The notes beneath the pieces are model-generated. The model was not told the DNA's origin. It made no database searches and saw only the letters and a program-made list of their open reading frames with translations. A stretch of DNA of 63,994 nucleotides, filler included, from an uncultured bacterium (lineage in GTDB: Bacteria; DAOPZR01): assembly GCA_964637655.1 (NCBI GenBank). It is 3 parts of 3 records of this genome, joined end to end, with 100 filler letters (N's around TTAATTAATTAA, not from the genome) between each part and the next. Parts side by side here need not be neighbours in the genome. Positions count along the whole stretch, not along the records: positions 23,409 to 46,661 come from CAZWUZ010000022.1; 2 more parts are not named here. One strand, written 5' to 3'. A program made the translations under genes and the position numbers. Positions 1 to 63,994 of the stretch are shown piece after piece (within the stretch, counting starts at the first letter, position 1; the number at the start of each line of letters is the position of its first letter).

Positions 1-897
1 CAGCAACCGGCAGTGGAACCGCTGAGCGCGGCGGGGGAATGGCAGCTCTGGCTGCTGCCACTGGTTTTCCTGTGGCCGCTGCTGCAGCTGCTGCGGCAGG
101 CGGGCCTGCCCGCGTACCGGGCGCTGGCAGCAGCAGTCGTAGTTATGGCGCTGTTGGCGGGAGTACTCTGGTGGTGGTACCAGGACGCGGCGCTCTTTTT
201 GGTCGCCCCGCTGCTCGCCTGCCTGAGTATCCCGGCGGCGGCGGTTATGGTGCTGCCGCCGCTGACCGCCGGCCGCTACGCCGGCGGACGCGGGGTGCTG
301 CTGGTCTTCGCGCGCACCGGCGGAGCGCTGCTGCTGGTTTTTGCCGGCGGCCTTCTCACCTATGTGCCGCTGACGCTGCTGGCGGAGCGCGCGCGGGAAC
401 TGACGGTGCTGGCCGCGGCACTGCCGGCGCTTCCGACGCTGTGGCGCCTTGCCCTGCTGCTGTCGCTGCTGCTGCTCGCGTGGCTGCTGCAGCGGCGGCT
501 GCTGCCCGGGCATGACTGGCGCACGCCGCTCACCGTCGCGCATCTCGCGCTGCTGCTCCCCGCGGCGCTGCTGCTCTACCTCGCACGCGCCTGGCCGGGC
601 GCGGCCCCGCCTTCCACCTGGGTTATCGTCGCGGTGTACGGCGGGGTGCTGGCGCTCATGCTCTTTTTCCTGCTGTCGCTGATCGGGCGGCTGCGGGCAG
701 CGCTGGCCTGCGGGTTGCTCGGCGGGTTCGGCATGGCGGCGCTGCTCACGCTGTTCCTGCCGGCGGGCCTGCACACTTCCCTGCTTGCTGCTTATCTGTC
801 GGTGACACTCACACCCGCGCTGTTGCTGGCCGCGGTGGCGCTGGTGGCGGTGGTCGGCGCGCTCGGTCTCCGCGCCAAGTGGGCGGATATTCCCTGA
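1..897 (+). CDS. Polytopic membrane protein, unknown function (5'-partial; frame open from base 1)
   Basis: Multiple Leu/Ala-rich hydrophobic segments; no stop upstream of GTG13 within the window. Confidence 0.6.
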   Translation, partial: QQPAVEPLSAAGEWQLWLLPLVFLWPLLQLLRQAGLPAYRALAAAVVVMALLAGVLWWWYQDAALFLVAPLLACLSIPAAAVMVLPPLTAGRYAGGRGVLLVFARTGGALLLVFAGGLLTYVPLTLLAERARELTVLAAALPALPTLWRLALLLSLLLLAWLLQRRLLPGHDWRTPLTVAHLALLLPAALLLYLARAWPGAAPPSTWVIVAVYGGVLALMLFFLLSLIGRLRAALACGLLGGFGMAALLTLFLPAGLHTSLLAAYLSVTLTPALLLAAVALVAVVGALGLRAKWADIP

Positions 898-940
898 CCC
901 GCGCAACCATTCCCGTTTCCCGCCTGTCCCATCCAATTAG

Positions 941-970
941 TTGCATGACCGGGGCGAAGAATGCTATAAT
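941..970 (+). promoter_or_regulatory. sigma70-type promoter of ftsEX operon
   Basis: TTGCAT-N18-TATAAT with TGn extended -10; SD GGAGG before GTG997. Confidence 0.6.
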
Positions 971-996
971 CAGCTATTCCCTCGGGAGGGGAAACG

Positions 997-1665
997 GTGA
1001 TCAAACTGTTCCAGGTCAGCAAGCGGTACGGGCGTGACGCGGCGCTGACCGACCTGTCATTGCATATCCGGCCGGGCGAGTTCGTTTTTCTCACCGGGCC
1101 GTCGGGCGCGGGGAAGACGACCCTGCTGCGTCTGCTCTTCCGCCATGAACTGCCGAGTGCGGGACAACTGCTCGTCGACGGGCGGCAGGTGCCGCGCCTG
1201 AAGCGGCACCAGGTGCCGTACCACCGGCGCGGACTCGGCGTCGTTTTCCAGGATTTCAAACTGCTGGCGGGCAAGACGGTGATTGACAATGTCGGCTTCC
1301 CGCTGCGCGTGCGCGGCGTGCCGGTGCTGGAGATGCGCAGCCGCGCCTACCTGCTGCTGCAGCAGATGGGACTGGCGGACAAGCGCAACTACTATCCGCG
1401 CCAGCTGTCCGGCGGCGAGCAGCAGCGGGTGGCGGTGGCGCGCGCGCTGATCACCAACCCGAAAATCGTGCTGGCCGACGAGCCGACGGGCAACCTCGAC
1501 GCCGCGGTGGCGGTCGAGGTGCTCAAACTGCTGGTTGAGGCCAAGCGGCGGGGCGCGACGGTGGTGGTGGCGACGCACAACCCCAACCTGGTGGCGAGCG
1601 TCCGCCCGCGGCGGCTGCTCGAACTCGAGGCGGGGCGGCTGGTGCGTGACGAGGTGCAGGCATGA
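997..1665 (+). CDS. ftsE: Cell division ATP-binding protein FtsE
   Basis: Walker [17 protein letters not shown] signature, [19 protein letters not shown]; upstream of ftsX. Confidence 0.95.
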
Positions 1666-2567
1666 AGGAGTCGCGGCTGCATTTGTGGCGCGCTTACCTG
1701 CACGAGGCGGCGGACAACCTGCGCCGCGGCGGGTGGGTGACCGTTTCCGCCATCGTGACAATGACCTTCGCGCTGGTCATCATCGGGCTCTTTTTCCTCC
1801 TCTCGGTCAACCTCGAACAGATGCTGGTCGACATCCGCAGCAAGTCGCTGGTCATCGTCTACCTCGAGGAACGGGTCGGGCCGCAGCAGCAGGAGGCGCT
1901 GCTGACGCAGGTGCGCGCGCTTCCCGGGGTGAAACAGGTGACGCCGGTCTCCAAGGAGGAAAACCTGCGGCGTTTCCGCGAGTCGCTGGGGGAGAACCGC
2001 GACATACTCGGCGCGCTCGACGGCAACCCGCTCCCCGCGTCGCTCGAACTGCAGGTGAGCGAGGACGAGCATTTCGACGTCCCCGCGCTGGCCGCGCAGC
2101 TGAGCGTGCTCGACGGGGTCGAGGAGGTCAACTACGGCAGCGAGGTGCTCGAGACGATCAAGCAGCTGGCGACAGGTATCCGCCTGGTCATCCTCATTCT
2201 CGGGACGGTCTTCGGGCTGGCGGCGCTCTTCATCATCACCAGCACGATCAAGATCACCGTGCTGGCGCGACGCGACGAGGTCGAGGTGATGCGCTTAGTC
2301 GGCGCCACCGACTGGTACATCCGCTGGCCCTATTTTCTCGAGGGGCTGCTGCAGGGGCTGGTGGCGGCGCTGCTCGCCATGGCGCTCCTCTACGGGGTCT
2401 ACCGCGTGCTGCTGTGGAAATTCGCGGTGCTGCCGTTCCTCCCCGTGGCGCTGACCTTTTTCTCGCTGACCCTGTGCGGCCAGCTGGTGCTCATCGGGGC
2501 GGCCATCGGCGGCGGCGGCGCGCTCTTCGCGCTGCGCCACGTGCTGCGCGAGGAATGTGCGGAATGA
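1662..2567 (+). CDS. ftsX: Cell division permease FtsX
   Basis: 4-TM layout, NPLP motif, [30 protein letters not shown] overlap with ftsE. Confidence 0.95.
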
Positions 2568-3718
2568 GCAACCGGCTGCTGCTGCTGGCGCTGCTGCTGC
2601 TGCTCCCCGTGGCGGTGACGGGGGCGAGCGTGCAGCAGGACCAGCAGCAGCTGGACCGCACCAACGCCGACATCCGCGCCGCCGAGGCGCGGGTGGCGGA
2701 ACTGCGCGCGCGCGCGGGGAGCATGGAAAAGGTTATCCCGCAGCGGCGTGCCGAGGTGGCGCAGGTCGAGGAAAAACGGGCGCAGACGACGCGGCAGCTG
2801 CAGGCGCTGACCGCGGAGAAGGACGCGGCGCAGCGCGAGTTCAACGAGGGAACGCGCAAGGTGACGGAGCGGCAGGGCGTGCTGGCGCGGCGCGTGCGCG
2901 CCATCTACAAGCGCGGCGGCACCGCCGCCTACTGGCAGACGCTCTTCGCGGCGAAGGATTTCGGCGACCTCCTCCGGCGCTTCCGTTTCCTGCGGCTGAT
3001 CATGGCGCACGACGCGGAACTGATTCGCGACCTGCGGGCGGAGCGCCTGCGGCTCGACGGTGAGAAGCGCAAACTCGAGGCGCGCGTGGCGGAAATCGCC
3101 GCGGTCAAGACGCAGCAGGACGGCGACAAGCGCGTGGTTGAACGCAAGAAGAAGGAACTGGAAATCGCCCTCGCGCAGGTCAACCGCCAGCGCGGCGAAG
3201 AGGAACGGAAAATCGCCAATTTGCGCGCGGCGGCGCGGCAGTTGCAGGCGGCGATCGATGCGGCCATCCGCGCGGCACGGGAGCAGGGAAGCGGCCCGGT
3301 GGCGGCGGTGCGCGGTGGCAGCTATCCATGGCCGCTGCGCGGCAGCGGACGGGCGCAGGTCATCCGCGCCTTCGGCGCCTATCGGCACCCGGAATACAAC
3401 GCCATGGTCGCCAACAAAGGTATTGATATTGCCGCGCCGGCGGGGGCGGACGTGCTCGCCATCGGCGCGGGGAAGGTGGCGGCGGCGCAGGAGATGACGG
3501 GGAACGGGCGCGTGGTCATCATCGACCACGGCGGTAAGCTCTTCTCGGTCTATTCGTATCTGGCGCGGATCGGCGTCGTGGTCGGCGCGCGGGTGACGGC
3601 GGGCCAGGTGCTCGGCACAGTCGGCCTGCGTCCTGACGATGGGCGGAGCGCACTTCACCTCGAGACGTACGCAGATACCGACGCGCAGAACCCGCTGACC
3701 TGGCTGCGCAACCAGTAA
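2564..3718 (+). CDS. envC: EnvC-like murein hydrolase activator (coiled coil + M23/LytM domain)
   Basis: ATG2564 overlaps ftsX stop; signal peptide, long coiled coil, WPLRG, degenerate NKGIDI and LHLE M23 motifs. Confidence 0.88.
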   Translation: MSNRLLLLALLLLLPVAVTGASVQQDQQQLDRTNADIRAAEARVAELRARAGSMEKVIPQRRAEVAQVEEKRAQTTRQLQALTAEKDAAQREFNEGTRKVTERQGVLARRVRAIYKRGGTAAYWQTLFAAKDFGDLLRRFRFLRLIMAHDAELIRDLRAERLRLDGEKRKLEARVAEIAAVKTQQDGDKRVVERKKKELEIALAQVNRQRGEEERKIANLRAAARQLQAAIDAAIRAAREQGSGPVAAVRGGSYPWPLRGSGRAQVIRAFGAYRHPEYNAMVANKGIDIAAPAGADVLAIGAGKVAAAQEMTGNGRVVIIDHGGKLFSVYSYLARIGVVVGARVTAGQVLGTVGLRPDDGRSALHLETYADTDAQNPLTWLRNQ

Positions 3719-3758
3719 CGAATACCACCGCGCTGCGGCGCGGGAAAGTGAGCGAGCA

Positions 3759-5159
3759 ATGAAGACACGCTACAAACTGATGGTGCTGGCGCTGGTGACC
3801 CTGTTCACCCTCGGGGTACTCAATTCGCGGCTCGAGGCGGGGACCGGCTCCTTTTACCAGTACCTGCGCCTGTTCAACGAGGTGCTCAAGCGGGTGCAGG
3901 ACACCTATGTCGATGAAACCGGGGTGACCCCGGAGAAACTGATGGTCGGCGCCATCAACGGCATGCTCGCGTCGCTCAACGACCCCTACACGCGGCTCAT
4001 CCCGCCGCAGAACTACGAAGAGGTGCGCGAGGATTCGGTCGGCGAGTTCGGCGGCCTGGGCATCGTCGTCACCATGCGCGACGAAATGATCACCATCGTC
4101 TCGCCGATGGCGGGCACGCCGGCGTTCAGCGTCGGCCTGCTTCCCGGCGACCGCATCATCGAGATCGACGGCGTGTCGACGGCGGGGATGGAACTGAACG
4201 CGGCGGTCAAGAAGATGCGCGGCCGCCCGGGGACGCGCGTGGTGCTGACCATCCGTCGCGACGGCAGCGAGGATTTTCCCGTCACCGTCGAACGCGCCAA
4301 TATCAAGCACCGCACGGTGGAGCATCAGGACCTCGGGGACGGCATCGGGTATATCCGGCTCAACCAGTTCAACGAGCATGCGGGCATCGACATCCGCGCA
4401 GCGCTGGCGGAACTGCCGGCGGGTGACGACCTGCACGGACTGATTTTCGACCTGCGCAACAATCCGGGCGGACTCTACGACGAGGCGGGGATTGTCGCCG
4501 ACGTGTTCATGGACAGCGGCATCGTCGTCTACACCAAGGGGCGGGACGGGGTGCGCCGGCGCGAAATCCGCGCGCAGAACGACCGCAACGAGCCGGGTGT
4601 GCCGCTGGTCATCCTCATCAACAACGGCACGGCGAGCGCGGCGGAGATTGTCACGGGCGCGCTCAAGGACTGCGGGCGGGCGACGGTCATCGGCACGCGC
4701 TCGTTCGGCAAGGGCGTGGTGCAGTCGGTCACCAATGTCTCGCTCAATTACGGACTGGCAGTGACGACGGAACGCTACTACACCCCGTCGGGGATCTGTA
4801 TCGACAAGCAGGGCATCGCCCCGCACTACACGGTGACCGCCGACGACATCGCCGACAGCTCGGTGCGCGCGCTGGTGCTGCTCAACGGCAACGACACCTT
4901 CATCCAGTTTGTCAACCGCCTGCCCGGGTACAGCGACGAGGCGCTGGCTGATTTGCGCCGCCTGCTGCAGCGCGAGGGGCTGGAACTCCCCGACCGCCTG
5001 CTGCGCTGGACGCTGCACAACCAGCTGGCGGTGCGGGAAGGGCGTGCCTTTGTCGGCGACCTGGCCACCGACCGGCAGCTGCGCGTGGCCCACGAGTTCC
5101 TGCGCGGCACCGTGCCGGTCAGCGAGGACGGTAGCGACACCACGCCGGTCAACAACTAA
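3759..5159 (+). CDS. ctpA: Carboxyl-terminal processing protease, S41 family with PDZ domain
   Basis: DPYTR, FGGLGI PDZ loop, DLRNNPGG, TASAAEI, SFGKGVVQ, YYTPSG. Confidence 0.93.
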   Translation: MKTRYKLMVLALVTLFTLGVLNSRLEAGTGSFYQYLRLFNEVLKRVQDTYVDETGVTPEKLMVGAINGMLASLNDPYTRLIPPQNYEEVREDSVGEFGGLGIVVTMRDEMITIVSPMAGTPAFSVGLLPGDRIIEIDGVSTAGMELNAAVKKMRGRPGTRVVLTIRRDGSEDFPVTVERANIKHRTVEHQDLGDGIGYIRLNQFNEHAGIDIRAALAELPAGDDLHGLIFDLRNNPGGLYDEAGIVADVFMDSGIVVYTKGRDGVRRREIRAQNDRNEPGVPLVILINNGTASAAEIVTGALKDCGRATVIGTRSFGKGVVQSVTNVSLNYGLAVTTERYYTPSGICIDKQGIAPHYTVTADDIADSSVRALVLLNGNDTFIQFVNRLPGYSDEALADLRRLLQREGLELPDRLLRWTLHNQLAVREGRAFVGDLATDRQLRVAHEFLRGTVPVSEDGSDTTPVNN

Positions 5160-5164
5160 GCGGC

Positions 5165-6133
5165 ATGGCGCGGCGCACGAAACGGAAGAGCGGCGCGGGG
5201 AAACTGCTGCTCGTTCTCTTTCTGCTGGCGGCGTTCGGTACCGGCTGGTATCTCGGCAGCCGCGGCGGCGAGGGGACACCCGCAGCGGAAAGCGTGACGG
5301 ATGATACCGCCCCGGCAGTAGCGGCCGAGGGGCCGGACCCGGCCGTGGCGGCAGAACCGGCAGTTGCCGCACGGCCTGCCGCGGCCCGCCCGGCTCCCGC
5401 GCGGGCCGCGGGCACGCCGGCACCAGCGGGTCCGGCGCCGCTGCCGCAGGCGCAGGCGGGGGCGAAACTCGCCATCGTCCTCGACGATTGCGGACAGAAC
5501 CTGCTGCGCCTCGACGAGGTGCTGGCGCTGCCGTTTCCTGTGACGCTGGCCATCCTGCCGCAGCAACCGCAGTCGGGTGAGACCGCGCGTCGCGCGCGGG
5601 CGGCGGGGAAACCGTACATCCTGCATCAGCCGATGGAACCGCTGGCACCAGAGGGTGGTGGTGCCCCCAACCCCGGGCCCGGGGCGCTGACCGTGGCCAC
5701 GGCCGCGGCGGCGGTCGACGGCGTGCTCGCCGCCAACCTTGCGTCGACCGGTGAGCCGCGCGGCTTCAACAACCACATGGGTTCGCGCGCCACGGCGGAG
5801 CAGACCCTGATGACAGCGCTGATGGCGTCGGCGAAACGGCGCGGCCTGTTTTTTCTCGATTCGTGGACGTCACCGCAGTCGGTGGCGTTGAGCAGCGCGC
5901 AGGCGGCGGGGGTGCCCGCGGTGCGCAACCGCGTCTTCCTCGACAACCGCGATGACTACGGGTATATCGACGACCAGCTGCAGCGCGCGGCGACGCTGGC
6001 GGTGGCCGGACAGGAAATCGTCGCCATCGGGCATATCACGCGGCAGCAGACCTGGCGCGTGCTGCGTGACCGTCATGCCTGGCTGCGCGCTGCCGGCATC
6101 GAACTGGTCGCGGCTGCCGACCTCGCGCGATGA
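5165..6133 (+). CDS. Divergent polysaccharide deacetylase (YibQ family)
   Basis: AIVLDDCG, LHQPMEP, GFNNHMGS, FFLDSWT, NRVFLDN, AIGH; typical envC-ctpA context. Confidence 0.9.
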   Translation: MARRTKRKSGAGKLLLVLFLLAAFGTGWYLGSRGGEGTPAAESVTDDTAPAVAAEGPDPAVAAEPAVAARPAAARPAPARAAGTPAPAGPAPLPQAQAGAKLAIVLDDCGQNLLRLDEVLALPFPVTLAILPQQPQSGETARRARAAGKPYILHQPMEPLAPEGGGAPNPGPGALTVATAAAAVDGVLAANLASTGEPRGFNNHMGSRATAEQTLMTALMASAKRRGLFFLDSWTSPQSVALSSAQAAGVPAVRNRVFLDNRDDYGYIDDQLQRAATLAVAGQEIVAIGHITRQQTWRVLRDRHAWLRAAGIELVAAADLAR

Positions 6134-7122
6134 TCGTTCTCGGCATCGAATCGAGTTGTGACGAGAGCGCGGTCGCGCTGGTGCGCGACGGGCGCACGGT
6201 GCTCGCCGAAGGCGTGGCGTCGCAGGTCGCGGCGCATCAGCCCTACGGGGGCGTCGTGCCGGAACTCGCGGCGCGTCATCACGGCAGCGCGCTGCCGCTG
6301 CTGCAGGAACAGGTCTGGCGTGACGCGGGCTGGGGGGCACACGACCGCCCCGACCTCATTGCCGTCACGCACGGGCCCGGGCTCCTCTCGTCGCTCAACA
6401 CGGGCATTGCCTGGGCGCTCGGACTGAGCGCCGCGTGGCAGGTGCCGGTCATCGGGGTCAACCATCTCGATGCGCACCTGCATGTCGCCGCCGGCCCGGA
6501 TTTTCCCTTCCCCCATCTCGGACTGCTCGTCTCGGGCGGGCACACGCTGCTGGTGCTGCGGCATGACCCGTTCCGCAGCGACCTGCTCGGCGAGACCATC
6601 GATGACGCGGTGGGTGAGGCCTATGACAAGGTCGCGCGGCTGCTCGGGCTCGGCTATCCCGGCGGCCCGGCGGTCGACAAACTCGCGGCGACCGGGAATC
6701 CGCGCGCGGTGAAATTCACGCCGCCGCAGGTGAAGGGGCGCCCGTATGACGTGAGTTTATCGGGACTCAAGACCGCAGTGCTCTACCTGCTGCGCGGACA
6801 GCAGGCGGAGGCGGCGCCCGCGCCGGCGGATGTCTGCGCGTCGTTCCAGCAGACCGTGCTCGAGATGCTGCGCAAGCGCATCGTGCGTGCGGGGGAGGAA
6901 CACCACTGCCGGCGGCTCTGCCTCGGCGGCGGGGTGGCGGCCAACCGCGGCCTGCGCGCGCGCGTCGAGGCGCTGCGCGCCGACGGCTGGGAGGTGGCGC
7001 TGCCGCCGCTCGCCAACTGTCTCGACAACGGGGTGATGATCGCCATGCAGGGACATGTGGTGCACGCCGCCGGGCGCGGCCGCCCGCCCGCCGGCAATCC
7101 CAACCTCCGTTTCGGTGAATGA
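6130..7122 (+). CDS. tsaD: tRNA N6-adenosine threonylcarbamoyltransferase TsaD
   Basis: LGIESSCDE, YGGVVPELAARHH, NHLDAH, VSGGHT, DDAVGEAYDK, GGVAAN, DNGVMIA. Confidence 0.96.
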   Translation: MIVLGIESSCDESAVALVRDGRTVLAEGVASQVAAHQPYGGVVPELAARHHGSALPLLQEQVWRDAGWGAHDRPDLIAVTHGPGLLSSLNTGIAWALGLSAAWQVPVIGVNHLDAHLHVAAGPDFPFPHLGLLVSGGHTLLVLRHDPFRSDLLGETIDDAVGEAYDKVARLLGLGYPGGPAVDKLAATGNPRAVKFTPPQVKGRPYDVSLSGLKTAVLYLLRGQQAEAAPAPADVCASFQQTVLEMLRKRIVRAGEEHHCRRLCLGGGVAANRGLRARVEALRADGWEVALPPLANCLDNGVMIAMQGHVVHAAGRGRPPAGNPNLRFGE

Positions 7123-7142
7123 CCTGGTGCTATTCACATGGT

Positions 7143-7188
7143 TTCCTCTCCCGACGGGAGAGGAAGTCGCGCAGCGACAGGTGAGGGG
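7143..7188. repeat. Palindromic REP-like element, left flank of DUF559
   Basis: Hairpin TTCCTCTCCC-gac-GGGAGAGGAA followed by AGGTGAGGGG. Confidence 0.75.
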
Positions 7189-8544
7189 ATGAAGTCAGAT
7201 CTGCGCGCCAGGCAACTGCGCAAGACGGCAACGGAGGCGGAACAGAAACTCTGGCAGGTGCTGCGCGATCGCCGGCTGTGCGGCTGGAAATTCAGAAGAC
7301 AGGTGCTTTGCGGACCGTATGTCCTTGATTTTTACTGCCATGAGCAGCGTCTGGCAATCGAAGTTGATGGCGGGCAACACAATCAAACAGAACAGCATGC
7401 CCGTGACAGGCAACGTACGGATTACCTGCAGGCACAGGGCCTGCGGGTGATGCGTTATTGGAACAATGATGTCCTGCAGAATCTGACGGGGGTGCTTGAA
7501 CACCTGCGCATGCATATGACGGCGAACAGGGATACTTCCCCTCACCCTGACCCTCTCCCGGGGGGAGAGGGGAACAGGCAACAAAGGCGACGGACTGGTG
7601 CTTCCGGCTCTCGTAGTGAGGGGGAGGAGAACAAGAATACACATCATCGATTCGCGGCGTTTGATCTCGGGACCAACTCGCTGCGCATGCTGGTGGCGGA
7701 GTGCGATGGGGCGCAGGTGCGGCCGCTCTGGTCGCGGCTCGACGCCTGCCGCATCGGGGCCGGGCTGCGGCAGACGGGACACCTGTCGGCGGCGGGCTGC
7801 GCGCGCGCACTGGCGACGCTGCAGGCGTGGCTGGCGGATGGTGTGCGTGACGGCATCGTGCCAGTCGGCGGTATCGCCACCGAGGCGGTGCGCAAGGCCG
7901 CCGACGGCGAAGTGTTTCTCGCCACGGTGCGCGCGGCGACCGGGATAACGTTCGAACTCATCAGCGGGGAGCGCGAAGCGGAACTGACCCGTCTCGGGGT
8001 CTGTGCCGCGCTGCCGGAACTGCCGGGCGAACTGCTGATTGCCGACATCGGCGGGGGGAGCACGGAACTGATCCATCGCGACGGGAAAACAGTTGCGGTG
8101 TCGGTGCCGGTCGGCTCGGTGGTGCTGCACGAGGACCACCTGCAGCATGACCCGCCGCGGCCGGAGGAGATGGCGGCGCTGCGCGCGGCGGCGCGGGTGG
8201 CGCTGGCCCCGCATGCCGTGCGCGGCCTGACGGTGGTCGGGGTGGGGGGGACGGTGACGACGCTCGCGGCGCTGGCACAGGCGCTGCCGCAGTACGATCC
8301 CCGCGCGGTGCACGGGGCGCACCTCAGTGCGCGGCACGTCACACGCCTGACGGCGCTGCTGGCGGGGATGACCGCGGCGCAGCGCGCGCTCTTTCCCGGC
8401 CTGACCGAAAACCGCGCCGACATCATCGTGGCGGGGGCGCTCATTCTCGGCGAACTGCTCGACCTGTGCGGCGCGGCGGAGTGCGTCGTGTCGGACAACG
8501 GCATCCTGCTCGGCTACCTCGCGGATTATGCCGCCCGCGCCTGA
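7189..8544 (+). CDS. ppx: DUF559 (Vsr-like) endonuclease domain fused in frame to Ppx/GppA phosphatase
   Basis: N-part ARQLRK-TEAEQKLW-KFRRQ-YVLDFYC-IEVDGGQH-RYWNNDV; C-part FDLGTNSLRM, IATEAVRKA, DIGGGSTE, GVGGTVT, RADIIVAG; alternative start ATG7138. Confidence 0.85.
   Translation: MKSDLRARQLRKTATEAEQKLWQVLRDRRLCGWKFRRQVLCGPYVLDFYCHEQRLAIEVDGGQHNQTEQHARDRQRTDYLQAQGLRVMRYWNNDVLQNLTGVLEHLRMHMTANRDTSPHPDPLPGGEGNRQQRRRTGASGSRSEGEENKNTHHRFAAFDLGTNSLRMLVAECDGAQVRPLWSRLDACRIGAGLRQTGHLSAAGCARALATLQAWLADGVRDGIVPVGGIATEAVRKAADGEVFLATVRAATGITFELISGEREAELTRLGVCAALPELPGELLIADIGGGSTELIHRDGKTVAVSVPVGSVVLHEDHLQHDPPRPEEMAALRAAARVALAPHAVRGLTVVGVGGTVTTLAALAQALPQYDPRAVHGAHLSARHVTRLTALLAGMTAAQRALFPGLTENRADIIVAGALILGELLDLCGAAECVVSDNGILLGYLADYAARA
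7538..7572. repeat. Palindromic REP-like element, right flank of DUF559 (translated as PHPDPLPGGEG)
   Basis: CCCCTCACCCTGA-CCCTCTCCC-ggg-GGGAGAGGG; inverted relative to 7143-7188. Confidence 0.8.
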
Positions 8545-9508
8545 CCGCTACCCCTGGCGCGGCGGGCTGGCGCTCGCCCCGCTGGCGGGCATCACCGACA
8601 GCGTCTTCCGCCAACTGGTGAAGCGCCGCCACGCCAACCTGCTCACCACCGAGATGGTCTGTGCCACGGGCATCGTGCGCGAGCATGCGAAGACCTGGGC
8701 GCTGGCCGCGTTTGCCCCTGAGGAGCAGCCGCTGATCGTGCAACTGTTCGGACACCGTGCTGACGAACTGGCACGCGCGGCGGCGGCGGTCGAGGAGCGG
8801 TTGCAACCCTACGGTATCGAACTCAACTGCGGCTGCCCGGCGCGCAAGGTCAACCGCAGCGGCAACGGGGCGAAACTGATGGCTGACCCGCCGCTGCTCG
8901 AGGCGCTGGTGCGCGCCATGCGCGCGGCCGTGCGCTGCCCGCTCAGCGTCAAGTTCCGCACCGGGTGGAAGGAAAACAACGCCGTCGAGGTGGCGCGGCG
9001 CTGCGAGCAGGCGGGCGCCGATTTTCTCTGCGTGCACCCGCGCACGGCGGCGCAGATGTACACGGGGCGCGCGGACTGGTCGGTTATCGCCGCGGTGAAA
9101 CAGGCGGTGCGGGTGCCGGTCATCGGCAACGGCGACGTGCGCACGGGCGACGACGCGCGGCGCCTCGTGGCGGAGACGGGGTGCGACGCGGTGATGGTCG
9201 GGCGCGCGGCACTCGGCCAGCCGTGGGTGCTGCAGCGTATGGCGGCGGAACTGCGCGGCGAGGCGTGGCGCCTGACGTCCGGCGCCATGCTCGAGGCTTT
9301 TGTCGAGCATACGCGGCTGAATGCCGCAGTCAAGGGGGCGTACCGCGGGACGGTGGAGATGCGCAAGCTGACGGCGGGCTACACGCGCGGGCTGCCGGGC
9401 GCGGTGGAACTGCGCCGCCACCTCAACACCGTTGCCGACCCGGAGGCGTTTGTCGCGGCGATTGACCGTTTCCGGCAGCGGCTGGCGGACCATGCTGCAA
9501 CTGACTGA
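8528..9508 (+). CDS. dusB: tRNA-dihydrouridine synthase (DusB family)
   Basis: LAPLAGITD, VQLFG, ELNCGCP, KFRTGW, VHPRT, IGNGDV, VMVGRAALGQPW. Confidence 0.92.
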   Translation: MPPAPDRYPWRGGLALAPLAGITDSVFRQLVKRRHANLLTTEMVCATGIVREHAKTWALAAFAPEEQPLIVQLFGHRADELARAAAAVEERLQPYGIELNCGCPARKVNRSGNGAKLMADPPLLEALVRAMRAAVRCPLSVKFRTGWKENNAVEVARRCEQAGADFLCVHPRTAAQMYTGRADWSVIAAVKQAVRVPVIGNGDVRTGDDARRLVAETGCDAVMVGRAALGQPWVLQRMAAELRGEAWRLTSGAMLEAFVEHTRLNAAVKGAYRGTVEMRKLTAGYTRGLPGAVELRRHLNTVADPEAFVAAIDRFRQRLADHAATD

Positions 9509-10868
9509 ACGCGACGGACGGCGCGTGCTGCTCGCGGCGCAGGGGCGCAGCGTCCACTCGCTGCGGGCGCCGGAAACCGAAGGGGAACGGCAGGCGGCGG
9601 TGCTGACGACACCGCCCGGCACGCTGCTGGTGGTGACCGGACCCGGACTCGGGTATCTCCTGCCGCCGCTGCTCGCCCGCGACGGGGTGACGGTACTCGC
9701 GGTGGAACAGGACGGCGTGCTGCAGGTGCCGGCGCATCCGCGCCTGCGTCGTGTGGCGCCGGCACGGGCGGCGACGGCGCTGGCGGAAGGCGTGCGGGAA
9801 TTTACCGCGGTGCAGTTCGCGCGCGGCCCGGCGTTCAAACATGACCCCGCCTACGCGGCGGCGGAAACAGCGCTGCGGCAGGCGCTGGAGCGCTGGGCGG
9901 GGGAAACGGTTACCGTCGGGGCATTCCGCGAACTCTGGCTGCGCAATTTTGTCGCGCAGGCGCGGCTCAACCCGTCGCTGACAGCGTGGCGGACGCGGGC
10001 GACGGGTGACACCGCGGTTATTGCCGCGGCGGGCCCGTCGCTGAATGAGGCGGCGGAGGTCCTGCGGCAATGGCGCGGCACACTCTGGGCGGTGGACACC
10101 GCCTGGCCGGCGCTGCGGCGTATGGGGGTCACACCTGCGCTCGTGGTGAGCAATGACCCGCAGTCAGTGTCGGCGAAACATTTTGCCGATGCGGTGCCGG
10201 AAACCGCAACGCTGCTGACAACATTTACGGCGGACCCGGGCGTGGCGAAAAAATTCGCGCGGCGGCTCTACTACGACGACGGATATCCGCTGGGTGCGCT
10301 CTTCCCTTGTATCAGCGGCGCAGTGCCGGCGTTTTCTCATGCGGGGGGGAGCGCGGTGATGATTCTCTACCAGTTGGCGGCGGTTAGCGGGGCAAAACGT
10401 GTCGTCATGCTCGGGCAGGACCTCGCGTATCCGCTCGCTGGTGAAAGCCATGCGGCCGGGAGCGTGTACGGTGAGCAGGCGCTCGGCGGTTTACACCGTT
10501 ACAATACGTTGGAGGGCCGGGGGGCGCGCGATCGCGGAAGGGTAATCGTCCAGGGTATGTCGGGGAGAGTGGCGGTCACCCCGCCGATGGCGCAATATCG
10601 TCAATGGCTGGAAGGATTTATAGCTGACCATCCGGAGATTGAGTTTATCAATACTGCAACCCGTGGAGTGACCATTGCCGGATGTACCAGCGGATTATGT
10701 GAAAGTATAGCACAATATGATGGTATGAAAATGAATGTGAATGTTGACACGCGAAAATGTCGCTGGCATGAACGGGCAGAAGAAGCGGCGGAAAACCTTA
10801 ATAACGTATTGCCGTGCAGAGAATTACCTTCGATAGAAACTGTCAGAGAAATGCTGCGGACACTCTGA
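9492..10868 (+). CDS. Motility accessory factor (Maf/DUF115, MptE-like) putative flagellin glycosyltransferase
   Basis: HSLRAP, GPGLGY, AAGPSL, AVDTA, GGSAV, LGQDLAY, INTATRG motifs; adjacent to fliS. Confidence 0.8.
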   Translation: MLQLTERDGRRVLLAAQGRSVHSLRAPETEGERQAAVLTTPPGTLLVVTGPGLGYLLPPLLARDGVTVLAVEQDGVLQVPAHPRLRRVAPARAATALAEGVREFTAVQFARGPAFKHDPAYAAAETALRQALERWAGETVTVGAFRELWLRNFVAQARLNPSLTAWRTRATGDTAVIAAAGPSLNEAAEVLRQWRGTLWAVDTAWPALRRMGVTPALVVSNDPQSVSAKHFADAVPETATLLTTFTADPGVAKKFARRLYYDDGYPLGALFPCISGAVPAFSHAGGSAVMILYQLAAVSGAKRVVMLGQDLAYPLAGESHAAGSVYGEQALGGLHRYNTLEGRGARDRGRVIVQGMSGRVAVTPPMAQYRQWLEGFIADHPEIEFINTATRGVTIAGCTSGLCESIAQYDGMKMNVNVDTRKCRWHERAEEAAENLNNVLPCRELPSIETVREMLRTL

Positions 10869-10875
10869 ATGTATG

Positions 10876-10904
10876 CTCAAGTGCTCAAGTGTTGCTGCCG
10901 ATAT
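10876..10904 (+). promoter_or_regulatory. sigma28 (FliA/SigD) promoter of fliS
   Basis: CTCAAGT-N14-GCCGATAT about 60 nt upstream of fliS. Confidence 0.75.
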
Positions 10905-10962
10905 ATGAAAGACCACGCGTGTCGGCAGGGGGGAAATTTCGCGCGCGGGGCAAGGGTGGGCG

Positions 10963-11391
10963 ATGGCGGAGAATCCGTATCAGCAGTACCGCGTGACGCA
11001 GGTCAAGACAGCCAACCAGGGGAAGCTTATCCTGTTGCTGTATGACGGGGCGATACGCTTCCTGCGGGAGGCGGAGGCGGCGCTGCCCGGCAAGAAATAC
11101 GATATCGTCAATCAGAAGATCATCCGCACGCAGGATATCCTGACGGAACTGATGGTCTCCCTCAACATGAAGGCGGGGGAGATTTCCAATAACCTGTACC
11201 GGATTTATGACTACCTGAACCGCCGCCTCATCGAGGCGAACGTCAAGAAGGATGTGGCGATACTGCATGAGGTTATTCAGCATCTCGTTGATTTGCGCGC
11301 GGTCTGGGAGGACGTGGTGAAGAAATCGGGGGAGACAGCGACGATGACCGAGACCGGGGTGCGTCCCGGGGGATTGAATGTGCAGGGTTGA
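10963..11391 (+). CDS. fliS: Flagellar export chaperone FliS
   Basis: YQQY..TQVKTANQGKLILLLYDGAIRFL, ELMVSLN, NLYRIYDY, DLRAVW. Confidence 0.95.
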   Translation: MAENPYQQYRVTQVKTANQGKLILLLYDGAIRFLREAEAALPGKKYDIVNQKIIRTQDILTELMVSLNMKAGEISNNLYRIYDYLNRRLIEANVKKDVAILHEVIQHLVDLRAVWEDVVKKSGETATMTETGVRPGGLNVQG

Positions 11392-11722
11392 GCGCGCCCG
11401 CGCACTGCTCTCGTCGCTGCTGGTGCTGTGCGACCGGCAGCTGGAGGCGCTGGCGCGAGGGGAGGACCTCACCCCGCTGCTGGCGGAAGAAGAGCGGCTT
11501 GGCGGTGAACTGGCTGCCTGCCTGACCGACCGCAGCGCGGCAGCGGCGGTCCGCGATCTGCTGCTGGCCTATCAGGCAGCGACGGAAAAAAGGATACAGG
11601 CGGCGGAGGCTTCGGTGCAGGCACTGCAGGGGGAACGGGAACTGCTGGACCGGGGGCGGGCCATCGTCGCGCACCTGAAAAAGCAGGCGCCCGCAGCGCG
11701 TTTTGTTGATGTGAAGGGATGA
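11378..11722 (+). CDS. Small helical protein, possible FliT/FlgN-like flagellar chaperone
   Basis: Overlaps fliS end; helical composition; C-terminal ARFVDVKG resembles ends of flagellar chaperones. Confidence 0.5.
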   Translation: MCRVERARALLSSLLVLCDRQLEALARGEDLTPLLAEEERLGGELAACLTDRSAAAAVRDLLLAYQAATEKRIQAAEASVQALQGERELLDRGRAIVAHLKKQAPAARFVDVKG

Positions 11723-11780
11723 TAACGCTATGAAATACAATGAAATACGAACAAATAGCGGTTTTTGAACACCAAAGGGC

Positions 11781-11808
11781 TTGACAAAACCGGCGAGTGT
11801 GGTATAAT
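11781..11808 (+). promoter_or_regulatory. Consensus sigma70 promoter of porin 1
   Basis: TTGACA-N16-TATAAT with TGn extended -10. Confidence 0.8.
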
Positions 11809-12024
11809 GACCTAATTTTCAGGGGGGCTTTGGTCCCCGATGAAGAGGAAGATGTTTCAGACCTGTGCGGTCAATCTTGGCAAGAAAGCGGGGTGCCACT
11901 CCTCCGACGGCCAGACCAGCAAAAGCACAGGGGAGAAATAACTTAGAAGTCAGGGCAGACCGGTCCGAAGCCGAAACGGCGGGAGACAAAAAAGGTCGCC
12001 TGACACAAACGGAGGAATCACAGA

Positions 12025-13320
12025 ATGAAGAAAGTTTCTATTATTGCACTGAGTGCGCTGCTCGTTGCGGCGCTGAGCGTCCCGGCGATGGCGAAAGTCA
12101 ACCTGTCGGGCGCGATCTGGACGACGTACTGGGCGCAGCAGCAGGGCAGTGTCGAGCGTCAGCGCTCGAACGGGACGTCGTGGGTTGACCGTGACGGCAG
12201 CGAGGCCTTCACGCGCGGCCTGGGCGCCAATGCGGCGACTGCGCCGAAGACCTTCCTGGTCGGCCAGAGCATGAGCGGCAACGGCATGCAGAACAAGGCG
12301 ACGGCTGGCTACGGCTTCCAGCTGGTGGCTGACTGCCCGGTCAATGACTGGGTGAAGGCGTACGGCGACTTCAACGTCAACAACGGCGGCAACCTCGGTC
12401 TGGTTGAGGGCTACATCAACCTGGCGTTCATGAAGGAATTCAATGTCCGCGCGGGTCGTATGCAGGTTCCGTTCGGTCACGAGCGCACCACGCGCCCGAC
12501 GGCCGGGCAGGACGAAGTGTTCGTGAGCGAATTCTCGCAGGATGCGCAGGCGGCGCTGCTGCGCCGTTATGATGTCGGCGTGCAGGCGTTCGGTACGCTC
12601 GCCAGCGGCATGGTTGACTACAACCTGTTCGTCGGCAATGGCGTCACCAGCACGGTGGCGGACAGCGATGGTATTACGGCGCCGAACTCGGTCAGTGCGG
12701 CGGCTGGTGCGGCGACGAGCAATGCGACGCCGGACATCAACGATGCGAAGCAGGTTGGTATCAACCTCGTTGCGCGTCCGTTCACGGGTGCGTTCATCGG
12801 CGGCAGCTACTTTGCCGGCGACTACACGCAGCCGCTGGTGACGGCGGGCAATCGTGCGCGTACGTCGGCGTATGACATCAACGCCGGCTACGAGTACGGC
12901 AACATCTTCAGCATCACGGGTGAATACGCGACGACGCGTCATCAGCAGATGACGGCGGACTTCCCGTATTACGTGACGGCGGCGGCGGGCACCCTCGTCG
13001 AGAACCGCGTGAATGAGTTCATCGTGAAGGCCATCTACACCGGTGTGGCGGACTGGGAATTCGGCGTGCGTTATGGCGCGGTTGACCCGAAGAACGTCGA
13101 AGCCGAGATGGATGCCGGCTATTCGTACGAGCGCAAGATGTCGTTCGCGGCGGGCTACAAGTTCGCGCGGGCAGCGTTCCTGAAGGCCGAGTACAGCTGG
13201 ATCGACACTGACTTCAACTTCACGGATCGTGCGGCGAACGTAGCCAACAACGTGCGTCAGTCGCCGGCGGTTGATGTCAATGACGACATTTTCGCGCTGT
13301 CGCTGGGCCTGCAGTTCTAA
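12025..13320 (+). CDS. Outer-membrane beta-barrel porin (OprO/OprP-like), paralogue 1
   Basis: Signal peptide ending AMA; EGYINL..FNVRAGRMQVPFGHE; alternating beta-strands; C-terminal Phe; strong SD. Confidence 0.75.
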   Translation: MKKVSIIALSALLVAALSVPAMAKVNLSGAIWTTYWAQQQGSVERQRSNGTSWVDRDGSEAFTRGLGANAATAPKTFLVGQSMSGNGMQNKATAGYGFQLVADCPVNDWVKAYGDFNVNNGGNLGLVEGYINLAFMKEFNVRAGRMQVPFGHERTTRPTAGQDEVFVSEFSQDAQAALLRRYDVGVQAFGTLASGMVDYNLFVGNGVTSTVADSDGITAPNSVSAAAGAATSNATPDINDAKQVGINLVARPFTGAFIGGSYFAGDYTQPLVTAGNRARTSAYDINAGYEYGNIFSITGEYATTRHQQMTADFPYYVTAAAGTLVENRVNEFIVKAIYTGVADWEFGVRYGAVDPKNVEAEMDAGYSYERKMSFAAGYKFARAAFLKAEYSWIDTDFNFTDRAANVANNVRQSPAVDVNDDIFALSLGLQF

Positions 13321-13333
13321 TCACCGCATCACT

Positions 13334-13367
13334 AAAACTGCCGGGGAGCAATCCCCGGCAGTTTTTT
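13334..13367 (+). terminator. Intrinsic terminator after porin 1
   Basis: CTGCCGGGGA-gcaa-TCCCCGGCAG then T6. Confidence 0.9.
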
Positions 13368-13398
13368 GGTTTTTGTGGCATAATCGCAAAAAAAATGC

Positions 13399-13426
13399 TT
13401 GACACACAGATAATATATGCTATAAT
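13399..13426 (+). promoter_or_regulatory. Consensus sigma70 promoter of porin 2
   Basis: TTGACA-N16-TATAAT with TGn extended -10; SD AGGAGG. Confidence 0.8.
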
Positions 13427-13451
13427 AAATAATTCACTATAGGAGGGGGAC

Positions 13452-14777
13452 ATGAAAATCCTCGCAACAGTTGCAGTGGTGTTGCTGTTGGCCTTGCCGG
13501 CGGCCGCCAAAATCAATCTGACGGGTTCGATGTACGCGACGTACTGGGCACAGCAGGAAGGGGTGGAAGGATACCAGATTGCCACCGCATCCGGGTGGCA
13601 GGATATCGCCACGCAGCCGAACAACCTGTACCGCGGCACCACCGCCTCGGCGAGCAAGAAGACGTTCCTGTTCGCCAACAGTCGCGCGGGCAACGGGCTG
13701 CAGAATCATCCGGAAGGCGGCTACGGCATCGCGCTCGGGCTTGACTGCCCGGTGACGGACCAGTGGAAGGCATACGCGCGCTTCGCCATTCGCGGCGGTT
13801 CGGCCAATTTGAACACGGCGGCGCGTCACCTGTGGATTGCCTACACGCCAATGCGCGAATTCGGTCTGCGCGTGGGACGTTACCCGGTGCCGTTCGGCAA
13901 CGAGGGGTACACCCGCCCGACGGAAAAGGTCAAGGACATCTTTATCAGCGAGTACACGCAGGACTTCCGCGGCGCGCTCAACGCGAACTATGACATCGGC
14001 GTCACGGCGTTCGGCACGGTGGTCGACGGCATGATCGACTACAAGCTGTATTTCGGCAACGGCGCCATCACGACGGTGGGTGACAGCATCAACCGGGGGA
14101 TCAATAACTCCGGGCAAACCTACATGGTGGCGAATATCGGGGTGAACAACAGCGCGCTGACCCCGGATATCAACGATGCCAAGCAGGTGATCGGTCAGGT
14201 GCACGTGCGGCCGTTTGCCAACACGTATCTCGGCGGCAGCTATGCCGCGGGCGACTACACCAACGACAACCTGGTGAACAACGTCGCCATCCAGCGCGCC
14301 CGTTTCACGGCGTACAACCTGTTTGCCGGCTACACGCTGCCGGACCAGTTCAAGGTCAGCGGCGAGTATGCGACGACGCGTCATGACCGCATGTCGCTGG
14401 AAAGCGATGCGGGCGTCATCGGCGCACCGGCAGTGCGTCAGGAACTGGTCGCCAACCGCGTCAACGAGTACATCGTCAAGGCCTACTATCTCGGCCTGCG
14501 TGACTGGGAATTCGGCGTCCGCTACAGCGGGGTTGACCCGAAGAACTTCGAGGCGGAACTGGCGGCCGGGTATTCGTACGAAACCAAGTTGTCGGCGGCC
14601 ATCGGCTACAAGTTTGCCGGCTCGGCGATGCTCAATGCCGAGTACAGCCGCGTGCATACCGACCTGAGCTACTATGACAAGTACAACGCGGCGGCGCTGG
14701 CCGGCGCGTATCGCATCACGCCGTCAGTCGACCCGAACGACGACATCTTCGCGCTGCAACTCACGCTCCACTACTAA
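13452..14777 (+). CDS. Outer-membrane beta-barrel porin, paralogue 2
   Basis: Shares blocks with paralogue 1 (TYWAQQ, VPFGxE, TPDINDAKQV, NRVNE, DWEFGVRY, NDDIFAL); C-terminal Tyr. Confidence 0.75.
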   Translation: MKILATVAVVLLLALPAAAKINLTGSMYATYWAQQEGVEGYQIATASGWQDIATQPNNLYRGTTASASKKTFLFANSRAGNGLQNHPEGGYGIALGLDCPVTDQWKAYARFAIRGGSANLNTAARHLWIAYTPMREFGLRVGRYPVPFGNEGYTRPTEKVKDIFISEYTQDFRGALNANYDIGVTAFGTVVDGMIDYKLYFGNGAITTVGDSINRGINNSGQTYMVANIGVNNSALTPDINDAKQVIGQVHVRPFANTYLGGSYAAGDYTNDNLVNNVAIQRARFTAYNLFAGYTLPDQFKVSGEYATTRHDRMSLESDAGVIGAPAVRQELVANRVNEYIVKAYYLGLRDWEFGVRYSGVDPKNFEAELAAGYSYETKLSAAIGYKFAGSAMLNAEYSRVHTDLSYYDKYNAAALAGAYRITPSVDPNDDIFALQLTLHY

Positions 14778-14799
14778 GCCGTTTTCCGCAGCACCCACG

Positions 14800-14829
14800 A
14801 ACCGGAGGGCAAAGTGCCCTCCGGTTTTT
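14800..14829 (+). terminator. Intrinsic terminator after porin 2
   Basis: AACCGGAGGGCA-aag-TGCCCTCCGGTT then TTT. Confidence 0.85.
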
Positions 14830-14920
14830 CATTGGGTACGCCCAGCAAACCCGACGGCTTGGTCATGGGGACGGGTGTTGACAAATTGACAAACTTCCGT
14901 GAAAACAGCGTAAAAGCGGT

Positions 14921-15643
14921 CTATACGGCTTTTGACCAGATGCCAGTCCATTCGACCACCGTGCAGCCGTCAGCTCCGCAGCGGGCGGTGCCATCAGTGA
15001 ACATGGCCTCAGTGCGGGCGGTGCCGAAGAACATCTGCAGCAGTTTCCACGCCTCGTTTTTGTCGGCAAACCGGTAATCGGTACGCACGACTGAGCGGGC
15101 CATTTTGTATTCCTTTTCCAGCAGAGCATAGTAGGCGTCAAGTTTCGGGTCGGGGGGCGCGGGTTCTGTCTGTCCGGTGCCAAGGGTCTCGACGATGATG
15201 AGGTGGCCGCCAGGGCGCAGGAGGCGCTGTGTTTCCCGCATGATAGCGGCCAGCACGGCCTGATGTTCAGCCCAGCGCCACTTGACCGCGTGGCAGATAC
15301 TCCACCCGGCAATGGCGATATCGGCACAGGCGGGCCTAAGGGGAAGGGCGGCATGCGTGGCAGCGAGCAGCGGGCAGGAAAGCGCGGCGCCGGCCAGCGC
15401 GGTGCGCGCCTGATGCAGCATGGCGATGGTCATATCACATCCGACCACCAGACGCGCCTCCGGACCGAGCAGCAGGGGGATTCGCCCCGTGCCGGTGCCG
15501 AGGTCAACAAGCAAGCGGTTTCGCCAGTCGCACAGCGTACGCAGGGCACGCGGCAGGTTGCCCTGCCAGTCCTCGCAACTGATGAGGCGATGGTAGTCGG
15601 CTGCCCGCTGCCGGTAGATATGCTGACGTTCTTTCGGGCGCAT
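14921..15643 (-). CDS. Class I SAM-dependent methyltransferase
   Basis: VDLGTGTG motif I, LRPGG motif. Confidence 0.85.
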   Translation of the reverse strand: MRPKERQHIYRQRAADYHRLISCEDWQGNLPRALRTLCDWRNRLLVDLGTGTGRIPLLLGPEARLVVGCDMTIAMLHQARTALAGAALSCPLLAATHAALPLRPACADIAIAGWSICHAVKWRWAEHQAVLAAIMRETQRLLRPGGHLIIVETLGTGQTEPAPPDPKLDAYYALLEKEYKMARSVVRTDYRFADKNEAWKLLQMFFGTARTEAMFTDGTARCGADGCTVVEWTGIWSKAV

Positions 15644-15752
15644 GGGGAACTATCTCCGCCTCAGGCGCATCCGCATAGTCCCCGACAGACGGGAGTGTTG
15701 TTGTCTGGTAACTGTTCAGCCACCCACGCATCTATCAGAGCGACCCTGCGGG

Positions 15753-15794
15753 CCACCCTTCCCCCCCTCTGCGGGGGAAGGGTGGATGAGGGTG
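15753..15794. repeat. Palindromic REP-like element (same family as 7143/7538/17438)
   Basis: CCACCCTTCCCCC..GGGGGAAGGGTGG hairpin + ATGAGGGTG tail. Confidence 0.65.
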
Positions 15795-15885
15795 AATAGT
15801 TATGTTGTCTGTAGGAGACCGTGATGCCGTGGTGCGCGACTGCGGTAAAAACGTTCGTGAGGGTAAGGCGGTCGCAGGCGCGAAT

Positions 15886-15918
15886 AAAAAAGCCCGCGGC
15901 AGGGTTGTTGCCGCGGGC
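15886..15918 (-). terminator. Intrinsic terminator of BMC operon
   Basis: GCCCGCGGCA/TGCCGCGGGC stem with A6 on + strand (U-tract on minus), just after the deoC stop. Confidence 0.8.
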
Positions 15919-15942
15919 GGAGAAAAGTGCTGAATCAGGCAA

Positions 15943-17418
15943 TCAGTAGCCGCTGCCGGCGGCGGCCGGCTTGCCCTGCACGATGGAAATGGAGGCGCTG
16001 GCACCGATGCGGTTGGCCCCGGCGCGAATCATGTCTTCGGCGCCCTCGCGGTCGCGCACGCCACCCGACGCCTTGACCCCCATCCCGGGGCCGACGACGC
16101 GGCGCATCAGCGCGATATCGGCGATGGTGGCGCCGCCCGTGCTGAAACCGGTCGAGGTCTTGACGAAATGCGCCCCCGCCTGCTTGGACAGTTCGCAGGC
16201 AGTGACTTTTTCCTTGTCGGTGAGCAGCGACGTCTCAAGAATGACCTTGACGATGCGTCCCTGGGCCGCCTGCACGACGCCGGCGATGTCCTTGAGCACC
16301 GTGTCGAGGTCGCCCGACTTGAGCGCGCCAACATTGATGACCATGTCGATTTCCTCGGCCCCGTCCTGAACCGCGGCGAGGGTCTCGGCGGCCTTGGCGG
16401 CCACGGCCATGGCGCCCAGCGGGAAACCGACGACGGTGCAGACCTTGACGCCAGTCCCGCGCAGCAGTTCGGCGCAGAGTTTCACCCAGTAAGTATTGAC
16501 GCAGACGGAGGCAAACAGGTGTTCCTTCGCCTCGGCGCAGAGTTTGCGCACTTCCGCCTCGGTCGCCTGCGCTTTGAGCAGGGTGTGGTCGATGAACTTG
16601 GCCATGGTGGCCGGCATGGCACCGACTCCCGACGCGGCGCTGATGCGGTCAGCGCCCGCGCTGATGGCGGAATCGACGCGCTGCGGCAGATTGACGACGC
16701 AGAGGCCGCAGGCGGTGCAGGAGGCGGCATCGCCGCTGCAGACACTGAGCGTGGTACCGCCGACATTGACGGCATTGCAGGCCGGAGGGGGCACGGTGGA
16801 TGCGGTGCCGGTGACTGCCGGCCGGCCGCCGCCGGCATAGGCCGCGGCGAGTTGCGCGGCGGGGACGGCAAGGATGCCGAGTGCCGCGGCGCGCGCGTAG
16901 AGGCGGTCGAGCACCGCCTTGATGCCCGCGGGCGGGCTGGTCGCTTCGCAGCAGACGACGGAATCAGTCGCCATGACCACCGGCTTGTTGCGGAAGAGCG
17001 CCTGGATGATGACGTTGGCGACGAGATTGTCCCCCTGCAGCGAGACGATCTTGCTCAGGGTATTGAGCGTGAGCACCGGGGCGACGATGCCGGAAAGACC
17101 GCCGATAAAAGCACGCATGTCGCCCAGTTCCCGCCAGCTGCTGATGACGCGTGACGCGCCTGTCTCGCGGCGGATGCGGTCGGCGCCGATGATCTTGTCG
17201 GCGGCTGGCGAGAGGACGAGAACGATATCCGCGCCCCCGTCTTTCAGCGCGCGCACCTGCGCGAAGGCCGCGTCGAGGTTCTGATCGCCCCCGGTGAAGA
17301 CCGCGGCCACGACCCCGCGCGCGCTGACCGCCGGCGCCTTCGCGCCTTTTGCCGCGCCCGCACTGCCGAGGCGCTTGACCACCTCGCGGGTGATTTCCTG
17401 TATCAGCTTGTCATCCAT
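15943..17418 (-). CDS. deoC: Deoxyribose-phosphate aldolase with N-terminal encapsulation peptide, BMC flavoprotein domain and Cys-rich linker
   Basis: [36 protein letters not shown]-term [49 protein letters not shown]. Confidence 0.92.
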
Positions 17419-17437
17419 CTTCGTCCTCCGTCTATTC

Positions 17438-17522
17438 CACCCTCACCCTGCCCTCTCCCTCCGAGGGAGGGAGAGGGTAAACTCCTTCTCCCTCAGAGAG
17501 GGAGAAGGCATGGATGAGGGTG
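17438..17522. repeat. Double, oppositely oriented palindromic REP-like element
   Basis: CACCCTCACCCTG-CCCTCTCCCTCC..GGAGGGAGAGGG then CCTTCTCCCTC..GAGGGAGAAGG-CATGGATGAGGGTG. Confidence 0.8.
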
Positions 17523-17528
17523 TATCAG

Positions 17529-17717
17529 TCAGTACAATTCGCCGTCCAGCGGCGGCAGCGGCAGTCCCGCAACCGTTGCGGTATCGCCTGCCAGACTGTA
17601 TTCGTCCGGCGTTGCCGGCGGCGGCACCGTGTCATCACGCCAGTATGCCACGACCAGCCCGCCCAGCAGCAATGCCATGACGCCCCCGTAGAGCAGCCAG
17701 GAGCGCCGTTGCGTCAT
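17529..17717 (-). CDS. Small single-TM protein (62 aa)
   Basis: Starts 3 nt after nucleotidase stop; one hydrophobic helix plus acidic/Pro tail. Confidence 0.55.
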   Translation of the reverse strand: MTQRRSWLLYGGVMALLLGGLVVAYWRDDTVPPPATPDEYSLAGDTATVAGLPLPPLDGELY

Positions 17718-17720
17718 GCC

Positions 17721-19262
17721 TTACTGCGCGCGGACGTAGCGGTTGTCCGACGGCGGCGTCACCGTGCCGCGGCGCGCCGCATCCTCCGACATCTCGCGCA
17801 GCTTGATACCCGTGTCGCGGTAGGTGCGCCCCTGGCCGAAGATGCCGTGCCCGTCGCCGCCCCCCGCGATGAAGTTGTTGGTCACCACCGTGTAGCGGCG
17901 TGTGTCCTGCAGCGGCTGTCCATTGACGAGGAGGCGCTGCACGCGCACTTCACCGACCGCCGGCCCGGTCGCGTACGTCACCTGCAAGCCCGAGGTTTCG
18001 AGGAAGAAACGCTGCTGGCTGAGTGCGTAGGCGACGACGCCGCGCACCTGTGCCCCGGTGAGTGACACGGTTGCCAGCGTATTGTCGAAGGGGGATGCCT
18101 CATAGAGGTGGCGGACAGTGATGTCGCCCGCGGGGATGTCGGCGCGGATGCCGGTGCGGTTATGGAAAGCAATGTCCGCGCGCGCGGTCGTGCGCATCAG
18201 GTCGCACAGCCAGTTGCCGAGCGTCGAGGAGGCAGCTCCCGGGCCGAGGTCGCGGCGGGTCAGCGGGCCCGTGGTGCGGCCCAGCACGGTAGCCATGCGC
18301 TGTGCCACCGGGTCGGTCCAGCGCGCAACGCGCGCGGCAAAGGCCGGGTCAGCAGCAGGGAGCCCCGCTGCGTCCGGCAGCAGCGGCACCAGTTCGCCGC
18401 GGAAACCCGCGATACGGCGCGTGGCGCGGTCGAAATCAAGATCGAGCTTGCCCAGGTGCGTGTTCTTCCCCCCGGCCTGCACGACGATGACCCCGGTGAC
18501 CGGATCGACATAGGGCACGTCGGTGTACGTGTGGCTGTGCCCGCCGAGGATAACGTCGAGTTCGGGGAATTCCGCCGCCAGCTGCTTGTCGACTTCCATG
18601 CCGCTGTGCGACAGGCAGATGAGGATATCGCATTTGCCGCGCAGCGCGGCCACCGCGTAGCGTGTTGCCGCCAGCTCGTCGCCGACGGTGAGCACGCCGC
18701 GGATGTCACCCGAGGTGGTGGTGGCGACTTCCTTCGTCAGCAGGCCGAAGGCGATGATGCGGATGCCGTCGATATCCTGCTGCCAGCAGTCGTGCGCCAG
18801 CCAGTCAGGGCGGCGCTGCGTGGCAACCTGTTCGACGTTATATGCCAGCACGGGGAACTGTGCCGCGCGCACGATGCGCTGCAGGTTGGTAAGGCCGAAA
18901 TCAAACTCGTGGTTGCCGAGCGCCGCGGCGTCATACTGCAGCGCGTTGAACAGGTCAACCACGCCCTCGCCTTTGCTTTCGTTGCCTTCGGGAGTCCCTT
19001 GAAACCAGTCGCCGGTGTTGAACAGGAGCGTGCGGTTGGGATTCTCCGCGCGGAACTTCGCGATATAGCGCGACAGGGTGAGAAAGCCACCCTGCTCGTG
19101 TGTGCTGCCGTCGGCATTGACCGTGACCCCGGGAAGCAGCGCCCCGTGCAGATCGTTGTTGTGCAGGATGGTCAGGGTGACGACTGATTCGCTGCGCGGC
19201 TGGCAGGCGAAAGCCGCCAGGGCGGTAAGCAGCAGCAGCAGCGGCAGTAAGCGCTTAGTCAC
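17721..19262 (-). CDS. Bifunctional 5'-nucleotidase/UDP-sugar hydrolase (UshA family), probable lipoprotein
   Basis: LHNNDLHG, TGDWFQG, LGNHEFDFG, LSHSG, GGHSH, NRTGIR, PFDN; lipobox-like AFAC; GTG19262 has SD GAGGAGG (alternative ATG19271). Confidence 0.9.
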   Translation of the reverse strand: MTKRLLPLLLLLTALAAFACQPRSESVVTLTILHNNDLHGALLPGVTVNADGSTHEQGGFLTLSRYIAKFRAENPNRTLLFNTGDWFQGTPEGNESKGEGVVDLFNALQYDAAALGNHEFDFGLTNLQRIVRAAQFPVLAYNVEQVATQRRPDWLAHDCWQQDIDGIRIIAFGLLTKEVATTTSGDIRGVLTVGDELAATRYAVAALRGKCDILICLSHSGMEVDKQLAAEFPELDVILGGHSHTYTDVPYVDPVTGVIVVQAGGKNTHLGKLDLDFDRATRRIAGFRGELVPLLPDAAGLPAADPAFAARVARWTDPVAQRMATVLGRTTGPLTRRDLGPGAASSTLGNWLCDLMRTTARADIAFHNRTGIRADIPAGDITVRHLYEASPFDNTLATVSLTGAQVRGVVAYALSQQRFFLETSGLQVTYATGPAVGEVRVQRLLVNGQPLQDTRRYTVVTNNFIAGGGDGHGIFGQGRTYRDTGIKLREMSEDAARRGTVTPPSDNRYVRAQ

Positions 19263-19386
19263 GGGGTTCATCCTCCTCGCGGTCGTCGAACAGGTCATCG
19301 GTGTCATCGCCGGTCGCGCCGGCAAACCACAGGTAGAGCCCGACCAGCGCGCAGAGCACCAGCAGGGTCAGCGCGGGGGTAGCCAT
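19255..19386 (-). CDS. Unannotated 43-aa single-TM microprotein (MATPALTLLVLCALVGLYLWFAGATGDDTDDLFDDREEDEPRD)
   Basis: Manual translation; ATG overlaps rpiB stop (TGATG) and stop overlaps nucleotidase start. Confidence 0.6.
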   Translation of the reverse strand: MATPALTLLVLCALVGLYLWFAGATGDDTDDLFDDREEDEPRD

Positions 19387-19841
19387 CAGCAGCCCTTCAG
19401 GTAGTGCCGCTCGATGGCGAGCACCTTGTCGACGCGCGGCTGATGTCGTCCGCCGGCGAACGGGGTCTCGATAAAGAGGCGCACAATATCGCGCGCCTTG
19501 GCCGCGGCCAGCGTCGAGGCGCCGAGCGTCAGCATGTTGGCGTCGTTATGTTCCTTCGCCGAGCGCGCGGTGAACTCGTCGGCGCAGGGGGTGCAGCGGA
19601 TGCCGGGAACCTTGTTGGCGGCGATGGCGGAGGCCACGCCTGTCCCGTCGATCATGATGCCGTAGGTATATTCGCCGCGCGCGACGGCGGCGGCGACGAG
19701 ATGCGCGAAATCGGGATAGTCGCACGCGGTGGTGCTGTGCGTGCCGAAGTCCTTGACCGCGTACCCCTTGTCGAGCAGGTATTTTTTGATGTCTTCCTTG
19801 AGCGGGAACCCGCCGTGGTCGGAACCGATAACAATCTGCAT
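19386..19841 (-). CDS. rpiB: Ribose-5-phosphate isomerase B family
   Basis: IGSDHGG, DYPD, DGTGVASAIAANKVPGIR, EHNDANML, FAGGRH..RV. Confidence 0.92.
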   Translation of the reverse strand: MQIVIGSDHGGFPLKEDIKKYLLDKGYAVKDFGTHSTTACDYPDFAHLVAAAVARGEYTYGIMIDGTGVASAIAANKVPGIRCTPCADEFTARSAKEHNDANMLTLGASTLAAAKARDIVRLFIETPFAGGRHQPRVDKVLAIERHYLKGC

Positions 19842-19851
19842 GGTTGCGCTC

Positions 19852-20100
19852 CTACCCCGCGATCAGCTTGATGCCGTTGGCTTCGGCCAGTTCGCGCGCG
19901 GACGGGGTGATGACTGCCTTGAGCGTCACCCTGATTTCCTTCGCCCCCTGCTTCATGGCGGCGCGCACCTTGCTCTCGGTCAGCACTTTGCAGGCGCTGC
20001 TGCCGCCGCGCGCGGGAACGACCCGCCCGGCGGCCGCGAGATGTTTCCTGACTTCTTCCGTCACGATGCGCACGAGGCGCTCGCGGTCGTTGGTGTTCAT
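19852..20100 (-). CDS. Small BMC-associated protein with encapsulation peptide
   Basis: N-term ERLVRIVTEEVRKHL; C-term VLTESKV...AVITPSARE domain typical of BMC loci. Confidence 0.7.
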   Translation of the reverse strand: MNTNDRERLVRIVTEEVRKHLAAAGRVVPARGGSSACKVLTESKVRAAMKQGAKEIRVTLKAVITPSARELAEANGIKLIAG

Positions 20101-20112
20101 GGGCTCCCTTTC

Positions 20113-20664
20113 CTACAGCAGCGCGCGCGCCACGTCGGCGTGCGGCGACGGAATGATGACGGAACTGAAAACGGTACCCTCGTCGGCAACCTCGGCGCGG
20201 GCGGCCTTTTCCGCCGACCTGATGTCGCTGAGCGATCCGGTCATGGAGAAGAAGGACTTGCCGCCCAGCCCCTTGGCGAGGCGCACCTCAATGAGCGTGA
20301 CCGCGGCGGTCTTGACCGCGGCATCGGCGGCCAGCACGCAGGCGGCAATCGAGAAGGTCTCAAAGACGTTGACCGCCTCGAGCGACTCGACCGGGGTGGT
20401 GCCGCCGATGGCGGTGATGACGGCCGGGTCGATCTGCGGGATGACGATGTCGCCGATGACCTGCTCCTTGCCGACGGCGACGCCCGCCTTGACGCTGTCG
20501 CGCACCGCGCCCACTTCGCCGCAGATGAGAATGATGAATTTGCCCGGGCAGACGGGAAACGCGTCAATGAGTTTCACCGCGGCCCGCTTCATCATCGTGT
20601 CGAGGGTGAGCACCCCCGTGGCGATGCTGTTGAGTTCCACCAGTCCGATGGCGCTGTCGTCCAT
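20113..20664 (-). CDS. pduT: BMC-T tandem shell protein, PduT-like
   Basis: Two BMC domains; AIGLVELNSIATG, VCPGKF (pore Cys), LGGKSF. Confidence 0.88.
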   Translation of the reverse strand: MDDSAIGLVELNSIATGVLTLDTMMKRAAVKLIDAFPVCPGKFIILICGEVGAVRDSVKAGVAVGKEQVIGDIVIPQIDPAVITAIGGTTPVESLEAVNVFETFSIAACVLAADAAVKTAAVTLIEVRLAKGLGGKSFFSMTGSLSDIRSAEKAARAEVADEGTVFSSVIIPSPHADVARALL

Positions 20665-20672
20665 GCCCGTCC

Positions 20673-22007
20673 TCACTTCCTGATGGTCACGGCGCTGTCC
20701 GTGACCGCGCTGACCGTACCGTCGATACTCGCATGCACCCGCGCCCCGAGTTTGTCCGCCGGGATTTCCCCGATGACGTCACCGCGCCGCACGGCTGAAC
20801 CGGTGCTGACGGTCGCCTGCGCCGGCACCCCGACATGCTGCCTGAGCGGGATGACCACCTCGCGCACGGCGAGCGGGGTTTCGTCCAGCGGCGCCGGAAC
20901 ATCGTACTCCCCCAGATGCAGGCGCGAAATCAGCCGCTTGACCGGAATCTTGCGCATGGCGCGCAGGTCGGACGGCGCCGGCGCGTCCGTTCCCTGCGGC
21001 CCGCGGACGCCTTTTGCCGCCAGCTGTTTTTTGAGCGCGCTGTTGATGGCGCCCGGGGTCAGGTCCATCGGGCAGCCGTAGTAGGTGCAGGCCCCGCACT
21101 CGCAGCAGAGAAAGACCATCTTCAGGATGTCGTCCGAGAGGTTGACCCCGTAGCCGATGGCGCGCATCACCACGTGCGGCTTGAGGCCGTGCCCGAGCAG
21201 GTAGCGCGGGCAGACATCGGTGCAGGCGACACACTGCACGCAGGCACTGCGCGCCTTTTTCGCCTGCTGCGCGAACGACAGTTCCTTCTTGCGGATGAGG
21301 TAATGATCCGCCGGCAGCACGATGATGCCCCCGTCGGTCTTGCTGACGGGTCGGCCGGTGTCGGTCTGCACCGACCCCATCATCGGCCCGCCGGAGAGAT
21401 AGACCCATTGCCCGTCGGGAAGCGTGCTCCCCCCCGCCCGCGCGATGAGCGCGGCGACGGGGGTGCCGACCGGACAGGCAACGGTCACCGGGGTTTTGAC
21501 TGCGCCCGTCACCGTTACCCAGCGGTCGACCACCGGTGCCTGCCGGTCGACCGCCGCCGCCACCTGCATCAGCGTCGAGACATTGCTCACCACCACGCTG
21601 GCGGCGAGCGGGATGCCCCCTTCGGGGATGGTACGGCCGGTGACTTCACCGACCAGCGTCTGCTCGTCACCCGCGGGATAGAAGTTGTCGAGCAGAAACA
21701 GCTCCACCCCGCTGCGCCCGAGCGCGTCGCGCAGCGCCGCTTCCGCGTCATGGTACTTGCGCTTGAGGGCGATGACGGCGCGCTGCGCCCCCGTCGCCTC
21801 CCGGGCGAGCACCATGCCGCGCACCAGGTCGTCCGCGAACCGTGCCATCAGCTGCTGGTCGACGCGGAGCAGCGGCTCGCACTCCGCGCCGTTGGCGATG
21901 ACGGTGTCGACCCGGGCGCCGAACTTGACGTGGGTGGGAAAGCCCGCCCCGCCCGCGCCGACGATGCCGGCGGCCCGTACGGCCGCGACGATGTCAGCTG
22001 GCTGCAT
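20673..22007 (-). CDS. pduS: PduS-like Fe-S/flavin oxidoreductase (RnfC/SLBB family)
   Basis: GAGGAGFPTHVK, NGAECEPLL, YPAGDE, GGPMMG, CxxCxxCxxxCP and CCECGAC, QHVGVPA. Confidence 0.9.
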   Translation of the reverse strand: MQPADIVAAVRAAGIVGAGGAGFPTHVKFGARVDTVIANGAECEPLLRVDQQLMARFADDLVRGMVLAREATGAQRAVIALKRKYHDAEAALRDALGRSGVELFLLDNFYPAGDEQTLVGEVTGRTIPEGGIPLAASVVVSNVSTLMQVAAAVDRQAPVVDRWVTVTGAVKTPVTVACPVGTPVAALIARAGGSTLPDGQWVYLSGGPMMGSVQTDTGRPVSKTDGGIIVLPADHYLIRKKELSFAQQAKKARSACVQCVACTDVCPRYLLGHGLKPHVVMRAIGYGVNLSDDILKMVFLCCECGACTYYGCPMDLTPGAINSALKKQLAAKGVRGPQGTDAPAPSDLRAMRKIPVKRLISRLHLGEYDVPAPLDETPLAVREVVIPLRQHVGVPAQATVSTGSAVRRGDVIGEIPADKLGARVHASIDGTVSAVTDSAVTIRK

Positions 22008-22093
22008 TACCTCGCTCCCGCGGACGGGCACTCAGGCGTCCGTCCGCGCCTGCCGGCGTCATGCCGGCAGGCGGCCTGCGGTGTCACGACGGC

Positions 22094-22384
22094 TTACTTG
22101 CCGCCCTTCAGCGAGATCGCGTAGATGCTCTCCAGCGCCTGATGCGGGCGCGGGATGACATGGACTGCCACGAGCTCGCCGACCTTCTCCGCCGCCGCCG
22201 CACCCGCGTCGACTGCCGCCTTGCAGGCCGCCACGTCGCCGCGCACGAACGCCGTCACGTACGCCGAGCCGATCTTCTCCCAGCCGCACAGTTCGACTTT
22301 CGCCGCCTTGACCATCGCGTCGCTCGCCTCGATCAGCGAGATCATCCCCTTCGTTTCAATCATACCCAATGCCTCGTTGCTCAT
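22094..22384 (-). CDS. BMC-H hexameric shell protein (PduA/EutM-like)
   Basis: [35 protein letters not shown]. Confidence 0.95.
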
Positions 22385-22442
22385 TGCACCCTCCATTGCC
22401 CGGCTCTGCCGGGGAGATAGTCACCTGCGCCGCCGACGTACG

Positions 22443-23093
22443 TCAGCGGACGATTGTCACCAGCGTGTCGTTCTGCAGTCCCGCCGCGTTCCCCTCGTCG
22501 GTATCGACGTGGAACTCGGTGGCGTGCTCCGGGGTGCAGCGCACCAGCACTTCGCGGAAGCGCAGGCCGCGTTCGCCCGGCACCTCGATGTCCACCAGGG
22601 CCTGGTCCTTCAGGCCGAGCACGACCCCGTCAGCGGGTGCGAGGTGCAGGTGGCGCGCCGCGACGATACAGCCGTGGTCGAGCGTGACGGCGCCCTGCGG
22701 GCCGACGAGCACGATGCCGGGCGTCCCCTTGAGGTTGCCCGACTGGCGCACCGGGGCGTCGATACCGAGCGCGAAGGCGTCGGTGCGGGAGAGTTCCACC
22801 TGCGTCTCCTTGCGCTCAGGTCCGAGCACGCGCACGCGGGCGAGCGTCCCTTTCGGCCCGACCAGCGTGACCGTCTCCTCCGCCGCAAACTGCCCCGGCT
22901 GTTTGAGCTCCTTGAACTTTTTCAGCTGATGCGTGGTGCCGAACAGCGCCTTGAGGTCCTTCACCGACAGGTGGACATGGCGCGCGGAAATACCCGTCGG
23001 CACCGCCTCGGGCGGGCGGACGCCCGCCCCCGGCAGCTGCGCGAGGACTTCGCGGACGAGTGAACGGATCAGTTCTTCGTCAAGCGTCTTCAT
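22443..23093 (-). CDS. pduL: Phosphate acyltransferase PduL with encapsulation peptide
   Basis: SARHVHL, QPGQFA, VRVLGP, TQVELSRTD, RHLHL, HVDTDEGNAA; N-term EELIRSLVREVLAQL. Confidence 0.93.
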   Translation of the reverse strand: MKTLDEELIRSLVREVLAQLPGAGVRPPEAVPTGISARHVHLSVKDLKALFGTTHQLKKFKELKQPGQFAAEETVTLVGPKGTLARVRVLGPERKETQVELSRTDAFALGIDAPVRQSGNLKGTPGIVLVGPQGAVTLDHGCIVAARHLHLAPADGVVLGLKDQALVDIEVPGERGLRFREVLVRCTPEHATEFHVDTDEGNAAGLQNDTLVTIVR

Positions 23094-23115
23094 CCGTACC
23101 GGTTTCACCTTTCGG

Positions 23116-23155
23116 ATACCATAGCCATATATCATAGCCGGAAAGTTACTGTCAA
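23116..23155 (-). promoter_or_regulatory. Putative BMC operon promoter with tandem direct repeat
   Basis: Minus strand TTGACA followed by GGCTATGATAT and GGCTATGGTAT; exact -10 ambiguous. Confidence 0.5.
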
Positions 23156-23308
23156 TATGTATCCGTACAACGGGAACAGTGTCGCTGCGCGCTACGTGAA
23201 GGAAATCAGCGAGGTGTAGCGGTGGCGCTGCGTGCTGCCGGCAAGCCAGGCGCCGCCCCCCCGCACCCACGCGGGGGCGGGCCTGGGGTAAGCGGCGCGG
23301 GCCGCACC

Positions 23309-23408
23309 NNNNNNNNNNNNNNNNNNNNNNNNNNNNNNNNNNNNNNNNNNNNTTAATTAATTAANNNNNNNNNNNNNNNNNNNNNNNNNNNNNNNNNNNN
23401 NNNNNNNN
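23309..23408. other. Artificial contig linker (N44-TTAATTAATTAA-N44)
   Basis: N-run with all-frame stop linker. Confidence 0.97.
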
Positions 23409-24665
23409 CGCCGCTGGCTGCTGCCGGCGCTTGGTCTCGCGCTGCTGCTGCTGCTCGCGCTGGTGGGGTTCCGCTACGGGCCGAAACTGGCGGCGCGCCT
23501 GCTGCTGACCGCGCCGCCGGCAGTCGCCGACGGGCGGGCGGCGGTTGCCGCCGCCCTGGCCGCGGGGGACTGGGTGCAGGCGCAGGAACTGCTCACGGCC
23601 GCGCGCGGTGAGCCGTGGGTGGCGCAGGCGCGCCTGGCGTTCATGGTTCGTCGTGATCCGCAGGAACTGCGGGGGCGCCTGCTGCGGGAAAGCGAACCGG
23701 AGGAGTTGAACCGCGTGCTGGTCATCGGTGCCGAGCCGGTATGGGTGGCGCTGCATGCGGCGGTGGACAGCGTCGCGGCCGCGACCGTCGGCACCCGGGT
23801 GCGCGCGCTCGAAGAGCAGATGGCCCGGCTGGGGGCCGCATCAGCCGCCGGCGAAGAAGAGCAGGTGACCGGGTTGTGGCATGCGGTGACCGGCACCCTT
23901 GAATATTTCCGTGCCATCGACGCGGAACGCTGTGCCGCAGCGGTGGCGGCGGTGCGGCAGGTAACGGTCTGGCGTGACGAAGTTGCGCCCACGGCGGTGC
24001 ATTTGTGGCTGGCGGCGCTGCCCGGCAGCACTCCTGCCGGCGGGTGGACGGGCGAGGCCGCCGGTGGGGCGCTGACCCGTATCGAATCGGCCCTGGGCGC
24101 GCAGCCCGAGCCGTCGCGCTGGCTGCCGGCCGACCGTGAGCGGGCGCTCACGGTGCTGCGCGTACTGGCAGCCGGTGACAGCACGGCGCCCGTGCGGGCC
24201 GGGACGGCCACCTACGCCGACGCGCTGGCGGTGCCGCCGACGGTGGCTGCGGGGACGCTGATCGACTGGCCGGCAACCATTATCACCTGCGAGGTCGCGC
24301 CGGGCGGTCAGCCGTTTGCCGCGGTGGCGGACGGGGGCACCGCCGTGCAGGGTGATTACCGCCTGCAGGTGGCGGTGGCGGGTACCGATTCCGGCAGTGT
24401 GCGCATGGCGGTCGCCCTGTTTGCCGGCAACCTGCCGGCGGCGGTCACGCGGGCGGCACATCTCCGCCTGCTGGCGGTTTTTGCCGGGTTGACCCCGTTC
24501 ACCGACCGCGACGGGGTGCTGCGCCGGGTGCCGCTGCTCGAAGTGCAGTGCCTGACGCTGCCCGACGCAACGGTGTTCCCGGCCGGGCAGTCGGGAAACC
24601 TTACCCCTGCCGCGCGCGCACGACAGCTGCTGCTGCGCCTCGCCCCGCCGTCGCCCGCCGTCTGA
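23409..24665 (+). CDS. Hypothetical membrane-anchored protein (5'-truncated by gap)
   Basis: Long ORF with host-like codon usage; no recognised motif. Confidence 0.55.
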   Translation, partial: RRWLLPALGLALLLLLALVGFRYGPKLAARLLLTAPPAVADGRAAVAAALAAGDWVQAQELLTAARGEPWVAQARLAFMVRRDPQELRGRLLRESEPEELNRVLVIGAEPVWVALHAAVDSVAAATVGTRVRALEEQMARLGAASAAGEEEQVTGLWHAVTGTLEYFRAIDAERCAAAVAAVRQVTVWRDEVAPTAVHLWLAALPGSTPAGGWTGEAAGGALTRIESALGAQPEPSRWLPADRERALTVLRVLAAGDSTAPVRAGTATYADALAVPPTVAAGTLIDWPATIITCEVAPGGQPFAAVADGGTAVQGDYRLQVAVAGTDSGSVRMAVALFAGNLPAAVTRAAHLRLLAVFAGLTPFTDRDGVLRRVPLLEVQCLTLPDATVFPAGQSGNLTPAARARQLLLRLAPPSPAV

Positions 24666-24666
24666 A

Positions 24667-25635
24667 CTACAGCAGTGTGGTCGCGCGTTGCTGCAGGACG
24701 TCGCTGACCGTCAGCCCCTGCTGTGCGCAGGCCTGCCGGTTGACGTAGACCCGGTACCGGCGGCAGGGGCGCAGCGGCAGGTCGCGCAGCGGCGTGCCGC
24801 GCAGCAGCTGCGCCGCCACGGTGCCGCTCTGGTAGCCCCAGTCCGCATAATCGAGACCCCAGCCGACCGCCGCCCCGTGCTGCGCCATGTTTGCTTCCGA
24901 GGTGAAGACCGGTATTTTTTTCTCCGTCGCGATCCGCGCGAGTACGGGCAGACCGTTATAGACGACGTTGTCGGCGGCCGCGACGAATGCCTGCACGTCC
25001 TGCGCCGCCAGCGCAGTGGCGGCGTCGGTCAGGTCGTTGACCGAGTTGACCGGCAGGCGAACCAGCGTGATGCCCGCGTCAGCGCAGGCGGCCGCCAGCC
25101 CGTCGGCGGCGAGCGCCGCGTTCGGCTCGCCCGGGCAGGTGAGCAGCCCGAGTTTGTGGACCGGCACGTTGAGGGCGAGACGGATGACCGCGACGAATTC
25201 AGCCATCTCCACCGGCTCGTACCAGCCGGTCAGGCTGGCAGGCACGGTGCGCAGCCCGACCCGGTCCGGCGGCGAAGCGATGGTGCAGACCACCGGCGGC
25301 GGGTCGCTCAGCCCGGCGGTGGCGTGCGCCGCGGCGAGCATGCACGGCGTCGTGCTGGTGGCGATGAGCGCGACCCGCCTGTCAAGGAACCCCTGCATGA
25401 TGGCGGGGAGCAGCGCCTGATCACCCTGCGCGCAGCGGTAGTCGAGCACGTAGTCGCGGCCGGCGACCAGCCCGCTGTCGGTCAGCGCCTGCAGGAAGCC
25501 GGCGCGTCCCGCGTCGAGCTGCGCGTCCTCAAGCAGTTGCACGAAGCCGACCACCGGCAACCCGGCGTCGGCAGCGGGGTTGCCGCATCCGGCCAGTGCG
25601 GCACCGACGAGCAGCAGCGCGAACAATGAACGCAT
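24667..25635 (-). CDS. ABC transporter substrate-binding lipoprotein (ABC_sub_bind type)
   Basis: Lipobox LAGC; AQGD, EPNA, ADNVV, IPVFTSE, GLDYADWG. Confidence 0.85.
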   Translation of the reverse strand: MRSLFALLLVGAALAGCGNPAADAGLPVVGFVQLLEDAQLDAGRAGFLQALTDSGLVAGRDYVLDYRCAQGDQALLPAIMQGFLDRRVALIATSTTPCMLAAAHATAGLSDPPPVVCTIASPPDRVGLRTVPASLTGWYEPVEMAEFVAVIRLALNVPVHKLGLLTCPGEPNAALAADGLAAACADAGITLVRLPVNSVNDLTDAATALAAQDVQAFVAAADNVVYNGLPVLARIATEKKIPVFTSEANMAQHGAAVGWGLDYADWGYQSGTVAAQLLRGTPLRDLPLRPCRRYRVYVNRQACAQQGLTVSDVLQQRATTLL

Positions 25636-25665
25636 CACGGGCACTCCTGCCGGCAGGATGCCTGT

Positions 25666-25729
25666 ATGATACGCACGAATGACTGTTTCGTCAAGGCGCA
25701 TTGACGCTGCTGCGAAGCGGTGGTAGGAT
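25666..25729. promoter_or_regulatory. Back-to-back divergent sigma70 promoters
   Basis: Minus: TTGACG-N17-TATCAT; plus: TTGACG-N17-TAGGAT; the -35 boxes form CGTCAA-N6-TTGACG. Confidence 0.65.
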
Positions 25730-25751
25730 GGCTGTGGACGGAGGTACAGCG

Positions 25752-25940
25752 ATGGTGTCAGCGGAGGACCGGGCGGAAATCAGCGCGCAGGGCGGCGCGC
25801 GTCTGCAGGCCTGTGGCGAGGTGACAGAACTGGCGCTGACCCTGCGTCTGGCGGTGCTCCAGCGCCAGTACCCGGAACTGCCACCGGACGAAGTACGGCA
25901 GCTGCTCAATCGCGAACTGCGGGAGAAGCGGACCCCGTGA
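25752..25940 (+). CDS. Small protein, partner of downstream nucleotidyltransferase
   Basis: SD GGAGG before ATG25752; GTGA overlap with next gene; LQRQYPELPPDEV. Confidence 0.6.
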   Translation: MVSAEDRAEISAQGGARLQACGEVTELALTLRLAVLQRQYPELPPDEVRQLLNRELREKRTP

Positions 25941-26458
25941 CGGCAAACCTGCTGACGGACACGCTGGTCACGGTGGTTGCGGCGCTGGCGCGACATGATA
26001 TTCCGTACGCCCTGGCCGGCGGCCTGGCGTTCAGCGCGCTGGCCGAACCGCGGGCGACGACGGACATCGACCTTATCTGCCTGCTCGATGAGGAACATGC
26101 GCCGGCGGTATTCCGCTGTCTGCAGGAGGCGCTGCCCGGGCTTATCGTCAATCCGCAGGTGATGCGCTTTGCCCGGGCGACCATCCGGCGCGCGGTGTAT
26201 CTGGCGGGCGCACGGGAAGTGATTATCGACCTTATCACGGCGCATGACCGTGTGTTCATGGCTACGGCACTGGAACGGGGAATGACCCTGACGGTTGCCG
26301 GACAGCCGCTGCGGGTGGTGACCCCCGAGGATCTCATCGTGCTGAAAACCTGGGCGGGACGCCCGCAGGATGCGCTCGATATTGCCGCTTTGCGCGCGCG
26401 CTACGGGACGTCGCTTGACGAAGAGTATCTGTGTCGCTGGCTGGGGAGGAGCGGTTGA
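25937..26458 (+). CDS. Nucleotidyltransferase (DUF2204/AbiEii-like)
   Basis: YALAGGLA..PRATTDIDL, PEDLIVLK..AGRPQDALDI. Confidence 0.8.
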   Translation: MTANLLTDTLVTVVAALARHDIPYALAGGLAFSALAEPRATTDIDLICLLDEEHAPAVFRCLQEALPGLIVNPQVMRFARATIRRAVYLAGAREVIIDLITAHDRVFMATALERGMTLTVAGQPLRVVTPEDLIVLKTWAGRPQDALDIAALRARYGTSLDEEYLCRWLGRSG

Positions 26459-26709
26459 CACGGCACTTCTGGCTGCGGCATGGCCTGCTGGGTATCGCTT
26501 CCTGCGGGCTGGTGATTGCCTGGATGCTGAATGAACCGTGGTGCAGCAGCTACCTGTTGACGACATTCCCTGTGCTGTATAACGGTCCGTACCTTGAACT
26601 GGTTTTTGTCGTGGGGGGCGTCTCACTCATGCTGCTGCCGGTACAGGGAATCATCTACGCGGCAGCATGGTGCGAGCGGTATGCGGACACCGCAGGCCGG
26701 CAGCAGTGA
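26455..26709 (+). CDS. Small two-TM hypothetical protein
   Basis: TTG overlapping upstream stop with SD GGGGAGGA; two hydrophobic segments. Confidence 0.4.
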   Translation: MTRHFWLRHGLLGIASCGLVIAWMLNEPWCSSYLLTTFPVLYNGPYLELVFVVGGVSLMLLPVQGIIYAAAWCERYADTAGRQQ

Positions 26710-26729
26710 TGTTTGCTGCCGGCCGCTGA

Positions 26730-28991
26730 TTACAGGTCGACGACCACCACGTCGCGGTAGAGCAGGTCCATCGCTTCCGCCAGCTTGACGCGGAACTCGC
26801 CGTAGCCCTGCGCGGCCCCGCGCACCTGGCGCAGGAAATCGACTCCGCGCCGCAGCAGCTGGATGATATCACCCTCGCTCAGCGAGGTCAGTTTCGTCAG
26901 CGGGACGAACTCGCTCCCTGTCGCCCACAAATGGGCGAGCCCGGCGGCGCGTTCTTCGAAATTCATCTCGGTGAAACTGCCGCATTCGTGTTCGAGCCGG
27001 CGCAGGGTGCGCAGAATGGGTTTGATTTCGGCCATCGGCAGCACGCGCGGCAGCGCGGCGCTGAAGGTCACGCGCGGGCGCCCCTCGTAGGCGCAGGCGC
27101 AGGCGAGCGCGGCGCACCCCGCGGCATCGAGTTTCTCGAAGATACCGCTGAACATCAGTTCCGTGGCGAGCAGTTCGTAGCCGTTGATCAGCGCGGCGAA
27201 CTTGCCGCGCGCGGTCAGCCCGCCGCGGTCGAGATGTCCGAGTTTCGTCAGCAGTGCCGCCTTCTTCTGGTAGACCTTGAAATGCACCACGCCCGGCGAT
27301 TCCTTCACCGCGTCGCGCAGTTCGCTGCTGCGCCCCTCGAGCGCGAGGCGCGCGGCGGCCTGCGTGCGGCAGGCCGCGTAGTCGGGGCAGCGGCGGCAGC
27401 GCTGCTTTTTCGGCAGCGCCTGCAGCTTCTGCACCTGCGCATGCGTGCGCCGGCGGTTCTTCCCCAGCCGGCGCGCGGCGGCGTCCTCGAGCCGCTGCGT
27501 CTCCTCCTCGAGCCGCAGCAGGTGCTCGAGTTCCGCCCACGGGTGGTTGCGCGGGCAGGCGGCCGGCAGCGCCGCCAGTTCCTTCTCCGCCGCGTCGAGT
27601 TCCGCCTGCTGCTCGCGGAAGACCCCCTCGAGCAGGAACTGCGAAAAGTTCGACTGCAGCACGCGGCGGATGTCGCGCTCGCTGGTGAAGCGCGCGCGCA
27701 GGTTGAGCACGGAGTTGTACGACAGGTCGAACTTGCTCGCCAGTTCCTCCGCCTCCTCGACGTTGTAATGCGGGATGCGCTTGGGGTCAAACTCGTTGAT
27801 GTCGAGCAGGGTGACCACGGTGCCCTTCGCGTCCATGCCCCGGCGCCCGGCGCGCCCCGCCATCTGGTAGTAGGAACGGCGCAGCATGTAGTCAAAGGTG
27901 CGCCCGTCGAACTTGCGCAGCGAGTGGAAGGCGACGCTGCGCGCGGGCATGTTGATCCCCACGGCGAAGGTTTCGGTGGCGTAGAGCAGGCGCATCAGTC
28001 CGCGCGCGAAGAGGATCTCCACCACCTCCTTGAGCGCGGGGAGCATGCCGGCGTGGTGTACGGCGATGCCGCGCGGCAGGATGCCGCGCAGTTTCTCCAC
28101 GCTTGCCAGCTGCTCCAGCTCGCTGTAGGCGGTCAGATGGGTGTTGACCGTGTCGGTGATCTCCGCCTTCTCGGCGGCGGTGGTGAAGTCGAAGTGCTCG
28201 GCCGCCTCCAGCGCCATCGCCTCGCAGCCGGCGCGGCTGAAGGCGAAGAACAGGCACGGCAGCTGCTTTTTCAGCGCGGTCACCACCTCGAGGTGCGAGG
28301 CGGTATGGTAAACGCGCCGCTTGCGCCCCCCGCGCCCGGTGGCGGTGCGGAAACGCTTCGGGTCGTCGAACGGGAAATTGAACGCCTTCTCCCACGACGC
28401 CATGCCCAGGTGCGACTCGTAGACGAAATGCTCGAGCGGCACCGGGCGATGGTGGTGCTCGATGGTGCGCACCTTGTGGCGGTGGATCGATTCGACCCAG
28501 GCGGCAAACTGGCGCGCGTTGGGGATGGTCGCGGAGAGGAAACAGAAACGGATATGCTCCGGCGAGAAGATGATCGACTCCTCCCAGATGGTCCCGCGCT
28601 CGATGTCATTGATGTAGTGCACCTCGTCGAAGACCACGCAGCGTACGTCGTGCAGCGAGGCAGGGTCCTGGAAGAGGATGTTGCGGTAAATCTCCGTGGT
28701 CATGATGAGCACCTGCGCGCGCTCGTTATGCACCACGTCGCCGGTGATGATCCCCACGCGGTCGGCGCCCATCTGCGCCTTGAAATCGCGGAACTTCTGG
28801 TTGGAGAGCGCCTTGATCGGCGCGGTGTAAATGGCCCGCTGGTTGCCCGCAAAGAGTTTATGGATGGCGTACTCGGCAATCAGCGTCTTGCCGCTCCCGG
28901 TGGGGGCGGAAACGACCACCGATTCGCCGTTGTCGATGGCGTTTGCCGCATCGACCTGGAACTGATCAAGTGTCTTACCCTGGAATTCCAT
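26730..28991 (-). CDS. helY: Ski2/HelY-like DEAD/DEAH-box RNA helicase
   Basis: APTGSGKT, PIKALSNQK, DEVH, SAT, HHAG, TETFAVGINMPA, QMAGRAGRRG; C-term EGD. Confidence 0.88.
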   Translation of the reverse strand: MEFQGKTLDQFQVDAANAIDNGESVVVSAPTGSGKTLIAEYAIHKLFAGNQRAIYTAPIKALSNQKFRDFKAQMGADRVGIITGDVVHNERAQVLIMTTEIYRNILFQDPASLHDVRCVVFDEVHYINDIERGTIWEESIIFSPEHIRFCFLSATIPNARQFAAWVESIHRHKVRTIEHHHRPVPLEHFVYESHLGMASWEKAFNFPFDDPKRFRTATGRGGRKRRVYHTASHLEVVTALKKQLPCLFFAFSRAGCEAMALEAAEHFDFTTAAEKAEITDTVNTHLTAYSELEQLASVEKLRGILPRGIAVHHAGMLPALKEVVEILFARGLMRLLYATETFAVGINMPARSVAFHSLRKFDGRTFDYMLRRSYYQMAGRAGRRGMDAKGTVVTLLDINEFDPKRIPHYNVEEAEELASKFDLSYNSVLNLRARFTSERDIRRVLQSNFSQFLLEGVFREQQAELDAAEKELAALPAACPRNHPWAELEHLLRLEEETQRLEDAAARRLGKNRRRTHAQVQKLQALPKKQRCRRCPDYAACRTQAAARLALEGRSSELRDAVKESPGVVHFKVYQKKAALLTKLGHLDRGGLTARGKFAALINGYELLATELMFSGIFEKLDAAGCAALACACAYEGRPRVTFSAALPRVLPMAEIKPILRTLRRLEHECGSFTEMNFEERAAGLAHLWATGSEFVPLTKLTSLSEGDIIQLLRRGVDFLRQVRGAAQGYGEFRVKLAEAMDLLYRDVVVVDL

Positions 28992-29073
28992 GCTCCCTGC
29001 TTTCCCTGCGGCCGGGACGGGTCGCTGCACGTGCCTGCCGGACAATGAAATGTAGCATCATCTCAGGCGACGG

Positions 29074-31125
29074 TCAACTCCGGCCTGCCGGCGGCGGGAA
29101 CGATGGACGGGACAGGTGGTAGACCACCACTGAGCGGTTGGCAAACACGGGCTCCATCCCGGGAGTACCGGCATAGTCGCGGTGGTTGAAACGCCTGCTC
29201 TGAATGAAGTACTGTGCCGGAATTTCCCGCAGCAGCTGCTGCCGGGTGGCGCTGTCGTCTGCAGCGAGGAAGCGCGTGACCCTGGACCATCGTTCCTCGC
29301 CAATGGCCGTGTAGCGTCCGAACAGGTGTCCGCTTCCCTCCGCCCAGAACTGCCTGCCGGAGAGGGCTGAATAGTAGAAGAAACTGGGAGTTTCCCGGGG
29401 AAAGTCGTAGCGCCGGTACGAGCGCCGATCGGTGATGAAGACGGCGTGCGGCGGGGTCGACTGTCTGATCCAGCGCATGGCCTGCCATTCGCCCTGGTCG
29501 ATGGAATCGCGCGGGTCGCGGGTGCCGTCATTACCGAGCGGCCCCTGCCCGTGCACACAGTGGCGGATGAAGATGCCGCAGGGAACGATGGCGGCCAGCA
29601 ACAGGGCGCCTGCCAGCAGCAGCGCTGCGCCGCGGCGCTGCCGCAGGAGAAAATCGGCAATGGCGACCGGGACGAACAGTGCCGCGAGGCGCGCATACCA
29701 GAGAAAATAGACCGAATCGCCGCCGAAATTGATGAGGGAAGGAATGGCCAGGGAAACGGTGACGAACGCAGCGGCAAGCATAAAGGTGTGCCGGTGGGGC
29801 ATGACAAGCTGTGTGCGGAACCGGCCGGAGCAGAGCAGGCATACCAGGAAAACCGCGACGAACGGCTGCAGCACAAAAAGGCCGATACGGAACGCGAATG
29901 CCGAGACAATCCGCTGGATGCGCGGCTGCGGATCGTGCAGTTTGTCCGCGAGCGCGCTCAGGGTGTGCCGGGGAAGCAGCGAGGTGTCGCCCGGCGGGGC
30001 GGCGAACAGCGCGATCCGGTCGCCGCCGTCACGATAGAGCACACCTTTCAGCAGCAGCGCGCCGGCGATCATCAGAATCACCGCAAGGAGCTGCGCGGTT
30101 CCGGGCCGGTGCCCGCGGACGAAACGACAGAGCAGTACCGCGATGTAGGCTGCCGGCACAATCAACAGCAGCAGGGATTTGGTCGCCGCTGCTCCCCAGA
30201 ACAGGATACCGATACAGAGCGCCTGGCGGCGGTCGCAACCGGACAGCGAACGGATCAGCAGGAAGAACAGCAGGAAGAACTGAGGCAGGCTGAAGTAGAC
30301 CGTGAGCGGATTCACATACAGCTGAGCCTGCAGCTTGCTGAATGGCTTGACGATTTCCGAGGCGAACAGCAGAAAGAAGCAGAACAGCAGCGCGTGCCAG
30401 GCGGACCACGACAGAATGCGGCGACCGCCGTAGACAACAAGGTAAACGATTGCGAACAGTACCAGGAGCGGGTCGAGGAGCAGCAGCAGCGCAAACGGGT
30501 CGGCACCGGTGACCCGGTGCGCGAGGGCATGGGTCATGTGCTGGCACAGGTGGTAGTAGGTGGGGAGGCCGTCAAAACGGGCGTCGACGACGGGGAATCC
30601 GCGGCTGCAGGCCCAGATTGTACCAAGGTGCCAGAGCACATCCCGATGGAAGAACCCTGGCCGGTCCGGGGCGGGCGGAGAGACGTTGCCAAGCCACAGA
30701 AGAAAAAGGAGTGTGGCGGCGGCGGCAAAGACCACGGCGCATACGGCACCGTAGGCGGCATCGCCCTCGCGGTCGAGTGCTGCCGTGACCGGTTTTTTGC
30801 ACAGCATGAATACCGCGGCCGCAGACACGGGCAACACCAGGCAATAGAGCAGCGCGGGGTGTGCCCATTGCGACAGCAGGCCGGCCCCGAACAGGTAGGC
30901 AATGCCGACCGGATAGCCAAAAACAAGGCGCTCGCTGCGGCGGGGGGTGAGGCGGGGTATGAGCAGTGAGACAAGGCAGAAACCGGGCAAGATGATGAAG
31001 AGCGTCTGGAACAGCAGATAGCGCCACAGGTCCGGCCACAGGCCGGGATACAGGCGGAGCAGCAGGAGGTAGGCTGCGGCGAGAAATAAAAAAGGAATTG
31101 TCCTGCTGCGCGGGATGCACACCAT
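29074..31125 (-). CDS. Large polytopic membrane protein, possibly GT-C-fold glycosyltransferase-like
   Basis: Many TM segments; DVLWH and YYH loops; soluble C-term [15 protein letters not shown]. Confidence 0.6.
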
Positions 31126-31164
31126 TGGCGACACCGTCAAAAGCGCTGCGTTGCCTGCCGGGCG

Positions 31165-31250
31165 ACTATACACCCCGGCGGGGGGGGTGTCAATGCGCCT
31201 GATGCGGCTTGCGTGGCGCCACTTGACAACCACGGTGGATGTGGTAGAGT
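31165..31250. promoter_or_regulatory. Divergent sigma70 promoters (membrane protein / ppdK)
   Basis: Minus TTGACA-N17-TATAGT (31165-31193); plus TTGACA-N16-TAGAGT with TGn (31223-31250). Confidence 0.65.
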
Positions 31251-31314
31251 AGCCCCCGACAACGCGCACAGCGTACGCGCTGCCAATAACTATCCCCGGA
31301 CGGAGGGCTATTGT

Positions 31315-34104
31315 ATGGGAGCGAAGGGCACGAAGTATGTGTATTCATTCGGTGGCAAAAAGGCCGATGGGCATGGCGGCATGAAGCCGCTGCTCGGCGG
31401 CAAGGGCGCCAACCTGGCGGAGATGAGCCGCATCGGACTGCCGGTGCCTCCGGGCTGTACCATCACCACCGAGGTCTGTACGTATTACTATGCCAACCGG
31501 CGTACCTACCCGAAGGTGCTCGACGCACAGGTCAAGGCCGGTGTTGCGGCCATCGAAAAGATCATGGGGACGAAGTTCGGCGACACGCAGGCGATGCCGC
31601 TGCTCGTCTCGGTGCGCTCGGGCGCGCGCGACTCGATGCCGGGGATGATGGACACCATTCTCAACCTCGGGCTCAACGACCGGACCGTGCTGGCACTGGC
31701 GGCGGCGACAAAGAACGAGCGCTTTGCCTGGGACTGCTACCGCCGCTTCGTGCAGATGTACGGTGACGTTGTCCTCGGCGTGCAGAAACGCGAGGGTGAG
31801 GACCACGAGCCGTTCGAGGTGGTTATCCATGAGTACAAGCACCAGAAGTACCACAGCGACATCGAGGACTCGAAACTGACCGCGGCCGACCAGCAGGAAC
31901 TGGTCGCCCGCTTCAAGCGGCTCATCCGGGAGCGCGCGGGCAAGGACTTCCCGCAGGACCCGTGGCAGCAGCTGTGGGGCGCGACGGGCGCCGTCTTCGG
32001 TTCGTGGATGAACGACCGCGCCATCGTCTACCGCCGCAAGTACGGGATCCCGGCGGAATGGGGCACCGCGGTCAACGTGCAGGCGATGGTCTACGGCAAC
32101 ACGGGCGACCGCTCGGGCTCGGGCGTGGCGTTCACGCGCAACCCGGCCAACGGCGTCAAGGAATTCTACGGCGAGTTCCTCATCAACGCGCAGGGCGAGG
32201 ACGTGGTTGCCGGCGTGCGCACGCCGGAACCGGTGGCGGCGCTGGCGAAGGTCATGCCGGCGGCGTTCAAGGAACTCGACCAGATCCGCACGACGCTGGA
32301 AAAGCATTTCAAGGACGTGCAGGATTTCGAGTTCACCATCCAGGACGGCAAGGTCTTCATGCTGCAGACGCGCAACGGCAAGCGCACCGCCATGGCGGCG
32401 CTGAAGTTCTCCATGGACATGGTGAAGGAGAAACTCATCGACTGGCAGACGGCCATCATGCGCAACCCGGCCGACCAGCTCGACCAGCTGCTCGCCCCGG
32501 TCTTCGACCTGCAGGCGGTGAAAAAGGCCAACCGCATCGCCACCGGGCTGCCGGCCGGTCCGGGCGCGGCCACGGGCAAGATTTACCTCAACGCCGACCG
32601 CGCGGCGGCGGCGGCGGAACGCGGCGAGAAGGTGCTGCTGGTGCGCAACGAGACGTCGCCGGAAGACCTGCGCGGCATGATTGCCGCCGAAGGCATCCTC
32701 ACCGCCAAGGGGGGGGTCAGTTCGCACGCGGCGCTCGTTGCCCGCCAGATGGGCAAGGTCTGCATCTGCGGCGCCGGCGCGCTGGAAATCGACTACGCGG
32801 CCAAAACCGTGAAGGCGGCGGGACAGACGTTCCGCGAAGGGGACAACCTCTCCATTGACGGCACCTCGGGCGTGGTCTACAGCGGGCACATCGACACGGC
32901 CCCGTCGGAGATCATCACCGGGCTGCTCAACGGCGACAAGGCGGCCCAGGCGACGGAAAAGTTCAAGAACTTCCAGCAGCTGATGCAGTGGTGCAGCAAG
33001 GTGACGCGGATGTCGGTGCGCACCAACGCCGACACGCCGGAGCAGACGCAGAACGCCATCGCCTTCGGCGCGGTGGGCATCGGCCTGACCCGCACCGAGC
33101 ACATGTTCTTCGAGGGGAACCGCATCGACGCGATGCGCGAGATGATCCTCGCCGACAACGTGGCCGACCGCAAGAAGGCGCTGGCCAAGCTGCTGCCGTA
33201 CCAGCGCGACGACTTCGCCGGCATTTTCCGCGCCCTCAAGGGCTACCCGGCGACCATCCGCTTCCTCGACCCGCCGCTGCACGAGTTCGTGCCGCACGAG
33301 GCGAAGGCGCAGGCGGAACTGGCGCAGAAGATGGGCGTGCCGGCCGACAAGGTGGCCAAGCGCGTCGCCTCGCTGCACGAGTTCAATCCGATGCTCGGGC
33401 ACCGCGGCTGCCGCCTCGGCATCGCCTACCCCGAGATCAGCGAGATGCAGGCGCGCGCCGTGTTCGAGGCCGCGGCCATCGTGCTGAAAGAGAAGATCAA
33501 GGTCAAGCCGGAGGTCATGATCCCGCTCGTCGGCTACAAGCGCGAACTCGACCTGCAGGTCGAGATTGTCCACCGCGTGGCGAAGGAAGTCATGGCGGAG
33601 CAGAAGGTCAAGATCGACTACATGGTCGGTACGATGATCGAGATCCCGCGCGGCGCGCTGACGGCCGACGAGATCGCGCAGACCGCCGAATTCTTCAGCT
33701 TCGGCACCAACGACCTGACGCAGACCGCGCTCGGCATCAGCCGCGATGACATGGGTTCGTTCCTCAACCCGTACATCGAGAACGAGGTCTACCAGAAGAA
33801 TCCGTTCGCCTCGCTCGACCAGGTGGGTGTCGGCCAGCTCATCAGGATGGCGGTGGAGAAGGGGAACGCCACGCGCCCCGGGATCAAGCTCGGCATCTGC
33901 GGCGAGCACGGCGGCGATCCGGACTCGGTGAAGTTCTGCCATCGCGTGGGCCTGACGTATGTGAGCTGCTCGCCGTTCCGCGTGCCGGTCGCCCGCCTCG
34001 CCGCGGCGCAGGCCGCGCTCGAAGAGGCGAAGACGGCGAAGGCGCCGGCGAAGAAGGTTGTGAAGAAGGCGGCGAAGAAGCCGGCAAAGAAGGCGAAGAA
34101 GTAG
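31315..34104 (+). CDS. ppdK: Pyruvate, phosphate dikinase
   Basis: [69 protein letters not shown]. Confidence 0.97.
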
Positions 34105-34152
34105 CACGGATCCACAGCGGTTGCTGTACCGCAGTACTGGCTGTGCCGATAG

Positions 34153-34186
34153 AACGGGGGCGCGCGATCCGCGCCCCCGTTTTTTG
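34153..34186 (+). terminator. Intrinsic terminator after ppdK
   Basis: AACGGGGGCGCG-cgatc-CGCGCCCCCGTT then T-tract. Confidence 0.88.
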
Positions 34187-34281
34187 ATATTTGTGTTTGA
34201 CAGGGCAGCAAAAATTAGTTAGCCTCCTTATAGAGATTAAAAGATTATAAAGATTCAGTTGCAATATAGGAGGGGAGATTT

Positions 34282-35265
34282 ATGAATTCTTTGCTCTATG
34301 AAGAAACGCTGAAATTTGTTGATGGACATGCTGAAAGAATATTTAGACCTTTTTTGCAACTTGCCCAAGGGCATATCGAGGATCCCAATACGGATTTTCC
34401 GATAGAACGATTTAAGAGTGAATACACCTTGTTTTTAAATAGGTATTGTGATGAAGTTTGTGTGAGTACTGCACGATACATTCGAGAAAACACTGTTGAT
34501 CCTACTATGATAAAAAGTTCAATTGCTGAAATTGAACAGGTAATTCAACAAGAAGTATTTAGAAAATATAGTTATTCTGTGCAACAACAAGTCTCGAATT
34601 TAGCGGAAATTAAAAATGAGGCGAATAACGCGGACTTAATCAAGGGTGCATTGGCTGGAGCTGTTGTTGGTAAAGTGATTACTGGCAAATCGACAGGTGC
34701 TACAGCAGGCGCATTAATTGGAGTGGTAAACGCAAGCTCAAATGCAGCTTCAAATGCAACTGATAAAAAAGCGGAAATTTGGGAAAAATCTTTTAAGGAC
34801 CAGTTCGAAAAAATGGCTGAATCGATTTTGCGATTGTATGATTTCACAATGAGTAAAATTGCTGGAAATGAGGTTGATGTGAGAATAATATCTGATTTCG
34901 ACAAAAAATATTCGGAGAGAATAAAAGAAAAAAAGAAAATCTGTGATGAAATTTTATGGGAAGTAGCAACCTTTAGGGAAAAACGTGAAAGTTCTAAAGA
35001 TTTTGATACATTCAGGGCCTTTGGTGGTATAATCGTTGATACGATTGGTTTGGTATTGATAATGTGGGGATATTTTGCGTTTATTAAGGTTATAGGACTG
35101 TATGGAAATTTTTTAGCATTACTGTTGGCCTTGCTTCCAATAGGGTTTTATCTTTACAGGTTGATTTCCAGATTAACTAAGCGTATGAAGATTAAATTTA
35201 ACAGAGGAAATTGTGGGGTTAAACCGTCCGCTAGATTGGCGGATCTAGCAAAGCGGTATAATTAA
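34282..35265 (+). CDS. AT-rich hypothetical membrane protein with glycine-zipper-like segment
   Basis: GALAGAVVG..GATAGALIG; two C-terminal TM helices; SD AGGAGG; AT-rich codons. Confidence 0.7.
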   Translation: MNSLLYEETLKFVDGHAERIFRPFLQLAQGHIEDPNTDFPIERFKSEYTLFLNRYCDEVCVSTARYIRENTVDPTMIKSSIAEIEQVIQQEVFRKYSYSVQQQVSNLAEIKNEANNADLIKGALAGAVVGKVITGKSTGATAGALIGVVNASSNAASNATDKKAEIWEKSFKDQFEKMAESILRLYDFTMSKIAGNEVDVRIISDFDKKYSERIKEKKKICDEILWEVATFREKRESSKDFDTFRAFGGIIVDTIGLVLIMWGYFAFIKVIGLYGNFLALLLALLPIGFYLYRLISRLTKRMKIKFNRGNCGVKPSARLADLAKRYN

Positions 35266-35302
35266 GTTTTATATTTATTTTTTGGACCGCGAGAAGGAAA
35301 AA

Positions 35303-36007
35303 ATGAAAGAACAGTATTTTGGTGATGTAAACGATTATCGGAAATTTGGCTTGTTGCGAATTATTTGCCAAAACAGCTGGTTACGTCCCTTAATCGTGTG
35401 GATGTTGACGGAAAATGATGATAGTAAGAACGGAAACAAACGAGGATACTTAGAAGAGGAAAATGCATGGAAACATTTTGACAGTGAACTATTTGCATAT
35501 CTGAAAGAAAAACTCGATAAAGAGCGCGCTCCGAATACTAATATCATCGAAGAATCAAGCTTATTGCCGGGAACAGGCTTTTTTCGAAATAAAATACATG
35601 ATCAAATTCATCAGAGAACACGATGGCAAAGCAGCTTGTTTATGGAGGCTGCAAAATATGAAATGGTTTTTTTTGACCCGGACAATGGAATTGAAATTAA
35701 ATCAAAACCGATAGGGAGAAAATATTCATCGAAGTACGTCTATTGGTTTGAGATTGAAGAAATATGGAAACAGAAAAAATCAATTTTGATATATCAGCAT
35801 TTTCCTAGGATCCAAAGGGATATATTTGTTCGCAAAATATCTGAAGAGTTACACCAGCATGCCTACAATTCAACTATAATGATATTTCGTACACCCCAAA
35901 CTCTTTTTTTGTTCGCGGTTCAACCAATTCACGGAAGATGGGTTGAAAGAATTAAAGATACTATTAATAGTCAATGGAAAGACCAAATCAATGCACATGT
36001 CTGTTGA
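35303..36007 (+). CDS. AT-rich hypothetical protein, possibly methyltransferase-like
   Basis: MKEQYFGDVNDYRKFGLLR; VFFDPDNG; LIYQH. Confidence 0.7.
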   Translation: MKEQYFGDVNDYRKFGLLRIICQNSWLRPLIVWMLTENDDSKNGNKRGYLEEENAWKHFDSELFAYLKEKLDKERAPNTNIIEESSLLPGTGFFRNKIHDQIHQRTRWQSSLFMEAAKYEMVFFDPDNGIEIKSKPIGRKYSSKYVYWFEIEEIWKQKKSILIYQHFPRIQRDIFVRKISEELHQHAYNSTIMIFRTPQTLFLFAVQPIHGRWVERIKDTINSQWKDQINAHVC

Positions 36008-36012
36008 AGATT

Positions 36013-36993
36013 TCACGAAGAAGTATGGTTCGATATTGATGAAGCTATGTTTGTCGTATCACTAAGGCGCGCATTCCACGCGTCGATGAGGGCGTCGATT
36101 TCCGGCAGCGAATGGTGGAAATGCACAGTGAGCAGCGGTACGGAACCGTCAGCGGGGAGCGTGCCGGTGTCGTAGAGCTGCCGCGCCAGGTCGAGGTAGC
36201 GTTGCGCGTGGGCGCGGTAGAACCGTTCGGTGCCGCCCGCCGCTGCCCATACTGCCCAACGGTCGAACAGTGCATCCTCAGTCAGGCCGCAGCGCTGCTG
36301 CAGCGCGACGGCGAAACGGTCGTGGCCCGGCCAGAGGGCAAGTTCGCGCACGGCGTCCGTGCCGCAGGTTTCCTCCAGAAAAGCGACGACTGACGCGGCA
36401 CAGCGGTAGGAAGGGAGGTCGTCGCTGCGTGCCGCGAGCATGGCGCGCACCCCGGCGGCACTGTCCGTGCGCGCGTGATGCTGTGCCGTCGCCGCGATAC
36501 GCAGGAGATTCCCCGGGGAGGCGAGGTGATTGGCCACACCCTCGTCGAACCAGTCCCAGTCATCAGCGCGATACGTCTGCGGGCGCGCCTGCGCCTGGTG
36601 CAGGTGCACGAACTCGTGTACGAGCACGGGCGCCACGTAATTCTGGATGAGGATACGGGCGGGCGGCAGTGAGAGCGCGGCGCGCTCCCCGAGACGGGTC
36701 TGCGCGCGCGCATAATCGCCGCTGCAGGCGGTGATGGTGACCGGTGGCAGCTCCTGCCGGAAAAATGCGCCGGTGTAGGTGCGGGCGATGCCGCCGAAAC
36801 GGACGAACTGCCCCGCCAGCGGCGGGGTAAGCGCGGTTTTATCGGCGCGATGGCAGTTGAGGCGAATGTCCGGCGTGTCGATAACGGTCTGCATCAGGCC
36901 GGTGCGCTGCGCGACCTGCCAGACGAGCGCGGCGAAGACAAGGGTGAGGAAGAGCAGCAGCAGAAACCGGGAGAGGGAACGCCGGCGGCTCAT
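36013..36993 (-). CDS. Membrane-anchored zinc metallopeptidase (gluzincin/MA clan)
   Basis: HEFVH ... WFDEGVA; N-terminal TM helix. Confidence 0.75.
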   Translation of the reverse strand: MSRRRSLSRFLLLLFLTLVFAALVWQVAQRTGLMQTVIDTPDIRLNCHRADKTALTPPLAGQFVRFGGIARTYTGAFFRQELPPVTITACSGDYARAQTRLGERAALSLPPARILIQNYVAPVLVHEFVHLHQAQARPQTYRADDWDWFDEGVANHLASPGNLLRIAATAQHHARTDSAAGVRAMLAARSDDLPSYRCAASVVAFLEETCGTDAVRELALWPGHDRFAVALQQRCGLTEDALFDRWAVWAAAGGTERFYRAHAQRYLDLARQLYDTGTLPADGSVPLLTVHFHHSLPEIDALIDAWNARLSDTTNIASSISNHTSS

Positions 36994-37355
36994 TCCGGCG
37001 GCAGGTGTTTGGCGATGAACTTCTCGAGCCGTGCCTTCACGTCATCACTCACGTTCAGGAACTCGATGCCGCCCGGGTACTTCCCGAGCACGGGCACCGC
37101 GCTGATCCACTTGATGATGCCGGTGAGCTTGAACGGCATGGTCGACCCGGCCAGGGTCACTTCCAGTTCGACCGGGTCATTCTCCTTGAGGATGCCGGTG
37201 AAAAAGACCTTGATGCCGCTGACGGAAATGTCGGCGACCTCGGCGGCCTGCAGCTGTCCGCCCAGCGTCCTGACGCGGTACTTGATCTGCAGCGCATACT
37301 GCAGCCGCGCGAAGCGGCGACGGTCAGGCCCGCTGTAGGAAACGGTCATCAGCAT
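36990..37355 (-). CDS. PilZ domain protein
   Basis: RRRFAR (RxxxR) and DISVSG (DxSxxG). Confidence 0.88.
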   Translation of the reverse strand: MLMTVSYSGPDRRRFARLQYALQIKYRVRTLGGQLQAAEVADISVSGIKVFFTGILKENDPVELEVTLAGSTMPFKLTGIIKWISAVPVLGKYPGGIEFLNVSDDVKARLEKFIAKHLPPE

Positions 37356-37394
37356 CCCTCCTGCGGTAATCTAACCATACTGACGGCGTTTTGT

Positions 37395-38726
37395 CTATTG
37401 TGCTTTCGCCCGCCCGCGCCCGCACAGGCGGAGGACTGCCCTGATGCTGCGGGCGAGGCGGTGAGGATAGGGCATGCGCCTGATTGCGCCGCCGGTGAGC
37501 AGGGCACAAATCCGGCGGTAGCGGTAGACGGGATGCAGATGCCGGATGTTGCTGATGGTTGCCGGCAGCGGGGAGAATTCACGGTCGCCGAAGTGCTGAT
37601 AGTACGTGTACCACGTGCCGGAACAGTACTCTTTGAGCGCACAGTCGACGCATTTCGGGGTCAGGGCCATGCCGGTCTGCTTGAGTATGACCTGTTCGCT
37701 GCCGGGGAGCGTGTGCAGTTCGACCGTGTAGCGGTAGTTGGAGGCGAACCGCCAGTACTTCCGGCGGAAGAGACAAAGGGGGAACGAAGCGAGGGTAAAC
37801 GGCACCCCGCGCTCCTGCAGCAGGTCCATCGCCGCTTCCAGCTGCGGGACCGTTTCTGACAGGGGGAGCGCCAGCTCGTCGCGATGCACCAGCGCCTCAC
37901 CGAGCAGGACCAGGGCGTTGAGGCTGACCTGTCGCGGCTGAAATGACAGGGCGAAGCGGACCAGTTCGTTAAGCTGCCGGTGGTTCTCGCGGTGCACGAC
38001 CAGCAGCACGGTGAGGTTCCGGAAACCGGCGCGCTGCAACTGCTGCAATCCGGCCACGGTTTCGCGCCAGCTGCCGGGGGCGCGGGTGAGACGGTCATGG
38101 ACCTGTTCGTCATGACTGGGGAGCGTGACGGAAATGCGGTCGATGCCGGTGGCCAGCAGCCGGCCGGTGAAAGCGGGATCGGCCAGACGGCGTGCATTGG
38201 TGAATATCTGGGTGAACAGCCCGTGCTGCCCGGCCCGGTGCAGCAGTTCATTCAGGTGCGGGTAGAGGGTCGGCTCGCCCCCCCCGAAGTTGATGGAGAG
38301 GACCTCGCGGGCATGCCGGTCGAGCAGCGGCAGCAGTGTCTGCGGGTCGGAAGTGCCCGGCGGCACTGTGTGTCTGGACAGGCAGTAGCGGCAGGCATTG
38401 TTGCAGGCCAGTGAGGGAAAACAGAAAATCCGCTGGGCAATGAAGCGTGCTGCCCGCGTGCGCCCGAAGGCGGCGGCAAAGGCGGCGTAATCGGGATAGT
38501 GTTCGTCAGCGCCCAACTTGACCGCAACGCGTCCGGTTGCGACAGTTCCCTGTTCGCGGGGACAGGGCGATGGCGCGCCGCCACGGGTGAGAAACTCCGC
38601 GAATACCTGCTCCCGGTCGCGGTAATCATCGATGAACCTGCCGCGGGCACCGTTGCAGAAGACCACCTCCTGAAAAGCGGAGAGGGTGAACAGGTCAGGA
38701 CAGGCGCGGCAGCTACGGTCGCTCAT
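37395..38726 (-). CDS. Radical SAM protein with C-terminal Cys cluster (HxsC-like layout)
   Basis: CNNACRYC, GGEPT, FTNAR, FPLC, CVDCALKEYCSG; alternative start TTG38747. Confidence 0.85.
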   Translation of the reverse strand: MSDRSCRACPDLFTLSAFQEVVFCNGARGRFIDDYRDREQVFAEFLTRGGAPSPCPREQGTVATGRVAVKLGADEHYPDYAAFAAAFGRTRAARFIAQRIFCFPSLACNNACRYCLSRHTVPPGTSDPQTLLPLLDRHAREVLSINFGGGEPTLYPHLNELLHRAGQHGLFTQIFTNARRLADPAFTGRLLATGIDRISVTLPSHDEQVHDRLTRAPGSWRETVAGLQQLQRAGFRNLTVLLVVHRENHRQLNELVRFALSFQPRQVSLNALVLLGEALVHRDELALPLSETVPQLEAAMDLLQERGVPFTLASFPLCLFRRKYWRFASNYRYTVELHTLPGSEQVILKQTGMALTPKCVDCALKEYCSGTWYTYYQHFGDREFSPLPATISNIRHLHPVYRYRRICALLTGGAIRRMPYPHRLARSIRAVLRLCGRGRAKAQ

Positions 38727-38862
38727 CGTGCTCAGGTTATAAATCAACCGCTGCCGGCGGTCAATCGGTCCGGCAGAAAGGAGCCCGCGGCGTGTAGCGG
38801 GCCGCGGGCTTGAGGGAGGGGACTGCAGCGGTGGTGGGAGGCCACCGCCATTGAGGGTGAAA

Positions 38863-39039
38863 TCAGAGTTCGACGACGATGCTGTCGAAGTGCCAGTGCC
38901 GCAGGCGCTCGAGATGCCGCTCGGTGAGCCGCTGCTGCGCGTGCATCAGGATGAGGAAGTTGCGGTAGAGCGGCTGCGCGAGTTTCATGCCTGCCTGAAC
39001 CTGGTTGAGGGGAAGTCGCATCTTCATGTCGATCACCAT
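38863..39039 (-). CDS. Unannotated 58-aa protein resembling the N-terminal accessory domain of HD-GYP phosphodiesterases
   Basis: Manual translation MVIDMKMRLPLNQVQAGMKLAQPLYRNFLILMHAQQRLTERHLERLRHWHFDSIVVEL; host-like codons; own promoter. Confidence 0.7.
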   Translation of the reverse strand: MVIDMKMRLPLNQVQAGMKLAQPLYRNFLILMHAQQRLTERHLERLRHWHFDSIVVEL

Positions 39040-39086
39040 CCCTGGTGCTGCGTTTTGTTAGGTGAGCGATCCGTCGCTCACTTTTC

Positions 39087-39115
39087 ATATCGGCAATTCC
39101 TGCTGCGGACTTGAG
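39087..39115 (-). promoter_or_regulatory. sigma28 promoter of the 58-aa gene
   Basis: CTCAAGT-N14-GCCGATAT, same boxes and spacing as the fliS promoter. Confidence 0.75.
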
Positions 39116-39126
39116 AAACCCTCTGC

Positions 39127-39155
39127 TTGCAGCGGCGGCAGTGGCATGCTACCAT
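39127..39155 (+). promoter_or_regulatory. sigma70 promoter of rSAM/SPASM operon
   Basis: TTGCAG-N17-TACCAT with TGn extended -10. Confidence 0.55.
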
Positions 39156-39187
39156 GCGCGCGGGAAAATCTAACTCATGGTGTGACG

Positions 39188-40174
39188 ATGCGTTATATCC
39201 TTGTCCCGGATGGATTGCCCGAGGCGCTGCGCTACCGGCTGGACGCGGCGGCAGCGACCGTTGGGAATACGGGTTATTATGCCCGTCCGCTCGACCTAAC
39301 AGATACCACCGGTGCCCTGGCCGCGCTGCCGCCGCGCAGCGCCAACCTGGAAATTACCACGCGCTGCCAGTTGCGGTGTGCCCACTGCCCGCGCCCGCCG
39401 GGTGGTGAGGATATGCCGCTGTCGCGCGTGCAGGAGGCGCTGACCGTCCTGCAGGCAGCCGGTGTGCAGGAACTCGGACTGCAGCATCTCGGCGAGCCCC
39501 TGCTCCACCCCGACTTCCCCGCCATCCTCGGCGTCGCCTGCCGGCAGTTCCGGGTGACCCTGATAAGCAACGGCCTGCCGCTTGCCCCGGCGGTGAACAG
39601 CATCATCCTGGCGGCGCAGCCGCAGCGGGTGACGGTATCACTTGATGCCAGCCATCGTGCGGCGGCCGGGGCGGAAGCGGAAGAGCGCGTGCTGGCCATG
39701 GTACGGCGCCTGCGCCGCGAGCGCGACCTGCGCGGGCTCGACGGCCCGGCCGTGGCAATTCAGGCAGTGGCGGATGCGTCACTGGTGGCGGACACAGCGC
39801 GCCTGGCTGACTGGCGGGCGGCAGCCGACGCGGTGGCACTCTGTTCCCGGGTCTGGCCTGATTTGCCGGTGGCGGTGCCGGCGGACGAACCGTGCCCGGT
39901 GGCGTTCCGCCATCTCGTCGTGCGTGTCGACGGCAGGATGCATGTCTGTTGCGCTGATGCGGCCGGGGAACTGACCGTGGGCAATCTGTTCACCGAAGGG
40001 GTGGAGGCGGCGTGGCAGGGGAAACATGCCTGGCATGTGCGGCGGCGCCTGCTGGCGCGCGACTGGCCGGCGCCCTGCCGCGACTGCGTCCTGCGTTCGC
40101 CGGCAGCCCGCCGCGCTTTTGCCGGTCTCGTCGGGCGATTACCGGGAACGGTGGCGGAGGATGCCGTCCTGTGA
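39188..40174 (+). CDS. Radical SAM protein with short SPASM/twitch domain
   Basis: CQLRCAHC, LGEPLLHP, ISNG; CPVAF..DGRMHVCCAD..GNL..CRDC. Confidence 0.88.
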   Translation: MRYILVPDGLPEALRYRLDAAAATVGNTGYYARPLDLTDTTGALAALPPRSANLEITTRCQLRCAHCPRPPGGEDMPLSRVQEALTVLQAAGVQELGLQHLGEPLLHPDFPAILGVACRQFRVTLISNGLPLAPAVNSIILAAQPQRVTVSLDASHRAAAGAEAEERVLAMVRRLRRERDLRGLDGPAVAIQAVADASLVADTARLADWRAAADAVALCSRVWPDLPVAVPADEPCPVAFRHLVVRVDGRMHVCCADAAGELTVGNLFTEGVEAAWQGKHAWHVRRRLLARDWPAPCRDCVLRSPAARRAFAGLVGRLPGTVAEDAVL

Positions 40175-41178
40175 TTTCCCCTCCCCGGGCACCGCTGGTC
40201 GATATGTTCCTGCGGCATTATTTTCAGCATGGACGGGTCTTCGAGGCGATGCTGCTCGTTACCCATCGCTGTCCGCTGCGCTGCCGGCATTGCTACATCC
40301 GCCATGCCCCTCGCCGGGAACTCGCTCGCAACCGTTGGTTGCGAGCGCTTGATGAACTTGCGGCGCTGGGGGTGCTGATCGCCACGTTTTCCGGCGGTGA
40401 ACCGCTGCTCCGTCGCGACCTGCCGGCATTGCTGCGCCATGCCGACGCGCGCGGGTTTGCCCTCAACCTTTTCACCAGCGGGTGGGGACTGACGGCGCGG
40501 CGGGTGGCAATGTTCCGCGATCTGCGCTGGCGTGAAATCGCCGTCTCGGTCTATGCGTCTGATCCCCGTACCCATGATGCGGTGACCGGCGTGCGCGGTT
40601 CGTGGACGCAGGCGGTGGCGGCGCTTGCAGCCTTGCGCGCGGCGGGAATCCCGGTCGCGGTCAACAGCGTGGTGCTGCGCGGCATGCGGCACTGCGCCCC
40701 CGGAGTGCGTGCCTGGACCCGGCGTGAAGGGTATGTCCTGCATCAGAGCGGAATGGTGATACCCGCGTTCGACGGCGATCGTGGCCCGCTGCAGCAGCGG
40801 CTGGGGACCCTGCCGGCGGCATTGCGCTCCCGGCCGCAGCGGACGCGCGCGCCGCGCTGGCGCCGCGGCTGCGGCTGTGGCGAGGGGACGGTACTGATCG
40901 ACGCCTACGGTGATGTCTGGCCCTGCACCTATTTTCCGTTGCCGCTGGGTAACGTCCGGTATGCTCCCCTCCGCGAAGTGTGGAACGGTTCGCCGCTCCT
41001 GCCGGTGATACGCCGCGGTCTTGACCGCGCCGCCTCGCGCCTTGCCTGTCGCGCCTGCAGCGCGAATCGTTCCTGCCGCCACTGCTACGGGCAGGCGTTC
41101 ACCGAGGAGGGGAGCGTGTACCGTGTGCCGCGGGTCAGTTGCCGGTTTCTCGGCTTGACGCCCCGCAACGATTCGTGA
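40171..41178 (+). CDS. Radical SAM/SPASM peptide maturase (PqqE/AlbA-like)
   Basis: CPLRCRHC, SGGEPLLR, HDAVTGVRGSW; CGCG..GDVWPC..CRACSANRSCRHC..C; GTGA overlap with upstream rSAM. Confidence 0.9.
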   Translation: MISPPRAPLVDMFLRHYFQHGRVFEAMLLVTHRCPLRCRHCYIRHAPRRELARNRWLRALDELAALGVLIATFSGGEPLLRRDLPALLRHADARGFALNLFTSGWGLTARRVAMFRDLRWREIAVSVYASDPRTHDAVTGVRGSWTQAVAALAALRAAGIPVAVNSVVLRGMRHCAPGVRAWTRREGYVLHQSGMVIPAFDGDRGPLQQRLGTLPAALRSRPQRTRAPRWRRGCGCGEGTVLIDAYGDVWPCTYFPLPLGNVRYAPLREVWNGSPLLPVIRRGLDRAASRLACRACSANRSCRHCYGQAFTEEGSVYRVPRVSCRFLGLTPRNDS

Positions 41179-41184
41179 TACACT
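41155..41184 (+). promoter_or_regulatory. Internal promoter giving a probable leaderless precursor mRNA
   Basis: TTGACG-N18-TACACT with TGn, ending 6 nt before ATG41191; no SD. Confidence 0.55.
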
Positions 41185-41190
41185 GCCCGC

Positions 41191-41373
41191 ATGGAAACGA
41201 AACGGGTTGCGCAGGATACGGCAACGCCAGCGCCACGCCCCTACGAACCGCCGCGACTCACCCGCTATCAGCGTCTGCAGGAAATGACGCGCGGGGATTC
41301 ACCCACCGGCAACCTCGGTGCGGTCGAGATTTGTTCGATTGCCGGCCACTGCGAGTCACAGCCACTCACCTGA
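41191..41373 (+). CDS. RiPP precursor peptide with lasso-type leader
   Basis: YEPPRL..LQEMTR|GDSPTGNLGAVEICSIAGHCESQPLT; 12 nt after rSAM/SPASM stop. Confidence 0.8.
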   Translation: METKRVAQDTATPAPRPYEPPRLTRYQRLQEMTRGDSPTGNLGAVEICSIAGHCESQPLT

Positions 41374-41443
41374 ACCCGGCAACCGGTTGACGGCGGGGCC
41401 TGTCATACCCGGCAGCGGCACCGCCGCACGGAGGGAGAAGCCG

Positions 41444-42190
41444 ATGCTGCTGCGCCGACTGGTCGTTGCGGTCATGCTCGCGGCTTTTGTCGGCTGCGCC
41501 GCCGCGCCGCGCCGCGTCACCAATTTCTTCATCGATGAAGACCTTGCCCGCCTGCGGCGCAATACCGTGGCGGTGCTCCCCTTCGACAACCTGACGCAGT
41601 TTATCGGCGCTGATTTTCTCGTTACCGACGAGTTCAACCTGCAGCTCGGGCGCACGGGATACTTCGACCTGGTCGAACGTGTCCGCGTTGCCGAACTGTA
41701 TCAGGAACAGGACCTCGATCCGCACCGCATCGATCAGGCCACCGCGGTGCAGGTGGGGAAGATGCTCGGGGCGCACGCGGTCATCCTCGGCACCGTCACC
41801 CGCTACGAGCCGAGCGAGATCATCCCGGTGGTGCCCTCCGATGCCTACCCGATCATCGTCCCCGTGCCGGTCAACATGGACGGGCGCACGGCGACGCGGG
41901 TGGCGGTGGCCAGCGCGATCGTCACGCTGATTGCCATGGCGGCGTCGCGGAAATACCAGGATGCGGCGGTGGGGATCACCGCGCGGCTCGTCGGGACGGA
42001 GGCGGGGCAGCAGTACTGGCAGGCGCGCGAAACCTTCATCGGTGACGATCCGGGCGTCGCCGCGCTGGCGGAGACCGCCTACGACAAAAAGCGGGTCAAC
42101 AAGGACGTGGAGTATCTCGCGCGGCTGCTCTGCACGGAGCTCTGCCGCACCTTCCGCGACGGCAACGCGACGGTCGGTGGCGACGCGTAG
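41444..42190 (+). CDS. Lipoprotein, CsgG/FlgO/DUF799-like
   Basis: Lipobox FVGC; VAVLPFDN, FDLVER, VGKMLGAHAVILGTVTRY. Confidence 0.75.
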   Translation: MLLRRLVVAVMLAAFVGCAAAPRRVTNFFIDEDLARLRRNTVAVLPFDNLTQFIGADFLVTDEFNLQLGRTGYFDLVERVRVAELYQEQDLDPHRIDQATAVQVGKMLGAHAVILGTVTRYEPSEIIPVVPSDAYPIIVPVPVNMDGRTATRVAVASAIVTLIAMAASRKYQDAAVGITARLVGTEAGQQYWQARETFIGDDPGVAALAETAYDKKRVNKDVEYLARLLCTELCRTFRDGNATVGGDA

Positions 42191-42193
42191 GGG

Positions 42194-42838
42194 TCAGCTG
42201 CTGATGAGCGGCGGGTGCGCGGCGAGCAGGCCGCGCAGGTAGGTGAAGAGCGCGTCCTGCCCGTCGGCGTCCGTTTCGCGGAAGCCGACGGCAATCAGCG
42301 ACCGCTGCTGCGGGTAGGCAACCGTACGCGTTACTTCGCCGATGATCACCACCGGCTGCGCGCGCTGCGGCAGGCGGATCTCGAGACGCAGCCGCGTCTT
42401 CTCGCGCAGGGTCTTGCCGATGAGGTCGAAGGCGAGCCCGCCCGGGCTGATGTTCTCGATCACCGCGGTGGCCGGCCGCGACACCAGCGCATTGTCGAAC
42501 GGGTTGATCTCCTGGTAGGTGAGCGGGAGGCAGGCGGGGAGGCGGATGAAACGCCGCGTGCTGCTGCTCTCGCGGTACGAGGAAAAGTAGACGCGCGTGC
42601 CCGCCAGTTCCGCCGCGTCGGGGACCGCCTGCCGCGTTCCGGCGGGGTCAGCCCCGAACAGGTCGCGCAGTTCCGGCAGCTGCCGCGCGGGGAGCCAGTG
42701 CTCGCCGGCGAAATCCCAGACGAGATCATCCGCCTGCACCCGCCCCTCGCCGACCCACTGCCGCACCTGGTCGAGGGTGACGGGCCCGTACTGCGACTCA
42801 TGCACGAAGACGTACCAGACCGGGTTGCTCGCTGTCAT
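42194..42838 (-). CDS. GYF_2 (DUF4339) + PilZ domain protein
   Basis: WYV..QYGPV..DDLVW..W..A..LPEL; RRFIR and NISPGG. Confidence 0.8.
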   Translation of the reverse strand: MTASNPVWYVFVHESQYGPVTLDQVRQWVGEGRVQADDLVWDFAGEHWLPARQLPELRDLFGADPAGTRQAVPDAAELAGTRVYFSSYRESSSTRRFIRLPACLPLTYQEINPFDNALVSRPATAVIENISPGGLAFDLIGKTLREKTRLRLEIRLPQRAQPVVIIGEVTRTVAYPQQRSLIAVGFRETDADGQDALFTYLRGLLAAHPPLISS

Positions 42839-42962
42839 GGGGCACCTCCTGTGACGGTGTTCATCATACGTCGCCCGCCCGCAGGTGTCAATGCCCCGGT
42901 GCTTGCATCGCGCGGCGGATAATGTATACTGCGCGCAGCACACCGCGAAACGGAGCCCGGCG

Positions 42963-44072
42963 ATGGATTACCCGCTCGACCATATCGACAAACTGCTCTC
43001 CCCGATGCTGCAGTACAACGCCTCGGACATTATCCTCAAGGTGTCCTCCAAGCCGACCTACCGCATCAACAAGGCACTGGTCGCGCTCGAGGAAGTGCCG
43101 CCGCTGACCGAGGAGGCGATGCAACTCTTCTGCAGCCAGATCATGCCGGCGGAGGACTTCCTCAAGCTGCAGCACGGCAGTGAAGTTGACATCGCCTACA
43201 ACATTCCCGGGGTGACCCGCTACCGGGTCAATGCCTTCAAGCAGCGCGGTGTTCTCGAAATCGTCGCGCGCTGCATCCAGAACAAGATTCACTCCGTGCA
43301 GGAACTCAACCTCCCCGCGGTGCTGCTCAACGTTACGCAGGTGCATCGCGGCATGGTGCTGATGACCGGGACGACGGGGAGCGGCAAGTCGACGACGCTG
43401 GCGGCGCTTATCGACCACATCAATGAGCACTACACGCGTCACATCGTCACCATCGAGGACCCCATCGAGTTCGTCTACCAGGACAAGAAGTCGATCATCA
43501 GCCAGCGCGAGGTGGGGATCGACACCGAGGACTTCAAGATGGCGCTCAAGCACATGATGCGCCAGAACCCCGACATCATCCTCATCGGCGAGATGCGCGA
43601 CAAGGAGACGGTTGATGCCGCCATCGCCGCGGCGGAGACGGGGCACATGGTCTTCTCCACGCTGCATACCGCCGACGCGGCCAAGACCATCGACCGCATC
43701 ATGGAGTTCTACCCCAAGTCGGAGCAGGACTCGCTGCGCGCGCAGCTGGCGCAGTACCTCGTCGCCAGCATCTCGCAGCGTCTCGTGCCGCGCGCTGACG
43801 GGCAGGGCATGGTCCCCGCGGTCGAGGTGATGTTCTCCAGCCCGGTCATCCGCAAACTTATCGTCGAGAACCGCATCGTCAAAATCCGCTCCGCCATCCA
43901 CCAGGGGAAGCAGGAGGGGATGCAGACCTTCGACCAGGCGCTGGTCGAACTGCACCAGAAGGGGTGGGTCAGTTTCGAGGATGCGGCGGAGCGCTGCAGC
44001 AAACCCGCCTCGTTCAAGAGCTACTGCGAGGGGCACTTTCCCGATATCGACAGCGGCATCCTTTCCGGCTGA
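42963..44072 (+). CDS. pilT: Type IV pilus retraction ATPase PilT/PilU family
   Basis: RYRVNAF, GTTGSGKST, TIEDPIE, QREVG, IGEMRD, TGHMVFSTLH, GMQTFDQAL; VIRKLIVE in place of AIRNLIRE. Confidence 0.85.
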   Translation: MDYPLDHIDKLLSPMLQYNASDIILKVSSKPTYRINKALVALEEVPPLTEEAMQLFCSQIMPAEDFLKLQHGSEVDIAYNIPGVTRYRVNAFKQRGVLEIVARCIQNKIHSVQELNLPAVLLNVTQVHRGMVLMTGTTGSGKSTTLAALIDHINEHYTRHIVTIEDPIEFVYQDKKSIISQREVGIDTEDFKMALKHMMRQNPDIILIGEMRDKETVDAAIAAAETGHMVFSTLHTADAAKTIDRIMEFYPKSEQDSLRAQLAQYLVASISQRLVPRADGQGMVPAVEVMFSSPVIRKLIVENRIVKIRSAIHQGKQEGMQTFDQALVELHQKGWVSFEDAAERCSKPASFKSYCEGHFPDIDSGILSG

Positions 44073-45424
44073 TGCCGCGCCGCCGGCCGCCGCGCCCTGC
44101 GCCGGCGGCGAAGAAGGACCGGCGCGGCCGCGGCGTGCCGGTCTACCGCGAGACCGGCGACGGGGGGCGGCAGTTCGGACGACCCCTCGACGTGCTGCTT
44201 ATCTTCCCGCAACCGTATGCTGTCGGCATGAGCAATCTCGGCTTCCTCTTTGTCTACCGCCGCCTGCGCGAATTTCCCGAGGTCAATGTCGAACGCGCGT
44301 TTCTCGACGACGACGGCACCCTGTCGCCGGCGGTGGAATCGGGGCGTGACTGGCGGCAGTTCCCGGTACTGGCGCTCTCCTGCAGTTATGAACTCGATGT
44401 GCTGCGCTTCGCGCAGCGGGCGCGCACGGCGGGCCTGGTCCTTGACGCCGGGGTGCGGGCGGAGCGTCCGCTGCTGCTGGTCGGCGGGACCGGGGTACAG
44501 GTCAACCCGCACCTGTGGGCAGGCGTGGCGGATGTGATCTGTACCGGGCGCTGGGAGGATGATGAGGCGGCGCTGCGCAACCGGCTGCGCGCGCTGCTCG
44601 GCCTGCCGCCCGCGTCTGTCCCGCTGCCGCCCGCCCCGCTGGTGCATAACACGCTCTTCGCGGCGGACGCGGTCTTTGCCGACGCGCTGCTGCTCGAACT
44701 GGAACGCGGCTGCCGCTACCGCTGCCCGTTCTGCTGGTACGCGCATGCGACCGCGCGGGCGGCGGCACCCGCGGCGGCGGACCTGCTGGCCGTGGTTGAC
44801 CGCTTCCCGACCCCGGCGGTCGGCCTGGTCTCTGCCTGCCTGGCTGATTACCCGCAGCTGACGGAACTGCTGACCGGGTTGCGGGAGCGGCAGCGGCACA
44901 TCGGGTTCGCCTCGCTTCGCTTCGACCGGCTGAACGACAGCGACCTTGCCCTGCTCGCGGCGTGCGGGATGCGGACCTTGACCATCGCGCCGGAAACCGG
45001 GGCACCGGCGCTGAAGCAGGCGGTGGGCAAGCGGCAGACGACCGCGGCACTGGTGCAGCGGCTGCAGGTGGCGGCGGCAGCCGGTATCCGGAACTTCCGC
45101 TTTTACTATCTGGTCGGGTTGCCCGGGGAAGGGGAGGAGGAGTTGCGGCAGACCGCGGCGGAAATTGCGGCGCTGGTCCGGGCGGTTCGCACGGTGGATG
45201 CCGCGTGCCGCTGCGAGGCAACCATCAACCCGCTGGTCCCCAAGCCTGGCACCCCCTGGGCGGCCGCAGCGCTGCTCAGCGCCGCGGCCATGCGGCACGC
45301 TCGCCACCTGCTGACCGGCTGCCTGCAGGGAACCGGGGTACAACTGTCATGGGGGAGCTGGCGCGAAGCGCAGCAGCAGCACCGGCTGGCCCACAGCCGG
45401 GTTCCCCTGACCGCCGGCCTGTAA
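44072..45424 (+). CDS. Radical SAM protein with B12-binding-like N-terminal region
   Basis: YAVGMSNLG, ERGCRYRCPFC, TIAPETG, YLVGLPGE, PKPGTP. Confidence 0.8.
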   Translation: MPRRRPPRPAPAAKKDRRGRGVPVYRETGDGGRQFGRPLDVLLIFPQPYAVGMSNLGFLFVYRRLREFPEVNVERAFLDDDGTLSPAVESGRDWRQFPVLALSCSYELDVLRFAQRARTAGLVLDAGVRAERPLLLVGGTGVQVNPHLWAGVADVICTGRWEDDEAALRNRLRALLGLPPASVPLPPAPLVHNTLFAADAVFADALLLELERGCRYRCPFCWYAHATARAAAPAAADLLAVVDRFPTPAVGLVSACLADYPQLTELLTGLRERQRHIGFASLRFDRLNDSDLALLAACGMRTLTIAPETGAPALKQAVGKRQTTAALVQRLQVAAAAGIRNFRFYYLVGLPGEGEEELRQTAAEIAALVRAVRTVDAACRCEATINPLVPKPGTPWAAAALLSAAAMRHARHLLTGCLQGTGVQLSWGSWREAQQQHRLAHSRVPLTAGL

Positions 45425-45626
45425 AAAAACAGACAGTACCACTTGACAAGCATATATTGATTATTGTATCCTGCCCATCTTGACGCGGAGTGTGCGGGCT
45501 GACAACTGCGGTACGACAGGTGCCGGCAGCGCACGCGCGTCACATGGTATCACGGGCAGCAGTGAAGCGACGAAGGAGACGGGCGCGCGCCTGGCGCGGC
45601 GCTGACCATAAACTGGCGGGTTAGGT

Positions 45627-46661
45627 ATGGGTCTTTTCAGCCGCAAAAAACAGATACTGGCGCTGGACATCGGCAGCTACGCGATCAAGTACGCGCTGCT
45701 CGATAACACCGGCAAGGACATCGTCGTGCGGTTCGCGGGGCAGAAGCTCGTGCCGCCGCAGGAACCCGGTGTCGGTGAACTCGAAGGCGCGACCATCGCC
45801 CTCAAGCAGCTGGCGGTGGAACTTGACCTTGTCAAGAAGAAGCTGCATCAGGTGGTTTTTGCCATCCCCTCCTCGCTGGCCATTGTCCGTTTCGTCACCC
45901 TGCCCCCGACCCCGCTCGACCGGGTCAAGGCCATTCTGCGTGGCGAGGCGGAACAGCACATCCCGTTTTCCATTGACGACGTGGCAATGGATACCCAGAT
46001 CCTGCGCGCCGACGACAAGGGGGTCGAGGCGATTATTGTCGCGGTCAAACAGGAAAAAGTCGACGAGTATGTCAACCTGGTGCAGGTGGCCGGACTGACC
46101 CCTGAAGTCATCGACGTCTCCGCCTTCTCTCTGTTCAATGTGTTTCGTTTTACCGAGGGGGAAAAACTGCAGGCCCTGGCCAAGGCGCCGGAAGACGGCA
46201 GCGAAGCGAAGGAGCCGGTGGTGGCCCTGCTTGACATGGGCGCGTCGACCACTGATATCAGCGTCTGTCAGGGTGGCAAACTGATGCTGACGCGCAGTGT
46301 GGCAATCTCGGGCAATTCGCTGACCGATGCCGTGTCGCGCCGCCTCAACGTGTCGCCGCTGCTGGCGGAACGCTACAAGAAGGCGCAGGGCCGGGCACGC
46401 ACGGAATCGGCTGAACCCAAGGAAGAAAAGAAAACCACGACCGGCGCGATGGGGGCTCCGCGCGCGCCGATGGGCGAAATGGCTGCACCCAAAATTTCGC
46501 TGGGTGCGCCCAAAACCCCGGGTCTGGCACCGGGCACCGCTCCGTCGGCACCGCCCCCGGCACCAGCCCTTGCGCCGGCGGCACCTGCGGCCGCTGCTGA
46601 AGAGGCGGCGACACAGGCGCCGGCCGCACCCTCGGTTTCCACCGAGGGAGGTATGCAGCCC
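45627..46661 (+). CDS. pilM: Type IV pilus assembly protein PilM (3'-truncated by gap)
   Basis: LDIGSYAIK, EAEQHIPF, AGL..VIDV, LDMGASTT. Confidence 0.88.
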
Positions 46662-46761
46662 NNNNNNNNNNNNNNNNNNNNNNNNNNNNNNNNNNNNNNN
46701 NNNNNTTAATTAATTAANNNNNNNNNNNNNNNNNNNNNNNNNNNNNNNNNNNNNNNNNNNN
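46662..46761. other. Artificial contig linker (N44-TTAATTAATTAA-N44)
   Basis: N-run with all-frame stop linker. Confidence 0.97.
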
Positions 46762-46776
46762 CCCTACCACCCGCTC

Positions 46777-47439
46777 ATGTTCATGCCGCTGCCGCTGCTG
46801 CCGTCGTCGCTCCTCTTCGCCCTGCTCACGCTGGCGGGCAGAACCGCCGATGCCGCCACCGCGCCGGCGCGCTGGGCGGGAACGCATGCCGTGCTCGCCG
46901 ATTGCGCTGCCCGCCTCACCGCGCTGCAGCGCCAGCCGGAACAAGCACTCACCTTTGCCGAGTCCGTGCGCCGCTTCTGCCTCGATACCTGCCCCGAAGG
47001 CAAACGTGCCAGCGAAATCGACAGCGCCGACCGGGCCCGCTACGAGATTATCCACCTCATGGCGAAGCGCGGCACGGTCTTCTGCGCGCACGGGCAGGAC
47101 TGTCCGCTGCTGCGCTTTCTTGAGACGCTGCCGCCGGAACTGCGTGAGCGCACGCCCGCAGCGCTGCTGACCGCTCCGGCTGACGCTGCAGCTGCCGACC
47201 TGACCGCAGCGGTCAGCGCCCGCGCCGCCGCCGCGCAGGAAGCCCTCGTCGACCTCGACCGCCGCCGCCACGATTACTGCGAACAGCACTGCCCGCGCGT
47301 GCGTGACGGTATGCCCGCCTCCCCGGCGGAAGGGCGCGTGCTTACCGGGTTTGCCGAACTGCAGGCCGGCGCCGCGCCCCGCTACTGCGCCGAACAGGAC
47401 TGCGCCCTCGACCGCTTCTTCCTCGTCCTGCAGAATTAA
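46777..47439 (+). CDS. Hypothetical Cys-repeat protein (possibly 5'-truncated)
   Basis: Two internal repeats each with CxxxCP and Cx4-5C. Confidence 0.6.
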   Translation: MFMPLPLLPSSLLFALLTLAGRTADAATAPARWAGTHAVLADCAARLTALQRQPEQALTFAESVRRFCLDTCPEGKRASEIDSADRARYEIIHLMAKRGTVFCAHGQDCPLLRFLETLPPELRERTPAALLTAPADAAAADLTAAVSARAAAAQEALVDLDRRRHDYCEQHCPRVRDGMPASPAEGRVLTGFAELQAGAAPRYCAEQDCALDRFFLVLQN

Positions 47440-48311
47440 ATGGGGACAGTCCCCATTTTCTGTGGTAAAATAGTGGTGACTATGAGCAAGCTGGGAGGCA
47501 AAAGTGGGAAGAAAAGCGCGTGTCGTTGCCGTTGGCTATCCGCATCACACCACCCAACGAGGGAATTACCGTCAGCAGACCTTTTTTTCCAATAAGGATT
47601 ACCGAAGATTTGTTGAATGGATGAGCGAAAGCGCCGCCTCCCACCGCCTGCTCGTGCTCGGCTACTGTCTGATGCCAAATCACACCCATTGTATTGTTGT
47701 GCCGCTCGAACATGACGCGATGGCGCGCACCTTTGCTGATATTCATTCACGCCATGGACAACTGGTCAACCTGCGTAGCGAACGGCACGGGCATTTCTGG
47801 CAGGACCGGTATTTTTCCTGCGTGCTTGACGAGCCTCATCTGCTTATGGCCGCGCGTTATATCGAGCGCAACCCGGTGCGAGCAGGATTAGTCACTCAGC
47901 CGGAAGAATGGTCATGGTCGAGTGCCAGGGCACACTGCGGTCGGGAAGAATCGCCGATGCCGCTGATGGAACTCTTCAAGTACATTGACAGCGATCCGGA
48001 ACGCTGGCACGATTTCATCAACGAACCCGATTGTAAGAAATTCGCTAAGCGTCTCACTGAACATACCTTGCACGGCTACGCGCTGGGTTCAGCCGTCTTT
48101 GTTGAGCGTTTGGAAATGGAGTTGGGCTGCTCTCTGCGACCTGGCAAACGCGGCCGACCCGCCGGCAACAAGGACAATGCTCAATAATTGACACCGGTTT
48201 TTCTGTTATCACACACGCCGTCATAATCGCGTTCTGTTCCCACTTTGGCACTCTACACGACATCTATCGTGCGTTATTCGTATCACGGAAAATGGGGACT
48301 GTCCCCATTTA
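47437..48311 (+). mobile_element. RAYT element bounded by 24-bp inverted palindromic repeats
   Basis: TAAATGGGGACAGTCCCCATTTTC (47437-47460) and its exact reverse complement (48288-48311); lower-GC interior. Confidence 0.85.
47504..48187 (+). CDS. REP-associated tyrosine transposase (Y1 HUH, RAYT)
   Basis: HHTTQRGN, YCLMPNHTH, FWQDRY, YIERNPVRAG, WSWSS. Confidence 0.92.
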   Translation: MGRKARVVAVGYPHHTTQRGNYRQQTFFSNKDYRRFVEWMSESAASHRLLVLGYCLMPNHTHCIVVPLEHDAMARTFADIHSRHGQLVNLRSERHGHFWQDRYFSCVLDEPHLLMAARYIERNPVRAGLVTQPEEWSWSSARAHCGREESPMPLMELFKYIDSDPERWHDFINEPDCKKFAKRLTEHTLHGYALGSAVFVERLEMELGCSLRPGKRGRPAGNKDNAQ

Positions 48312-48686
48312 TTTTTTGCGGAGGATGAAGGCGCGGCCGGCGTATTCGAAGGCGCCGAGCGCGTGAGCCGGCGCGTGCCACGTCCCGATGGCCTGCCCGG
48401 CAGCATGCGCGACACATTTCGCCCCTTCCGTCTTCGCCACTTTGGCCGCCGCATGCGCCGCCAGCGACAGCGTGCGCACCTCGCGCATGCCGAGTTTCCG
48501 CTTTCCTTCCGCCCATGCCCGCAGGGCCGCAATTGCCTGCTGCGGGCGCCGGTCGGTCGGCCGCTCACGGGTAAATGCCGGCAGTTCCTGCGCCACGCGC
48601 AGTGCCGCCTTCAGTCCGAGCAGTTTGTGATAGTAGCTGTCGCGCCATTCGCTGCTGTTTTTCGGCTTGGGTGGTAGTGGACTCAT
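48309..48686 (-). CDS. Imm5-like putative immunity protein, copy 1
   Basis: DRRPQQAI..AWAEG..SLAAHAAA..AHAAGQAIGTWH..HALGA..YA. Confidence 0.65.
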   Translation of the reverse strand: MSPLPPKPKNSSEWRDSYYHKLLGLKAALRVAQELPAFTRERPTDRRPQQAIAALRAWAEGKRKLGMREVRTLSLAAHAAAKVAKTEGAKCVAHAAGQAIGTWHAPAHALGAFEYAGRAFILRKK

Positions 48687-48717
48687 AGCGTGCCTGCCTT
48701 TCTAAGCATACTGTCGA

Positions 48718-49561
48718 TTAGTGCTGTGCCAGCAGGGCCTCAGCCGCCTGTTGCAGTGCACTTTCGGTGACTTGCAGCCGCATCAGCGCAGCCGCCATAT
48801 CGGCCGGAGACGGGGCAGTGACGGTCAGTCGCTGCCGCGTGCCGGGATGGGTCACCTGCAGGCAGAAGGCATGCAGCGCGTAGCGGTCAAATTCGCCGGG
48901 CGCCTCCAGGCCGCCATAGCGCACGTCACCCAGCAGCGGGTAGCCAAGATACGCCAGATGCAGCCGCACCTGATGCTGACGCCCGGTCAGCGGCCGCACG
49001 AGAAAGGCAAGACGCCCGTCGCGCGCAGCCAGCAGCGCATAGCGCGAAACGGCATCCTTCCCCTCCTCTTCATCGACTTCCGACTGCGAGCGCGACTCAT
49101 CGCTGATGGCGATGGGCGCGTCGATCAGCCCCGTACGCTGCACCGGCTGCTCCCCTGCGCAGATGGCTAAGTAGACCTTCCCCACCTGATGGTGCAGGAA
49201 CTGCAGTCGCACATGGTTGTGCGCGGCAAGATTGTTCGAGGCGACGATGACTCCCGAGGTGTACTCGTCGAGCCGGTGCAACAGTTGCGGCAGGTACGCC
49301 CCGGCGCGGAAATGGTGATGCAGCACGGAAAGCAGGTTGCGGTAGGGGCGTTTGCTCACCGGATGCACTGCCAACCCCGCGGGCTTGTTGATGAAGAGCA
49401 GGTGCTCATCGCGATAGAGAACCGGCGGCATCAGCGCGTCGTAGTCGGGGGTCGCCTGCGGCTCAACCTCCACCGTCACGCGGTCATTCATTTTCAACCG
49501 GCGTGACGCCTTGCTCTCCGTCCCGTTCACGGTCACTTTCCCGTCGTCAATGAGCTGTTGG
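48718..49561 (-). pseudogene. 5'-truncated duplicate of RluA-family pseudouridine synthase
   Basis: Identical to 49993-50836 but lacks the native start; cut at the duplication junction. Confidence 0.75.
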
Positions 49562-49583
49562 GGAAAATGGGGACTGTCCCCAT

Positions 49584-49961
49584 TTATTTTTTGCGGAGGA
49601 TGAAGGCGCGGCCGGCGTATTCGAAGGCGCCGAGCGCGTGAGCCGGCGCGTGCCACGTCCCGATGGCCTGCCCGGCAGCATGCGCGACACATTTCGCCCC
49701 TTCCGTCTTCGCCACTTTGGCCGCCGCATGCGCCGCCAGCGACAGCGTGCGCACCTCGCGCATGCCGAGTTTCCGCTTTCCTTCCGCCCATGCCCGCAGG
49801 GCCGCAATTGCCTGCTGCGGGCGCCGGTCGGTCGGCCGCTCACGGGTAAATGCCGGCAGTTCCTGCGCCACGCGCAGTGCCGCCTTCAGTCCGAGCAGTT
49901 TGTGATAGTAGCTGTCGCGCCATTCGCTGCTGTTTTTCGGCTTGGGTGGTAGTGGACTCAT
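49584..49961 (-). CDS. Imm5-like putative immunity protein, copy 2
   Basis: Identical translation to copy 1. Confidence 0.65.
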   Translation of the reverse strand: MSPLPPKPKNSSEWRDSYYHKLLGLKAALRVAQELPAFTRERPTDRRPQQAIAALRAWAEGKRKLGMREVRTLSLAAHAAAKVAKTEGAKCVAHAAGQAIGTWHAPAHALGAFEYAGRAFILRKK

Positions 49962-49992
49962 AGCGTGCCTGCCTTTCTAAGCATACTGTCGA

Positions 49993-50979
49993 TTAGTGCT
50001 GTGCCAGCAGGGCCTCAGCCGCCTGTTGCAGTGCACTTTCGGTGACTTGCAGCCGCATCAGCGCAGCCGCCATATCGGCCGGAGACGGGGCAGTGACGGT
50101 CAGTCGCTGCCGCGTGCCGGGATGGGTCACCTGCAGGCAGAAGGCATGCAGCGCGTAGCGGTCAAATTCGCCGGGCGCCTCCAGGCCGCCATAGCGCACG
50201 TCACCCAGCAGCGGGTAGCCAAGATACGCCAGATGCAGCCGCACCTGATGCTGACGCCCGGTCAGCGGCCGCACGAGAAAGGCAAGACGCCCGTCGCGCG
50301 CAGCCAGCAGCGCATAGCGCGAAACGGCATCCTTCCCCTCCTCTTCATCGACTTCCGACTGCGAGCGCGACTCATCGCTGATGGCGATGGGCGCGTCGAT
50401 CAGCCCCGTACGCTGCACCGGCTGCTCCCCTGCGCAGATGGCTAAGTAGACCTTCCCCACCTGATGGTGCAGGAACTGCAGTCGCACATGGTTGTGCGCG
50501 GCAAGATTGTTCGAGGCGACGATGACTCCCGAGGTGTACTCGTCGAGCCGGTGCAACAGTTGCGGCAGGTACGCCCCGGCGCGGAAATGGTGATGCAGCA
50601 CGGAAAGCAGGTTGCGGTAGGGGCGTTTGCTCACCGGATGCACTGCCAACCCCGCGGGCTTGTTGATGAAGAGCAGGTGCTCATCGCGATAGAGAACCGG
50701 CGGCATCAGCGCGTCGTAGTCGGGGGTCGCCTGCGGCTCAACCTCCACCGTCACGCGGTCATTCATTTTCAACCGGCGTGACGCCTTGCTCTCCGTCCCG
50801 TTCACGGTCACTTTCCCGTCGTCAATGAGCTGTTGGAACTGCGCGCGACTGCGCCACGGATGCACGCGCGCGAGAAAGGCATCGAGCCGCTCGCCGTCGC
50901 GCTCGACGATGCGCGTCAGTTCCTCCTGTGGCACGGAGAGGTTGCGCGGCGGCCGCCGCTGCTGCCGGAAATCGTTCAT
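49993..50979 (-). CDS. RluA/RluD-family pseudouridine synthase with S4 domain
   Basis: RLDAFL S4 domain, NKPAGLAVHP, HRLDEYTSG, TGRQHQVR, LGDVRYG, LHA. Confidence 0.92.
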   Translation of the reverse strand: MNDFRQQRRPPRNLSVPQEELTRIVERDGERLDAFLARVHPWRSRAQFQQLIDDGKVTVNGTESKASRRLKMNDRVTVEVEPQATPDYDALMPPVLYRDEHLLFINKPAGLAVHPVSKRPYRNLLSVLHHHFRAGAYLPQLLHRLDEYTSGVIVASNNLAAHNHVRLQFLHHQVGKVYLAICAGEQPVQRTGLIDAPIAISDESRSQSEVDEEEGKDAVSRYALLAARDGRLAFLVRPLTGRQHQVRLHLAYLGYPLLGDVRYGGLEAPGEFDRYALHAFCLQVTHPGTRQRLTVTAPSPADMAAALMRLQVTESALQQAAEALLAQH

Positions 50980-52367
50980 CGGTCGCTCCGCCGGTAGAGT
51001 GCGCCTGCCGCGTCCTGCGCTGTCAGCCGCCAACCGGAATCCGTCCCCAGCGCGTGTGCCAGCGGTGCGTCCGGCTCGACCAGCACCGCTTCGATACGGT
51101 TGACGGCAAGATACTCGCGCCAGCCGTCAGCCGCACCCCAGACCGCGGCGTAGCAGGCAATGTCGGTATCGGTAAACAGGTCGACTCTGCCGTCGATGCC
51201 GGTGTGCAGCCAGCGCAGTTCCCGCTGCAGGTAGCCGCCAAAGTGATAGGTATTGAAGATCCGGATGCCATCCGGTGCCACTGCCAGTGCCCGCGCGGCG
51301 GCAACTGGAAAGACCCCGGCACGCACCGCCGGCAACACGCCGGCAAGTATCAGCACGACGCCACCAATCGTGAGCAGCGCGGCGGTCGGCGGCAGGCGCG
51401 GCTGCCAGCCCGCATAGGGAAGCGCACGATGCGCCCAGCGACGCGCCACGGTGCGGCGCAGCAGAAAATGCCAGTCGCGCGCCAGCGGCAGCACGGTCAC
51501 CAAACCGAAGAACGGCAGGTGGCGGCGGCTCAGGTAGCAGAGCCAGACAGCAAGCACGACCAGCACCCAGTCGAATTTCCGACGATGATCGGCGGCAAGG
51601 AAGGTCAGCAGCGCCCCGACCACGCCGCCGGCAAAGGCGATCTCGTTGGCGAGCAGCGGCGGCTGCCATTCCAGCAGCCAGGGCTGCGCCGTGCCTGCCC
51701 GTCCCGCCTCCCACGCGGCCAGCAGCAGCCGCGGCCCCGACGGCGTCAGCATGCAGGCCAGCATGCAGAGGAGCAGTATCAGCAGCAGGCGGTGGCGCGC
51801 GATATGCGCCGCCGGCGGGAACACCACGGCCACCGTCAGCACACCCAGCCCGAGCGTCACGGCGGTATGCAGGTTGGCCCAGAGCCAGAAGAGCGGCACG
51901 AGCCACCAGAGTCGCCTGCCCCGCTCCAGCAGCCAGAGCAGCAGCAGCAGGAAGGTGAAGGTCAGCAGCTGCGGACGCAGCAGGATGCCGGTATGCAGCA
52001 GCGCGTAGAGATAGATGACAGCGCCGGCGCCGGCCAGCGGGTGCAGGGCGCGCGCACGGCAATAGCGCCAGAGCAGGAAAAACGGCAGCAGCGTCAGCAG
52101 GTACTTGGCCGCGGCAAGCAGGCGCATGCCGCCGGCGAGCGCGCCCAGTGACAGCAACCGCCCGAACATACGCTCATGCTGCTGCCAGGACTGTCCCTGC
52201 ACCAGCCAGGACGGATCGTCGTGGATGCCGAGGAGACGCCGTTCGCCCGCGGCGAGGTGCCACCAGAAGTCATACGACTGGATGTCATTCCCCGCCAGCG
52301 CCAGCAGCGCCAGCAGGCAGAGCGCCGTCTCGGCGAGGCCCGGGCGCAGCAGGGAACCGATGCGCAT
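50976..52367 (-). CDS. Polytopic membrane protein (possibly GT-C-like)
   Basis: DFWWHLAAG, RPQLLT, LWANLH, EWQP, FGGYL, IDGR. Confidence 0.7.
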   Translation of the reverse strand: MRIGSLLRPGLAETALCLLALLALAGNDIQSYDFWWHLAAGERRLLGIHDDPSWLVQGQSWQQHERMFGRLLSLGALAGGMRLLAAAKYLLTLLPFFLLWRYCRARALHPLAGAGAVIYLYALLHTGILLRPQLLTFTFLLLLLWLLERGRRLWWLVPLFWLWANLHTAVTLGLGVLTVAVVFPPAAHIARHRLLLILLLCMLACMLTPSGPRLLLAAWEAGRAGTAQPWLLEWQPPLLANEIAFAGGVVGALLTFLAADHRRKFDWVLVVLAVWLCYLSRRHLPFFGLVTVLPLARDWHFLLRRTVARRWAHRALPYAGWQPRLPPTAALLTIGGVVLILAGVLPAVRAGVFPVAAARALAVAPDGIRIFNTYHFGGYLQRELRWLHTGIDGRVDLFTDTDIACYAAVWGAADGWREYLAVNRIEAVLVEPDAPLAHALGTDSGWRLTAQDAAGALYRRSDR

Positions 52368-52368
52368 G

Positions 52369-53247
52369 CTACTCGAGGTTCTGCACCTGCTCCTTGATCT
52401 TGTCGATTTCCCCCTTGAGGCGAAGCACGGCGCGCGAGATGGCCAGCGTGATGGTCTTGCTGCCGATGGTATTGGTCTCGCGCAGCATCTCCTGGGTGAG
52501 AAAATCGAGGCGGCGTCCTAATTCACCCTCGGAGTCGAGCATCTGCTCCGCTGCCGTAAAGTGGCTGGTCAGGCGGACGATTTCCTCGCTCACGTCGCAC
52601 CCTTCCGCCGCCATGGCGATCTCCTGCGCCACGCGCACCGGGTCGAACTGCACGTCGGGAGCGAGCTTGGCGAGGTTGGCCGTCAGCTGTTCGCGGTATT
52701 CGCGCGGTGCCTCGCTCGCCAGTTCCTGGATGTTCTCCAGGTCGCCGCGCATCATCTGCAGGCGCTGGCGGATATCCTGCCCGAGGTTCTCCCCCTCCTG
52801 CTCGCGCACGCGGTTGAAATTTTCCAGCGCGTCGCGCAGCGCCTGCTGCAGCGCCGCACTCACCGCGTCAGCGTCACAGGCGGGCGGTGACGTCTGCACC
52901 ACCCCGTCGACCAGCAGCAGTTCGCCCGTCGAGAGCGCGGTAAGGTGCGGAAACTTTGTCTGCAGTTCCTGTGCCGCCTGCGCGACCGCCGCGGCGCGAC
53001 GCAGGTCGACCTGCATTTCCCCGGTCAGCGCTCCCCCCGTAATGTTGTAGGTTACGTTGACCTTGCCGCGCAGTACGCTCCCCTTCAGCCAGGTGCGCAG
53101 GTCAGGTTCCCACTCGCGCAGTTCCTGCGGCAGGCGGAAATAGAGCGCCAGCGAACGGTTGTTTACCGCGCTGATCTCGCAGACCACCTCGCCGCCGGCC
53201 AGCGCCGCCCGGCCCTTGCCGTACCCCGTCATCGAATAGAGTGACAT
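52369..53247 (-). CDS. yicC: YicC/YloC family endoribonuclease
   Basis: SMTGYG, VNNR, RGKV, DVSEEIVRL, GRRLDFLTQEMLRETNTIGSK, EQVQNLE. Confidence 0.93.
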   Translation of the reverse strand: MSLYSMTGYGKGRAALAGGEVVCEISAVNNRSLALYFRLPQELREWEPDLRTWLKGSVLRGKVNVTYNITGGALTGEMQVDLRRAAAVAQAAQELQTKFPHLTALSTGELLLVDGVVQTSPPACDADAVSAALQQALRDALENFNRVREQEGENLGQDIRQRLQMMRGDLENIQELASEAPREYREQLTANLAKLAPDVQFDPVRVAQEIAMAAEGCDVSEEIVRLTSHFTAAEQMLDSEGELGRRLDFLTQEMLRETNTIGSKTITLAISRAVLRLKGEIDKIKEQVQNLE

Positions 53248-53268
53248 AGTGTTCTCCTTTGCCTGCTG

Positions 53269-56046
53269 TCAGAAGGTCGAGCCAAGCCCGAGATAGAGCC
53301 GCACCCCGTCGCGGTCGTCGAGTCCGCGCGCGGCCCCGAGTTCCACATGGTACGGCATCGAATAATACATCGCCGCCTTGAGAATGAGCGACCCGCCATA
53401 ACTGCTGTGCATGTCGCGCCACCAGAACGGACCGTCCCACGCGCGCCCGCAGTCGCCGAAGAGGCGCAGGTAGAGCCCGTCGAAATAGAGGAAACTGGTC
53501 AGGTGCGCGATGTCGTACCAGAGCGGCAGCGTGTACTCGACGCTGCCGACGAGCAGTTTCGAGCCGCGGTAGAGGTTGCTCGCGTACCCGCGCAGCCCGT
53601 TGCTACCCCCGAGGCGGAAGATGCCCTGCGCCGGCCCCTGCCCGAACCCGCGTCCCGCGCGCAGGCGCAGCGCCAGCGCCTGATGCTGCCAGCGCGTCGG
53701 CAGGAAGTACGCCCCCTCGGCGGTCCACGCCTCGTAGTCGAAGTCGCCGTCGAGCGCCTTGACCTGATGCGCGTATTCAACCGCCACCTCGTAGCCGGAA
53801 GCGATACCGATGTCGTAGTCACTGGTCGGGATCAGGTCGCGGTAGCGCGCCCCGAGCGCATACGAGGTGAACTTGCCCTCGTAGGGGCGCGTGCTGCGCC
53901 CGTCGAAATACTCCAGCGCCTCGTTGGCGCTCACCTTCTCCCAGCGCCCGCCCAGCGACAGCGACAGGCGGTTGGTGACCGGGAAAAGCGCGCTCAGGTC
54001 GAGCCCGCGCCAGCGCTCGTGGTAGTCATCGAATCCCGTCCCGCTCTTTTCGGGCACGAGGTCGGCAAAGGCGCGGCGGGTGGCGAACCCCGCCAGCGTG
54101 ATAGTCGGGAACCAGACCCGGTTGATGTACTGGAAGCCGCCGAGCGGACTGTGCCCGGTGAAGTTGTAGTTCGCCTGCAGGTTGACGATGTGGCGGGCCA
54201 GCACGTCGTTGGCCGATGCCGCCAGCCCGGCCGCCAGTTGCGTCCCGTCGTACGACAGCCACGGCACGCGGTAGGGTGAGCGCCAGACATTCGTGTAGGC
54301 GCGCGCCACCCCGGTCTCCGGGGCCACCTCGTCGCCGGGACGCGGGTCGGGCGCCGGCGGCGGCGTGTACGGCTCCGCTGCATCCAGTGCAACGCTGACC
54401 ACATCGAACCCGCGTGACGTGTACTGCGTGGCCGCAAGGGTCTGCGCGTCGAGGCGGGCCGGTTCGAAGAGCCCCGTGCTGGTCCGCGTCACGCGCCTGA
54501 CCTGCTCTTCGTCCCAGATGAACAGGTCGTAGATATTCTCGTAGTCGGCGGCAAAGGCGATGGTGCGGTTGTCCAGCCAGCAGCCGGTCGCCTCGTTCCA
54601 CGCGGTGGTACAGGGAAGCGGCAGGTTGCTGCCGTCGCGCAGGTCGTAGACGCAGAGGTCGCGCTGACCCGCGGTGAAGCGCCCGTAGAGCAGGCGGTGC
54701 CCGTCCGGCGAGACCTGCGGCGCGAAGAGCTGCTCCTCGAGCGCGGCGGCGTAGAGTGTGGTAATGCTGCCGTCAGCGAGGTCAACCAGCACCAGTTCCG
54801 CGTGCCCGCGTTCGGTACGTACCGCGGCAGCATGCGTACCGCCCGGCAGCAGTGCCGGTTGCGTCACGCGTGCGCCACGCGTGATGCGACGCTCACCTTC
54901 CGCCTCCGTCCAGGCAAACAGGTCGTTGTAATTACTCCCGTGACGGTCCTCTTCCGTGCGCGTGTAGAGCAGCAGTCCCCCGTCAGTACTCATGCTGATG
55001 CCGGGATTGATGTCATCCGCCATCACGCGGGCGGCGGCGGCAGGTTGCGTGCGGTCCTGCCGGTAGAGCGCCAGCCGCTGGAAATCATGGCTGCCGTTCG
55101 AGGTATAGGCAAGATAGCGCCCGTCCGTGCTCACCGCGGGATTCTGGTCGCTCCACCCCGCGTCGGCCAGCAGCACTGGCACCCCCAGCGGCACGCGGCT
55201 GTTCCAGTCAAGGGTCTGCGCGCGCAGCTGCGCCACCCACGAATCGTAGAGTTCCTCTCCGGTCTGCCCGACCGCCGCCTTGAGCGCCGCGTCAAACTCC
55301 TCGAAGCTCTCCCCCTTGGCGTGCACGATGTGCGCCAGCGCGGTATCGCCGTGCATGGCAGCAACGTGGCGCACCAGCGCATAGCCCTGACTGTAGGCGC
55401 GCTCGTACTCGAAGGCGTTCTTGCCGAAGACGCACATCTTGGCATACGGCAGGAGCGCGTCATCGAGCACCGCCGCGCGCAGGATCATCGCCCGCTGCGC
55501 GTCGTAGCGCTCGGTACCCCGCTCCGCCTTGTACTGCGCCAGCCCCTCGGTGAACCAGACGGGACACATCAGGTTGGGCATGGTCAGCAGCGAGCCGACC
55601 AGGTCGCGCGAGCCGAGCAGGTCCTCGCCCGCGGTGCGCATGTGCAGCATATGCGTCAGTTCGTGGTAGATGACATTCTGCAGCCAGCGGTGCGTGCCGC
55701 GCAGGTTGAAGTCCATCGGGGTCAGCCAGACGGTGATGCTGCCGTCCGCCGGGTCGGTCAGCCCGTTGCCGATGTCGTCGCTGTCGCGCAACACGAGGTC
55801 GTAGGTTTCGTCGAGGGTGAAGTTGAGGTCGGCCCCGACACGCGCGTAGGCGAGTTCCGCCACCGCCGCCGCGTAGCGCGCCGCCTCCTCGAGGTGGCGG
55901 TCGTAATGGATGCGGAAATGCGCCGTGCGCAGCGTCTGCCACTCGAGTTCGCTGTGCGTGAACAGTGTGTGCACCGTCACCGCCGCAGCGGGCGCCGCCG
56001 CCAGCAGCGCCGCCAGGGCGAGCGCGACGGCGGCGGTCCGGGTCAC
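53269..56046 (-). CDS. Outer-membrane protein: gluzincin peptidase + TolB/PD40 propeller + Omp85-type barrel
   Basis: Signal peptide; [18 protein letters not shown] repeats; FRLGG..LRGY; C-terminal Phe. Confidence 0.8.
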
Positions 56047-57176
56047 CCTTTCAACCCGTCGAACTTCTTCCTGACCTTCTGCAGCAGCGACTCATCCACC
56101 GCGGTCTCCGTCGCCGCCGCGTACTGCCGCAACGCCTCGCGCTGCGCCTCGTTCGGCTTCGCCGGCACGTCGATATCGAGTTTGACGTAGAGGTCGCCGC
56201 GCCCGTAGCCGCGCACGTCCTCGACCCCCTGATGCGCGAGCTTGACGACCGTGCCCGCCGCCGAGCCGGGCTCGACCCGCACCGTCTGCGTCCCTGCCAG
56301 CGTGGGTACCGTCACCTCGCCGCCGAGCACCATGACCGCGAAGTTGACCTTCACCACGATGAGCAGATCGTTCCCCTCACGCTTGAAGTCGGGATGCTCC
56401 GCCACCTGGAACACGACCTGCAGGTCGCCCGCGGCCCCCTGCGGATGCTCGTTGCCCGCCCCCTCGATGACCTTGTAGTTGCCGTTGTCGACCCCGGCGG
56501 GCACCGTGAGTTTGACCTTGTGTTTGCGCTCGCTCAACCCGTGACCGCTGCAGTCGGGGCAGGGATGCTCGATCTTTTCGCCCGAACCGTGGCAGGCGGG
56601 ACAGGCGGTCTGCATGCGGAAGAATCCGCCCCCCTGGATGACCTGCCCGTGCCCGTTGCAGGTGCGGCACTTGCTGCGCGAGGTCCCGGGTTTCGCCCCG
56701 TCGCCATGGCAGGTGCCGCAGACGACCTGTTGCCGGTAGGCGATGGTCTTGACCGCGCCGTGCACCGCCTCTTCGAAGGTCAGGTTGAGCTTGATGCGGA
56801 TATCACTGCCGCGCGCCCGCCGCCGCCCGCGGCCGCCGCCGCCGCCGAAAAAGGCGTCGAAGATGCCTCCCCCGTCGCCGCCGAAGATGGAGTTGAACAG
56901 GTCGAACGGGTCGTGGAAGCCGCCGCCATACCCGCCGCCGCCGCCCGGGGCGGAGAACGCGGCATGCCCGAACTGGTCGTACTGGCGCCGCTTGTTCTCG
57001 TCGGAGAGCACCTCGTACGCCTCGGAGACCTCCTTGAACGCCTCTTCCGCCTGCTTGTCGCCGGGATTCTTGTCCGGGTGATACTGCATGGCGAGTTTGC
57101 GGTAGGCCTTCTTGATCTCGTCGGCGCTGGCGCCCTTGCTGAGGCCCAGCACCTCGTAGTAATCGCGTTTGCTCAT
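56043..57176 (-). CDS. dnaJ: Chaperone DnaJ
   Basis: J-domain HPD, G/F region, four CxxCxGxG repeats. Confidence 0.97.
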
Positions 57177-58246
57177 CGTTGCGTGCCGCCTTCCTGCTGC
57201 GCTGTCGTCAATACATCACTCACCACCGTCGCCACATAGTCGAGGATGGCCAGCATCTTGGGGTACTCGATGCGGGTCGGGCCGACGATGCCGATGGCGC
57301 CCGCCGCCCGTTCGCCGATGGCATAGGGGACCGTCATCACGCTGCAGTCGCGCAGGTCGGCCATCGCGTTCTCCGCCCCGATGCGCACCGTTGGTTTCTC
57401 CTCCGCCAGCGCCGTGCGCAGCAGGTCCTGCAGCGCCGCGCGGTTTTCCAGCGTGCGCAGCAGGTCCTTGACGCTGCGCAGGTCGCGGAAATCGGGTTCG
57501 TCGAGCAGGTTGGATGCTCCCTCGACCACCACCGTCTCGTCGCTGCCGCGCTGCAGCCGCGCCGGGAGCGCCTGCGCCAGTTCCGCCACCAGCGCCCGCG
57601 CCGCCTCGGGGAGTGCCAGGTCGGCGCGGGCCGGGGCGAGCGCTGATGCCAGCGCGCTCAGGTGCTGCCCGCGCGCGTAGCGGTTCACCGCCTGCTGCGC
57701 CTGCTCGACCGTCGCTTCCGCCGCCGGGTGCTCCAGGTCGAGGTGGACGTTCTCCACTGCGCCGTTGGCGCAGACCACCACCGCGAGGAGTTTCGCCGGG
57801 GTGATGGCGACCAGTTCGAGGTGGCGCAGCGGCGACTCGTTGCGCCGCGGCAGGGTGATCAGCGACGGCTTGCGCGTCAGCACCGACAGCAGGTGCGTGG
57901 TCTGCCGCAGCACCTGGCTGATTTCCATCTCGCGCGACTGGTACTCGCGACGGATGCGCTCCTGCTCCTCCTGCGTGACCCGCTGCACCTGCATGAGCAC
58001 GTCGACGTAGTAGCGGTAGCCGCGGTCCGTCGGTACCCGTCCCGCCGAGGTGTGGGGTTGCGTGATGAGCCCCAGTTCCTCGAGATCCGCCATGATGTTG
58101 CGGATGCTCGCCGGTGAGAGGTGCAGGTCGGTGCTGCGCGAAAGCGTGCGCGACCCGACCGGCACCGCGCTGGCGATGTATTGCCGGATGATCGACTCGA
58201 GTATGGTCTTGTGCCGCTCTGACCCCAGCGGCGTCTCGCCTGTCAT
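57173..58246 (-). CDS. hrcA: Heat-inducible transcription repressor HrcA
   Basis: [44 protein letters not shown]. Confidence 0.95.
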
Positions 58247-58276
58247 ACACCTTCCCCCACGCAGAACATCCAAATA

Positions 58277-58305
58277 ATTGTATTACGTTATGCCGCTGCT
58301 GTCAA
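58277..58305 (-). promoter_or_regulatory. sigma70 promoter of hrcA operon
   Basis: TTGACA-N17-TACAAT. Confidence 0.75.
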
Positions 58306-58338
58306 TACCGCCATCCGGAAAAATACCCAAACTACCAT

Positions 58339-58578
58339 GGTGCCAGGCACTCAACTAATGGAGTAACGGATGATTACTACCCCACTACCTGCATGATAGG
58401 AGGGGGGGGATTTACCCAAAATACTCCCGTAATTCCATTAGTTGAGTGCCTGGCACCGGAAAAGGTGACAGGCACCGCAGTATCGTGCCTGGCACCGGAA
58501 AAGGTGACAGGCACCGCAGTATCGTGCCTGGCACCGGAAATGGTGACAGGTACCGCTTCACTGTGCCTGGCACCGGAA
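58339..58578. repeat. REPIN-like inverted repeat plus 39-bp tandem array
   Basis: 24-bp IR 58339-58362 / 58434-58457; units GTGCCTGGCACCGGAAAAGGTGACAGGCACCGCAGTATC at 58446, 58485, 58524 (diverged), partial 58563. Confidence 0.85.
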
Positions 58579-58582
58579 GCGG

Positions 58583-59597
58583 CTATCTGGCCGGGGGAGT
58601 GGTGCTCTTTTCCTTGAGCATCTCGCCGATGGCGGCAACCGACGACAGCAGGCCCGCGGCCTCGTAGGGGATGAACATCTTGGTCGCCTGCCCGTTGGCC
58701 ATCTGCCCCATCGTCTCGAGGTACTTGATGGTGATGAGGTCGGTGGTCGGGCGCCCGTCGTGGATGGCCTTGTAGACCGTCTGAATGGCCTCTGCTTCAC
58801 CCGCGGCCACAGTGAGACGGCGGTACTTCTCGGCGTCGGCAACGGTGCGGGTCGCCTGCGCCTCGCCCTCGGCGCGGCGGACATTGGCTTCCTTGATCCC
58901 CTCGGCCTGCAGAATGGCGGCACCCTTCGACCCCTCGGCCTCGAGGATCATCGCGCGGCGGTCGCGCTCCGCCTTCATCTGGCGGTGCATCGCCTCGGTC
59001 ACGTCGCCGGGCGGCTCGATGCGCTGCAGTTCGACCCGGGTCGCCTTGGCGCCCCACTTGTCGGTCGCCTCGTCCAGCACGTCGCGCAGCCGGGCGTTNN
59101 NNNNNNNNACGCCCGACCTTGACTCCCCACTTGTCGGTGGCGGTGTCGAGGATGGTGCGCAATTTCGTGTTGATGACTTCGCGCGAGGTAAGCGACTCGT
59201 CAAGCGCCATGTCACCGATGACGTTGCGCAGGTTGGTCTGCGCCAGCTTGGTCGAGGCGAGGTAGAAATTGGCGACATTGTACGTGACCTTGACCGGGTC
59301 GGTCACCTCGTAGTAGACGACCGCGTCGACTTCGACGGCGACATTGTCCTTGGTGATGACCGCCTGCGGGGGCACGTCAACCACCTGCTCGCGCATGTCG
59401 ACCTTGATGATGCGCTCGAAGAACGGGATGACGATGACCAGCCCGCTGTCGACCGTGCGCTGGTACTTGCCCAGGCGCTCGATCAGCCCCTTCTGCCACG
59501 GGCGGACGATGGTGATGGAGTTCCACGCGACGATGAAGATAAAAACGGCGGCGACGATCAGTACGGGGATGGAGAGGGCAATCAGGGCTTCGGGCAT
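58583..59597 (-). CDS. SPFH/Band 7 (QmcA-like) protein, interrupted by N gap
   Basis: [35 protein letters not shown]; frame changes across 59099-59108. Confidence 0.85.
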
Positions 59598-59598
59598 G

Positions 59599-60042
59599 TC
59601 AGGCCTCCTTGAGGGGGGTGACGATGAGATGCGTGCCGTCGATGCGCAGCACGCTGACTTTCGTATCCGCGGGGATAACCGAGCCGTCGTCGCTGCGTGC
59701 GCGCCAGTCCTCGGACTGCACGCGCACGCTGCCGGTGCCGCGGTCGTTGTCAACGGACTCGGTGACGATGCCCGGCTGCCCGAGCATGCGGTCGGCCCCG
59801 ATGCCCGGGGGCTGCTTGCCGGTGAAACGCTCGGCAAAGCGGCGCGAGTAGGCCGCCAGCCCGGCGCTGAGCACGACAAAGGCGAGCCATTGCCAGAGCG
59901 GGCCGCCCCCCAGCAGGGCGATGATGCCGGCTACCGCGGCGGCCAGCCCGAACCAGAAGACAAAGAATCCGGCAGTGAATATCTCGATGGCGAGCAGGAA
60001 CGCCGCCGCCGTGAACCAGAGCCATCCGGCATTGAATTCCAT
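59599..60042 (-). CDS. NfeD family protein (YbbJ-like)
   Basis: N-terminal TM hairpin, C-terminal OB-fold G.VRV..EDWRA; paired with SPFH gene. Confidence 0.88.
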
Positions 60043-60093
60043 GTCAGTCCCTCCCCAGGACACCCTGCAGTATACCTGCGATACGCGGCTACG

Positions 60094-60999
60094 TCAATCA
60101 GCCACGCGGCAGCGGTTGCGGCCTTCCTCCTTGGCGTGATAGAGCGCCCCGTCGGCGCGCGCCAGCAGCGTTTCATCCGTATCGCCCGCGCGCCAGGTGG
60201 CCACCCCGACCGACACCGTCACCGTGATGACCGCCGTCTCCGTCGTGCAGGGAGCGGCGGCGAGTGTCGCGCGCAACCGCTCGGCGGTCTGCAACGCCGC
60301 CGCCTGCCCGATTTCCGGCAGCAGCGCGACAAACTCCTCACCGCCGTAGCGGCAGAGGGTGTCGGTCCCGCGCAAGGTCGTGCGCATGGTCGCGGCCGCA
60401 TGGCGCAACACCTCGTCGCCCGCCTGATGCCCGTGCGTGTCGTTGACCTTCTTGAAATGGTAGAGGTCGATCATCAGCAGTGACAGGGGCGAATCGTGGC
60501 GCTGGGTCAGTCCGACCAGGCGCTGCAGTTCATCGAAGCAGTACCGCCGGTTATAGATGCCGGTCAGTTCGTCGATGACCGCCATGCGGCGGATCTTCTC
60601 GCGCAGTTCATGCCGTTCGCGCGCGTAGGACGCGGCCCGCAGCAGCAGGTCGGCGTTCACGTGACGCTTGATGAGAAAATCCTCCGCCCCCCGCTGCACC
60701 GCTTCGCGCCCGAGCCCGCGCAGTTCGTTGCCGGTGAGCACCACCAGCGGCAGTGCCGGGGCCGCGTCGAGCAGCGCGGCCACGGTGTCGAGTCCCGTGC
60801 TGTCGGGGAGCGTCAGGTCGGAGAGGATCAGGTCGAAGTCGCCCTGTGCCAGGCAGTCGAGGCCCGCAGCCAGCGTGCGCGCCTCGGTGAAGCGTACCGC
60901 TCCGGCGATCCCGTAGGCGCCGGGGTCACCCTCCGCCGCCACCTGCTCGCGCAGCAGTTCCGCCTCGGCACGATTGTCCTCGATGAGCAGGATATGCAT
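60094..60999 (-). CDS. Receiver-GGDEF diguanylate cyclase
   Basis: IEDN, DLTLPD receiver; DELTGIYNRR, NDTHGH..GD, RGTD I-site, YGGEEF. Confidence 0.92.
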   Translation of the reverse strand: MHILLIEDNRAEAELLREQVAAEGDPGAYGIAGAVRFTEARTLAAGLDCLAQGDFDLILSDLTLPDSTGLDTVAALLDAAPALPLVVLTGNELRGLGREAVQRGAEDFLIKRHVNADLLLRAASYARERHELREKIRRMAVIDELTGIYNRRYCFDELQRLVGLTQRHDSPLSLLMIDLYHFKKVNDTHGHQAGDEVLRHAAATMRTTLRGTDTLCRYGGEEFVALLPEIGQAAALQTAERLRATLAAAPCTTETAVITVTVSVGVATWRAGDTDETLLARADGALYHAKEEGRNRCRVAD

Positions 61000-61436
61000 C
61001 AGTCATCACCTCCCGGCAGATGTGCGCACTGCAGCCAGACCGCCTCGATGGCCTGCACCAGTTTGAGGATGGCGAGGTAGCCGACCGGCTTGGTCAGGTA
61101 GGCATTGCAGCCGAGCGCGTAGCAGGCGGCACGGTCGGACGGCGCGCGCGAGGTGGTGAGCACGAGCACGGTCAGCGTGCGCAGCGCCGCGTCAGCGCGG
61201 ATCTCCTCGAGCAGTTCGCGGCCGCTGAGCAGCGGCAGGTTGAGGTCGAGGATGAGCAGGGCGGGAAGCGTGCCGGCCGCCGCCGCCGCGCGCAGCGCTG
61301 CCAGCCCCTGCTCCCCGTCGCGCACGCAGCGCAACTGCACCGGGGTGGTGAGCTCGTCGAACGCCTCGCGCATCAGTTCCGCGTCCCCGGCATTATCCTC
61401 GATCAGCAGGATCGCGCTGCCCGTGTCACTCAGCAT
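60999..61436 (-). CDS. Single-domain response regulator (Rcp1-like)
   Basis: IEDNAGD, LDLNLP..GRELL, LTTS, NAYLTKP. Confidence 0.9.
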   Translation of the reverse strand: MLSDTGSAILLIEDNAGDAELMREAFDELTTPVQLRCVRDGEQGLAALRAAAAAGTLPALLILDLNLPLLSGRELLEEIRADAALRTLTVLVLTTSRAPSDRAACYALGCNAYLTKPVGYLAILKLVQAIEAVWLQCAHLPGGDD

Positions 61437-63994
61437 GCGGTTGCTCCTCTTCGCGGCGCAGGGTGAAGGCGAAGATTGTCCCGCCGCCCGGATTATCCTC
61501 GACGCGGATGCGCCCGCCGTACTTTTCCACCACGCGTTTGCAGATGGCCAGCCCGATCCCCGTCCCCTGGTATTCCTCCCCGGTGTGCAGGCGCTGGAAG
61601 ATCTGGAAGACGCGCTCGCGGTGTTTCGGCGGTATGCCGATGCCATTGTCCGCGACGCACAGCTCGTGCATGCCGTCGCGCAGCTGCGCGGTAACGCTGA
61701 TGACCGGCGCGCCCTCGCCGCGATACTTGAGTGCGTTTTCGATGAGGTTCTGCAGCAGGCGGACGAGCTCGTAGCGGCGCACGTACAGGCGCGGCAGGTC
61801 GCCCACGGTGACGGTCGCGCCGTTGCGGCGGATGGCGGCAGCGAGGTTCTGCAGCGCCTCCTGTGCCAGTTCGTTGCCGTCGCACCATTCCAGTTCCCGG
61901 TGCTCATGCCCGACCCGCGAGTACTCGAGCAGCCCGTGGATCATCGCCTGCATGCGCTGCACGCTTTCGACCGAGTGGTCGATGTAGCGGCGCGCCTTGT
62001 CATCGAGTTGTGGCGCGTAGCGGTGGGCGAGCAGTTCGACATAGCCGGCGATGACGGTGAGCGGTTCCTGCAGGTCATGCGAGGCGACATAGGCGAACTG
62101 TTCGAGCTCGCGGTTGGAGCGTTCCATCTCCGCCAGCGCCGCGGTGATGCGCTCTGCCGCCGCCTTCTTCTCCGTGATGTCGCGCACGATTCCCCAGGTG
62201 CCGACCGCCTCACCACGCTCGTCGCGCAGCAGCCAGAGGCGGACGCTGACCGGGACACAGTCCCCGTCGCGCCGCTGCAGTTCCAGTTCGAATTCCCGGG
62301 TCTGCCCGCGCGGCAGCAGTTCATCTCGACGCACCGCCGCCTCGGTTGCGCGCCAGCTCTCCGGCAGCAGGTCGTGCCAGGTCAGGCGCAGGGAGCGGAT
62401 GTCGTCCGCACTGCCGCCGATGGCCGCAATGAACGCGTCATTGGCGTCGAGCAGGACGCCGTGCATGTCGGTAAAGAAGATACCGTCGGCGCTCGAGGCG
62501 AACAACGAATGGTAGCGTTCCTCCGACTGGCGCACCGCCTGCGCGGCCGCCACCTGCTCGGTAATGTCGAGCATGGTCCCGCGCTTGCGCAGCGGGCGGC
62601 CCGTGGCGTCACGCGTCACCTCCCCGTGCTCGTGCACGACGCGCACGCTGCCGTCCGGGCGGACGATGCGGTGTTCGAGGTCATACGGCGTCCCCTGCTC
62701 GACCGCGGCGCGCGAGGCCTGTTCGACCCGGGCCCGGTCGTCGGGATGCACATGACTGAGGAACACGGTGAAATCCGGCTGCACGCTCCCCGGCACGTAG
62801 CCGAAGATGCGGTAGGTCTCGTCCGACCAGGTTTCCTCGCCGGTAACGATGTTCCATTCCCAGCTGCCGAGATGCGCGAGCCGCTGCGCGTTCGCCAGCC
62901 GTTCCGCCAGCGCCCGCAGTTCGCCTTCCGCCCGTCGTTGCGCCGTCATGTCGCGCGAGATGACCGCGATCCGCGTTACCCGCCCCGTCGCGTCGGTCAC
63001 GGGATAGTAGGCGTTGTCGAGCAGCATGCCGTCACGCTCATCCTCGAGCCGCACGGGGAGTCCCGTCTCCACCACCCCGTGCACCACCTGCAGGCGGCGC
63101 AGCGCCACGTCGGGCGGCATCAGGTCCTCGTGCCGCCGCCCGACCAGGTCGCTGAGCGGACGGCGGAAGCGTTCGCCCAGCGTCCGGTTGCCGGCAAGGA
63201 ATACGCCGTGCGTGTCGAGGAGGAACGCGGCATCGGTGCTGGCATCGATGATCGCCTGCGCCATCGCCTCGCTCTCCCAGCGCCGTGCCTCGGCCTCGCG
63301 CAGCGCGCTGATGTCGCGGATACTGAGGGCGATGGCCACCGGCCGGCCGGCCGCGTCACGGATGAAGGCGCTGGCGCTCTGCACGCTGCGCGTGGTCCCG
63401 TCGTGCCGGTCGAGCGCGAAGCTGTGCGGCGGGGTGAGGGCTCCGCCGGCGAGCACCGCGACCGCCGCGTGTACCGCCGCGCGGTCGGCGGCGGTGACGA
63501 GATCGTCGACAATGGCGGCCAGCGGCCGCCCGGCCAGGTCGGTCTCCGTGCGGCCGCTGAGGGCGCAGAAGGCGGGATTGACCGCGCTGACCATGCCGTC
63601 AAGGGTGACGATGATGAGCCCGTCCGCCAGCGCATTGATGACCGCCAGTGTCGCCGCGGTCTGCGCGCGCGCCTGCTCGAGACGCTGCAACATGGTGATA
63701 TCGCGCGCCACCAGCGACCAGTAGGTGCCCGCCCCGTCCTCGTCGTGGTGGGCGATGGCGACCAGCAGCACCGGCAGAGTGTGTCCCGCGGGTCCGAGCT
63801 GCAGTTCCCCGGTCCACGACCCGTCGCGCACCGCCGCCGGGAGCACCGCCTGCTGCATTTCGCCGGCCGCACCGCCGCACAGTGCCGCCAGCGGCCACGG
63901 CCCGCCGTCCGCCGCCGCGATGCCGAACTGCTGCCGCGCGGCGCGGTTGAGATAGAATACCCCGCGCTGCTCGTCGTGCATCAGCACGAGGTCG
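61426..63994 (-). CDS. Multi-PAS histidine kinase (5'-partial)
   Basis: Several PAS/PAC repeats; YVASHDLQEPL H-box, QNLIENALKY, DNGIGI, GTGIGLAIC. Confidence 0.93.
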   Translation of the reverse strand, partial: DLVLMHDEQRGVFYLNRAARQQFGIAAADGGPWPLAALCGGAAGEMQQAVLPAAVRDGSWTGELQLGPAGHTLPVLLVAIAHHDEDGAGTYWSLVARDITMLQRLEQARAQTAATLAVINALADGLIIVTLDGMVSAVNPAFCALSGRTETDLAGRPLAAIVDDLVTAADRAAVHAAVAVLAGGALTPPHSFALDRHDGTTRSVQSASAFIRDAAGRPVAIALSIRDISALREAEARRWESEAMAQAIIDASTDAAFLLDTHGVFLAGNRTLGERFRRPLSDLVGRRHEDLMPPDVALRRLQVVHGVVETGLPVRLEDERDGMLLDNAYYPVTDATGRVTRIAVISRDMTAQRRAEGELRALAERLANAQRLAHLGSWEWNIVTGEETWSDETYRIFGYVPGSVQPDFTVFLSHVHPDDRARVEQASRAAVEQGTPYDLEHRIVRPDGSVRVVHEHGEVTRDATGRPLRKRGTMLDITEQVAAAQAVRQSEERYHSLFASSADGIFFTDMHGVLLDANDAFIAAIGGSADDIRSLRLTWHDLLPESWRATEAAVRRDELLPRGQTREFELELQRRDGDCVPVSVRLWLLRDERGEAVGTWGIVRDITEKKAAAERITAALAEMERSNRELEQFAYVASHDLQEPLTVIAGYVELLAHRYAPQLDDKARRYIDHSVESVQRMQAMIHGLLEYSRVGHEHRELEWCDGNELAQEALQNLAAAIRRNGATVTVGDLPRLYVRRYELVRLLQNLIENALKYRGEGAPVISVTAQLRDGMHELCVADNGIGIPPKHRERVFQIFQRLHTGEEYQGTGIGLAICKRVVEKYGGRIRVEDNPGGGTIFAFTLRREEEQPHAE

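Follow-up and report, generated by a model that had tools for sequence, protein, structure and literature searches.

A radical SAM enzyme pair beside a short peptide with a lasso-type leader: a likely operon for a rare RiPP in an uncultured bacterium

What do two radical SAM (rSAM) enzymes do next to a short peptide gene that combines a leader of the lasso type with a C-terminal part lacking the lasso ring residues? We addressed this question for a locus within a 63,994-nt stretch of DNA from an uncultured bacterium (assembly GCA_964637655.1; the whole stretch is hereafter the window), and conclude that the locus most likely represents a small biosynthetic operon for an rSAM-modified RiPP of a rare, undescribed family, i.e. 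a candidate new peptide natural product.

Two coupled rSAM genes and a conserved peptide family

The first gene, rSAM1 (ATG 39188 to TGA 40174, plus strand), encodes a 328-residue radical SAM enzyme with a conserved 53-residue N-terminal extension and with Radical_SAM (37.6 bits) and SPASM (40.1 bits) domains that both pass in the Pfam scan. Judged by its cysteines (C60/C64/C67 and thereafter only C236-x12-G-x4-C254(C255) and C297-x2-C300), a set conserved also in its single homologue P0003, the C-terminal domain can be classed as a twitch-like half SPASM. The second gene, rSAM2 (GTG 40171 to 41178, plus strand, 335 residues), begins in a GTGA overlap with the rSAM1 stop; its frame is open from 40012 and offers an alternative ATG at 40204, 29 nt past that stop, and the database copy of the protein (P0009, 335 residues) agrees with the GTG start. 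Radical_SAM (78.1 bits) and SPASM (35.6 bits) again both pass, and the cysteine count (C23/C27/C30 plus eight C-terminal cysteines, the same in all three full-length orthologues) assigns rSAM2 a full SPASM domain. The overlap, the Pfam domains and the cysteine sets thus uphold the initial annotation's description of two translationally coupled rSAM genes, one twitch-type and one with a full SPASM domain.

Among solved sequences, rSAM2 is nearest to PqqE (E 6e-20) and SkfB (E 3e-12), both of which modify peptides; we count this in favor of a RiPP reading, as we do the intact CxxxCxxC motifs and the SPASM/twitch cysteine sets of the two enzymes. Its NCBIfam scores remain far under the cut-offs for GeoRSP (127.4 vs. 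400 bits), PqqE (115.3 vs. 381.35) and the mycofactocin maturase (76 vs. 265), and the best matches of rSAM1 are likewise far under their family cut-offs. No named maturase family of sactipeptides (StsB, AlbA, SkfB, ScmE/F and others) was matched above cut-off, the best scores being 94.7 vs. 625 for StsB, 47.4 vs. 850 for AlbA and 45.1 vs. 300 for SkfB. An AF2 model of rSAM1 from a 2-row alignment proved useless (pLDDT 38); a 36-row alignment yielded pLDDT 76.9, with the N-terminal 40 residues still below 50, and the top Foldseek match of that model is the twitch enzyme BtrN, with DesII and SkfB also among the best and SuiB, CteB, the epimerase EpeE and anSME as further matches.

The peptide gene (ATG 41191 to TGA 41373, plus strand, 60 residues) follows 12 nt past the rSAM2 stop at 41178, with sequence, coordinates and spacing all as first annotated. 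With 119 ORFs of at least 40 residues in 14 kb, an ORF by itself means little here; three homologues from three independent assemblies (P0001, P0004 and P0007, 38-62% identity) nevertheless identify it, by sequence comparison, as a real gene family rather than a chance ORF. Invariant in the alignment of the four peptides (A3) are R16, Y18, P21, L23, R25, Y26, Q27, L29, T33, R34, G35, S37, P38, C48, C54 and P58. Conservation is concentrated in a putative recognition segment spanning residues 16-40 (41236..41310, plus strand; R-P-Y-E-P-P-R-L-x-R-Y-Q-R-L-Q-E-M-T-R-G-[DE]-S-P-T-G), where each of the six pairs shares 15-23 of 25 positions, and the flanks vary (1-6 of 15-17 identical over residues 1-15, 4-9 of 20-23 over residues 41-60). 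Within the variable tail lies Cys48-x5-Cys54 (41332..41352, plus strand), candidate modification sites that are invariant in all four peptides and preceded in each by an Asp or Glu one or two residues before Cys48. We count this combination of a conserved middle, variable ends and an invariant Cys-x5-Cys in four members in favor of a RiPP precursor; the lower GC3 of the gene (0.66, against 0.75-0.91 in its neighbors) and the lack of a visible Shine-Dalgarno motif upstream of its ATG are counted against.

The peptide matches no Pfam or NCBIfam family. A promoter-like site (TTGACG-18-TACACT with TG before the -10; 41155..41184, plus strand) ends 7 nt before its ATG and could possibly give rise to an extra or leaderless transcript of the peptide gene; it is a pattern match only, one of 3 sites found by the consensus scan in 7 kb where 0.7 were expected. 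A search of sequencing runs listed no RNA run for the locus.

Counting those of the window, four peptides and five rSAM2-type sequences make up the family as known so far, and every one of them comes from an environmental assembly. The orthologues of rSAM2 are P0010 (69% identity), P0011 and P0012 (51%) and P0013 (50%); for rSAM1, the only one besides the window's own protein is P0003 (two of 8,000 scored candidates, own protein included), which is 72% identical overall, with 45 of 53 identical residues in the N-terminal part and 129 of 182 in the core. As the rSAM1 search yields P0003 alone, the enzyme pair may not be conserved family-wide. An Atlas search with rSAM1 led to generic rSAM/SPASM clusters only, tblastn of rSAM1 against plasmids gave no match, and a scan of viral contigs with the peptide alignment found nothing. 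A further match of the peptide profile, the repetitive 1,123-residue P0008 (E 1e-4), was set aside as low-complexity.

P0001, P0003 and P0010 each derive from one Logan contig of 8,917 nt, and this equal size suggests that a peptide and both rSAM orthologues are co-located on one distant contig. In a relative of ~92% identity, the order rSAM2, peptide, lipoprotein is retained on one contig; co-location of the peptide with both enzymes is thus seen at one distant locus only, plus one near relative with rSAM2. Scans of genome contigs with rSAM1 and of metagenome contigs with the rSAM1 alignment returned 1 locus (28% identity) and 14 loci (25-38%), respectively. Across six frames of these 15 loci and the window, the pattern Y..P.L...T.[GASC] matched six times: once in the peptide itself, twice across a stop codon (in L014 and on the minus strand of the window) and three times in sequences unlike the peptide (L010, L011 and L012). 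In 401 genomes sampled from the phylum of locus L001, the unpublished genome G153 included, a search with the rSAM2 alignment gave matches at E <= 1e-40 in 133, and no family peptide lay within 1.5 kb of these matches (best E 0.27). The best matches are 44-51% identical to P0014 and only 29-36% to rSAM2, so that P0014, rejected as an rSAM2 orthologue, belongs to a different family, and the 401-genome sample yielded no rSAM2 orthologue. The expectation that similar short ORFs accompany the rSAM homologues is supported by one distant contig and by the ~92% relative.

Leader ancestry and genomic neighborhood

After the family members, the next-best matches of the peptide profile among 1.84 billion proteins were P0006 (E 1e-5) and P0005 (E 1e-8), both of which pass the NCBIfam lasso_leader_L3 model NF033521 when run as controls (27.6 and 84 bits, cut-off 19 bits); BLASTP aligned the peptide to P0006 with 18 of 38 residues identical (47%). 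These comparisons establish, at the sequence level, common descent of residues 16-40 with lasso-peptide leaders (Y-x-x-P-x-L ... T-x-G). Counted from Gly35, Tyr18 falls at -17, Pro21 at -14, Leu23 at -12 and Thr33 at -2, as originally noted. The lasso-type assignment of the leader therefore holds in its homology to P0006 and P0005, but not as membership of the model or as a lasso-specific motif: NF033521 matches none of the four family peptides, even at E <= 10, and the motif occurs elsewhere, as set out below.

Lasso rings require Gly, Ala, Ser or Cys at core position 1 and Asp or Glu at position 7, 8 or 9. Gly1 is present in the family, and positions 7-9 read NLG (in the window peptide), HGA, MGT and WSI, with Asp or Glu in none of the four, in agreement with the non-lasso core proposed in the initial annotation; the first acidic residue beyond core position 2 falls at position 11 or 12 in all four members. 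On the same count Cys14, His19 and Cys20 of the presumed core are C48, H53 and C54. The further proposal of a 26-residue core beginning at Gly35 did not hold up equally well: conservation continues to residue 40 (G-[DE]-S-P-[TP]-[GQ]), so that both the cleavage site and the core length are assumptions, and we count conservation past the presumed cleavage site against the RiPP reading.

PqqD-type RREs are described as recognizing Y/WxxP in the PQQ pathway and in the StsA sactipeptide (PMC12710340), and likewise in the LPP family (PMC13381572). The motif is therefore not lasso-specific, the pairing of leader and rSAM enzymes is less unprecedented than the initial annotation implied, and, with Y/WxxP leaders already published on non-lasso RiPPs (StsA, LPP), the locus does not constitute a new category.

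Partner genes were sought by Pfam scans of ~59 ORFs over 1-59 kb of the window, leaving out three ORFs in 59.6-64 kb. None of the ~59 encodes an Asn-synthase-like lasso cyclase or a B2 transglutaminase-like peptidase, as had been noted for the vicinity, or a B1 PqqD-type RRE; PF05402 (PqqD/RRE) matched no ORF scanned. The leader has the YxxPxL...TxG residues expected of an RRE-binding leader, but the RRE implied by that description was not found in the scanned window ORFs. The scans also turned up no transporter and no classical RiPP peptidase, either close to the genes or among the ORFs of 1-59 kb, and we count this absence from the scanned ORFs, with that of an RRE, against the RiPP reading. 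The rSAM2 orthologues, at 325-336 residues, are too short to hold a fused RRE. The N-terminal parts of rSAM1 and of a third radical SAM protein (rSAM3) and a 58-residue ORF gave no Pfam match at E <= 10 and, in what is a weak test, no similarity to the PqqD-bearing rSAM proteins P0065 and P0089.

Downstream of the peptide gene by 70 nt, and preceded by an RBS-like GGAGGGAG, lies a gene for a 248-residue lipoprotein (41444..42190, plus strand), whose membership in the rSAM/peptide system is uncertain. The protein carries the lipobox FVGC, and its residues 60-122 match Pfam CsgG at 40.7 bits, a CsgG/LpoB-like similarity of partial extent. The spacer between the peptide and lipoprotein genes showed no structure on folding (z 0.26). 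The divergent neighbors (36013..39039, minus strand, GC3 0.79-0.87) are putative members only and comprise the 58-residue ORF (38863-39039), the HxsC-like rSAM3 (37395-38747; Radical_SAM only in Pfam, and 101 bits against an HxsC cut-off of 267.9), a protein with a Pfam PilZ domain (36990-37355) and a 326-residue HExxH protein (36013-36993), a candidate peptidase (BSP peptidase E 0.019) that Atlas connects to BSP and Peptidase_MA clusters at 0.93. The locus sits amid housekeeping genes. Rfam gave no match over 36-46 kb, and PADLOC found nothing on the ORFs of a low-GC island.

Alternative readings of the locus

We favor, at somewhat better than even confidence, a rare RiPP modified by rSAM enzymes and probably Cys-crosslinked, whose leader would either need no RRE or depend on one encoded elsewhere. 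The gene order, the GTGA overlap and the 12-nt spacing speak for this reading, as do the homology of the leader to lasso_leader_L3 peptides, the recurrence of the peptide with rSAM genes and the precedents of thuricin CD, DarE and StsA described below; that the peptide is placed with both enzymes at one distant locus only, and that the rSAM1 search gave P0003 alone, weigh against it. With no RRE encoded nearby, the leader would be read either directly, most plausibly through the unusually conserved 53-residue N-terminal extension of rSAM1, or with the help of a PqqD-type RRE from another part of the genome. The twitch enzyme rSAM1 and the full-SPASM enzyme rSAM2, working in turn or as a complex, would bind segment 16-40 and carry out 5'-deoxyadenosyl radical chemistry on the tail; the likeliest product would hold one or two thioether crosslinks formed from Cys, either sactionine-like or ranthionine-like. 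It is a guess that the nearby HExxH protein removes the leader and that the CsgG-like lipoprotein serves in export. A complex prediction for rSAM2 and the 60-residue peptide scored 0.00 ('no answer') and counts neither for nor against binding. A narrower proposal, in which the lasso-derived leader is read without any RRE by a heteromeric twitch/SPASM pair via the rSAM1 extension, leaving an undescribed crosslink pattern on the C-terminal Cys-x5-Cys, we hold to be doubtful; if true, it would amount to a RiPP class of its own and to a leader transferred in nature between unrelated maturation machineries.

Closest to the favored reading is a RiPP with other chemistry, namely epimerization, a C-C or C-O crosslink, or Cys oxidation with disulfide formation or metal binding. 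The Foldseek list of rSAM1 holds the epimerase EpeE, the Lys-Trp crosslinker SuiB and anSME, and no scan or search tells these chemistries apart; in sacti- and ranthipeptides, however, invariant cysteines next to SPASM/twitch rSAM enzymes most often mean thioethers, a prior rather than a test, which leaves this alternative unlikely.

That the peptide is instead the precursor of a small cofactor or signal like PQQ or mycofactocin, with rSAM2 in the role of PqqE or MftC, appears quite improbable. PqqA carries a Glu...Tyr pair and MftA a C-terminal Val-Tyr, both absent from the peptide family, in whose tail two Cys and a Pro are invariant; the tail differs between members, which is unusual in a cofactor precursor. 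Furthermore, the scanned ORFs of 1-59 kb hold no PqqB/C/D-like or MftB/D/E-like gene, and the rSAM2 scores fall far under the PqqE and mycofactocin maturase cut-offs. These observations outweigh the standing of PqqE as the nearest solved sequence and a top NCBIfam match (115 bits), the lack of a fused RRE in rSAM2 as in PqqE, the housekeeping surroundings and the use of Y/WxxP also by PqqA/PqqD, as reported for that system (PMC12710340).

We consider it very improbable that the ORF encodes a conserved small protein of different function, e.g. a regulatory one, and that the rSAM enzymes mature the lipoprotein, another protein or a cofactor. rSAM/SPASM enzymes do have precedent in protein maturation, a 2026 report describing protein thioether crosslinks (PMC13692751), no RRE was found in the scanned window ORFs, and the lipoprotein is conserved downstream in the ~92% relative; the peptide is nonetheless conserved in the manner of a RiPP precursor, has a leader with homology to known RiPP leaders and is encoded 12 nt after rSAM2.

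Least probable of all is a lasso precursor of unusual type that relies on B1, B2 and C proteins encoded elsewhere, with the rSAM enzymes only tailoring it or unrelated to it: the homology to lasso_leader_L3 peptides, Thr -2, Gly +1, the Asp or Glu at core position 11 or 12 in all four members and the confinement of the enzyme search to window ORFs of 1-59 kb speak for it, and against it stand the absence of Asp or Glu at positions 7-9 in every member, the failure against NF033521, the lack of an Asn-synthase-like cyclase, transglutaminase-like peptidase or PqqD in those ORFs, and the recurrence of the peptide beside rSAM2 in the near relative and on a same-size contig (8,917 nt) with both rSAM orthologues in the distant one.

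Comparison with known systems

With lasso precursors the peptide shares Tyr -17, Pro -14, Leu -12, Thr -2 and Gly +1 and a significant homology to lasso_leader_L3 peptides; it differs in the Gln that replaces Gly after YxxPxL, in having no acidic residue at positions 7-9, in failing NF033521 and in the lack of B1, B2 and C genes among the scanned window ORFs. The PqqA/PqqD/PqqE system is similar in that PqqE is nearest to rSAM2 among solved proteins and neither has a fused RRE, but the tail of PqqA is unlike that of the window peptide, no PqqD, PqqB or PqqC was found in the scanned ORFs and the PqqE cut-off lies well above the rSAM2 score (381.35 vs. 115.3). PqqD-type RREs are described as reading W/Y/LxxP motifs (PMC12710340). 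GeoRSP differs in score (127.4 bits against a cut-off of 400) and in its PqqD-family partner, for which no ORF was found among those scanned, and the His-Xaa-Ser system in that rSAM3 is below the HxsC cut-off and the peptide has no His-Xaa-Ser repeats.

Darobactin biosynthesis is, like the locus as we read it, an rSAM/SPASM RiPP pathway without any RRE, and DarE is reported to bind its precursor independently of an RRE through an N-terminal extension of ~60 residues (PMC10705402). The rSAM1 extension is modeled at pLDDT <50, too low to assign it a fold; the precursors, moreover, are unrelated in sequence, and DarE acts on aromatic residues, forming ether and C-C links, while the conserved residues of the window family are cysteines.

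Sactipeptide and ranthipeptide loci are alike in that an rSAM enzyme with an auxiliary-cluster domain (SPASM/twitch) adjoins a short precursor with invariant cysteines, in the presence of SkfB and CteB among the best structural matches of rSAM1, and in the sequence match of rSAM2 to SkfB; two cooperating rSAM enzymes are known from thuricin CD (TrnC/TrnD), as described in PMC12093266. The window locus differs from them in that a fused or discrete RRE, usual though not universal in those classes, was not found among the scanned ORFs, in maturases that score far under all NCBIfam sactisynthase cut-offs, in a lasso-type leader, and in just two cysteines, near the C-terminus, whose thioethers are putative.

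StsABC of Actinomycetota likewise uses a W/YxxP leader with an rSAM/SPASM maturase, but StsA is reported to be bound by the discrete PqqD-like RRE StsC (PMC12710340), of which no counterpart was found here, and rSAM2 falls short of the StsB cut-off (94.7 vs. 625). The LPP family of Bacillota is a non-lasso RiPP sharing the lasso [Y/W]xxP leader motif, which indicates that lasso-type leaders are re-used by other pathways; its clusters, as described, contain a discrete RRE, a kinase, an NTP transferase and an SpI-like peptidase, with no rSAM enzyme among the genes given (PMC13381572), whereas the window locus has two rSAM enzymes and no RRE was found. If the favored reading is right, the leader has moved between RiPP classes, complementing LPP and StsA, where an RRE was retained, and the locus would offer a twitch and a SPASM enzyme acting as a pair on one short substrate, in a compact three-gene system with which to probe lasso-type recognition by rSAM enzymes without an RRE adaptor.

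Layout of the locus and its radical SAM enzymes

Re-reading of the window agrees with the placement of the three genes in the initial annotation and with every peptide residue position it quoted. The first radical SAM gene, rSAM1, runs on the plus strand from ATG to TGA (39188-40174, 328 aa), and the second, rSAM2, begins on the same strand at a GTG (40171) that overlaps the rSAM1 stop as GTGA, an arrangement suggesting equal dosing of the two enzymes. The open frame of rSAM2 extends back to 40012, and its next start candidate is an ATG at 40204, 29 nt past the rSAM1 stop; P0009, the database copy of the same protein, comprises 335 aa, the length expected from the GTG at 40171, and the orthologues P0010-P0012 also carry 8-11 extra residues ahead of the common FLRHY motif. 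The gene for the precursor-like peptide (41191-41373, +, ATG to TGA) follows 12 nt 3' of the rSAM2 stop, and all three genes, probably with the lipoprotein gene downstream (41444-42190, +), would be transcribed as one plus-strand operon. A promoter-like site, by pattern match only (TTGACG-18-TACACT, 41155-41184, +), lies within the rSAM2 3' end, 7 nt ahead of the peptide ATG, and could supply additional, possibly leaderless, precursor mRNA; no Shine-Dalgarno motif is visible upstream of that ATG, which makes a leaderless transcript conceivable. The peptide gene has a GC3 of 0.66, compared with 0.75-0.91 in neighbouring genes.

Both enzymes pass the Pfam Radical_SAM and SPASM models, with cysteine sets unlike each other. 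After C60/C64/C67, rSAM1 has only C236-x12-G-x4-C254(C255) and C297-x2-C300, all kept in its homologue P0003, and this C-terminal set reads as half a SPASM motif, i.e. twitch-like; rSAM2 combines C23/C27/C30 with eight conserved C-terminal cysteines and has a full SPASM domain. Foldseek searches with an AF2 model of rSAM1 (36-row alignment, pLDDT 76.9) return BtrN as the top match, followed by DesII, SkfB, SuiB and CteB, and all named NCBIfam maturase models score far under their cut-offs for these enzymes. P0003 is the sole rSAM1 homologue (72% identity; two of 8,000 scored candidates at E ≤ 1e-5, the other being the window's own protein), and rSAM2 is matched by P0010 at 69% and by P0011, P0012 and P0013 at 50-51%, before identities fall to 39% and below.

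Four radical SAM genes, a B12-type gene included, lie inside 8 kb. The third (37395-38747, -) is HxsC-like (101 bits; cut-off 268), lacks SPASM and is only a putative member of the peptide system; its N-terminal extension, 110 aa long and Cys-containing, belongs to no known family. The gene is divergent from rSAM1, with a high-GC3 58-aa ORF (38863-39039) between them and a PilZ gene downstream. At 42885-45424 (+), the longest ORF of the B12-type gene (TIGR03960-like; 94 bits, cut-off 462) overlaps at its start with a PilT-like ATPase gene, and a PilM-like ORF, identified by eye, comes after it. N runs occupy 23309-23408, 46662-46761 and 59099-59108, one of them within the PilM-like ORF region.

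Elsewhere, a low-GC island (34282-36007; 38% versus ~66% GC) between a pyruvate phosphate dikinase gene and an HExxH gene looks horizontally acquired; its two plus-strand ORFs, of 327 aa (weak glycine-zipper matches) and 241 aa, fall in no Pfam or PADLOC family. A 79-aa ORF and an AbiEii-like nucleotidyltransferase (Pfam E 2e-6) at 25701-26458 (+) form a probable type IV toxin-antitoxin pair, and at 47504-48686 an IS200/RAYT-type transposase-like ORF, recognized by eye only, adjoins an Imm5-like immunity protein (Pfam E 1.6e-23). What looks like a locus for a bacterial microcompartment occupies 15943-22031 (-), where a tandem BMC shell protein is encoded together with RpiB, an RnfC/Nuo51-like Fe-S flavoprotein and a DeoC-aldolase/flavoprotein fusion, and a 925-aa protein (53269-56046, -) unites Peptidase_MA/M9-like, PD40 and Omp85 domains in an unusual fusion.

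A precursor-like peptide family and its leader

The window DNA is 66% GC and holds 119 ORFs of at least 40 aa within 14 kb, so that an ORF by itself is weak evidence. A word-indexed search with the peptide retrieved P0001 (60 aa, 64% identity), and a full HMMER pass of the resulting two-sequence profile over 1.84 billion representatives (E ≤ 0.001) gave five matches: P0004 and P0007 as new members of the family (61 and 60 aa), two lasso-leader proteins, and P0008, a repetitive 1,123-aa protein set aside as a low-complexity match. Invariant in the four-member alignment are R16, Y18, P21, L23, R25, Y26, Q27, L29, T33, R34, G35, S37, P38, C48, C54 and P58. Over all six pairs, identities number 1-6 of 15-17 in residues 1-15, 15-23 of 25 in residues 16-40 and 4-9 of 20-23 in residues 41-60, the fixed tail residues being Cys-x5-Cys, an Asp/Glu ahead of it and a Pro near the C-terminal end. 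RiPP precursors show such an arrangement, with a kept recognition sequence ahead of a variable tail that holds fixed modifiable residues.

The earlier proposal of a lasso-type leader joined to a non-lasso core stands in both halves. Next after the family, the best library matches of the profile are P0005 (E 1e-8) and P0006 (E 1e-5). Each exceeds the 19-bit cut-off of the NCBIfam model NF033521 lasso_leader_L3, with 84 and 27.6 bits respectively; P0006, whose core has Glu at position 8, resembles an ordinary lasso precursor, and BLASTP aligns it to the window peptide with 18/38 residues identical, including the stretch ahead of the motif. By these matches the leader is homologous to lasso leaders and more than motif-like. 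The suggested HMM comparison was itself divided: none of the four peptides matches NF033521 at E ≤ 10 (or any Pfam family), and it is their own profile that reaches the two positive proteins. The residue after YxxPxL is Gly in lasso leaders and Gln in the peptide family, and all four members lack Asp/Glu at core positions 7-9 (counted from Gly35); the family itself is not a lasso one. Pfam scans of ~59 ORFs (1-59 kb, with three ORFs beyond 59.6 kb outside the scan) detected no Asn-synthase-like cyclase, transglutaminase-like peptidase or PqqD/RRE, bearing out the reported absence of the first two. The 199-aa P0005 has an odd multi-leader architecture, in which four tandem lasso-type leaders (the 84-bit NF033521 match, in four stretches) each precede a Peptidase_S74 endosialidase-chaperone-like stretch.

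Linkage to the enzymes and leader recognition

P0001, P0003 and P0010 each trace to one Logan contig of 8,917 nt, where the peptide, rSAM1 and rSAM2 homologues almost certainly sit together; P0004 and P0007 were found on contigs of 2,116 and 4,704 nt. In a ~92% relative (run X6), one contig takes in the 3' half of rSAM2, the peptide gene to 41357 and the lipoprotein gene start, the peptide's final codons and the spacer being swapped for diverged sequence of equal length; as a close relative, it is not independent support at the family level. The proposed search for similar short ORFs beside rSAM homologues succeeded on the 8,917-nt contig, by inference, and in run X6, and failed at the distant collection-scan loci: neither the one locus among genome contigs (28% identity) nor the 14 among metagenome contigs (25-38%) has a similar peptide. 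Across a sample of 401 genomes from the phylum to which scan locus L001 belongs, one of them unpublished (G153), the strong matches belong to a different rSAM family, that of P0014 (29-36% identity to rSAM2), with no family peptide nearby.

A Y/WxxP leader usually goes with a PqqD-type RRE. The rSAM2 orthologues, at 325-336 aa, are too short for a fused RRE, and Pfam at E ≤ 10 finds nothing in the N-terminal extension of rSAM1 (53 aa), the third rSAM's extension or the 58-aa ORF; nor do these three resemble two PqqD-bearing rSAMs (P0065, P0089), in what is a weak test. The first 40 residues of the rSAM1 model show one helix and have pLDDT < 50, so that their modelled fold is of low confidence. 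The extension is the best-conserved part of rSAM1, with 45/53 residues identical in P0003 versus 129/182 in the core. For recognition without an RRE, PMC10705402 describes DarE, which works without one and in which an extension of ~60 residues, alike in size to that of rSAM1, is proposed to hold the leader. Alternatively, an RRE could be encoded elsewhere in the genome.

Proposed maturation and known systems

In the mechanism we propose, the recognition segment would dock onto the rSAM1/rSAM2 pair, which may form a complex by analogy with TrnC/TrnD of thuricin CD, the precedent given in PMC12093266. The two invariant cysteines would then, we infer, most likely become donors in thioether bonds to carbons close by, though another radical chemistry is possible. 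The invariant G-[DE]-S-P just past the presumed cleavage site may belong to the recognition sequence or hold acceptor residues. Two putative members could complete the system: a 326-aa HExxH protein (36013-36993, -; N-terminal membrane anchor, HEFVH motif, weak BSP and Peptidase_MA leads) as candidate leader peptidase, and the CsgG/LpoB-like lipoprotein as candidate export or immunity component.

Full-text searches of the literature yielded no account of this kind of family, a scope that leaves aside mined-cluster lists in supplementary files. The pairing of an rSAM/SPASM enzyme with a Cys-bearing precursor is of a known kind, shared with sacti- and ranthipeptides. Likewise, a lasso-type leader serving a non-lasso pathway is an idea already in print: the discrete RRE StsC binds a WxxP motif in the sactipeptide precursor StsA, W/Y/LxxP being common to lasso, PQQ and StsC RREs (PMC12710340), and in the LPP family a YxxP leader goes with RREs that descend from those of lasso pathways (PMC13381572). 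What appears to be new is the joining of a lasso-homologous leader to a twitch and SPASM rSAM pair, the lack of a detectable RRE, and the Cys-x5-Cys tail.
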